Part shown: one piece after another, positions 1 to 41,891 of the stretch
Layout: every line of letters starts with the position of its first letter
How positions within the stretch are numbered: position 1 is the stretch's first letter
Origin: Firmicutes bacterium UBA993
GTDB lineage: Bacteria > Bacillota > Dethiobacteria > DTU022
Assembly (NCBI GenBank): GCA_002292015.1
Contig: DBBD01000051.1
Location: 1-41,891 of the forward strand
Direction: 5' to 3'
DNA: 41,891 nt
Notes under the pieces: model-generated
What the model saw: only the letters and a program-made list of their open reading frames with translations
Database searches by the model: none
Told to the model about the DNA's origin: nothing
Position numbers and translations under genes: made by a program

Positions 1-181
1 GTTTCGCCGTTACCATCCCTTTAAACCTGGTTACGGCAAATACAAATCGGTTTAAGGTTATGGCATGACAGCTTGAAATACTGCTAACCTGGTTTAGTGG
101 TTATCTAGTGGCCCTGGCGCGACAGGAATTGAAACGGAAATTGAAGAAATATGTAACAGGCAAAAAATACAATAAATCGCG

Positions 182-1573
182 GTGGGGTGTAGCTTGATAT
201 CCAGCTATAAGAACGGCTATTTACATAAATCGATCTCGCTGCCAAAGTGGCTGATTGGCCTGGTTGATATCGCGCTGGTCAATTTAGGTCTTTATTTAAG
301 CTTTGTGCTTACTGAAAGCGAACTCCAGGGATACCAGGTCGGACCGCTTTTGCTGCTGTTACCAGCAGTAGCAGTTTTTACGGTTTTGCTTTTCAGCAAC
401 TTGGGTCTTTATGCCTCTCAGCGTAGTGATTTCATGGTGGTGCTGCGGGCTCTGCTCACAGGCGTGATCGGCCTGGCCCTCTTTAGCATTCTTTTTTCTT
501 TTATGACCAGGGCATTTTTCTTCCACCGGTCTGTTTTTGTGGTCGCTACTCTCATCCAGCTACTGCTGTTGTTTGGCTGGCGTATTCTCCATTGGAGTCT
601 TGAATATTGGATACAGGGTCAGAAGCGATTACTTTTAATCGGCAATGGCGAAGAGGCTGATCTGGTCTTAAAGAAACTGGAAAAAATCCCCCGTGGGTTA
701 TTTAAGGTTACAAAAGTGATTGAACCGGAAGATGTGGATTTTCTTTCGCAAAGCCTGGAAGAGGTAGATGCGGTGATGATTGCCGGCAATCTTGATCTTA
801 GCTTAAAAAGCAGGATTATTCGGCTGAGCTTTAACCAGGATCGCGAAGTATATATTATTCCTGAACTTTATGAGATTATCCTCACCCGTGCCTCGATGAT
901 CCAACTTCGTGATACGCCGGTTATTGAATGCCGCGACATGCGGCGCAGTTTCGCCCAGCTTTTCCTCAAACGCCTGGTGGATCTTTCGGTTACCCTGTTA
1001 ATGGCTATACCGGTTCTGGTGGTGTTGGTCCCGCTGGCAGTTATTATAAAAAGAACTTCACCGGGTCCGGCTATTTTTGCCCAGGAGCGGGTGGGGTTGT
1101 TTGGCCGCCCTTTTACGCTTTATAAGCTGCGCAGCATGATTGCTGAAGCCGAAGATGAAAGCGGCCCGGTTTTTGCCACTGAAGAAGATGACCGTGTAAC
1201 CCCGGTGGGCCGTTTTTTAAGAAAAACCAGGATCGATGAATTGCCCCAGCTGTATAATGTGCTGCGCGGTGAGTTGAGCATTGTCGGTCCCCGGCCGGAG
1301 CGTCCTTACTTTGTTAAGCAGTTCAGCGAGCAGATGCCCGATTACGAGTTGCGCCACCTGGTTAAGCCTGGCATAACGGGGTTGGCCCAGGTTGCCGGCT
1401 ATTATGCAACCAATACTCACGACAAGTTGCGCTATGATCTTTATTACGTAACCGATTACTCGCTTTTTCTCGATTTCAGGATTCTATTGCTAACTATTAC
1501 CACTTTTTTTAACAGCGAAGCGGCAAAAGGAGTAAGTGAAAAAGTGGGCGGGAGGTTAAGCCGAGATGGCTGA
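182..1573 (+). CDS. Polyprenyl-phosphate hexose-1-phosphate transferase (bacterial sugar transferase family, WbaP/CpsE-like)
   Basis: 463-aa ORF with N-terminal hydrophobic helices. The C-terminal domain carries typical sugar-transferase motifs (KRLVDL..., FAQERVG, LYKLRSM, DELPQLYNVLRGELSIVGPRPERP). GTG start. Confidence 0.85.
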   Translation: MGCSLISSYKNGYLHKSISLPKWLIGLVDIALVNLGLYLSFVLTESELQGYQVGPLLLLLPAVAVFTVLLFSNLGLYASQRSDFMVVLRALLTGVIGLALFSILFSFMTRAFFFHRSVFVVATLIQLLLLFGWRILHWSLEYWIQGQKRLLLIGNGEEADLVLKKLEKIPRGLFKVTKVIEPEDVDFLSQSLEEVDAVMIAGNLDLSLKSRIIRLSFNQDREVYIIPELYEIILTRASMIQLRDTPVIECRDMRRSFAQLFLKRLVDLSVTLLMAIPVLVVLVPLAVIIKRTSPGPAIFAQERVGLFGRPFTLYKLRSMIAEAEDESGPVFATEEDDRVTPVGRFLRKTRIDELPQLYNVLRGELSIVGPRPERPYFVKQFSEQMPDYELRHLVKPGITGLAQVAGYYATNTHDKLRYDLYYVTDYSLFLDFRILLLTITTFFNSEAAKGVSEKVGGRLSRDG

Positions 1574-2846
1574 GATCGTGGTTATCGGCGCCGGGGTTGC
1601 CGGGTTGGCAGCGGCCTACCACGCCGGGCAGGCCGGTTACGAGGTTAAAGTATTTGAGGCCAGGGAACGCTGGGGTGGGTTGCTCGATCATTTCACCGTT
1701 GAGGACTTTCGATTTGACCATGGGGTTCATTTTGCCTTCAGCAGTAATGACCAGTTCAGAGCGTTGCTCGGGCGAACCGATTACCTTACTCATAAACCGG
1801 AACCGTACAATTATGATCGGGGTCGTTGGTTGAAGCACCCGGTGCAGAATAATCTTTATCCGCTGCCGGTTGCCGATAAGATTGAAGCAATTAAATCTTT
1901 CCTGGAACGACCGCCACAAACCGATACGCACAATCATTATCGCCAGTGGCTTGTTCAGCAATTCGGAGAGGTTATTACTACCCGTTTTCCGGCCCGTTAT
2001 ACAGAAAAGTACTGGACTGTCAGTGCTGAAAAACTGAGCACAGAATGGGTAGGAGACAGGTTTTATTGCCCTTCTCTGGATGAAGTGCTCCTGGGGGCGA
2101 TGAGTGATCGAACACCGCAGACTTACTATCTGCGGGAGATGCTCTACCCGCGCTGCGGTGGGTTTAGGGCCTTTCTTGATCCGTTAATCCCCGGTCTTGA
2201 TCTGCAGCTTAACAGTAAAGTTGTAAGGATCGATACCGAAAAGCGTTATGTGGAGTTGGGCAACGGTAAGCGCGAATATTACAATTTACTGGTCAGCAGC
2301 GTGCCGCTGCCTGAACTGATTTCCATATTGAATTTTACCCCGGTTTCAGTCAGCGAGGCGGCAGCTTCGCTCTGGGCAACTTCGGCAGCCTTGGTTTCAC
2401 TTGGCTTTGCTCGTCCTGAAGCGGGCGAACATCTGTGGTTTTATATCTACGATCGCGATATCTGTGCATCCCGGGCGCATGCTCCCTACCGTAAAGCGCC
2501 GGAAAATGCGCCTTCCGGGCACAGCTCCCTGCAGTTTGAAATTTATTACTCGCGACACAAAGCCCTGCCGTCTTCACCGGAAGGCCTGGTTGAACAGGTC
2601 ATTGCTGCCGCCGAGGCGATGCAGCTTGCCCCCCGTAGCGCAGTGAAAGTGGCTGATTACCGCATTCTTCCCTATGCCAACGTTGTTTTCGATCTGGGGA
2701 TGACCGCGAAGCGGGATCATGCTTTAGAATTCGTCCGGAAATGCGGAATTATTCCGGTCGGCCGTTTTGGTCTTTGGGACTATCTGTGGAGTGATCAGAG
2801 TTATTTAAGCGGCAGCAGGATAACTGAACGGTTCCATATGTTATAA
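1566..2846 (+). CDS. FAD/NAD(P)-binding oxidoreductase (amine-oxidase / UDP-galactopyranose-mutase-like fold)
   Basis: N-terminal Rossmann motif VVIGAGVAGLAAAYHAGQAGYEVKVFEA. Overlaps the upstream transferase by 8 nt, which suggests translational coupling. Exact function cannot be told from sequence. Confidence 0.6.
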   Translation: MAEIVVIGAGVAGLAAAYHAGQAGYEVKVFEARERWGGLLDHFTVEDFRFDHGVHFAFSSNDQFRALLGRTDYLTHKPEPYNYDRGRWLKHPVQNNLYPLPVADKIEAIKSFLERPPQTDTHNHYRQWLVQQFGEVITTRFPARYTEKYWTVSAEKLSTEWVGDRFYCPSLDEVLLGAMSDRTPQTYYLREMLYPRCGGFRAFLDPLIPGLDLQLNSKVVRIDTEKRYVELGNGKREYYNLLVSSVPLPELISILNFTPVSVSEAAASLWATSAALVSLGFARPEAGEHLWFYIYDRDICASRAHAPYRKAPENAPSGHSSLQFEIYYSRHKALPSSPEGLVEQVIAAAEAMQLAPRSAVKVADYRILPYANVVFDLGMTAKRDHALEFVRKCGIIPVGRFGLWDYLWSDQSYLSGSRITERFHML

Positions 2847-2890
2847 TCGGCATAGAATAGGAACTTCCGACAAAAGAAGGCTAAAGGCAG

Positions 2891-4327
2891 ATGGGCGATC
2901 GGAAAGCAGCAGGGCATTCTAAAACAGCTGAAGCGACAACCACCAGGGCAGGCCAGGGGAGGCGGAAGCTGGGCAGCACAACCAAGGCTTTGCTGATTAT
3001 CGCGACAGCTTCTTTTTTAATGCTGGCTGTTATCAGCGCTTATGTATATGCGTTTATTAACCAGGTTCAGGAGCCGCAGCGCATCCTGCTTGAGGAAGTT
3101 GTCTTTGAAGAAGTATACGACGTCAGTGAAGAGTTTTCCGAGCATATTTTAAATATCGGGCTGCTCGGCTTTGACCGCGGCTGGAACCGGGAAAACCTGG
3201 GCCAATACCTCTTCCGTCCGGATATGTTGGCTGTTTTATCAATTAACTTCGATACCGACCAGATTGCTGTAGTTCGCATCCCCCGTGATACCTACGTGCC
3301 GATTCACGGAACCGGCGGTTTTCACGATAAAATCAACCACTCTTATTATTACGGATATATCAGGCAAAGTGATGATAAGCATCGCGCCGGCATTCAAAAT
3401 ACCCTTACGACGATCAGTACTGTTTTGGGGAACATTCCGATTCATTACTATATCTCAGTCGATATGTATTCGATCATTGCGCTGGTTGACGCTTTCGGGG
3501 GTATCTACTACGAGGTTGAAGAGACAATTTACGATCGGCACTGGAACATAGGAGCAGTACTGGTGCCGGAAGGCCCGCAGATCATGGACGGAAAAACGTA
3601 CTTGCGCTTTCTGCAGTACCGGGACAGTAAAACCGGCCAGGAGTACGGGCGGATCGACCGGCAGATGGATTTGCTTAAGCACACCTTTTTTTATCTAAAA
3701 GAAAAGGGTAGGATTACTGATATTCCGGCAATATACCGGATTTACAGGGATAACGTCGAAACGGATCTCTCGTACACCCAGATAGCGGCCCTTGCCTATT
3801 ATGCGCGCGATTTTAAAATTGATGATGATCACCTTAAATTCCATACAATCCGGGGCGAAGGGCAGATGCGAGACGGCATTTGGTACCAGGTGGCCTCTCA
3901 ACCAAACAGGGTAAATATTATTAAAGAAGTCTTTGGTATTGAAGTTGAGCCGTGGCCGCCGCTAGTCCTGGAAGACAGCCCGGAATACCTTGAAGAACAG
4001 CGGCTTAAAGAGCTGCAAGAAGCCGGTTTAAGCGTTGAAAACCCTTTTGATGAGATTTGGGCAGATACGGAAGGCGGCGAACCCGGCGCGGTTAACAGTG
4101 GCGTCACGACTGTTTTGGTTCCGGACCTGGCCGGGATGACTGTTGAAGAGGCGGAGGCCCGCCTGGTGTCAGCCGGCCTGCTGGTAGGAACAATTGAAGG
4201 TAGTTACTATGCTTTTCTGGAGAGCGGTCGGGTTATCTTTAGCTTCCCGTTGCACGGTCAGTCGGTTGAAACGGGTACGGCTATCAATCTTATCGTATCG
4301 TTTGGCGCGGAGCAGCCCGTTCAGTAG
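2891..4327 (+). CDS. LCP (LytR-CpsA-Psr) family glycopolymer ligase with C-terminal PASTA domain
   Basis: Cytoplasmic tail plus one TM helix. LCP core (NIGLLGFD..., AVVRIPRDTYV, YISVDMYSIIALVDAFGGIYYEV, RIDRQMDLL). C-terminal about 70 aa match the PASTA pattern (VLVPDLAGMTVEEAEARLVSAGLLVG...GTAINLIVSFG). Confidence 0.8.
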   Translation: MGDRKAAGHSKTAEATTTRAGQGRRKLGSTTKALLIIATASFLMLAVISAYVYAFINQVQEPQRILLEEVVFEEVYDVSEEFSEHILNIGLLGFDRGWNRENLGQYLFRPDMLAVLSINFDTDQIAVVRIPRDTYVPIHGTGGFHDKINHSYYYGYIRQSDDKHRAGIQNTLTTISTVLGNIPIHYYISVDMYSIIALVDAFGGIYYEVEETIYDRHWNIGAVLVPEGPQIMDGKTYLRFLQYRDSKTGQEYGRIDRQMDLLKHTFFYLKEKGRITDIPAIYRIYRDNVETDLSYTQIAALAYYARDFKIDDDHLKFHTIRGEGQMRDGIWYQVASQPNRVNIIKEVFGIEVEPWPPLVLEDSPEYLEEQRLKELQEAGLSVENPFDEIWADTEGGEPGAVNSGVTTVLVPDLAGMTVEEAEARLVSAGLLVGTIEGSYYAFLESGRVIFSFPLHGQSVETGTAINLIVSFGAEQPVQ

Positions 4328-4372
4328 TTTTTTAGGCGGGGGACTAACCGAAACAACGAAAGAAGATTACTG

Positions 4373-5338
4373 ATGGATAAATTACCGCAAAAAGCTAAGT
4401 TTTATATTGCGCTTGTTGTAACTGTGGCAATCGTGATCATATCCTTTTCTATAATTTTTTATGGTGTATACCGGGTTTATTTCGCTCCCGCTTCTCTCTT
4501 TAGCAAAGATTTTGACGCTGTCAGCTCCGTGGAGGAAGAGTTTGAGCAACGAGTCGTAAATGTGGCGGTTCTCGGGCTCCACAACCGCAATGAAGACAAC
4601 ACCTTTGGCGATATCTTTTTTGTTGATACCATCTTGGTGGCATCGGTTAATTTTGATCGCAACTCGCTTGCGCTGCTGTCAGTTCCCCGCGATTCTTACG
4701 TAACTTTAGCCGGCAGCGACATCAAAGATCGCATCAGGCAATCCTATAGCTACGGTTACCGGCAAAATGCAGCAGATCCCCATGCCGCCGGTCTGCAGGC
4801 CGCACTTGATACCTTGAGCAGCCTTCTTGACGGGGTCAAGATCCATCATTACATTGCCATGGATTTACAGGGTTTACGTGAGCTGATTGATTCGATGGGT
4901 GGGGTTTACTATACAGTTGCGGAAGATATGATTGGCTTTACTCCCAAAGAATCGCTGAAAGCCGGATTTCAGAAGCTTGACGGCCAAGGCTATGTAACCT
5001 ACCTGACATACAGGGAGGCAGATTACCGCGACGATTTAAACCGGATAGAGCGGCAAAAAGCACTGCTTCTGGCTACGTTTGAGTATTTTAATGAAATGGG
5101 TCTTTTTAGCTATCTGATTCCCACCTACAATGCTTACCGCGAGCATATCCGCACCGATTTAAGTTTTAACCAGGTGGCTGCATTGGCACTTTTTGCCGGT
5201 GAGCGCCTGGAAAGCGAGTCTATTAAGGATTATTCGCTCACCGGTGAGTATTTTAGTCCCGATCAAGGCAGCACATTTTACCTGGCCCTCGATGGAGAGG
5301 CTAACAGCCGGATAATTGGGCGCTGGGCCGGTCAATAA
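4373..5338 (+). CDS. LCP (LytR-CpsA-Psr) family protein, paralog without PASTA
   Basis: One TM helix, then LCP motifs (VAVLGLH..., LLSVPRDSYV, YIAMDLQGLRELIDSMGGVYY, RIERQKALL). Confidence 0.8.
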   Translation: MDKLPQKAKFYIALVVTVAIVIISFSIIFYGVYRVYFAPASLFSKDFDAVSSVEEEFEQRVVNVAVLGLHNRNEDNTFGDIFFVDTILVASVNFDRNSLALLSVPRDSYVTLAGSDIKDRIRQSYSYGYRQNAADPHAAGLQAALDTLSSLLDGVKIHHYIAMDLQGLRELIDSMGGVYYTVAEDMIGFTPKESLKAGFQKLDGQGYVTYLTYREADYRDDLNRIERQKALLLATFEYFNEMGLFSYLIPTYNAYREHIRTDLSFNQVAALALFAGERLESESIKDYSLTGEYFSPDQGSTFYLALDGEANSRIIGRWAGQ

Positions 5339-5356
5339 CCGGCAGGAGTGATTGTC

Positions 5357-6328
5357 TTGCACAAAGTTACCGATGATCTTAAAAGTAAAAAAATGTGCCT
5401 GGTTACCGGGGCAGCCGGTTTTATCGGTTCGCACCTGGTGCGGCACCTGCTGGGCGAGGGCCACCGGGTTACCGGTATCGACTCTTTTACCGACTACTAC
5501 GACCCGAAAATTAAGTGGAATAATATTGCCGATCTGCTGCAGCATTCTCAATTTGACCTGATTGAAGCCGACCTGGTTGAAGCCATTGACAGCTTGCCTG
5601 GAGCTGTGGAATGGGTTTTTCACCAGGCTGCCCAGGCCGGAGTGCGTGCCAGCTGGGGCAGTGAGTTCGAACAGTATACGCGGCAAAATATTCTGGCCAC
5701 CCAATGCCTGCTGGAGTGGGCACGCGTCGAGAAACCGCAGCGCTTTATCTTTGCCTCTTCATCATCAGTTTATGGCAACGTAGAGAAGCTGCCGATGCAC
5801 GAAGACGATTCTTTAAAGCCGCTTTCACCATACGGCGTTACAAAGCTGGCAGCCGAGAATCTCTGCACCCTCTACCATGAAAACTTCGCGGTGCCGACGG
5901 TATCTTTGCGTTATTTTACAGTTTACGGTCCCGGCCAGCGTCCTGACATGGCTTTTCATCGCTTTATCAGGGCTATCATGGAGGGGAAGGAGCCCACTCT
6001 CTACGGTAGCGGCGATCAGACCCGCGATTTTACCTATATCGACGACATCGTTTCTGCCAACCTGGCGGCGGCCGTTAACCCGCAGGCCGTCGGGCGGGTT
6101 TATAACATCGGCGGCGGCAGCCGTATTTCGCTTAACGGGGTAATCGCGCTACTGGCGGAGATTGCGGCGAAGCCGGTTCGGGTTAAGCGCGAAGAGTTGT
6201 CGGCCGGAGATCCGCTGCACACCTTTGCCGATACCCGGAGAGCGAAAAATGAGCTTGGTTATTACCCGCAAACCGGAATTGAAGTGGGGTTGCAGAAGAT
6301 GTACGCAAGCTTCGGGCGGGCCGGGTAG
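5357..6328 (+). CDS. NAD-dependent epimerase/dehydratase (extended SDR, nucleotide-sugar modifying)
   Basis: TGAAGFIGSHL glycine motif, SSSSVYG, and YxxxK region (PYGVTKLAAE). The ORF opens at GTG 5348, but the AGGAG RBS overlaps that codon. TTG 5357 has 8-nt spacing, and ATG 5393 is another option. Confidence 0.8.
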   Translation: MHKVTDDLKSKKMCLVTGAAGFIGSHLVRHLLGEGHRVTGIDSFTDYYDPKIKWNNIADLLQHSQFDLIEADLVEAIDSLPGAVEWVFHQAAQAGVRASWGSEFEQYTRQNILATQCLLEWARVEKPQRFIFASSSSVYGNVEKLPMHEDDSLKPLSPYGVTKLAAENLCTLYHENFAVPTVSLRYFTVYGPGQRPDMAFHRFIRAIMEGKEPTLYGSGDQTRDFTYIDDIVSANLAAAVNPQAVGRVYNIGGGSRISLNGVIALLAEIAAKPVRVKREELSAGDPLHTFADTRRAKNELGYYPQTGIEVGLQKMYASFGRAG

Positions 6329-6330
6329 CC

Positions 6331-7101
6331 TTATTGTCCGGCCGAGTGACGCATACGGGCCAGCAGGTAAACCATGGCGGCTCCGGTGAGGGCGGAAACC
6401 AAAAAAGTAAGACTAAAATGTGAGGGCAGGAGTGCCCGGGTGGAACCGGCAATCAAACCGGCCAGCAGAAAGGAGATTTCTAACTGGTAGCGGCGGTAAA
6501 GCGTCGACAGCACGCGGGCCATGCCAAAGATGCCTAAGAAAAAGCCGAACCCCAGGAATAGCAGTTTCAGCCACATCCAGTATCGGATCGCATTAATAGC
6601 ATCATCGTAAAGATTGACAGTAACCAACATCGCACTGCCCGATATTCCGGGCAGCAGCATGGTGGCGCCGGCCAGGACGCCTCCTAAGATTAAGTGCAAA
6701 AAGCCGCCGGGGGGAAGCGCACTTAAGGTTTGACTTTCGAAGATTACAAACCAGACCAGGCAAAAACCGCCGGCACCGCAGAGCAGGGGAAGCGGTTTTA
6801 GCAGGGCCGACCCGCGCTTTAAGTCTAAAGCTACCGGAATGGAAGCAACCAGCATCCCGAAAATAGAGGACTTGATCAATAAGGTATAATGATCAAGCAG
6901 GTAACCCACCAGGTAGACGGCAACAAGCGCTCCCGCCAGGGCTCCGGCCAAGTGATAAAGGTAAGGCCTGAAGTTAAGCGAGGACAGATCATCGAGAAAC
7001 TGGCGGTAAAAGCCGAAAATCAGGATCACCGTTCCGGCGCTGAGGCCGGGCATAACCAAGGTGACACCGATTAGTAAACCCTGCAAAATTTTGTTTAACA
7101 T
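6331..7101 (-). CDS. DUF368 family polytopic membrane protein (PopT-like candidate undecaprenyl-phosphate translocase)
   Basis: Internal ATG at 7101 is preceded by AAGGAG. The protein is very hydrophobic, with the duplicated DUF368-type motif (VMPGLSAGTVILIFG and LLPGISGSAMLVTVN). The 400-aa ORF in the track is an upstream extension that runs antisense into the neighbouring gene. Confidence 0.7.
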   Translation of the reverse strand: MLNKILQGLLIGVTLVMPGLSAGTVILIFGFYRQFLDDLSSLNFRPYLYHLAGALAGALVAVYLVGYLLDHYTLLIKSSIFGMLVASIPVALDLKRGSALLKPLPLLCGAGGFCLVWFVIFESQTLSALPPGGFLHLILGGVLAGATMLLPGISGSAMLVTVNLYDDAINAIRYWMWLKLLFLGFGFFLGIFGMARVLSTLYRRYQLEISFLLAGLIAGSTRALLPSHFSLTFLVSALTGAAMVYLLARMRHSAGQ

Positions 7102-7233
7102 AAAAGCTCCTTTACAGGCAGACAACGACATCGCTATATTCGCTAATGGTGAGAAAGTTCCTTCTCTATAATTCAATTTATCCGATGTAGTGAAAATGGC
7201 GACATCACACTGAAGCGGCGAGGTTCTCTTTAA

Positions 7234-7767
7234 GTGAAAGAGAAGGTTAAAATTGTTACCTATGATCCGGGGGTGACCAGGATCGGTGTAATTGCCGATA
7301 CCCACCTGCCGACCAGGGCGCGCTACATTCCGTCCCGGGTATTTGAAATCTTCGCGGGCGTGCAGCTGATACTCCATGCCGGCGATCTGGTTGATGATTC
7401 GGTAGTTGCTGAACTGAGCGCAGTTGCTCCGGTTGAAGCGGTCGCCGGTAATATGGATCCGCTGCTTTTGGGTCGCAAGCTGGGTCGGATTAAACTGATC
7501 AGGATCGGCTGTCTGGCAATCGGTTTGCTGCATGGTGATCTAAATGGACGGCTGGTTAATTTCAGCCTGGTTAAAGATCTATTTTTACCAAACCAACCGG
7601 CGGCCATCGTTTTTGGCCATTTGCATGAGCCGGTTGCTAAAAGAGTTGGCGAAATCCTGTTTTTTAATCCCGGGTCTGCAGTTGATCCGCGGCGGGTTAG
7701 GAGGCCCTCCTGCGGCCTGCTCACTATTTCAGGTCCGGAAGTGCATGGAGATATTATTTATATTTGA
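7234..7767 (+). CDS. YfcE/MJ0936-family metallophosphoesterase
   Basis: Motifs IADTH, HAGD, GNMD, HGD and GHLH in canonical order. Start is uncertain: GTG 7234 or GTG 7273. Confidence 0.75.
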   Translation: MKEKVKIVTYDPGVTRIGVIADTHLPTRARYIPSRVFEIFAGVQLILHAGDLVDDSVVAELSAVAPVEAVAGNMDPLLLGRKLGRIKLIRIGCLAIGLLHGDLNGRLVNFSLVKDLFLPNQPAAIVFGHLHEPVAKRVGEILFFNPGSAVDPRRVRRPSCGLLTISGPEVHGDIIYI

Positions 7768-7808
7768 TGATATAATTATGGAGAGAAAGAAGATGAGGAG
7801 TGATTAAG

Positions 7809-8000
7809 GTGTCTATGGAGCTCAGCAAGCAAAAAGCGCTTCGCGAGCGGATTCTATTCGAGGCAGAACAGCTCAAGTTGCCTTGCAGCAAGGCGTTTGT
7901 CATCGCATCCGAGGTGGATTGCCCGTTGAGTGTAGTTGGCAAAACCTGCAACGAAGTAGGGATTAAAATTGTCAGCTGCCAACTTGGCTGCTTTGAGTGA
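7809..8000 (+). CDS. Small Cys-containing hypothetical protein (about 60 aa)
   Basis: ORF follows a GAGGAG RBS (7795-7800). Candidate starts are GTG 7809 and ATG 7815. Five Cys, ending in the ...VSCQLGCFE motif. A terminator follows at 8071. No family recognised with certainty. Confidence 0.4.
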   Translation: MSMELSKQKALRERILFEAEQLKLPCSKAFVIASEVDCPLSVVGKTCNEVGIKIVSCQLGCFE

Positions 8001-8070
8001 AGAAAAGCCGAAAAACGGCGAAATAAAGAGATAATCGGCGTAAATAAATAATACAACCGTAATAGCGGCG

Positions 8071-8102
8071 AGCAGGCTTGAATACAGCCTGCTTTTCTGT
8101 TT
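8071..8102 (+). terminator. Rho-independent terminator
   Basis: Stem AGCAGGCT/AGCCTGCT with a 7-nt loop, followed by TTTCTGTTT. Confidence 0.7.
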
Positions 8103-8129
8103 GCCTGGCAGTCGGCGGTTCGGTATACT
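8101..8129 (+). promoter_or_regulatory. Sigma-A type promoter of groESL
   Basis: -35 TTGCCT (8101-8106), 17-nt spacer, -10 TATACT (8124-8129), immediately upstream of CIRCE. Confidence 0.6.
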
Positions 8130-8143
8130 TTGAAATGAACTTA

Positions 8144-8170
8144 TTAGCACTCGTTAACGATGAGTGCTGC
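8144..8170 (+). promoter_or_regulatory. CIRCE operator (HrcA binding site)
   Basis: TTAGCACTC-GTTAACGAT-GAGTGCTGC compared with consensus TTAGCACTC-N9-GAGTGCTAA. The left arm is perfect and the right arm matches 7 of 9. Located between the promoter and groES. Confidence 0.9.
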
Positions 8171-8204
8171 TAAGATCAAAACTTACATAAAGGAGGATGC
8201 TTAT

Positions 8205-10161
<1,957 letters not shown>

Positions 10162-10201
10162 GGTATGACATTACCCGGCTTTCTTTAAGCCGGTCAAGCT
10201 C

Positions 10202-10239
10202 AGACCCCTGTATATTTTTGTAGCAGGGGTCTTTTTTTT
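10202..10239 (+). terminator. Rho-independent terminator of groESL
   Basis: AGACCCCTG / CAGGGGTCT stem followed by T8. Confidence 0.85.
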
Positions 10240-10240
10240 G

Positions 10241-10347
10241 CAATAAATTGGTGCTGTCAATAATATTGATCCTTTCAATAAATTGATGCTCGACATTGTT
10301 CTGCCGGACTATTATAATCAGTTCAACTGTTTAAATATTAACAGTTG
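10241..10347 (+). promoter_or_regulatory. Control region of the acyl-CoA dehydrogenase gene: three CAAT..ATTG palindromes, a promoter, and an 8-bp inverted repeat
   Basis: CAATAAATTG (10241-10250), TCAATAATATTGA (10257-10269) and CAATAAATTG (10276-10285). -35 TCGACA (10290-10295), 17-nt spacer, -10 TATAAT (10313-10318). CAACTGTT-N8-AACAGTTG at 10324-10347. Confidence 0.5.
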
Positions 10348-10374
10348 CAAACAATGTTCTGGAGGTGGTCACTG

Positions 10375-11523
10375 GTGATCGATTTTTCGTTAACCGAAGA
10401 ACAGCAAGTAATACAGAAGATGGCGCGCGATTTTGCCCAGTCCGAGATAGCTCCGCATGCGGCTGAATTTGATCGCAGCGGGGATTACCCGGAAGAAATT
10501 GTAAAGAAGGCTTTTCAGGCCGACCTGGTATATGGGGTTGTCCCGGAACAGTACGGAGGAGGAGGCCTTGGCGCCCTTGATCAATTGTTAATTGCCGAAG
10601 AGCTTTCCGCCGCCTGTGCCGGGATTGGCAGCTGTATTGCGATCAACAGCCTGGCGGCAATTCCCTTGATCTATTTTGGCAGTGTCAAACAGAAAGCGGA
10701 ACTGCTGGCTAAAATCTGCGCGGAAGAGAAGAAAATGGCGCTTTGTGTTACCGAACCCGGAGCCGGTTCCGACGTGGCTTCGATCAGCAGTACAGCAAAA
10801 AAGAATGGCGCCAAATATATAATCAGCGGCAGTAAAACTTTTATCACCAACGGTGGAGTAGCCGACTACTATATTGTTTTTGCTTCGGTGGATCGCAAGC
10901 TGGGGCACAAGGGGATCACCGCTTTTTGGGTGCCCGCGGATCTACCGGGAGTAGCGGTAGGCAAGAAGGAAGACAAAATGGGGCAGCGTGCCGCCAATAC
11001 AACCGATGTGGTCTTTGATCAGGTAGAAATTCCGGAAGACTATCGGATCGGTGAGGAGAGGCAGGGCTTCAAGATTATTATGCAGACTTTTAACCATTCG
11101 AGGCCGGGTGTGGGCGCTTCTGCCGTGGGGGTAGCCCGCAGCGCCATGGAATATGCCCTTAAATACGCCGCGGAGCGGGAACAGTTTGGTCTGCCGATCC
11201 TGATGCACCAGGCGGTCATGTTCATGGTGGCCGATATGGCCCGGGATATTGAAGCCGGCAGGCTTCTGGCCTGGCAGGCGGCCTGGAAAGGAAGCCAGGG
11301 TTTGGATAATTCCAAAGAAGCTGCAATTGCCAAGGTATTCTGCGGCGACATGGTGATGCGGGTTACCACTGATGCAGCCCAGGTATTGGGCGGTTACGGG
11401 TATATCAAGGATTACCCGGTGGAAAAGCTGATGCGGGACGCCAAGGTTTTTCAGATTTACGAGGGAACAGCCCAGATTCAGAGACTGCTGATCGGCCGTG
11501 CGTTGATGAAAGATCTTTTTTAA
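10375..11523 (+). CDS. Acyl-CoA dehydrogenase (short/medium-chain type)
   Basis: GTG 10375 behind GGAGGTGG gives VIDFSLTEEQ..., a typical ACAD N-terminus. C-terminal catalytic region has FQIYEGTAQIQR. Confidence 0.9.
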   Translation: MIDFSLTEEQQVIQKMARDFAQSEIAPHAAEFDRSGDYPEEIVKKAFQADLVYGVVPEQYGGGGLGALDQLLIAEELSAACAGIGSCIAINSLAAIPLIYFGSVKQKAELLAKICAEEKKMALCVTEPGAGSDVASISSTAKKNGAKYIISGSKTFITNGGVADYYIVFASVDRKLGHKGITAFWVPADLPGVAVGKKEDKMGQRAANTTDVVFDQVEIPEDYRIGEERQGFKIIMQTFNHSRPGVGASAVGVARSAMEYALKYAAEREQFGLPILMHQAVMFMVADMARDIEAGRLLAWQAAWKGSQGLDNSKEAAIAKVFCGDMVMRVTTDAAQVLGGYGYIKDYPVEKLMRDAKVFQIYEGTAQIQRLLIGRALMKDLF

Positions 11524-11588
11524 TAGCAAATCTGAGTTCGTTGTAAAGTTGATCGGCAGTTGATGTTTCTGTTATTTGCCGGGAATAC

Positions 11589-11631
11589 GGGGAAACGGAA
11601 ATTTTAGGATCCGTTTCCCCGATCTGTTTTT
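11589..11631 (+). terminator. Rho-independent terminator
   Basis: GGGGAAACGGA / TCCGTTTCCCC 11-bp stem followed by GATCTGTTTTT. Confidence 0.75.
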
Positions 11632-11692
11632 AAAGGCTATCGGGCCACCGGGTGGTAAAAGGGGAAAGGTTAAATTTTACCCCTCACCCTGA

Positions 11693-11798
11693 CCCTCTCC
11701 CTGAGGGCTGAGGGGACTTATAAGGTGCTCCTCACCCCGAGGGAGAAGGGATTTATAGGGTGGTCTTCTCCCCGAAGGAGAGGGGATTCGTAAGGTAG
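11693..11798. repeat. Three tandem degenerate 35-36 bp repeats
   Basis: Units at 11693-11727, 11728-11762 and 11763-11798 share the pattern CTCyyCyCCCyGArGGnnGArGGGAyTynTArGGTrG. A partial unit lies upstream (about 11681-11692). They sit between convergent genes and abut the trpB2 stop codon. Confidence 0.7.
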
Positions 11799-11799
11799 A

Positions 11800-13164
11800 T
11801 TAATTTCCCAGCATTTCGTTTAGCCTGGCAATCGATTTGTCGATCATTTCCTGCGGGTAATCGACATCTTTGATCTGGCCAGCCAGGTAGTCGTCGTAAG
11901 CAGTCATGTCAAAGTGACCGTGGCCGCTCAAATTGAAGAGGATAGTTTTTTTCTCTCCTGCTTCTTTGCATTCCAGGGCCAGATCGATTGCGCCTTTAAT
12001 GGCATGAGACGATTCCGGAGCAGGAACAATACCTTCAGTTTTAGTGAAGGTGAGCGCTGCTTCGAAAGCGCCTTGCTGGCCGACTGCGCGCGCTTCCATC
12101 AGGTTGTCGTGATAGAGGCGGCTTAAGATCGGGGACTGGCCGTGATAGCGAAGGCCGCCGGCGTGAATGCCGGGAGGCATAAAGTTGTGTCCCAGGGTAT
12201 ACATTTTCAGCAGTGGAGTCAGGCCGGCCACATCTCCAAAGTCATAGGTGAATTTTCCCTTGGTAAAGGTTGGGCAGGCAGCAGGTTCAACGCCGATACA
12301 ACGCACTTTTTTATTGTCGCGCAGATTGTCGTGAATGAAGGGCAAAGCAATGCCGGCAAAATTGCTGCCGCCGCCGCAACAACCGATGACATAATCAGGA
12401 TACTCACCGACAACGGCCAACTGTTTTTTAGCCTCCTGGCCGATGATTGTCTGGTGCAACATGACATGATTTAGCACGCTGCCCAGGGAATAGTTGGTGT
12501 CGTCCCTGCCGGCGGCATCTTCAACGGCTTCACTGATAGCGATGCCTAAGCTGCCCAGGGTATCAGGGTCGGAGGCTAGGATATCGCGACCGGATTTGGT
12601 TAGGTTGGTAGGGCTGGCATGGACCGTGGCGCCAAACATCTCCATCATTGATCGGCGGTAGGGTTTTTGACCGTAGCTTACTTTTACCATGTAAACCTCA
12701 CATTCCAACTCAAAGTAATTGCAGGCCATGGCCAGTGAGCAGCCCCATTGCCCGGCTCCGGTTTCGGTGGCGAGGCGCTTTTTGCCTTCCTGTTTGCTAT
12801 AGTAGGCCTGGGGCACGGCCGTGTTCGGCTTGTGACTACCGGTTGGGCTTACCCCCTCATGTTTATAGTAAATCTTAGCTGGTGTATCCAGTTCCCGTTC
12901 CAGGTTATAAGCTCTGTAAAGCGGGCTTGGTCTCCACAGGCTGTAAATTTCCAATACCGCTTCAGGGATATCAATAAATCTCTCTTGAGAAACTTCCTGC
13001 ATGATTAAGCCCATAGGGAAAATAGCTTTTAAATCGTCCGGCCCAATTGGCTGTTTCGTTCCCGGGTGCAGCGGCGGATCCAGCGCTGTCGGTAAATCGG
13101 CTTGAATGTTATACCATTGGCGAGGCATCTCTTTTAGGGGCAAAGTAATTATTCGTTCTTTCAT
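11800..13164 (-). CDS. trpB: TrpB2-type tryptophan synthase beta chain (stand-alone, PLP-dependent)
   Basis: 454 aa with the long TrpB2-style N-terminus ([13 protein letters not shown]...). PLP-lysine motif GSHKPNTA, and GGGSNFAG. No trpA or other trp genes are adjacent. Confidence 0.85.
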
Positions 13165-13203
13165 TTTGATTCCTCCTTGTTTTTAAACGCTTAATTTGGC
13201 AAA

Positions 13204-13518
13204 CAAAAAAACTCCCGTCCGGGGACGAGAGTTATTCGCGGTACCACCCTGGTTACCTGCCTTAGCAGGTCACTTTATCAGGCGCAAGACAGCAACTTAG
13301 AGCATACTAGCTTAGACCTGCTTTCTTTTATCGGTGAAAGTTCCGACCGGGTCTACTTGCGCCTTAACGCTTTCAGCCGGTACCTCTCAGGAGCCATTCA
13401 CATGGCGCATCGACACCGGACTCACAGCTTCGGAAGTTTTCCCTCCTCAATCCGGCTCTCTGGGCCGATCCAATCCACACTACTAGTTCCTGTCATCGGC
13501 AGTTTTATATTCTCTTTG
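13204..13518 (-). promoter_or_regulatory. T-box leader (tRNA-sensing riboswitch), probable Trp specifier, with intrinsic terminator
   Basis: Read on the minus strand, the stem I base is GCCGATGACAGGAACTAGTAG, followed by an AGAGAG bulge. The specifier region is GAA-UGG-C, with UGG at 13394-13396. The T-box sequence CCAGGGTGGTACCGCG lies at 13237-13252. The terminator is CTCGTCCCCGGACGGGAG plus T7 (13204-13229). Upstream promoter: TTGACA (13549-13554), 17 nt, TAGTGT with a TG extension. Confidence 0.9.
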
Positions 13519-13572
13519 GTTCCAAACACTAACACAGAGCGTTGGAGATGTCAAGAAAAATTATAATATTTT

Positions 13573-14094
13573 TTAGCGGTCGAAGTAAATGTTTTTACCG
13601 GTGGCTGATAAAGGCACACCGATGGCAATTTCACCATCGATCATCTTCGTGCGCAGGGCAGAAACCCCGATGCGGTACATGATCCGATTATCAGCGTTAA
13701 ACAGCGCAGCTGTTTTTACTGCAGAACCGAGGGCAATGCCCAGATCGACAAGACGCCAGGCGCAAAGCGGTCCACTGAACTCTGGTCCGGCCCGAAAGTG
13801 GTTGCTCATCTCGCTGCAGTTTTCAAAGCCGCAGGCACCACAGTTAGAGCCCAGGTGAACCGGTTTTTTGAGGCTCAAGAGGAGGACGGCTCCGGAATCT
13901 TTAACATTCTTTCCGTCACGATCATAATTCGGTTTTCCGCTTTCTTCTCCGTACTTAACCATATCGGCACTTAGACGGTCAATATCGGAGCCATGAATAA
14001 CTTTAATTTCGATATAATCCTTGCCGACCGCTTTTGGGGCTGTGCGGGCAGCCAGGGCCATCAGAGCGGAAACAGTTCTCAGCTCTTCCTGCAT
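13573..14094 (-). CDS. DUF2148-like ferredoxin-domain protein of unknown function
   Basis: ATG 14094 behind AAGGTGG gives MQEELRTVSALMALAARTAPKA... Contains the Cys motif NCGACGFENC. The upstream 28 codons of the track ORF lack an RBS. Confidence 0.6.
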   Translation of the reverse strand: MQEELRTVSALMALAARTAPKAVGKDYIEIKVIHGSDIDRLSADMVKYGEESGKPNYDRDGKNVKDSGAVLLLSLKKPVHLGSNCGACGFENCSEMSNHFRAGPEFSGPLCAWRLVDLGIALGSAVKTAALFNADNRIMYRIGVSALRTKMIDGEIAIGVPLSATGKNIYFDR

Positions 14095-14371
14095 GGCGCA
14101 CCACCTTCGGGAAAATAATATATTAAAATCAGGCAAAAGCCGTAAATAGATGGTATCAGAAGCTCTTGCTGAATTCAAGTAAATTGGCGGACTGGAATAT
14201 TTGTCAGATCAGGCAGGATTATCTCGGCTCACTGGCGAAAAAAAGATTTGGAGGTTGGGCGCTATGATTTTGGTCAAGGTGCAGCCTTCAAAAACCCGGT
14301 GAAGGGCAAGACAGCACTTCGTTGTCAGGGAAAAAGTTAAATGCATATCTATCGTTAAAAGAATGTTTTAA

Positions 14372-14520
14372 CGAGGGAAAGTGCGCCTAGGGTTCCGCTT
14401 CTGGAGGCATAGTCAGGCAGGCAGAAGGGCTGGTCCGAGTGGCGTAGGCATCGATGGTAAAGGGTTAAGCGACTAGCTCCGGATGTCACACCGAAGGGAG
14501 AAAAGCCCAGGCGGGTAGGT
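14372..14520 (+). promoter_or_regulatory. ykkC-family riboswitch aptamer (context suggests the PRPP-sensing subtype 2)
   Basis: Conserved ykkC blocks occur in order: CTAGGGTTCCG (14387-14397), a hairpin CTTCTG...CAGAAG, CTGGTCCGAG (14430-14439), then ACACCGAAGGGAGAAAAGCCCAGGCGG (14487-14515). Located about 180 nt upstream of purB. Confidence 0.75.
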
Positions 14521-14695
14521 TTCGCTCGATGCCTATCTGCCCGGGCTTATCAATTCTGTTTAGCGCTGCCGGTAAGCGGCACAAGCGATGAGAAAACCAC
14601 AGACAAACGCCGTCGGCAAAAGTGGCAGTGAAAGACTGTGCCCCTACAGTTAAAAAAATCGGCCGGTGCAAACGGCCCGGATAGGGTGAATGATC

Positions 14696-15991
14696 ATGAT
14701 CGAACGTTATACCGGTGTTGCCATGGGCCGGATTTGGAGTCTGGAAAACCGCTATCAAAAATATTTAGATGTGGAAATCCTGGCCTGCGAAGCCTGGGCG
14801 GAGTTGGGGGTGATCCCCAGGGAAGCCGCGGATTTAATTGCCGCTAAGGCCGGCTTTGATATCGGGCGGATCGATGTCCTGGAAAAAGAGACGAGACACG
14901 ATGTGGTTGCCTTTACCCGGTCTGTCGCCGAATCGCTGGGTGCCGAAAGCCGCTATTTTCATTACGGACTAACCTCTTATGATGTCGTCGACACGGCCCT
15001 CTCAGTTTTATTGGTTGAGGCGGCAGCGCTGCTTAAAGCCGGCCTGGCCGAGTTTGATCAGGTGCTCGCCGAACAGGCTTTGCGCTACAAATACACCCCG
15101 ACCATCGGGCGAACACACGGTGTTCACGCCGAGCCAACGAGTCTCGGCCTTAAATTTGCGCTCTGGTTGGCCGAAAACCGCAGGAACATCAGGCGCTTAG
15201 AACAGGCAACCGAGACAGTTCGAGTAGGAAAAATATCCGGCGCTGTCGGCAACTATGCCCATATTGATCCCTTTATCGAGGATTATGTCTGTCGTAAGCT
15301 CGGCTTAGAGACGGCGGCGGTTTCCACCCAGGTTTTACAGCGCGATCGGCATGCCGAATATGTTGCCACCCTGGCCCTGATCGGGGCCACCCTGGAAAAG
15401 ATTGCCCTAGAAATCCGTAATTTGCAGCGCACAGAGATCAGAGAACTGGAAGAACCATTTTACAGCGGCCAAAAAGGGTCGTCAGCAATGCCGCACAAGA
15501 GAAATCCCGTAACAGCGGAAAAAATTTGTGGTCTGGCCCGCCTCTTGCGCGGTTATGCTGTAACGGCATTAGAAAACGTGGCCCTTTGGCATGAGCGCGA
15601 TATTTCCCACTCGTCGGTGGAAAGGGTAATCCTGCCCGACAGCACTATTGTATTAGATCACATGCTGCAGCAGACGGTCAAAATGGTCCGCGATCTAGCG
15701 GTAAACGAAAAACAGCTGACTGCAAACCTTGATCTGACTAGCGGCTTAATCTATTCGCAGCGGGTTTTATTAGCCCTGGTGGAAAGCGGTTTAGCGCGCG
15801 AAGAGGCCTATGACCTGGTGCAAGGCTACGCGATGCAGGCCTGGGAGGGTGGTCGGCATTTTCGTGACCGCTTATTGGCAGATCAGTTAATTACCGGGAA
15901 ACTGGGGCGCGAAAAACTGGAAGAGTGCTTTAATCCCGCTTATTACCTGCAAAGGATCGATTATATCTACCAGCGCCTGGGACTTATCTGA
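14696..15991 (+). CDS. purB: Adenylosuccinate lyase
   Basis: MIERYT... N-terminus, and the fumarate-lyase signature GSSAMPHKRNP. ATG 14696 has better spacing to the AGGGTG RBS than ATG 14690. Confidence 0.95.
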   Translation: MIERYTGVAMGRIWSLENRYQKYLDVEILACEAWAELGVIPREAADLIAAKAGFDIGRIDVLEKETRHDVVAFTRSVAESLGAESRYFHYGLTSYDVVDTALSVLLVEAAALLKAGLAEFDQVLAEQALRYKYTPTIGRTHGVHAEPTSLGLKFALWLAENRRNIRRLEQATETVRVGKISGAVGNYAHIDPFIEDYVCRKLGLETAAVSTQVLQRDRHAEYVATLALIGATLEKIALEIRNLQRTEIRELEEPFYSGQKGSSAMPHKRNPVTAEKICGLARLLRGYAVTALENVALWHERDISHSSVERVILPDSTIVLDHMLQQTVKMVRDLAVNEKQLTANLDLTSGLIYSQRVLLALVESGLAREEAYDLVQGYAMQAWEGGRHFRDRLLADQLITGKLGREKLEECFNPAYYLQRIDYIYQRLGLI

Positions 15992-16043
15992 TGCGTAAGA
16001 TCTTAAACTGAAACAGCTTAATTGCTAATGGAGGGGAGGCGCA

Positions 16044-16751
16044 ATGGTGTGCAAAGGGGTTAGTGTTTACGAAGGAAAAGCAAAAATTGTATTCAAAACC
16101 GACGACCGGCATCGGTTGCTGATTGAGTTTAAAGATGATGCCACGGCATTTGACGGGGTAAAGAAAGATCGCTTGCCGGATAAGGGCATCCTAAACAATC
16201 GTCTTTCGGCAATCTTCTTCAGGCTGCTTGAAGAAAATGGCATCGAAACTCATTTTATTGAAAGCGTCAGTGACAGGGAGATGTTGGTAAAAGCGCTGGA
16301 GATCATCCCGGTTGAGGTCGTAGTACGGAACATTGCCGCCGGCAGTATCGCGAAGAGACTCGGCCTCGAAGAAGGAGTAAAACTAAACCGGACGGTCCTT
16401 GAGTTTTCGCTTAAAGACGATGCTTTGCATGATCCGATGATTAATCACTATCATATCTATGCACTTGACCTGGCCACGGCGGAAGAGATGGCCGAAATTG
16501 AAAAAACAGCGCTTGCGATTAACGCGATCCTAATCCCCTACCTGGAAGCGAAGGGCATCAAGTTAGTTGATTTTAAGCTTGAATTCGGCCGGTACCAGGG
16601 CCGGGTTATCTTAGGAGACGAAATTTCACCCGATACCTGTCGTTTCTGGGATAGCAGCAGCGGTGAAAAGCTGGACAAAGACCGTTTCCGCCGCGATCTT
16701 GGCGGTGTGGTAGATGCCTACCGGGAAGTATTGAGGCGCCTCGAGAATTGA
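16044..16751 (+). CDS. purC: Phosphoribosylaminoimidazole-succinocarboxamide (SAICAR) synthase
   Basis: 235 aa with YEGKAKIVF, the DDATAFDG motif region, and LVDFKLEFG. Confidence 0.93.
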
Positions 16752-16809
16752 AGATTTCGACTACAGTCTGCAGAAGGTTCAAATCATTAAGTTGCAGGGA
16801 GGCTTTTAC

Positions 16810-18210
16810 ATGGATTATGGAGTAGCTTTCCGCCAGCCGAAGAAACTGCGTGAGGCTTGCGGTATTTGCGGCGGCTTTGCCGAGAACCAGCCGCTTGCGT
16901 TTCTAACTTGTTTTGCCCTCTATGCATTGCAGCACCGAGGTCAGGAAAGTGCCGGCATCGTGGCCGGGCCCGGCGAAGGACGTAAAATGTGGCTAAAAAG
17001 AGGCATGGGGCTGGTTTCGGAAGTGTTTCCGGAGAGCGCAGACCTAAAAGGGGTGGTCAGCAAGGTTGCGGTGGGGCATGTGCGCTATTCATACGGCCAG
17101 GACGGCCGGAGTCCGGAAAATACACAGCCCCTTAAGTTACGCTACCGTTACGGGGAACTGGCCGTAGCCCATAACGGCCGCCTGCTTAATGCTACCGAGT
17201 TGCGGGCTGAACTGGAGGAGCAGGGGGCAATATTCCAGACCAATACCGATTCCGAACTGCTTGCCCACATGATAGCGCGTCAGGGCAGCGAACAGTTGGA
17301 GGAAGCCCTGGCCGCAGTAGTTCCCCGCCTGAACGGAGCTTTTGCTTTTATCGTTACTGATGGTCGTAAGGTAGTTGGGTTACGCGATGGGAATGGATTC
17401 AGACCCCTTTCGCTCGCTGCCCTTTCGGGAGGCGGTCACTTTCTTGCTTCAGAAACCTGCGCTTTTGATACCATTCAGGCTTCGTTTATCCGTGATTTAA
17501 AGCCGGGAGAGATGGTCATCCTTGATGCTGACGGAGTGCGCAGCAGACAGGTGCTCTCTTCCGTGCAGCCAAACCTGTGCGTATTTGAGTACATTTACTT
17601 CGCCAGGCCGGACAGCAACCTACAAGGCAAAAATGTTCACTTAGTCAGACGCGAGTTGGGTAGGAGACTGGCGCGGGAACACCCGGTCGAAGCGGACATT
17701 GTATCAGGGGTGCCCGATTCCAGCATAGCAGCTGCTTCAGGCTTTGCTGAGCAGGCCGGACTGCCCCATGAAATGGCGCTGGTTAAAAACCGCTACATCG
17801 GCAGAACCTTTATTAAACCGACGCAAAAAATGAGGGAAGAAGGAGTAGATCTGAAGCTTAATGCGGTGCGAAAAATTGTCGAAGGGAAACGGGTAGTCCT
17901 GGTTGACGATTCAATCGTGCGGGGAACTACCAGCCTGAAGCTAATCAATATTATGAAAAGAGCCGGAGCGTTGGAAGTTCATTTAAGAATTAGTTCTCCT
18001 CCGGTAACCGGCTCCTGCTATTACGGGATCGATATTCCCGATGTCAAAGATCTAATCGCCCATAACCGACGCCCGGAAGAGACCCGGGTATTGGTAGGAG
18101 CCGATTCGCTCGGCTACTTAAGCATTAATGAAGTGGTGACCGCTGTTGGATTGCCTGACGGTATGCTTTGCAGCGGCTGCTTCAGCGGCGACTACCCCGT
18201 ATTGCCATAA
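16810..18210 (+). CDS. purF: Amidophosphoribosyltransferase, [4Fe-4S] type with N-terminal propeptide
   Basis: Ntn nucleophile context EACGICGGF, PRPP loop VVLVDDSIVRGTT, and C-terminal Cys ligands (SCYYGID, CSGCFSGDYP). ATG 16810 follows GGGAGG. Confidence 0.93.
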   Translation: MDYGVAFRQPKKLREACGICGGFAENQPLAFLTCFALYALQHRGQESAGIVAGPGEGRKMWLKRGMGLVSEVFPESADLKGVVSKVAVGHVRYSYGQDGRSPENTQPLKLRYRYGELAVAHNGRLLNATELRAELEEQGAIFQTNTDSELLAHMIARQGSEQLEEALAAVVPRLNGAFAFIVTDGRKVVGLRDGNGFRPLSLAALSGGGHFLASETCAFDTIQASFIRDLKPGEMVILDADGVRSRQVLSSVQPNLCVFEYIYFARPDSNLQGKNVHLVRRELGRRLAREHPVEADIVSGVPDSSIAAASGFAEQAGLPHEMALVKNRYIGRTFIKPTQKMREEGVDLKLNAVRKIVEGKRVVLVDDSIVRGTTSLKLINIMKRAGALEVHLRISSPPVTGSCYYGIDIPDVKDLIAHNRRPEETRVLVGADSLGYLSINEVVTAVGLPDGMLCSGCFSGDYPVLP

Positions 18211-18256
18211 AAGCAGTATTCCTATAAAGTATTAACTAAATGTTAACTGATGGGGG

Positions 18257-20245
18257 ATGATTGAGATGAATGTTTTACTGTATGTTGCGCCGGCCTGTGC
18301 CCTATTTGCCCTTGTATTTGCCCTTATTCTTTGGCTTAAAGTGGGCAAAGCCGAAGCCGGTAACGTTCGAATGCAGGAAATTGCAGCCGCTATTCGCGAG
18401 GGTGCCATGGCCTTTATGAAGCGTGAATATACCTATTTGGCTGTTTTTGTTGTGGTGCTTACTGCAGTTCTTGGGATCGCCATTGACCTGCTGACCGCTG
18501 TCAGCTTTGTAGTTGGCGCAATTCTTTCCGCTACTACCGGTTATATCGGTATGATTGTGGCAACGAGCGCTAACGTAAGGACGGCTCATGCGGCGCGATC
18601 GGGAATTAACCCGGCTCTAAGCATTGCTTTTTCAAGCGGAACTATCATGGGGATGATGGTTGCCGGACTGGGGCTCTTGGGAATCGGTGTTTTATATCTG
18701 GTAATCCGTGATCCGGCGGTAATCAACGGTTATGCCCTGGGAGCCAGCTCGATTGCCCTTTTTGCCCGTGTAGGCGGCGGCATCTACACCAAGGCTGCCG
18801 ATGTGGGAGCCGACCTGGTCGGTAAAATCGAAGCAGGTATTCCGGAAGATGACCCGCGCAATGCCGGAGTAATCGCCGACAACGTGGGTGATAATGTGGG
18901 CGATGTTGCCGGTATGGGAGCCGATCTGTTTGAATCATACGTCGGCTCGATGATCGCCACCATGACCCTGGGGGTAGTTCTTTACGGAATTGGGGGCACT
19001 TTGCTACCTTTGATTGTGGCCTCGATCGGAATCCTGGCTTCAGTGTTTGCCTATTTCTTTGTCCGGGCGAAGGAAGGGGTGCGTCTCGGAGCCGTGTTGG
19101 AAAGGGGAATTTGGATCAGCGCCCTGGTGGTGCTGGTTGTATCTTTTTTCATTGTCCGTTCATTTGTCGCCCAGGGTGTTTTTCCGAACATGGGTCCTTT
19201 TTACGCCGTAGTTGCAGGTTTGCTGGCCGGGGTGATAATCGGGCGGGTTACAGAGTACTTTACCTCGGATCACTATAAGCCGGTTCAGGAGATAGCCAAA
19301 GCCTCGCAAACCGGTCCCGCTACCAATATTATCAGCGGCTTGGCAATCGGAATGAGGAGCACTCTTTATCCGATCCTGACTATAGTTGCGGCTATACTTG
19401 TTTCCTATTACTTTGCCGGAATTTACGGGATTGCCATTTCTGCTGTCGGGATGCTGGCAACCGTAGGGATGACCGTGGCGGTTGATGCCTATGGGCCGGT
19501 AGCCGATAACGCCGGCGGCATCGCCGAGATGGCCGGGCTGGAACCGGAAGTGCGGAAAATCACCGACCAACTTGACTCGCTGGGCAACACGACCGCGGCG
19601 ATCGGTAAAGGTTTTGCCATTGGATCGGCAGCGTTAACAGCCCTGGCCTTATTTACTGCTTATGCCCAGGTTGCCGGGCTGAGTATTATTAATATCACTG
19701 ATGTCAGGGTTATGTCTGGGCTGATGATCGGCGGGATGCTGACTTACTTCTTTACCTCGCGAACGATGGAAGCAGTAGGCAACGCTGCATTTTCATTGAT
19801 CGAAGAGATCCGCAGGCAGTTCAGGGAAATTGATGGACTGATGGAAGGTACGTCACGGCCCGAGTATGCCCGCTGTGTTGATATAAGCACAAGGGCTGCT
19901 TTGAAAGAGATGGTTGTACCGGGACTGATGGCGGTGGTTGTTCCCTTGGTTGTCGGCCTGGTTCCTTTTCTGGGTAAGGAGGCCCTTGGCGGTCTTCTGG
20001 CCGGAGCGCTGGTTACCGGTGTTCTCCAGGCTATTAACATGGCCAATGCGGGCGGAGCGTGGGATAACGCCAAAAAGTTTATTGAAGCTGGTAATCTTGG
20101 CGGCAAGGGCAGCGATCCGCATAAAGCTGCGGTAGTCGGCGATACGGTCGGTGACCCTTTTAAAGATACGGCAGGCCCGTCGCTTAATATCTTAATTAAG
20201 CTGATGAGCATTGTTGCGCTCGTCTTTGCCCCACTTTTCTTTTAA
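18257..20245 (+). CDS. hppA: Membrane-integral ion-translocating pyrophosphatase, K+-dependent subfamily
   Basis: 662 aa and very hydrophobic. Signature [31 protein letters not shown] has Ala (codon 19595-19597) at the Ala/Lys K+-dependence position. Also [12 protein letters not shown]. Confidence 0.93.
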
Positions 20246-20254
20246 AACGCAAAA

Positions 20255-20285
20255 AGCCCGGCTTTAAGCCGGGCTCACTTTTTTA
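20255..20285 (+). terminator. Rho-independent terminator or attenuator inside the pur cluster
   Basis: AGCCCGGC-TTTAA-GCCGGGCT stem-loop followed by CACTTTTTT, 10 nt after the hppA stop. Confidence 0.8.
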
Positions 20286-20303
20286 ATGAGGAAGGCCGGG
20301 AAT

Positions 20304-21326
20304 ATGGATTATAAAAAAGCCGGTGTCGATATTGAGGCCGGTGACGCCGCGGTTGAGCGAATTAAGAAACTGGCCCGTTCAACTTTTCGTCCTGAGGTTT
20401 TACAGGAAATCGGCGGCTTCGGCGGTCTCTTTGCCCCTGATCTGAAAAGGATCAGTAACCCGGTTCTAGTGGCCGCTTGCGACGGAGTGGGCACCAAACT
20501 GAAGGTGGCTTTTTCCACCAACCGGCATGACACCATCGGTATCGATTGCGTGGCAATGTGTGTCAACGATCTCTTAGTACAGGGGGCGGAGCCTCTCTTT
20601 TTTTTAGATTACCTGGCCGTTGGCAAGCTTGTGCCGGGCCGGATTGAAGAGATCGTCAAGGGTGTGGCTGCGGGTTGCAAGCAAGCCGGTTGTGCCCTTT
20701 TGGGCGGCGAAACAGCTGAAATGCCGGGCTTTTACCCGCCGGGAGAGTATGATCTGGCCGGCTTTGCGGTCGGGATGGCTGATCGTGACAAAATCATTGA
20801 CGGTTCGGCAATCAGGGAAGGGGACAGTATTATCGGGCTTGCTGCTTCAGGGCTGCATTCTAACGGCTTTTCTCTCGTCAGAAAGGTCCTGCTGGAGGAT
20901 GCTGACCTTAAGCTGGCAGATTTTCAGGCCGCTTTAGGAGAATCACTGGCCGATGAGCTGCTTAAACCGACGACGATCTATGTCCGGCCGGTTCTAAACC
21001 TCCTGCAACAGTGCCGGGTTAACGGCATGGCCCACATAACCGGTGGCGGTCTGATCGGAAACCTGCCGCGGATTATGCCGGGTGGTTTATCGGCCGCAAT
21101 CGAGAAAGGCTCCTGGCCTGTACCGCCAATCTTTCAACTGATTGCCGACCAGGGGTCAATCAATGTAAACGAGATGTTCAGGGTTTTTAATATGGGTATC
21201 GGCTATGTGCTCGTGGTCCCGGATGCTGAGGCTTTGACAGTAATTGATCATTTTGCCGGCTACGGGCAGAAAGCTTACCAGATTGGAAAAGTGACCAGCG
21301 GAGACGGCAGGGTTACTTTCAAATAA
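20304..21326 (+). CDS. purM: Phosphoribosylformylglycinamidine cyclo-ligase (AIR synthetase)
   Basis: MDYKKAGVDIEAGD... N-terminus, DGVGTK, and GGETAEMPG. ATG 20304 follows GAGGAAGG. The ATG at 20286 directly abuts the terminator T-tract. Confidence 0.93.
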   Translation: MDYKKAGVDIEAGDAAVERIKKLARSTFRPEVLQEIGGFGGLFAPDLKRISNPVLVAACDGVGTKLKVAFSTNRHDTIGIDCVAMCVNDLLVQGAEPLFFLDYLAVGKLVPGRIEEIVKGVAAGCKQAGCALLGGETAEMPGFYPPGEYDLAGFAVGMADRDKIIDGSAIREGDSIIGLAASGLHSNGFSLVRKVLLEDADLKLADFQAALGESLADELLKPTTIYVRPVLNLLQQCRVNGMAHITGGGLIGNLPRIMPGGLSAAIEKGSWPVPPIFQLIADQGSINVNEMFRVFNMGIGYVLVVPDAEALTVIDHFAGYGQKAYQIGKVTSGDGRVTFK

Positions 21327-21444
21327 ATCTTTTCATACCTCATCGTTAAGCTGCAGTTTATTATGCCTACAGCAGGAGAGGAATATAGGTAAAGAGGGAG
21401 AAGCAATTAGATGCTGTTTACTGTTTGAGAGGAGGAACCAGCAG

Positions 21445-22053
21445 ATGAAGCGTATTGCCGTTCTTGCTTCCGGGCAGGGAACCAACCTTCAGGCGATTAT
21501 CGATGCCTCCGAACGAAACGAGTTAGCCGGCGTAGTTGTAATTGTGATCAGCAATTGCGCTGCTGCCCATGCTTTAAAGCGGGCTGAAACGCACCGGATT
21601 AAAGCGCTCTTTATCGATCCTTCCGCGTACAGCAGTCGGGAGAGTTATGATCGCGCAGTGGTTGAGAAATTAAGAGAAGCCGAAGTAGACCTGGTTGTTT
21701 TGGCCGGCTATATGCGCCTGCTTTCTGCTTTCTTTGTCGAATCGTTCCCCTTAAGAATAATGAACATACACCCTTCTCTGCTACCCGCTTTTCCCGGAAC
21801 CGACGGAATTCAACAGGCCTACGATTATGGGGTAAAGGTAACGGGTTGTACGGTACATTTTGTAGACCGGGGCCTTGACAGCGGCCCGGTTATAGTACAA
21901 GAGGCCGTGCCGGTAATTCAGCAGGAGACAGTGGCAACCCTTGAACAGCGGATTCATGCTGCCGAACACCGTATTTACCCGACGGCGATCGATCTTTTTT
22001 GCCGTGACAAGTTAAGGGTAGAAGGAAGAAGGTGCTATATTGTCGACAAATAA
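21445..22053 (+). CDS. purN: Phosphoribosylglycinamide formyltransferase
   Basis: IAVLASGQGTNLQAIID, NIHPSLLPAF, and HFVDRGLDSGP motifs. Confidence 0.93.
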   Translation: MKRIAVLASGQGTNLQAIIDASERNELAGVVVIVISNCAAAHALKRAETHRIKALFIDPSAYSSRESYDRAVVEKLREAEVDLVVLAGYMRLLSAFFVESFPLRIMNIHPSLLPAFPGTDGIQQAYDYGVKVTGCTVHFVDRGLDSGPVIVQEAVPVIQQETVATLEQRIHAAEHRIYPTAIDLFCRDKLRVEGRRCYIVDK

Positions 22054-23590
22054 AAAAAGGGCACTGATCAGCGTTTCAGATAAACGGGGTTTAATCGAAC
22101 TGGCCAGGGAGCTTTCGGGGCTTGGTTATGAGCTGCTAACAACCGGAGGCACTGCAAAGGTTTTAAAAGAGGCGGGCCTAGACGCGAGAAAAGTTTCAGA
22201 AGTAACCGGTTTTCCGGAAATTTTGCAGGGCCGGGTTAAAACCCTGCACCCGAAGATCCACGGGGCAATTTTGGCCCAGACCGCTATCCGGGAACAACAA
22301 AGCGATTTGGAACAATATGGCATTGAGCCGATTGAAATAGTAGTGGCAAATCTCTATCCTTTCGAAGAAACGATTAGCCGGGAAGGGTTTACGCACGAAG
22401 AGGCTGTCGAAAACATTGATATAGGCGGTCCGGCAATGATTCGGGCTGCGGCAAAAAATCACCACTATGTGGCCGTGGTGGTCAATCCTGACCGCTACGG
22501 AGATCTGGTCAGCGAATTAAAGGATAAGGGCGGGATCAGTGCGGAAACAAAAACCAGTCTTGCTGCTGAAGCATTCGCTCACACAGCCGGTTACGATGCG
22601 GCGATTGCCGCTTATTTTAACCGGCTGCCGGCAGCACCTTCCGCTTTATTTCCCCGTCAGCTCAGCATCGGTTTACACAAGGTTCAGGATTTGCGTTATG
22701 GCGAGAACCCACAGCAGCAGGCTGCCCTTTACTCTCGCCCCGGATCAAGGTGTGGCTTGGCATCAGCAGTACAGCTAAAAGGGAAAGAGCTTTCCTTTAA
22801 CAATATTAACGACCTGGGAGCCGCCTGGGATTTAGCTGTGGAATTCGAAAAGCCGACTGTTGTAGCTGTAAAACATGCCAATCCCTGTGGGGTGGGTTCA
22901 GCGGACCTGGTCGGCGAAGCATATCGCCTTGCTCATGATGCTGATCCGGTTTCGATCTTTGGCGGAGTATTGGCGGTTAACACGATTGTTGATGGGGCCG
23001 CGGCGAAAATGATGATTAAAACATTCCTTGAGGTTATTGCCGCCCCGCAGTTTACCGATGAGGCGCTGTCTGTTCTGAGCCGGAAAGAAGATCTGCGGGT
23101 CCTGCAAATTCCGCCACCACTGGAAGAACCGGCCTCGCTCGATTTTAAAGTTGCTGCCGGGGCAGTCCTGATCCAAACTTTGGATCGGGAGCCGGTCCGG
23201 GTAAGGGCAGGTACCGTTGTGAGCAGGCGAAAGCCGTCGGATCAGGAGTGGTTAAGCCTTGAATTTGCTCAAAGGGTAGTTAAACATGTGCGATCCAACG
23301 CTATTGTTATCGCCGGCGGTGAACAAACAATAGGGATCGGCGCCGGCCAGATGAGCCGGATTGGAGCGGCTAAAATAGCGATCGAACAGGGTGGGAAAAG
23401 AGTAAAAGGAGCTGTCCTGGGTTCGGATGCCTTTTTTCCCTTTCCCGATGTGGTTGAAGAAGCGGCAAAAGTCGGTTTAACCGCTATTGTTCAGCCGGGA
23501 GGTTCGCTGAAAGATAAGGAGTCAATCGCGATCTGTGATCGTTACGGGTTGGCAATGGTTTTCACGGGTAAACGCTACTTTAAACACTAA
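22040..23590 (+). CDS. purH: Bifunctional AICAR transformylase / IMP cyclohydrolase
   Basis: KRALISVSDK, TGGTAK and GRVKTLHPKIHG, with a long transformylase domain. TTG start overlaps the purN end by 14 nt. Confidence 0.93.
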   Translation: MSTNKKRALISVSDKRGLIELARELSGLGYELLTTGGTAKVLKEAGLDARKVSEVTGFPEILQGRVKTLHPKIHGAILAQTAIREQQSDLEQYGIEPIEIVVANLYPFEETISREGFTHEEAVENIDIGGPAMIRAAAKNHHYVAVVVNPDRYGDLVSELKDKGGISAETKTSLAAEAFAHTAGYDAAIAAYFNRLPAAPSALFPRQLSIGLHKVQDLRYGENPQQQAALYSRPGSRCGLASAVQLKGKELSFNNINDLGAAWDLAVEFEKPTVVAVKHANPCGVGSADLVGEAYRLAHDADPVSIFGGVLAVNTIVDGAAAKMMIKTFLEVIAAPQFTDEALSVLSRKEDLRVLQIPPPLEEPASLDFKVAAGAVLIQTLDREPVRVRAGTVVSRRKPSDQEWLSLEFAQRVVKHVRSNAIVIAGGEQTIGIGAGQMSRIGAAKIAIEQGGKRVKGAVLGSDAFFPFPDVVEEAAKVGLTAIVQPGGSLKDKESIAICDRYGLAMVFTGKRYFKH

Positions 23591-23654
23591 GCGGCAGCCG
23601 GGCGGGGGAACAGCGTTCGTCTTTACGATCAACATCCGGGAAGGATGATTACAA

Positions 23655-24929
23655 ATGAGGGTCTTAATCGTTGGCAGTGGGGGGCGGGAGCATGCCCTGG
23701 CCTGGAAACTGGCCGGAAGCCCGCAGCTCGAAAAACTTTTTTGCGCTCCCGGCAATCCCGGTATTGCCAGGGTAGCCGAAAATATCGCCATTGAAGCAGA
23801 AGATCTAAAGTGCCTGACCGACTGGGCTGTCCGGGAAAAAATTGATCTGGTTGTGGTTGGCCCGGAGATGCCACTGGTCCTCGGCCTGGCCGATAGCTTA
23901 AGAGCAAAAGGGATAAAGGTATTTGGCCCGGGCAAGGATGGCGCGCTGCTGGAAGGCAGTAAAGTTTGGGCAAAACGAAATATGAAAAAATGGGGTATAC
24001 CGACTGCTGAATTTGCAGTGTTTGACAATTTTTCTGAAGCCCGCCATCATCTTTCCCGCTTTTATGGGGGCCCGGTGGTGATCAAGGCCGACGGTTTGGC
24101 TGCCGGAAAGGGCGTAATTGTAGCTTCCGGTCCGGCAGAGGCCGAACAGGCACTCTATGATATCCTGATCGGAAGGGCTTTTGGCCCTGCCGGTGACCGG
24201 GTAATTATTGAGCAGTGTCTAAGCGGCGAGGAGGTATCAGTGCTGGCCCTGTGTGACGGAAAAGAGCTGGTTATGCTGCCTTCGGCGCAGGATCACAAGG
24301 CAATCGGCGAGAATGACCGGGGACCAAATACCGGCGGCATGGGAGCATATTCACCGGCCCCTATTTATAGCGAAGCATTGGCCCTTAAAACCAGGCAGGA
24401 TGTTTTTTTACCGCTTCTCAATGGTTTAAGGGAGGCGAAAATAGATTTTCGCGGGGTGATTTATGCCGGTTTAATGGTCTCGGCGGAACAGCTCAACGTG
24501 CTCGAGTTCAATGTGCGTTTCGGCGATCCGGAAACACAGGCTATTTTACCGCGCCTTAAGTCCGACCTGTTGCCGCTGCTGGTAGCTGCGGCCGCCGGAG
24601 ATTTCAATCAATCGGCAGTCGAGTGGCTTGCCGATCCGGCAGTATGCGTGGTTATGGCCTCAATGGGCTATCCCGGACCTTATGAGAAAGGGTTTGCCAT
24701 TAGCGGCATTGCTGAAGCAGAAGCAGCCGGCGGTGGTAGTGTGGCAGTTTTTCAGGCTGGAACCGCTCTTACTAATAACCAGGTGGTTACTGCCGGGGGA
24801 CGGGTTCTTGGGGTAACAGCCTGGGATAAAGAGCTACCAGGTGCGGTTGCCAAAGCTTACCAGGCGGTCGAAGCGATCAAATATGAAGGCGCATATTACC
24901 GTCGTGACATCGCCTACCGGGCGTTGTAG
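23655..24929 (+). CDS. purD: Phosphoribosylamine-glycine ligase
   Basis: MRVLIVGSGGREHALAWKL..., an ATP-grasp core, and EFNVRFGDPE. Confidence 0.95.
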   Translation: MRVLIVGSGGREHALAWKLAGSPQLEKLFCAPGNPGIARVAENIAIEAEDLKCLTDWAVREKIDLVVVGPEMPLVLGLADSLRAKGIKVFGPGKDGALLEGSKVWAKRNMKKWGIPTAEFAVFDNFSEARHHLSRFYGGPVVIKADGLAAGKGVIVASGPAEAEQALYDILIGRAFGPAGDRVIIEQCLSGEEVSVLALCDGKELVMLPSAQDHKAIGENDRGPNTGGMGAYSPAPIYSEALALKTRQDVFLPLLNGLREAKIDFRGVIYAGLMVSAEQLNVLEFNVRFGDPETQAILPRLKSDLLPLLVAAAAGDFNQSAVEWLADPAVCVVMASMGYPGPYEKGFAISGIAEAEAAGGGSVAVFQAGTALTNNQVVTAGGRVLGVTAWDKELPGAVAKAYQAVEAIKYEGAYYRRDIAYRAL

Positions 24930-24974
24930 CGACCGATGGAATCAACTGATGCGGGTTGGCGAGGTGATCAGGAA

Positions 24975-26153
24975 ATGGACAATGCCGTGGTAGTTGGCTA
25001 TGCCCGTACGCCCTTCGGGCGGTTTATGGGGCCGCTAAGCGCGATTCCGGCGGTTGATCTGGGGGCAATGGCGATTCGCGAAGCGCTCCGGCGTTCTGCG
25101 CTTAGAGCGGAGTTGGTTGACAACGTGTTGATGGGGATGGTGATCCAAGCCGGGGCTGGACAGATTCCCTCCCGCCAGGCCACAATCAAAGCCGGACTAC
25201 CGGCTTCAGTCCCCTCAGAAACGGTTAACAAAGTTTGTGCGTCCGGTTTGAGGGCGATAAATTTAGGTGAACTGCTGATTCGGTGCGGCGAAGCCAAGGT
25301 AATTGTCGCCGGCGGTATGGAGAATATGAGTGCTGTTCCTTATTATTTACCGAAAGCGAGAGCGGGCCTGCGCACGGGCGACGCCCCCCTTATTGATGGA
25401 ATGGTTCACGATGGTCTGTGGTGTCCCTTTCACCAGGTGCATATGGGGGTACATGGCAGTGCAGTACCGGCGGAAGAGGGGATAACGCGGGAACAGATGG
25501 ACCGCTTCGCCCTGCGCAGCCATCAACTGGCAGTAAAAGCAGCTGAAAGTGGCTTGCTGAATGATGAACTTTTTGCCGTAACCGCTCCGCAGCGCAAGGG
25601 AGATTCTTATGTCATCGATCGCGACGAACTACCTCGGGCTGATACTACTTATGAAAAGTTAGCAAAATTGCCGCCTGCTTTTGAAAAAGAAGGGTTGATT
25701 ACAGCCGGTAACGCACCGGCAATCAGCGACGGAGCCGCAGCGGTCGTTTTAACTTCGAAAAAAAACGCCGCCGAATTGCAGTTGCAGCCCCTGGCTGAAA
25801 TAGTGGCACACGGTGCAGTTTCGCTTGAACCTCGCTATATCGCCACGGTACCGCTTGCAGCGGCAGAGCTGGCCCTCAACAAGGCGGGACTTAAAAGTGA
25901 CGATCTTAAATTAATCGAAATCAACGAAGCTTTTGCCGCCGTAGCCCTGACCTGTATCAAGCTGGGAGGCTGGAATAAAGAGATTGTTAATGTTAACGGC
26001 GGCGCTGTTGCGCTCGGGCATCCGATCGGAGCCAGCGGCGCCCGGATCCTGATCACCCTGATAGCCGAGTTGCGCCGGCGCGGCGGCGGCTACGGATTGG
26101 CAACAATTTGCAGCGGCGCAGCCCAGGGCGAAGCGGTGATCATCAAAGCTTAG
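24975..26153 (+). CDS. Acetyl-CoA C-acetyltransferase (thiolase)
   Basis: ATG 24975 follows GAGGTGA. Active-site Cys context VNKVCASGLRAI, plus NEAFAAV, GGAVALGHPIGASGARI and C-terminal CSGAAQG. Confidence 0.9.
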   Translation: MDNAVVVGYARTPFGRFMGPLSAIPAVDLGAMAIREALRRSALRAELVDNVLMGMVIQAGAGQIPSRQATIKAGLPASVPSETVNKVCASGLRAINLGELLIRCGEAKVIVAGGMENMSAVPYYLPKARAGLRTGDAPLIDGMVHDGLWCPFHQVHMGVHGSAVPAEEGITREQMDRFALRSHQLAVKAAESGLLNDELFAVTAPQRKGDSYVIDRDELPRADTTYEKLAKLPPAFEKEGLITAGNAPAISDGAAAVVLTSKKNAAELQLQPLAEIVAHGAVSLEPRYIATVPLAAAELALNKAGLKSDDLKLIEINEAFAAVALTCIKLGGWNKEIVNVNGGAVALGHPIGASGARILITLIAELRRRGGGYGLATICSGAAQGEAVIIKA

Positions 26154-26174
26154 TTGCTCAGAGGAGTATGGCCC

Positions 26175-27302
26175 TTGGAGTTAGTGTTATCAGAATATCA
26201 TCAAAAACGATGGGAAGAATTTAAACTTTTTGCCGATTCGGAGCTTGACCGGGGCGGGCAGTTCCCGCATGAGAACCTAAAAAAAGCCGGGGAGCGCGGT
26301 TATATGGGGCTGCCGATACCGCAAGCGTGGGGCGGAAAGGGTGAAGATTTTCTCACTTACATCCTGATGCTTGAAGAAGTATCCCGGGTTTGTGCCTCCA
26401 CGGGCGTTATTCTGTCCGTGCACACCTCGGTCGCTACTTTTCCCCTGCTCTATTTTGGATCGGATGAACAAAAGAATAGGTTTCTGCCTGATCTGGCAAG
26501 CGGTAAGCTGCTTGGCGCTTTTGCCCTCACTGAGGCCGGGGCCGGCTCTGACGCTGCGGCGCTTGCCGCGACTGCCACAATAGTTGCCGGAGGCTACTTG
26601 CTGAATGGAAGCAAGATGTTTATAACCGGGGGAGGAGAAGCCGATCTCTTCACCGTTTTTGCCACGCTGGACCGCTCGCTGGGCAGTAAAGGAATTACTG
26701 CTTTTTTAGTTGAAAAAGGTTGTCCCGGACTGGTTGCCGGTCCGCCGGAAAGGAAAATGGGGCTTAACCGATCACATACGGCCGAGATCAGGATGGAGGA
26801 TCTTTTTATCCCGGCGTCGAACAGGTTGGGAGATGAGAAGGCTGGTTTTAACATTGCCATGGCTCTACTTGACGGGGGCAGGATCGGTATTGCGGCCCAA
26901 GGGCTCGGTTTGGCCAGGGCTGCGCTGGAATTTACGATTAAGCATTTAAAGAAGCAGGAGAGAGCAGGCATAAAAACCGGGCAGTGGTCAGCATTTGTTG
27001 TCGCCGACCTGGCGGCAAAGGCTGAAGCTGCCCGCCTACTGATCTACAAAGCGGCTAAGGCTAAGGACAGCAGAAGCAGTTGCACCAGGGAAGCCTCTAT
27101 GGCCAAAGTATTTGCTACCGACCTGGCGATGGATGCGGCCACAAAATGCCTCGACCTCTGCCACAGCGCTGGCTGTGGAGAAAATAATCCGTTGAATCGC
27201 TATTTCTGCGATGCCAAAGCGCCGCAGATTTACGAAGGATCGAACCAGATCCAGCGGATTGTTGTAGCCAGGGAGCTGTTAAGACAATTTAATTTAAGCT
27301 AA
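26175..27302 (+). CDS. Acyl-CoA dehydrogenase paralog
   Basis: ACAD fold motifs (GAFALTEAGAGSDAA, FITGG, catalytic-region QIYEGSNQIQR). Start is uncertain: TTG 26175 is 8 nt after GAGGAG, while the ORF opens at TTG 26154, directly after the thiolase stop. Confidence 0.85.
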   Translation: MELVLSEYHQKRWEEFKLFADSELDRGGQFPHENLKKAGERGYMGLPIPQAWGGKGEDFLTYILMLEEVSRVCASTGVILSVHTSVATFPLLYFGSDEQKNRFLPDLASGKLLGAFALTEAGAGSDAAALAATATIVAGGYLLNGSKMFITGGGEADLFTVFATLDRSLGSKGITAFLVEKGCPGLVAGPPERKMGLNRSHTAEIRMEDLFIPASNRLGDEKAGFNIAMALLDGGRIGIAAQGLGLARAALEFTIKHLKKQERAGIKTGQWSAFVVADLAAKAEAARLLIYKAAKAKDSRSSCTREASMAKVFATDLAMDAATKCLDLCHSAGCGENNPLNRYFCDAKAPQIYEGSNQIQRIVVARELLRQFNLS

Positions 27303-27326
27303 ACAGACGCACAAGGAGGTTATTTG

Positions 27327-28466
27327 ATGAATTTTGTATTGACGGAAGAGCAGGAAATGACCCGCAAGATGGTGAGAGATTTTGCTGAAAAAGAGCTGAA
27401 GCCTGGTGCTGAAGAGCGGGATGATAAGGAACAGTTTTCCCGGGAGATTTTTGACAAGATGGGCCGGCTCGGACTGACCGGTATCCCCTGGCCGGAAGAA
27501 TATGGCGGCGGGGGCTGCGATTTTATCAGCTATGTAATTGCGGTGGAGGAGCTTTCCCGGGTTGACGCATCAAGCGGAACAACCTTATCGGCGCATACTT
27601 CGCTGGCCGGATGGCCTGTATTTAATTATGGAAACGAAGCGCAGAAGAAAAAATATCTGGAGCCGATGGCCCTGGGGGAGAAACTCGGTGCCTACGCCCT
27701 GACCGAGGCGACAGCGGGGACCGATGCCGCCAATCAGAAGACCACCGCAAAACTTGATGGCGATTGTTACCTGCTCAACGGAAATAAGCTTTTTGTCACC
27801 AACGGCTCAGAAGCAGAAATATATATCGTATTTGCTGTTACCGACAAGGAGAAAAAAGCAAAAGGAATCAGCGCGTTTATTGTTGAAAAAGGGGCGCCCG
27901 GCTTTTCATTCGGCAAAAAAGAGCGTAAGATGGGGTTGCGCTCCTCGCCGACACTGGAGCTGATTTTTGAAAATTGCGCGGTTCCGAAAGAAAACCTGCT
28001 TGGCGCCGAAGGGGAAGGTTTTAAAATTGCCATGAGCACTTTAGATGGCGGACGCAACGGCATCGCTGCCCAGGCAGTCGGTATCGCCCAGGGGGCAATG
28101 GAAGAGGCAATTAATTATGCCAAGAGCAGAGAGCAATTCGGTCAGCCAATTGCTAATTTCCAGGCTATTTCTTTCATGTTGGCCGACATGGGAACAAAAA
28201 TTGAAGCAGCCCGCCTCCTAACTTACCAGGCCGCATATTTAGAAAGCGCCGGCCTGCCCTACAGTAAAGCATCGGCAATAGCCAAGCTTTTCGCTGCCGA
28301 GACGGCTATGGAAGTAACGACTAACGCGGTTCAGGTTTTTGGCGGTTACGGCTACACCCGCGACTACCCGGTCGAGCGTTTTATGCGGGATGCCAAGATT
28401 ACTCAGCTATACGAGGGCACCAGCGAGGTCCAGCGCCTGGTAATTTCGCGCCACTTGCTGTCATGA
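27327..28466 (+). CDS. Acyl-CoA dehydrogenase (butyryl-CoA dehydrogenase-like)
   Basis: [11 protein letters not shown]..., [20 protein letters not shown] and [14 protein letters not shown] 27327 is 7 nt after AAGGAGG. Confidence 0.9.
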
Positions 28467-28535
28467 AAAAAGTTTTCGCCGGCAATAAACGTTAAAAATA
28501 AGTGAACATAGCATACTCTTGAAAGGGTGTTTTAG

Positions 28536-29063
28536 ATGGCTTTGAAGAAGCCGGGTTTGATCATGGTGTTTACCGGGGACGGCAAAGGAAAAACCACTGC
28601 CGCAACCGGTCAGGCATTAAGAGCGTTGGGACACGGTTACAGTGTTTATATGATCCATTTTATGAAGGGCCGCGAATACGGCGAGTTTATCGCTATGGCA
28701 AATATGCCCAATCTGACCCTGGTGCGGGCCGGTCGCGATAATTTTGTAAATCGTGATCACCCGGAGCAGATCGACATCGAATTAGCTCTTGAAGGTTTTG
28801 CCAAAGCCAGAGCTGCGGTTTTAAGCGGAAAATACGATTTGGTCGTACTTGATGAAATTAACGTTGCCGTGGACTACGGCTTGATCGCCGAGGCCGATTT
28901 ATTGCAGCTTCTTCAGCAAAAGCCGCCGGAGGTTACGATAATTTTAACCGGCCGCGGAGCCTCGACCGAGCTGGTCAAACGGGCCGATATGGTCAGCGAA
29001 ATTCTGGCCGTTAAACATCACTATAGCCAAGGAGTAGAGTGCTGCCCGGGCATCGAGTATTAA
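28536..29063 (+). CDS. cobO: ATP:cob(I)alamin adenosyltransferase, CobA/CobO/BtuR type
   Basis: 175 aa with P-loop-like FTGDGKGKTTAA, HFMKG, and LVVLDEINVAVDYGL. Confidence 0.85.
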   Translation: MALKKPGLIMVFTGDGKGKTTAATGQALRALGHGYSVYMIHFMKGREYGEFIAMANMPNLTLVRAGRDNFVNRDHPEQIDIELALEGFAKARAAVLSGKYDLVVLDEINVAVDYGLIAEADLLQLLQQKPPEVTIILTGRGASTELVKRADMVSEILAVKHHYSQGVECCPGIEY

Positions 29064-29103
29064 AATATCCCGCCAGTAAAGCTGAAGGTTACGGGGTGAG
29101 TGC

Positions 29104-30057
29104 ATGCAGCAGTTAGTCGAAGAACTGCTCAAGGGTAACAGGCGTGCTGCAGCTCGCCTGATTACTCTTGTTGAGAATGATGACCGGCGAAAATTTGAAC
29201 TTTTACAAGCTATTTATCCACATACGGGACACGCTTACGTGGTGGGTATTACCGGCGCACCCGGTGCCGGTAAAAGCTCGCTTGTTGATAGGTTGCTCCA
29301 GGTGATCCGGGCCGAAGGTTTAAGCATCGGCGTTATCGCGGTAGATCCAACCAGTCCCTTCAGTGATGGGGCGATTCTGGGCGATCGGATTCGAATGCAG
29401 GATCACGCTCTTGATCGGGAGATCTTTATTCGCAGCATGGCCACAAGGGGCAGCCTGGGAGGGCTTTCAAGGGCAACGAAAGAAGCAATCCAGGTACTGG
29501 ATGCTTTTGGCAAAGACCTGGTATTAGTTGAAACTGTCGGTGTGGGGCAATCGGAAGTTGATATTGTAAAAACTGCCGATACTACTATCGTGGTGCTCAC
29601 CCCTGCCGGCGGGGACAGCGTTCAAACCCTGAAAGCGGGAATAATGGAAATCGCTGATCTTTTTGTGGTCAATAAAGCTGACTTGCCGGGAGTGGATAGA
29701 ACCGTTACCGAGATTAACATGATGCTTGATATGAAAAATGACGTACCATGGCGTCCGGCAGTTATCCCGACGGTTTCGATCAGGGGCGAAGGAATCGAAA
29801 AAATCTGGTCTTCCATAAAAGAACACCGTCACCACCTTGAAACAAGCGGGCGCTTAGCTGAAGCGCGCCTGCGACGGGTAAAACGGGAGTTAACTGAACA
29901 GGTTGAATACCTGGTAAAAAGCCGCTTTTGGGAAGAGGTAAAAGAAAAGTTTTTCTTAGGTGAGATTTTTGAAAAAATAGCCCGCCGCGAAAAAGATCCC
30001 TACAGTTCAGCTTGTGAACTGCTGGATTCAACTAATTTCTTTGAGCGTAAAAGCTGA
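29104..30057 (+). CDS. meaB: MeaB/ArgK-type G-protein chaperone for B12-dependent mutases
   Basis: [13 protein letters not shown]-loop [37 protein letters not shown] and NKAD. Confidence 0.9.
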
Positions 30058-30070
30058 AGCAGGTGATTTT

Positions 30071-31735
30071 ATGAGCTATTTTAAGAGTAATCCCGATCTT
30101 GAAGCCAGCCTGAAAGAGTGGCAGGAGAAGATTTCAGCAATGGCTGAGCGACCGGGTCCTTTTACCACACTATCCGGTGTGCCGGTTAAGCAGATCTATA
30201 CTCCTCTTGATCTGAGAGAGTTGGATTACGATGCTGATCTTGGCCTCCCCGGCTCTTACCCCTATACCAGGGGGGTGCAGGAAAATATGTACCGGGGGCG
30301 CTACTGGACAATGCGGCAGTTTTCCGGCTTTGGCGACGCGATCGACTCGAACCGTCGCTACCGTTACCTGCTTGAGCAGGGGCAAACCGGATTGTCGGTT
30401 GCGTTCGATCTGCCGACGATCATGGGCTACGATTCCGATCACGAGCGATCTTTGGGTGAAGTCGGGCGCTGCGGCGTTGCAATCGATTCGCTTCAGGATA
30501 TGGAAATTCTTTTCAACCAGATTCCCTTGGATCAGGTAACCACTTCGATGACGATCAACGGGCCTGCGGCGATACTTTGGTGCATGTACCTGGCCAATGC
30601 CCAAAATCAGGGGGTTGGCCTGCACCAGGTCGGCGGGACTATCCAAAATGATATATTGAAAGAATATATTGCCCAAAAATCATGGATTTTTCCGCCCGAG
30701 CCATCGATACGCCTGATTACCGATATATTTGCTTTTGCCGCAGATCACGTACCGAAGTGGAACACGATCAGTATCAGCGGTTACCACATCAGGGAAGCCG
30801 GTTCAACCGCTGCACAGGAGCTTGCATTTACCCTGGCTGACGGATTTGCCTACGTTGAAGCCGGCCTTGCAGCCGGTTTAAATGTTGACACGTTTGCGCC
30901 CCGTCTCTCTTTCTTTTTTAACGCCCATATCGATTTTTTTGAAGAAATATGCAAATATCGGGCAGCCCGCCGGATCTGGGCCCGCCACCTGAAAGAACGT
31001 TACGGCGCCAAAGATCCCCGATCCCTGAAGCTGCGTTTTCACACCCAGACAGCGGGGTGCAGCCTGACCGCCCAGGAACCGGAAAATAACATTGTGCGTA
31101 CCACGATCGAGGCTCTTTCGGCAGTCCTCGGCGGAACCCAATCTTTGCATACCAATTCCATGGACGAGGTGTTAGCGCTGCCCACGGAAAAAGCGGTTAC
31201 CATCGCCTTGCGAACGCAGCAGATCATCGCCTATGAAAGTGGCGTGGCTAACACAATCGATCCGCTTGCCGGCTCGTTTTATGTAGAAACGTTAACCGAC
31301 CGGATGGAGCAGGAAGCGGAAGCTTATTTTGCAAAGATTGAGCAGCTTGGCGGGGTTTTGAAGGCGATCGATTGCGGCTTTTTTCAGCAGGAGATCGCTG
31401 ATGCCGCTTATCTTTATCAGCAGGCGGTGGATAAAAGGGAACGCCTAGTTGTCGGTGTCAATAGCTTTAACAGCGAAGAGAAACCGCAGCTCGAGCTTTT
31501 AAAGATAGATCCTGCTGTAGAGTCGCGACAGGTGGAGCGGCTTAAAAAACTGCGTGAAAAACGTGATAATAACGCTGTCTGCAGTGCCCTGGCCGGGTTG
31601 AAAGTTTGCGCAGCGACAAACGAAAACCTGATCCCAAAAATCCTGGCTGCGGTTAAATGCTATGCCACTGAAGGGGAGATCGTCTCCGCTCTGAAGGAAG
31701 TGTTCGGCGAATATCGGGAGAAGCCCCTATTTTAG
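30071..31735 (+). CDS. icmA: B12-dependent acyl-CoA mutase large (substrate-binding) subunit, isobutyryl-CoA-mutase-like
   Basis: TIM-barrel mutase motifs ([39 protein letters not shown]). The discriminator positions are Phe (30320-30322) and Gln (30674-30676). ATG 30071 follows AGGTGA. The upstream 19 codons in the track overlap meaB. Confidence 0.8.
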
Positions 31736-31750
31736 GATGGAGGTGGGGGA

Positions 31751-32149
31751 GTGAACAGAAGAAAAATCAGGGTGCTGGTGGCCAAACCGGGGCTTGACGG
31801 TCATGACCGCGGGGCCCGAGTTGTGGCCAGGGCCCTGCGTGATGCCGGCATGGAGGTTATTTACAGCGGTTTACACCAAACCCCTGAGCAGGTGGTTGAA
31901 ACTGCCCTGCAGGAGGATGTGGAAGTTGTCGGTTTAAGTATCTTATCCGGCGCGCACATGACCCTTGTCCCTAAAATAAAGCGACTCCTGGTTGAAAATT
32001 CCATGAACGATGTACTGCTGGTGGTTGGTGGAATCATTCCCGAGGAAGACGCCGCTGCATTAATCGCCGGGGGCTTTGCCGGCCAGGTTTTTACCCCCGG
32101 TGATTCGTTGGAAAAGATCTGCAATTATATCAGCAGTAACTTTGAATAA
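31751..32149 (+). CDS. icmB: Acyl-CoA mutase small subunit (B12-binding domain)
   Basis: 132 aa with base-off/His-on motif [15 protein letters not shown] and GGIIP. GTG start behind GGAGGTGGGGGA. Confidence 0.85.
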
Positions 32150-32163
32150 TAAAGTGACTGCGA

Positions 32164-33186
32164 TCAGGCAGCGCCTTTTTGCCTGCCCGCCAGCTGCCTT
32201 CTCTTGGCCCGGGACGGTTTATGGGGTGTCCAGTTAATAAAGTCGGCAACAGCTTCTACCAGTGGCCTGGCTTGATAACCAAGTTCGCGTTCAGCCTTGA
32301 TCGAACTAAAGGGTGAGCTCTCAAGCAGGGTCTTAAGCGAATAGACGGTATAGCGCGATTTAATTTTGAGCCAGCTTACCAGGCCCTGGAAAAGACCGAG
32401 CAGGAAAATGGCAAAACGAATCGGTATGATCAATTTCGGACTTTTTGTACCGGTTGCTTCCTGGGCCATTAGGCAAAGGCTTTCAACTGAGGCCCGGGTG
32501 CCGGACAATATATAAATTTCCCCGGTAACCCCCTTGTCGCGGGCCAGGATCAGGCCGCGGGCCACATCGCGCACATCGACGAAATCATAGGCGCCATCGA
32601 CCAGAATAGCGGGCTTGGCAGATGCAAAGGATAGCAGAGCTTTGCCCATTTCGGATCCGGAGTAATCATGCGGACCGATGATGCCGCTCGGGCAGGCCAC
32701 TACGGCGTTCAAGCCTTTGCCGGCCAGGTCAAGCACGATCTTCATTCCTTCGGCCTTCGTGCGATCATATGAGCCGGGAGAGCTATCCAGAGCCAGCGGG
32801 GTGGTTTCGTCGATTACAGTTTCAGAAGATCCACGTTTGAAGGCATGGACAGAGCTGACGTGAATAAAACGCCTAATCCTATTTTCCAGGGCTACTTCGG
32901 CCACAGTGCGCGTCCCTTCAACATTTACCAGTTTCATCAGTTTCTCCAGGCCCGGCCTGATGGCAATTATCCCGGCTAAGTGAAAGACTGTGTCCACATC
33001 CTGCATGGCCCGGTTCATCAGCTCACGGTCGAGCACGTCGCCAACTATAACCTCGATCAGCATCCCCTGCAGCGATTTAAGCGGCTCGCCGGGGTAAACC
33101 AGGGCCCGGACCTTTTCTCCTTTAGTCATCAATTCGCGTACCAATACATTCCCAAGGTGACCCGAAGCTCCGGTAACCAGGATCAA
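32164..33186 (-). CDS. NAD(P)-dependent extended SDR (epimerase/dehydratase / HpnA-like) with a hydrophobic C-terminal segment
   Basis: MILVTGASGHLG glycine motif, and YDRTKAEG (YxxxK). Hydrophobic stretch FAIFLLGLFQGLVSWL near the C-terminus. The TTG start is 7 nt after a GGAGG that lies inside the end of the tetR gene. Confidence 0.75.
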   Translation of the reverse strand: MILVTGASGHLGNVLVRELMTKGEKVRALVYPGEPLKSLQGMLIEVIVGDVLDRELMNRAMQDVDTVFHLAGIIAIRPGLEKLMKLVNVEGTRTVAEVALENRIRRFIHVSSVHAFKRGSSETVIDETTPLALDSSPGSYDRTKAEGMKIVLDLAGKGLNAVVACPSGIIGPHDYSGSEMGKALLSFASAKPAILVDGAYDFVDVRDVARGLILARDKGVTGEIYILSGTRASVESLCLMAQEATGTKSPKLIIPIRFAIFLLGLFQGLVSWLKIKSRYTVYSLKTLLESSPFSSIKAERELGYQARPLVEAVADFINWTPHKPSRAKRRQLAGRQKGAA

Positions 33187-33187
33187 T

Positions 33188-33787
33188 TCAATTCCTCCGT
33201 TTCAGACCATCTAATATTATTTGAATACAATCCTGCATCTTTTTTCCCCAATTTTCCTGTTCGTTTTCCAGGGAAGCCTGCAAGAACAGGCCGCTGGAAA
33301 GCGAAAGCAACAGTTGCCCGGCGATCTCAGGATCCACATCACTGATCGCTCCTTGTCCGATGCCGTCTTTGATCAGGTTAGTAAAAGTGTCCTGAAAACG
33401 GCGGTATGGAGTGATTGTGGCCTGCCGGACCTTCTCATTACGGTTGGTATGCGTCCATAACTCCAGGAAAAGCCCCATAAAGAAGCGGTTGTTTTCAAAA
33501 ACCGGCTGCATCATTCCGGCCATCTCCAGCAATCCTTCAGGGACGTTTTCAGCCTGAAAAGTAACTTCGGTAAGGGTCCTTTCAAGGGTGGCCAGCCAAG
33601 TGTCGATTAGGGCCAGGAAAACTGCTTCTTTGCTTTCAAAGTGGTAGTAAAAAGCACCTTTGCTGACACCGGCCCGCTCGCAGATGCCGGCTACCGTAGT
33701 TGATTCAAAACCGTCCCTGGCAAACAGCAAAGTAGCTGCATCGGTAATTGAGTTTTTGGTTTGGGTGCTGCGCTGCTGGTTATTCAT
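33188..33787 (-). CDS. TetR/AcrR family transcriptional regulator
   Basis: N-terminal HTH (ITDAATLLFARDGFESTTVAGICERAGVSKGAFYYHFESKE) and a helical C-terminal ligand domain. Confidence 0.9.
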   Translation of the reverse strand: MNNQQRSTQTKNSITDAATLLFARDGFESTTVAGICERAGVSKGAFYYHFESKEAVFLALIDTWLATLERTLTEVTFQAENVPEGLLEMAGMMQPVFENNRFFMGLFLELWTHTNRNEKVRQATITPYRRFQDTFTNLIKDGIGQGAISDVDPEIAGQLLLSLSSGLFLQASLENEQENWGKKMQDCIQIILDGLKRRN

Positions 33788-33802
33788 AATTCTCCTAAAA
33801 AC

Positions 33803-33812
33803 CGACCGGTCG
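33803..33812. promoter_or_regulatory. Perfect 10-bp palindrome, candidate TetR operator
   Basis: CGACCGGTCG lies 16 nt upstream of the tetR start codon, next to AT-rich -10-like hexamers (TATACT, TATATT). Confidence 0.4.
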
Positions 33813-34044
33813 TTATGTTATTATACTTATATTATAGCGGCATGAAAAAGATGTCAATAAACTATGGAGAAATTATGAAGAAAGTTACCGGTGCTTTGAA
33901 GTTAGCGTTCTGTTCGGTTGGGTGCGAGCGCCACTTTTATAACCGGGCATGCGAAAAGTTGCAGGCCGAAAAGGAAAAACGGACAGTAAAGAGAATTATA
34001 AAACGGATAGATCTGACATTTAATCTTTAACGGCGGTACAATAA

Positions 34045-36087
<2,043 letters not shown>

Positions 36088-36089
36088 AA

Positions 36090-37490
36090 ATGACCACGGG
36101 CGATAATAATCGGGGCGATAGAGCCTTAAATTTTGATATCGATAACTGGTTGCTGCTGCAGGCTATTATCGATTCTCTGTCCGATGCGGTATCAGTTGTT
36201 GATGAAACAGGCAAAGGAATCATGATCAACCGGGCCTATAAGCGGATTACCGGCATGACGGAAGATCAGGTCTTGCATAAGCCGGCCACCGCCGATATAG
36301 CCGAAGGCGAAAGTGTGCACCTGAAGGTTTTAAAGACCGGCCAGGCGATCAAAGGCGTACGGATGAAAGTAGGGCCGTTGCGCCGCGAAGTAATAGTCAG
36401 CTGTGATCCCCTATATATTGGCGGCAAAATCAAGGGCAGCGTGGGAGTAATCCACGATATATCGGAACTACGTTTGGTAATGGAGGAACTCGAGCGCACC
36501 CGCTGGCTCGTCCGTAAACTAGAATCAAAATATACCTTTGAGGACATCATCGGGAACAGCAATAAGTTACAGAAAACGATCGACCGGGCTAAGCAGGCCG
36601 CCGCTACACCGGTATCAGTTATGTTGCGGGGTGAATGCGGAACTGGCAAGGAGCTCTTTGCCCACGCCATTCACCATGCGAGCGACCGCAAAGATCAACC
36701 TTTTATCCGTGTCAACTGCGCCGCGCTCACTGATACGCTACTGGAAAGTGAACTTTTCGGTTATGGAGACGGTGCTTTTACCGGGGCCAAAAAGGGCGGA
36801 AGAAAAGGCTATTTTGAAGAAGCAACCGGCGGTACACTTTTCCTCGACGAAATTGGCGCTATGGGGGCGGAGGCACAGGCAAGGCTGCTTAGAGCACTGC
36901 AGGAGGGTGAAATAATCAGGGTCGGTGAATCGAGAAGCCGGCAGATTGATGTAAGAATTATTGCCGCTACCAACGCTAATTTAGAAAAGCTAGTCGAACG
37001 GGGTCTCTTTCGCAACGATCTCTATTACCGGCTTAATGTTTTTCCGATCCAGATGCCGCTTTTAGCAGAGATTAAGAGCGATATACCACTTTTGGCCAAC
37101 TTTTATGCAACACGGTATGCACAGGAATACGGACGCAATGCGGTCGAGATTGCCCCTGAAGTTTTCCGGAAATTAAAGAGCTATGATTGGCCCGGTAATA
37201 TCCGGGAGCTGCAGAACGTGATGGCGCAGGCAGTGATTAATCTCGATCGCCGGGAAAATGTGATGAGAGTGGAACAGGTAACTTTACCTGTTGCCACGCC
37301 CGCTACGGAGTCGCTCCGGTTCAAGGAACCGTTGGCGGGCAATCTAAAGGATCTGCACCGGGACTGGGAAAAGATGGTGTTGGAAAAGGCTATTAGCGCC
37401 GCAGGAGGCAACAAAGCTGAAGCAGCCAGGGTTCTCGAGATTTCTATTCGTAGCCTCTATAATAAATTACACCGGCACCGGATGATTTAA
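36090..37490 (+). CDS. Sigma-54-dependent transcriptional activator with N-terminal PAS sensor domain
   Basis: PAS-like N-terminus (IIDSLSDAVSVVDETGKGIMINRAY...). AAA+ core has Walker A GECGTGKE, ESELFGY and the GAFTGA loop. C-terminal Fis-type HTH (GGNKAEAARVLEISIRSLYNKL). Starts 2 nt after the ligA stop. Confidence 0.9.
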   Translation: MTTGDNNRGDRALNFDIDNWLLLQAIIDSLSDAVSVVDETGKGIMINRAYKRITGMTEDQVLHKPATADIAEGESVHLKVLKTGQAIKGVRMKVGPLRREVIVSCDPLYIGGKIKGSVGVIHDISELRLVMEELERTRWLVRKLESKYTFEDIIGNSNKLQKTIDRAKQAAATPVSVMLRGECGTGKELFAHAIHHASDRKDQPFIRVNCAALTDTLLESELFGYGDGAFTGAKKGGRKGYFEEATGGTLFLDEIGAMGAEAQARLLRALQEGEIIRVGESRSRQIDVRIIAATNANLEKLVERGLFRNDLYYRLNVFPIQMPLLAEIKSDIPLLANFYATRYAQEYGRNAVEIAPEVFRKLKSYDWPGNIRELQNVMAQAVINLDRRENVMRVEQVTLPVATPATESLRFKEPLAGNLKDLHRDWEKMVLEKAISAAGGNKAEAARVLEISIRSLYNKLHRHRMI

Positions 37491-37506
37491 TTTAACAATA
37501 ACTGGC

Positions 37507-37522
37507 TGGTATGAAAATTGCA
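37507..37522 (+). promoter_or_regulatory. Candidate sigma-54 (-24/-12) promoter
   Basis: TGGTATGAAAATTGCA compared with consensus TGGCACG-N4-TTGCA. The GG and GC dinucleotides are at the canonical spacing. Located 17 nt after the activator stop codon. Confidence 0.55.
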
Positions 37523-37524
37523 AA

Positions 37525-37567
37525 AAATATCTCCTGACAGAGAATTTCTCACTGGAGATATTTTTTT
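37525..37567 (+). terminator. Rho-independent terminator of the ligA-activator transcript
   Basis: AAATATCTCC (37525-37534) pairs with GGAGATATTT (37554-37563); the T7 tract (37561-37567) begins within the 3' arm and runs on from it. Confidence 0.75.
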
Positions 37568-37763
37568 GATCGGATGATCCGGCGCTCCCGCAGAAAGCGA
37601 TTTTAACGGTGCCGGCCTGAACAGTAGGTGCTCCGATTTTTTTGCCGCCAGAGATAGTCGCCGAAAGAACGAAAATAAAAGCAACAAAGCAAAGGTAGTC
37701 ATATGCGATAATGCAATATATTGCAAGCAGACAATTGCACAATGCAAAATACTGCAAGGGGGG

Positions 37764-38369
37764 TTGAAGGTGGATCGAGCAATCACTGAGTTTAGGTTAC
37801 ATGGCCGGGGTGGCCAGGGTATCGTTGTTGCTGCAGCTATTTTTGCCGAAGCGGTTTTTATCGATGGCCACTATGCCAGAGCTTTTTCACTGTTTGGCGC
37901 CGAAAGACGCGGTGCGCCGGTAACGGCCTTTATTCGAACCGGTTCGGAGCGTCTGATGCCGCGCAGCCGTATCTACAATCCTGACTGTGTAGTGGTGTTT
38001 GATGCAACAATCAGTGGAAATACTTTGTATGCCGGTCTGAAAGACGAAGGAAAACTGCTCTTAAATGCCGGCCCGGGCCGGCAGGAGATGGTGCCACCCG
38101 ATCTTTTTCTAAACCAACGTTTCCAAATATTTAAGATTAACGCCCGCGATATTGCCTGGAAGCACCAGCTGGCGATTGGCAGTTTTCCGATGATTAACAC
38201 AGTAATGCTGGGCGCAATGGCTAAGGTCAGCGGGCTGGCGACGATCGAGGCGTTGATCAAGTCAATTCGGCAAAGAGTCTCGGCCAGTATTGATGCCAAC
38301 ATTAAAGCGGCCATCGACGGATACGAAAATGTAGAGGAGGTGTCATGTTTTGTTAGAGGCACCAGTTAG
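37764..38369 (+). CDS. 2-oxoacid:ferredoxin oxidoreductase, gamma subunit
   Basis: FRLHGRGGQGIVVAAAIFAEA... is a typical POR/VOR/KOR gamma N-terminus. GTG start behind AAGGGGGG. Confidence 0.85.
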   Translation: MKVDRAITEFRLHGRGGQGIVVAAAIFAEAVFIDGHYARAFSLFGAERRGAPVTAFIRTGSERLMPRSRIYNPDCVVVFDATISGNTLYAGLKDEGKLLLNAGPGRQEMVPPDLFLNQRFQIFKINARDIAWKHQLAIGSFPMINTVMLGAMAKVSGLATIEALIKSIRQRVSASIDANIKAAIDGYENVEEVSCFVRGTS

Positions 38370-39897
38370 AGAAGTAACTGCCTATGCCCGCGGTACAGTG
38401 GCGACTGCGATCAACAAAACAGGGGAATGGCGCTTTCTGACGCCGGTCCGGCAGGATCGCTTATCACCCTGTCGCCAGGGTTGCCTGCTGCAGGGCGAAG
38501 TTCCGGGTTGGTTGGATGCGGTTAAAAAGGAACAGTGGGAAGAGGCCTGGAAGGTTATGAGCCGTAACAATCCCTTCCCGGCTTTAACCGGCTATGTCTG
38601 CTATAAACCCTGCCAGGAGAATTGCAACCGCGAACAGCTCGATCAGGGGATCGCTATCCAGGAGGTGGAGAAGGCTATCGGCGAGTGGCGACACACAAAC
38701 TATAAACCGCGAAAAAGGTTAAGAGAACGGAAGCAGAAAATTGCCGTGATCGGTTCGGGACCGGCCGGTTTGAGCTGTGCCTATTACCTGGCGGAAGCAG
38801 GATATGCAGTAACCGTTATTGAGCGTGCGGAGCAAATCGGAGGCATGCCGGCCCTCGGTATCCCGGAATACCGTCTACCGCGATCCATCCTGAAACGGGA
38901 ACTGGAGATCTTAGAAAGCGAGGGTATCGTTTTTATCAGGAACAGCGCCCTGGGGCGTGATTTTGAGCTTAAAGAACTCTATGTTGACTTTGATCAGGTC
39001 TTCCTGGCCACCGGGGCTTGGATGCCGCGGATGTCCGGTATACCGGGTGAAGAGAGTAAAAACGTATATAACGCCCTGGACTTTTTAAGCAGCTTCAATC
39101 GGGGTTTACGCCAGGAGCTGGGCCGGACTGTTATCGTTGTCGGTGGCGGTAACGCTGCTATAGACAGCGCCCGCGCCGCCCTGCGAGTAGACGGAGTACA
39201 CCACGTAACCCTGCTTTACCGGCGCAGCCGGGTGGAAATGCCGGCGGATCAGCATGAAGTGGAAGCTGCTGTAAAAGAAGGGGTAGAGCTAATCTTTAAT
39301 GTTTTGCCGCGCCGCATCGATCTTGCAGGCGGCAGGGTAAAGGGGGTTACTGTTGATCAGAGCCGCACGGATCGAGATGGCTTAATGGTGGACAGCTCGG
39401 TAAATTTTTACCGCGAGTGCGATACGGTGATCATGGCTCTCGGGCAATTGGCGGATTACAGTGTGTTCGGTAACCTGGAGACTAAACAAAAAATATTTGC
39501 GGGGGGTGACCTGATCAGCGGTCCGGCTACCGTTCCGGAGGCGATCCGGGCCGGTCGGCTGGCGGCCATCGGTATCAGGTCAGTTTACGAAGATTTACCG
39601 GAGCAAGATTTGGGAATACTTTCAAAGGAAATGGTTTCCTTTGAAGAGTTGAACCTGGCGGCCAAGTTTAACTTGGCACTGCAGCAAAAAGAGGCCGATC
39701 CGATCAGGGAAGCGGAGCGCTGCCTCGGCTGCGGGACCTGTAACTCCTGCGGTATCTGCTATCTTTTCTGCCCGGACCTTGCTGTTGATCAGGTCAGCGG
39801 AAGATTTGAATTTAACCTCGACTATTGTAAGGGTTGCGGGATCTGTGTCAAAGAATGTCCGGCTCGGGCATTGGGTATGGAAGGAGGCGGAAACTGA
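38350..39897 (+). CDS. Chimeric OFOR delta subunit: PorD-like N-terminal arm, GltD/NfnB-like Fe-S/FAD/NAD(P)H module, and 2x[4Fe-4S] ferredoxin domain
   Basis: Contains INKTGEWRFLTPV; NPFPALTGYVCYKPCQENC; two dinucleotide folds (KIAVIGSGPAGLSCAYYLAEAGYAVTVIE and TVIVVGGGNAAIDSARAA); and C-terminal CNSCGICYLFCP plus CKGCGICVKECP. TTG start is 9 nt after GAGGAGG. The stop overlaps the alpha-subunit ATG (TGATG). Confidence 0.8.
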   Translation: MLEAPVREVTAYARGTVATAINKTGEWRFLTPVRQDRLSPCRQGCLLQGEVPGWLDAVKKEQWEEAWKVMSRNNPFPALTGYVCYKPCQENCNREQLDQGIAIQEVEKAIGEWRHTNYKPRKRLRERKQKIAVIGSGPAGLSCAYYLAEAGYAVTVIERAEQIGGMPALGIPEYRLPRSILKRELEILESEGIVFIRNSALGRDFELKELYVDFDQVFLATGAWMPRMSGIPGEESKNVYNALDFLSSFNRGLRQELGRTVIVVGGGNAAIDSARAALRVDGVHHVTLLYRRSRVEMPADQHEVEAAVKEGVELIFNVLPRRIDLAGGRVKGVTVDQSRTDRDGLMVDSSVNFYRECDTVIMALGQLADYSVFGNLETKQKIFAGGDLISGPATVPEAIRAGRLAAIGIRSVYEDLPEQDLGILSKEMVSFEELNLAAKFNLALQQKEADPIREAERCLGCGTCNSCGICYLFCPDLAVDQVSGRFEFNLDYCKGCGICVKECPARALGMEGGGN

Positions 39898-41036
39898 TGG
39901 CATTAAAGATGATCAGCGGCAACCAGGCCGCAGCAATAGCAGTTCAGCGCGTAGGAGTTGACCTGGTTACTGCCTACCCGATTACACCTCAGACTGCCAT
40001 TGTGGAGGCGCTCGCTGATTTTGCCGCTAACGGTGAACTCGGCGGTGATTTTGTCAGTGTAGAATCTGAATATGCGGCGTTAGCCTGCTGTAACGGCGCC
40101 GCAGCGACCGGTGCGCGGGTTTTTACAGCGACCGGTTCGCATGGACTGGCCTATATGCATGAGATGATCCACTGGTGCAGCGGAGCCCGGCTTCCGATAG
40201 TGATGGTCAATGTCAATCGCACAATTGGTGCTCCCTGGTGTCTTGATCCGGACCAGGGAGACAGCCTGAGCCAAAGAGATACCGGCTGGCTGCAGCTTTA
40301 TTGTGCCAACGGACAAGAAGTTTTTGATTCGGTGATCCAGGCTTTTATCCTGGCCGAAAAGCTGTTGCTGCCTTGCATGGTGGTCTTTGATGGTTTTTAC
40401 ATCTCGCATACCTATGAAGTTGTAGATGTGGCCGATGAAGAAATAGTTCGTAAATTGGTTGGCCCACCTGCATTTGCGCCCCAGGTAATACCGGGTCAGC
40501 CGGGTAACCTGCACGGCCTTTCAACCGGTGAAACGCAGCTGAAACTGGTTAAAGAGCGGCATCAGGCAATGTCAGGGGTTCCTTTGTTGTTTGCTCAAAT
40601 CAACGCCGCTTTTAACGAACAGCTTGGTCGGAGCTACAACATTGTGGAGGCGATGATCCCGCCGGGAGCCAAAAGAGCTGTTGTTGCCGTCGGCGCGACT
40701 GCGGAAACAGTCCGGTGGGCATTACCGGCACTTGATCATACGGGCCTAATCCAGCTACGCCTCTTCAGGCCATTTCCGGCGGCTGAAATCCGAGAAGTCG
40801 TCAGGGAAAAAGGGTTAAATGAGTTGCTGGTGATTGATCGCAACTGCTCGGTCGGCATGGGGGGGATTTTTGCCCAGGAGCTGCGAAGCGCTCTTTATGG
40901 AATGAAAAGCCCGCCGCTGGTTCGCAGCCTGATTTTGGCGGGCGGCGTGGATCTGACCGAGAATATGCTGCTTGATCTGCTTCAATCAACTGGGCCAGAA
41001 GAGAACTTCGCTCTTAGGTGGGGAGATGAATTTTAA
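39897..41036 (+). CDS. 2-oxoacid:ferredoxin oxidoreductase, alpha subunit
   Basis: MALKMISGNQAAAIAVQRVGVDLVTAYPITPQT... is a canonical alpha N-terminus. The upstream 21 codons in the track overlap the previous gene. Confidence 0.88.
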   Translation: MALKMISGNQAAAIAVQRVGVDLVTAYPITPQTAIVEALADFAANGELGGDFVSVESEYAALACCNGAAATGARVFTATGSHGLAYMHEMIHWCSGARLPIVMVNVNRTIGAPWCLDPDQGDSLSQRDTGWLQLYCANGQEVFDSVIQAFILAEKLLLPCMVVFDGFYISHTYEVVDVADEEIVRKLVGPPAFAPQVIPGQPGNLHGLSTGETQLKLVKERHQAMSGVPLLFAQINAAFNEQLGRSYNIVEAMIPPGAKRAVVAVGATAETVRWALPALDHTGLIQLRLFRPFPAAEIREVVREKGLNELLVIDRNCSVGMGGIFAQELRSALYGMKSPPLVRSLILAGGVDLTENMLLDLLQSTGPEENFALRWGDEF

Positions 41037-41891
41037 ATGAATATAGCAGAATTGAACCGTCAGAACGAAATTATTTTTCCGGGGCACAATGCCTGCCCGG
41101 GTTGTGGCGCTGCGCTTGCGGTTCGCTATCTGACCAGGGCTCTTGGTGAGAATATCGTCCTGGTACTGACCGCTTCATGCTGGAGCATCATATCCGGAAT
41201 GCCGCCTTTGACAGCGCTGAAATGCCCGATCTTGCATTGTCCGTTCCCGAGCGCCGGATCTGTCGGCAGCGGTGTACGCAGGGGGCTGAACGTCAGGGGT
41301 CATAACGATACAACTGTTGTAGTGCTGGCTGGTGACGGCGGTACTTTCGATATCGGGCTGCAGGCTCTCTCCGGGGCGGCACAGCGCAATGAAGACTATA
41401 TTTTCGTCTGTTATGACAACGAAGCTTATATGAACACGGGGATGCAGACCAGTTCGGCCACACCTTTCGGCGCTCGCACCAATACAGCGCCCTACCCGCT
41501 CTACAAAGAGGGTGAGAAGAAGGATATTATGCAGATCATGGCGGCGCATGCGGTACCCTATGCGGCCACAGCCACGGTAGCCTTTCCGGCCGATCTGGAA
41601 GCAAAATTAAAAACCGCCCAATCGATCAGGGGATTCCGTTTTATTCATATCCTTGTCCCCTGCCCACCGGGATGGGGGACTGAATCTGCCGATACAGTCG
41701 AGGTTTCAAGGCTGGCCGTTGCCACAGGATTTTTTCCGCTTTATGAAGTCCGAAATGGAGCTGTTTGGAAGCTAACTGTTCCGGCCGACATGAAAAACGT
41801 CTCCCTCAGCGAGTATTTGAACCGGCAGCGCCGCTTCAGGGAGATGGACAATCGCCGCCTAAACGAGCTGCAGCACGAAATTAATCGCGAT
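41037..41891 (+). CDS. 2-oxoacid:ferredoxin oxidoreductase, beta (TPP-binding) subunit, 3'-truncated by the window end
   Basis: This ORF is not in the track because no stop codon is reached. ATG 41037 is 1 nt after the alpha stop, and the frame stays open to 41891 (285 codons). Contains FPGHNACPGCG and the TPP motif LAGDGGTFDIGLQALSGAAQRNEDYIFVCYDNEAYMNTG. Confidence 0.85.
   Translation, partial: MNIAELNRQNEIIFPGHNACPGCGAALAVRYLTRALGENIVLVLTASCWSIISGMPPLTALKCPILHCPFPSAGSVGSGVRRGLNVRGHNDTTVVVLAGDGGTFDIGLQALSGAAQRNEDYIFVCYDNEAYMNTGMQTSSATPFGARTNTAPYPLYKEGEKKDIMQIMAAHAVPYAATATVAFPADLEAKLKTAQSIRGFRFIHILVPCPPGWGTESADTVEVSRLAVATGFFPLYEVRNGAVWKLTVPADMKNVSLSEYLNRQRRFREMDNRRLNELQHEINRD

Follow-up and report, generated by a model that had tools for sequence, protein, structure and literature searches.

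The pyruvate:NADP+ oxidoreductase (PNO) of Euglena and Cryptosporidium is a single-chain PFOR fused to a cytochrome-P450-reductase-like FMN/FAD domain. In this enzyme, as in the predicted Por-Bfu of Dehalococcoides with its HydBC-like bifurcating core, a 2-oxoacid oxidoreductase (OFOR) is tied to pyridine nucleotides via an attached flavoprotein module, and neither of the two has a GltD-like module inside its delta subunit. The NADH-dependent phenylglyoxylate dehydrogenase PadEFGHI of Azoarcus/Aromatoleum combines an archaeal-type four-subunit OFOR core with flavin-dependent pyridine nucleotide reduction. It is built from five separate subunits, among them a normal 78-aa delta (PadF), carries its extra component as a separate polypeptide, and is NAD+-specific. 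The 2-oxoglutarate oxidoreductase (KGOR) of Azoarcus evansii reportedly has three subunits (63/62/37 kDa), which suggests a KorAB-type core, is specific for 2-oxoglutarate, and includes a flavoprotein subunit of ~62 kDa, near the size of the protein family described below. KGOR (Ebenau-Jehle, Boll and Fuchs 2003, J Bacteriol 185:6119) is a TPP/Fe-S enzyme with FAD that reduces NADP+ directly and specifically, as we propose for the operon studied here, and 'KGOR-alpha' has been placed among GltD-like proteins (PMC10134865). The same paper confirms the citation for this precedent, an Azoarcus flavoprotein 2-oxoglutarate:NADP+ oxidoreductase that a first-pass annotation of the present DNA had named. 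NADP+-reducing OFORs are thus already known from Azoarcus; the subject here is a delta subunit that is interleaved with a GltD-like module.

Unlike KGOR, the window (the whole 41.9 kb stretch of DNA that was analysed) has a Por/Vor-type four-gene set, located on the forward strand. The gamma subunit (PorC/VorC type; 37764..38369) matches Pfam POR with 128 bits and TIGR02175 PorC_KorC with 162.8 bits (cutoff 81.1). It is followed by a 515-aa ORF with a TTG start (38350..39897), the chimeric delta subunit, and by the alpha subunit (39897..41036; Pfam POR_N 211 bits, PFOR_II 52 bits), for which PorA_Arch (320 bits) and VorA (301 bits) are the closest NCBIfam models. The beta subunit (TPP and [4Fe-4S]; Pfam TPP_enzyme_C; 41037..41891) is cut off by the window end and has its top NCBIfam score with VOR beta PRK11864 (353 bits), with PorB at 323 bits. 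PadE (gamma), PadF (delta), PadG (alpha), and PadI (beta) all match window proteins, which score far under the Pad equivalog cutoffs. The chimera gene is genuine and translationally coupled on both sides, in line with the first-pass annotation: GGAGG at 38336-38340, within the gamma 3' end, lies 9 nt ahead of the TTG, the gamma stop TAG (38367-38369) gives an overlap of 20 nt, and TGATG at 39895-39899 joins the chimera stop to the alpha start. The beta ATG directly follows the alpha TAA.

Domain mapping with Pfam and NCBIfam profiles, a check that had been suggested for this ORF, returned the order of PorD arm, GltD/NfnB-like Fe-S domain, FAD/NAD(P)H domain, and PorD-type 2x[4Fe-4S] domain. 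Ordinary PorD/VorD delta subunits (TIGR02179; Methanosarcina acetivorans PFOR, PDB 9bt4 chain G) have ~80-105 aa and share with the chimera the arm motif NKTGxWRxxxP and two CxxCxxCxxxCP motifs, including 'DYCKGCGIC'. The chimera also has their gene position between gamma and alpha and is likewise the only delta of its operon, but at 515 aa it has ~420 flavoprotein residues inserted behind the arm, ahead of the first cluster motif. Its arm (aa 18-34, ATAINKTGEWRFLTPVR; 38401..38451, + strand) was delimited by conservation, alignment to 9bt4_G, and the gain in PorD_KorD score; ATAINKTGEWRFLTPV aligns with STLANKTGGWRNFRPV of 9bt4_G, and T24, G25, W27, and P32 do not vary among 95 homologues. 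The ferredoxin domain (aa 462-511, CNSCGICYLFCP ... CKGCGICVKECP; 39733..39882, + strand), assigned with PorD_Arch, TIGR02179, and 9bt4_G, contains two Fer4 matches at aa 463-508, its best ferredoxin-type families being PorD_Arch (65 bits) and PorD_KorD. All eight Cys of its two motifs (C464/467/470/474 and C493/496/499/503) are conserved in 95/95 sequences.

That the two ends belong together was apparent from in-silico excision. Against TIGR02179 (PorD_KorD; curated cutoff 60.05 bits) the intact protein scored 53.8 bits, through its C-terminus only, and the C-terminus alone scored 54.4 bits over profile positions 26-75. Removal of aa 41-460 raised the score to 76.2 bits and removal of aa 37-454 to 73.1 bits; the joined arm and C-terminus covered profile positions 7-75 of 78, with the arm contributing ~20 bits, and the cutoff was passed solely after excision. 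The excised construct also aligned contiguously to residues 12-80 of the 85 residues of 9bt4_G (68.9 bits), compared to residues 32-80 (52.0 bits) for the C-terminus alone. Both the proposed PorD-like character of the N- and C-terminal ends and the proposed splitting of PorD by a GltD/NfnB-like NAD(P)H flavoprotein were thus borne out by the domain map and the excision scores.

The intervening module resembles NfnB/NfnL, GltD, and the N-terminal module of DPD (PDB 4ylf_B, 5jca_L, 2vdc_G), with which it shares a Fer4_20 domain plus FAD/NADPH fold at ~32% identity; in contrast to these, it is embedded in PorD and has no NfnA, GltB, or DHODH partner. The Fe-S domain (Fer4_20, aa 39-116; 38464..38697, + strand; PF14691 50.5 bits, cutoff 25.8) includes C41, C45, C84, C88, and C92, conserved in 95/95 sequences, and E107, conserved in 94/95. 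The Pyr_redox_2 domain (aa 130-402; 38737..39555, + strand; PF07992 105 bits, cutoff 26.1) carries GSGPAG (38746-38772), GGGNAAID (39142-39165), and YRR (39217-39225), which, together with GGD, are invariant in the 95 aligned homologues. The NADPH-type motif YRR, also found in GltD, is common to the NADPH-dependent NfnB, NfnI, and StnC in alignments.

The module had been described as complete, and in this respect the description needs correction. The contiguous N-terminal set CxxCx4Cx3CP ... Cx3Cx3C was not found: its first CxxC is missing from the N-terminus and is present at C458/C461, after the flavoprotein and beside the PorD clusters, whereas in NfnB/NfnL and GltD it is N-terminal. This displaced first half of the cluster motif, E454-A-E-R-C458-L-G-C461 (39709..39732, + strand), was recognized by conservation (E454, A455, R457, C458, and C461 in 95/95) and by permuted alignment. 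Moving it to the front raised scores by 9-17 bits (NfnB 211 to 228, NfnI 195 to 210, GltD 177 to 186), with the permuted construct aligning over NfnB 'EAQRCLQC' in the common pattern 'EAxRCLxC'. The split ligand set of 7 Cys plus E107 equals the 7 Cys plus Glu of NfnL, a set also present in NfnB and GltD. In StnC the corresponding cysteines are C562/C565, and the GltD domain of StnC has been defined as residues 102-565, the last of which aligns with C461. The PorD and GltD partners are therefore both interleaved, and the split within the GltD Fe-S domain itself is a new detail beyond the first-pass annotation.

The best sequence matches of the chimera (up to 247 bits) are the Bfu-type proteins StnC of StnABC and NfnA of NfnABC (PDB 8oh5_C, 9bov_A, 9n5u_A). 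An AF2 model of the chimera (pLDDT 89.6, pTM 0.88; pLDDT >90 across 38737..39555) likewise had NfnA-Bfu and StnC as its best PDB folds (TMq 0.75), followed by NfnL and GltD (0.66-0.68). As in the chimera, 'EAxRCxxCG' follows the flavoprotein in these proteins, and the GltD module is continued by further [4Fe-4S] clusters in a linear chain. By analogy, the FAD of the chimera would be non-bifurcating and exchange hydride with NADP(H) alone. StnC and NfnA-Bfu differ, however, in having a NuoG/Fdh-like domain and BfuBC docking, whereas the chimera gave no NuoG hits and has no BfuBC nearby, and neither of them has a PorD arm or an OFOR partner. Their proximal-cluster ligand is Lys (K170 in StnC); at the aligned position 107 the chimera has Glu, matching the Glu ligand in NfnL.

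A search of NCBI, JGI, ENA, and Logan assemblies for the same architecture and neighborhood, as had been recommended, found it to be widespread and OFOR-linked. We obtained >100 full-length homologues of 514-565 aa with 42-76% identity over 95-100% of the query; motif conservation was scored on 95 of these (43-76% identity). The split-PorD architecture occurs in at least 10 phyla; among its carriers are syntroph relatives in the Bacillota, Desulfobacterota, Gemmatimonadota, Actinomycetota (Streptomyces among them), and Burkholderiales. Their operons follow one of two orders, gamma-chimera-alpha-beta or, in other phyla, gamma-alpha-beta-chimera. Among 80 species genomes, presence of the arm tracked OFOR adjacency (62/1 vs 1/18, Fisher p=6e-16), and the OFOR clusters so tracked were without a separate delta gene: no other PorD-like or separate delta ORF was present in any of the 63 arm-bearing loci. 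NCBIfam NF009410 (PRK12771), 'NAD(P)-binding protein', has the same architecture and covers aa 18-439 plus the C-terminal ferredoxin (profile positions 27-469 and 501-563). The score of 421.3 bits is under its cutoff of 516, which we take to mean that the chimera belongs to a Bacillota branch that has diverged and arranges its operon differently. Arm-bearing homologues from Proteobacteria and Actinobacteria are named in NF009410 style or as 'NADPH-dependent oxidoreductase with 4Fe-4S binding domain, in cluster with PFOR'. With these names annotation pipelines have already flagged the architecture, with no function assigned. The literature yielded no characterized enzyme with a split PorD and no biochemical data for any member, so that the family, although widespread, apparently lacks a characterized representative.

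Upstream of gamma lies a gene for a sigma-54-dependent transcriptional activator with an N-terminal PAS domain (36090..37490, + strand; Pfam PAS, Sigma54_activat, AAA_lid_14, HTH_8), the best NCBIfam match of which is PrdR (408 bits, under the PrdR cutoff). This gene is syntenic with the OFOR operon in related loci (L001, L002, L004, L005, L006, L084, L086) and is the probable regulator of the operon. In the activator-gamma intergenic region we found TGGTATGAAAATTGCA (37507..37522, + strand), a candidate sigma-54 (-24/-12) promoter and the one + strand match to TGG[CT]A[CT]N5T[TC]GC[AT] in the window. L004, L005, and L006 have nearly the same element behind their activator gene, and we infer the promoter role from these sequence features.

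Taken together, the operon probably encodes a Por/Vor-type 2-oxoacid oxidoreductase whose delta subunit is merged with an NfnB/GltD-like NADPH:Fe-S flavoprotein, so that the complex would reduce NADP+ itself and would either dispense with free ferredoxin or not be confined to it. Direct electron transfer to NAD(P)+, as the first-pass annotation had put forward, appears to be the most economical reading because the FAD/NADPH motifs are unbroken and do not vary, no cluster ligand is missing, and none of the 63 loci has a separate delta. In such a mechanism, the 2-oxoacid would be decarboxylated on TPP in beta, and single electrons would pass to the beta [4Fe-4S] cluster and from there to the two PorD-type clusters. 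The next acceptor would be the distal GltD-type cluster, completed by C458/C461, which immediately adjoin the PorD domain in sequence, probably together with C41 and C92. Electrons would then reach the cluster nearest to FAD (ligated by E107 and three of C45/C84/C88/C92), and FAD would gather two electrons and pass a hydride to NADP+. The arm would anchor the chimera on alpha/beta, as in a normal delta subunit. How close C458/C461 come to C41/C92, and how far the clusters lie from one another, is presumed from homology, and the cofactor content, cluster order, and direction of this scheme are predictions. The preference for NADP over NAD is likewise predicted, from one motif (YRR). The PorD clusters might also serve free ferredoxin. 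On the energetic side, passing electrons of -500 mV to NADP+ (-320 mV) wastes energy, which speaks against direct NADP+ reduction and is odd for a probable syntroph in need of reduced ferredoxin.

Other explanations of the locus were weighed against direct NADP+ reduction. A sequencing or assembly frameshift that fused separate delta and flavoprotein genes is extremely improbable, given the >100 independent full-length homologues, the conservation of their motifs, and the 63 arm-bearing ORFs in species genomes; moreover, the arm and the ferredoxin domain sit at opposite protein ends, beyond the reach of a single frameshift, and we rejected this explanation. It also seems improbable that the enzyme is an ordinary ferredoxin-dependent OFOR with an insert that is non-functional or accessory, serving NADPH-driven re-reduction or protection. 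The intact PorD clusters and arm would still permit ferredoxin docking, and many homologues occur in aerobes (Streptomyces, Burkholderiales) where protection could matter, but the insert sits exactly in the electron path, and neither the 95 sequences nor a comparison across phyla showed any variation in the FAD, NADPH, and cluster-ligand motifs, which points to strong selection for a catalytic role.

The module also raises the question of bifurcation or confurcation, in which an NfnB-like FAD would split or merge electron pairs and so tie NADP(H) and one more carrier (such as ferredoxin or NAD) to the oxidation or synthesis of a 2-oxoacid. The core of the flavoprotein shares ancestry with NfnB/NfnL, in which FAD is the bifurcating site, the proximal ligand is Glu as in NfnL instead of the Lys of the non-bifurcating Bfu NfnA, the Arg of 'IPEYRL' (R175), a residue that hydrogen-bonds to FAD N5 in NfnAB-type bifurcating enzymes, is conserved, and Por-Bfu enzymes are predicted to bifurcate with pyruvate. 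GltD, however, has both this Glu and this Arg and does not bifurcate, and the equivalent of R175 is present in the non-bifurcating StnC and NfnA, far from FAD N5. NfnAB cannot bifurcate unless NfnA, with its [2Fe-2S] cluster and FAD, supplies another route for electrons, whereas a single Fe-S chain leaves the FAD of the chimera, and neither the window nor the L001, L003, L084, L086, and L087 operons contained an NfnA/PyrK-like or BfuBC-like gene. Because such a partner is missing from these loci and the nearest relatives by sequence and fold, StnC and NfnA-Bfu, carry a non-bifurcating FAD, we regard this mechanism, which the first-pass annotation had considered conceivable, as very unlikely. 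The same low probability applies to its specific form, in which the delta FAD would serve NADP(H), the -500 mV couple, and a higher-potential partner docking at NfnA's site on NfnB. If bifurcation were true, NADPH would drive 2-oxoacid synthesis by the enzyme, or the OFOR would reduce NADP+ solely alongside another carrier. Synthesis could also be driven by NADPH alone, with reductive carboxylation of acyl-CoA being pulled by reductive amination through an ELFV dehydrogenase. OFORs are reversible, this dehydrogenase is co-transcribed in most close relatives, and by our own estimate the potentials could converge with micromolar 2-oxoacid, high CO2, and high NADPH/NADP+. Under standard conditions, though, the reaction is ~180 mV uphill (acyl-CoA + CO2 / 2-oxoacid ~-500 mV; NADPH -320 mV), the regulator is similar to PrdR and the like, which are sigma-54 activators of catabolism, the neighbors are catabolic (acyl-CoA dehydrogenases, thiolase, mutase, fumarase, malic enzyme), and the window's own operon has no such dehydrogenase. 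NADPH-fed reductive carboxylation, also raised earlier for this locus, is therefore unlikely.

An ELFV dehydrogenase of the Leu/Phe/Trp/Val branch is present in 6/9 close relatives and opens the operon in most. In view of the candidate sigma-54 promoter, the syntenic activator gene, and this operon-leading amino-acid dehydrogenase of the relatives, the substrates are likely branched-chain or hydrophobic 2-oxoacids, possibly pyruvate, and we infer that anaerobes use the enzyme as an NAD(P)-linked equivalent of the bkd system. The clues to the substrate conflict: relatives have fumarase and malic enzyme genes downstream, and L003 has an acetyl-CoA synthetase gene upstream, all of which point to pyruvate, while the ELFV dehydrogenase and the VOR-like beta point to branched-chain substrates.

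The chimera clearly illustrates how Fe-S proteins evolve by modules, since GltD splits PorD and the residues that complete the GltD Fe-S domain come from beyond the flavoprotein, and it offers a defined structural target for coupling between OFORs and pyridine nucleotides. For aerobes without low-potential ferredoxins, the mechanism could explain the use of an OFOR. If direct NADP+ reduction is correct, a large and taxonomically broad set of bacteria would route 2-oxoacid electrons to NADP+ via a built-in wire that bypasses ferredoxin, and genome-based redox and energy models, which now score such operons as ferredoxin-dependent POR/VOR, would need to be changed.

The 515-aa chimera ORF (38350-39897), which starts with TTG and encodes an OFOR delta subunit with a flavoprotein inside, lies on the forward strand, as do all features of the window's OFOR operon. 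It is preceded by a PorC-type gamma gene (37764-38369; Pfam POR 128 bits, TIGR02175 163 bits), and followed by an alpha gene (39897-41036; POR_N, PFOR_II) and a beta gene that runs from 41037 to beyond the window end (TPP_enzyme_C; VOR-beta PRK11864 353 bits, PorB 323 bits). Gamma and chimera overlap by 20 nt, and a GGAGG within gamma (38336-38340) is spaced 9 nt from the chimera TTG. The chimera stop is merged with the alpha start as TGATG, and the beta ATG abuts the alpha TAA. With this internal RBS, the 20-nt overlap and TGATG, the first-pass annotation was correct in describing the chimera as tightly coupled on both sides. A possible second gamma/chimera copy at 21445-23590 (ORFs of 202 and 516 aa) was rejected, as these ORFs are purN/purH. 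The purine biosynthesis operon also encloses a membrane-bound H+-translocating pyrophosphatase (18257-20245; Pfam H_PPase 920 bits), flanked by purF (16792-18210) and purM (20286-21326). A 201-aa ORF on the reverse strand (13573-14178), with a C-terminal DUF2148 ferredoxin-domain match of 104 bits, shows no evident connection with the OFOR operon.

Pfam placed Fer4_20 at aa 39-116 of the chimera, Pyr_redox_2 at aa 130-402 and two Fer4 motifs at aa 463-508, and the PorD families were the top scorers at the C-terminus among ferredoxin-type NCBIfam models. The match of the intact chimera to PorD profiles was confined to aa 462-511, and we therefore excised the flavoprotein in silico. The resulting construct, in which the PorD-type N-terminal arm (aa 18-34, with a TGxW motif) is joined to the C-terminus, scored 73-76 bits against TIGR02179 PorD_KorD (profile positions 7-75 of 78; cutoff 60.05 bits), versus 54.4 bits (positions 26-75) for the C-terminus without the arm. 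It also aligned unbroken to residues 12-80 of 85 of the solved Methanosarcina PorD (9bt4_G), with chimera ATAINKTGEWRFLTPV opposite STLANKTGGWRNFRPV in the arm, at 68.9 bits versus 52.0 bits for the C-terminus only. The chimera is thus PorD-like at both ends, as had been proposed, and the flavoprotein is inserted a few residues N-terminal of the first PorD cluster cysteine.

The inserted flavoprotein is GltD-like, but it is not the complete GltD/NfnB module described earlier, since the Fe-S domain is itself split and its first cysteine pair (C458/C461) is C-terminal. The NADPH:Fe-S flavoproteins NfnB/NfnL and GltD start with 'EAxRC-xx-C-x4-C-x3-CP' followed by 'C-x3-C-x3-C', and a Glu is the fourth ligand of their FAD-proximal cluster (PMC12018979). 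The N-terminal region of the chimera has only five cysteines (41, 45, 84, 88 and 92) and lacks the first GltD pair; this pair is found after the flavoprotein, directly ahead of the first PorD motif, in an invariant E454-A-x-R457-C458-L-x-C461-G. Among 95 aligned homologues, C41, C45, C84, C88, C92, C458 and C461 were conserved in 95/95, and E107 in 94/95. In the alignments the counterpart of E107 is the 'LERF' Glu in NfnB and NfnI, and K170 in StnC, a subunit of a Bfu-type transhydrogenase; published work assigns this position to the one proximal-cluster ligand that is not a cysteine (PMC10482914; PMC12018979). When '...PIREAERCLGC' was fused ahead of 'RLSPC41...', the permuted construct aligned unbroken over NfnB ALEEAQRCLQCPTHPC, and scores rose from 211 to 228 bits for NfnB, from 195 to 210 for NfnI and from 177 to 186 for GltD. 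The aligned partners of C458/C461 in StnC are C562/C565. The authors of the StnABC study bound the StnC GltD domain at residues 102-565 (PMC10482914), so that with C461 opposite C565 the StnC domain ends on that very cysteine. We infer that these seven cysteines and one Glu match in full the set with which NfnL binds two [4Fe-4S] clusters. Together with the eight PorD cysteines, this predicts four clusters and one FAD per chimera.

A fused frameshift could be ruled out as the source of this architecture, because full-length homologues occur across independent assemblies. A set of 5.8 billion proteins contained 6271 matches to the chimera, the best 120 of which came from independent NCBI, JGI, ENA and Logan assemblies and were nearly all full-length (514-565 aa, 42-76% identity, 95-100% query coverage). 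With a Rubrivivax protein as query, the best 120 matches were all from Burkholderiales at >=85% identity. Scanning a single genome per species gave at least 594 relatives, the nearest to this uncultured Bacillota bacterium being Syntrophomonadaceae MAGs at 63% identity. Rather than being exceptional, the architecture is widespread across at least 10 phyla. We classed 82 chimera-like ORFs at the best 80 of these relatives' loci with phmmer and hmmalign. The arm was present with OFOR gamma, alpha and beta adjoining in 62 of the 82, and both arm and nearby OFOR genes were absent in 18. One arm-bearing ORF (L019), at a contig edge, had no OFOR genes in view, and one armless ORF (L053) adjoined an OFOR with its own separate delta. 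Arm and OFOR adjacency were strongly associated (Fisher's exact p = 6e-16, 82 ORFs), and no arm-bearing locus among the best 80 contained a separate PorD-like ORF. The order gamma-chimera-alpha-beta was found at 23 loci (Bacillota, Gemmatimonadota, Krumholzibacteriia, Zixibacteria and some Desulfobacterota), and gamma-alpha-beta-chimera at 34 (Actinomycetota including Streptomyces, and Alpha-, Beta- and Gammaproteobacteria, including Bradyrhizobium, Rubrivivax and Aquabacterium).

Armless paralogues with no OFOR genes nearby (loci L034, L037, L058, L062, L064, L066, L069 and L070, and further L072, L076, L077 and L079-L082) consist of a GltD-like module, EAxRCxxC and an 'LDYCKGCG' ferredoxin domain. 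The armless copies of Dehalococcoidales and Chloroflexota, which are longer, carry Lys in place of E107, a feature of StnC and NfnA-Bfu as well. At L053, the armless GltD-ferredoxin homologue (5878-7899, with a divergent C-terminus) sits 1.7 kb upstream of the complete OFOR cluster (9573-12463), an arrangement that may be an intermediate or an alternative pairing of the two systems. In three alphaproteobacterial loci (L021, L022 and L026, at ~3620-3640 in each) gamma and alpha share one frame with a single stop between them. A fused 63 kDa gamma-alpha subunit in such Bradyrhizobium-type loci was rejected: L021 has a genuine TAG with a new ATG 9 nt later, and these are therefore separate genes without read-through. 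In the closest named relative (L084, GCA_964389365.1, 72% identity), activator (6612-7440) and OFOR alpha (9548-10689) are each broken into two ORFs, either as pseudogenes or through errors in the MAG assembly.

Annotation pipelines have already flagged this family without giving its function. The chimera scores 421 bits against NCBIfam NF009410/PRK12771 'NAD(P)-binding protein', below the cutoff of 516; JGI names of homologues join 'GltD-like' with 'OFOR delta subunit', and one source names the Rubrivivax homologue 'NADPH-dependent oxidoreductase with 4Fe-4S binding domain, in cluster with PFOR'. The KGOR of Azoarcus evansii reportedly has subunits of 63, 62 and 37 kDa, the 62 kDa one carrying FAD, Fe-S clusters and an NADPH site; its size fits the chimera family, KGOR being compared here by description only. 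NADH-dependent phenylglyoxylate dehydrogenase, PadEFGHI, is a second example of an NAD(P)-linked OFOR. KGOR is an established case of an FAD-containing OFOR with a pyridine nucleotide as acceptor; PMC10134865 cites the original KGOR report and groups 'KGOR-alpha' with GltD-like proteins. The chimera-type OFOR would belong with these NAD(P)+-reducing OFORs, and its chemistry would not be unprecedented. Vanoni's review of GltD-like proteins covers GltS, DPD, Nfn and AegA and no OFOR-linked member, and a Bfu survey predicts another coupling, Por-Bfu (PMC9304861). Among the papers covered by a full-text literature search, none describes the chimera architecture.

Upstream of the OFOR operon lies a gene block (24936-32149) for a thiolase, two AcrC-like acyl-CoA dehydrogenases, a CobO adenosyltransferase, a MeaB GTPase and a split B12-dependent acyl-CoA mutase. 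The large mutase subunit (30014-31735) is of the methylmalonyl-CoA or isobutyryl-CoA type, and a 132-aa ORF (31751-32149) occupies the position held by the gene for the B12-binding small subunit in relatives L001, L084 and L087. Relatives keep this thiolase-to-mutase block in synteny with the OFOR operon. Just 5' of the operon is a gene for a sigma-54 activator with a PAS domain (36090-37490; top NCBIfam match PrdR, below cutoff), and directly 3' of it, in the activator-gamma spacer, a candidate sigma-54 promoter, TGGTATGAAAATTGCA (37507-37522). This was the sole forward-strand match to a tight sigma-54 pattern within the window, and L004, L005 and L006 each have a near-identical element just 3' of their activator gene. 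A loose pattern with 2 mismatches showed no enrichment, matching the window 17 times versus 23 expected, and the promoter call is informative only through the tighter pattern, position and conservation. In 6/9 close relatives the first gene of the operon encodes an ELFV dehydrogenase of 345 aa from the Leu/Phe/Trp/Val branch (344 bits as ScyB-like versus 70-75 bits for GDH models); this gene is absent from the window operon and from L084. In three relatives the conserved sigma-54 element precedes this gene. The layout with activator and ELFV dehydrogenase is reminiscent of the bkd operon of Bacillus subtilis, which is under sigma-54/BkdR control.

Genes for fumarase, malic enzyme, a fumarate-reductase-like pair and a CoA-transferase follow beta in relatives, and acetyl-CoA synthetase is directly upstream at one Dethiobacteria homologue's locus. 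In view of the genes for succinyl-CoA, fumarate, malate and pyruvate reactions that relatives have downstream, 2-oxoglutarate was considered as substrate. It was rejected, since the best-scoring models for alpha and beta are of the Por and Vor types, far ahead of Kor, and the dehydrogenase is not of the GDH type. Gene context and the Por/Vor-type alpha and beta suggest that the substrates are likely branched-chain or hydrophobic 2-oxoacids and/or pyruvate.

The AF2 model of the chimera (pLDDT 89.6, pTM 0.88) was closest in a Foldseek search of the PDB to NfnA of NfnABC (9bov_A, 9n5u_A) and StnC (8oh5_C), with TMq 0.75-0.76, followed by NfnL, NfnB and GltD at 0.65-0.68; the chimera architecture itself was absent from the PDB entries. 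The GltD-like FAD of StnC and NfnA is described explicitly as non-bifurcating, with electrons from NADPH entering a linear [4Fe-4S] chain (PMC10482914; PMC12018979). The chimera differs from both in having Glu instead of Lys at its proximal cluster, and in lacking their NuoG-like domain and BfuBC partners.

The most economical mechanism would be a linear wire, in which electrons would pass from TPP via the beta cluster and two PorD clusters to the distal GltD cluster, with C458/C461 as a physical bridge to the PorD clusters, and then via the proximal cluster (three Cys and E107) and FAD to NADP+. GSGPAG (FAD), GGGNAAID (NAD(P)H) and the YRR after it were invariant in the 95 homologues, and YRR is common to the NADPH-dependent NfnB, NfnI and StnC in our alignments. 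These motifs and the ligand set make direct coupling of the OFOR complex to NADP+ likely, and this part of the first-pass interpretation stands. It had also raised flavin-based bifurcation, which would call for a second path via NfnA if the chimera FAD worked in the manner of NfnAB; neither the window nor the operons of five relatives contained a PyrK/NfnA-like or BfuBC-like gene, and we regard this role as very improbable. The OFOR might instead run in reverse with NADPH as reductant, and an aminating dehydrogenase could pull such a reaction, but this would be uphill by ~180 mV under standard conditions (potentials tabulated in PMC9304861), which leaves reverse operation unlikely. Under linear transfer to a pyridine nucleotide, the preferred reading, cofactor choice may vary: in some distant arm-bearing homologues (L019, L028, L033, L040, L041, L068 and L083) the YRR-equivalent (aa 290-292) is CSQ, CPQ, SLE, YPG, HRE, CAE or ALE, which may mark forms of the enzyme that are specific for NAD+. 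The finding draws its value from how large the family is, from what it means for redox annotation and from the neat way in which two Fe-S modules interleave.
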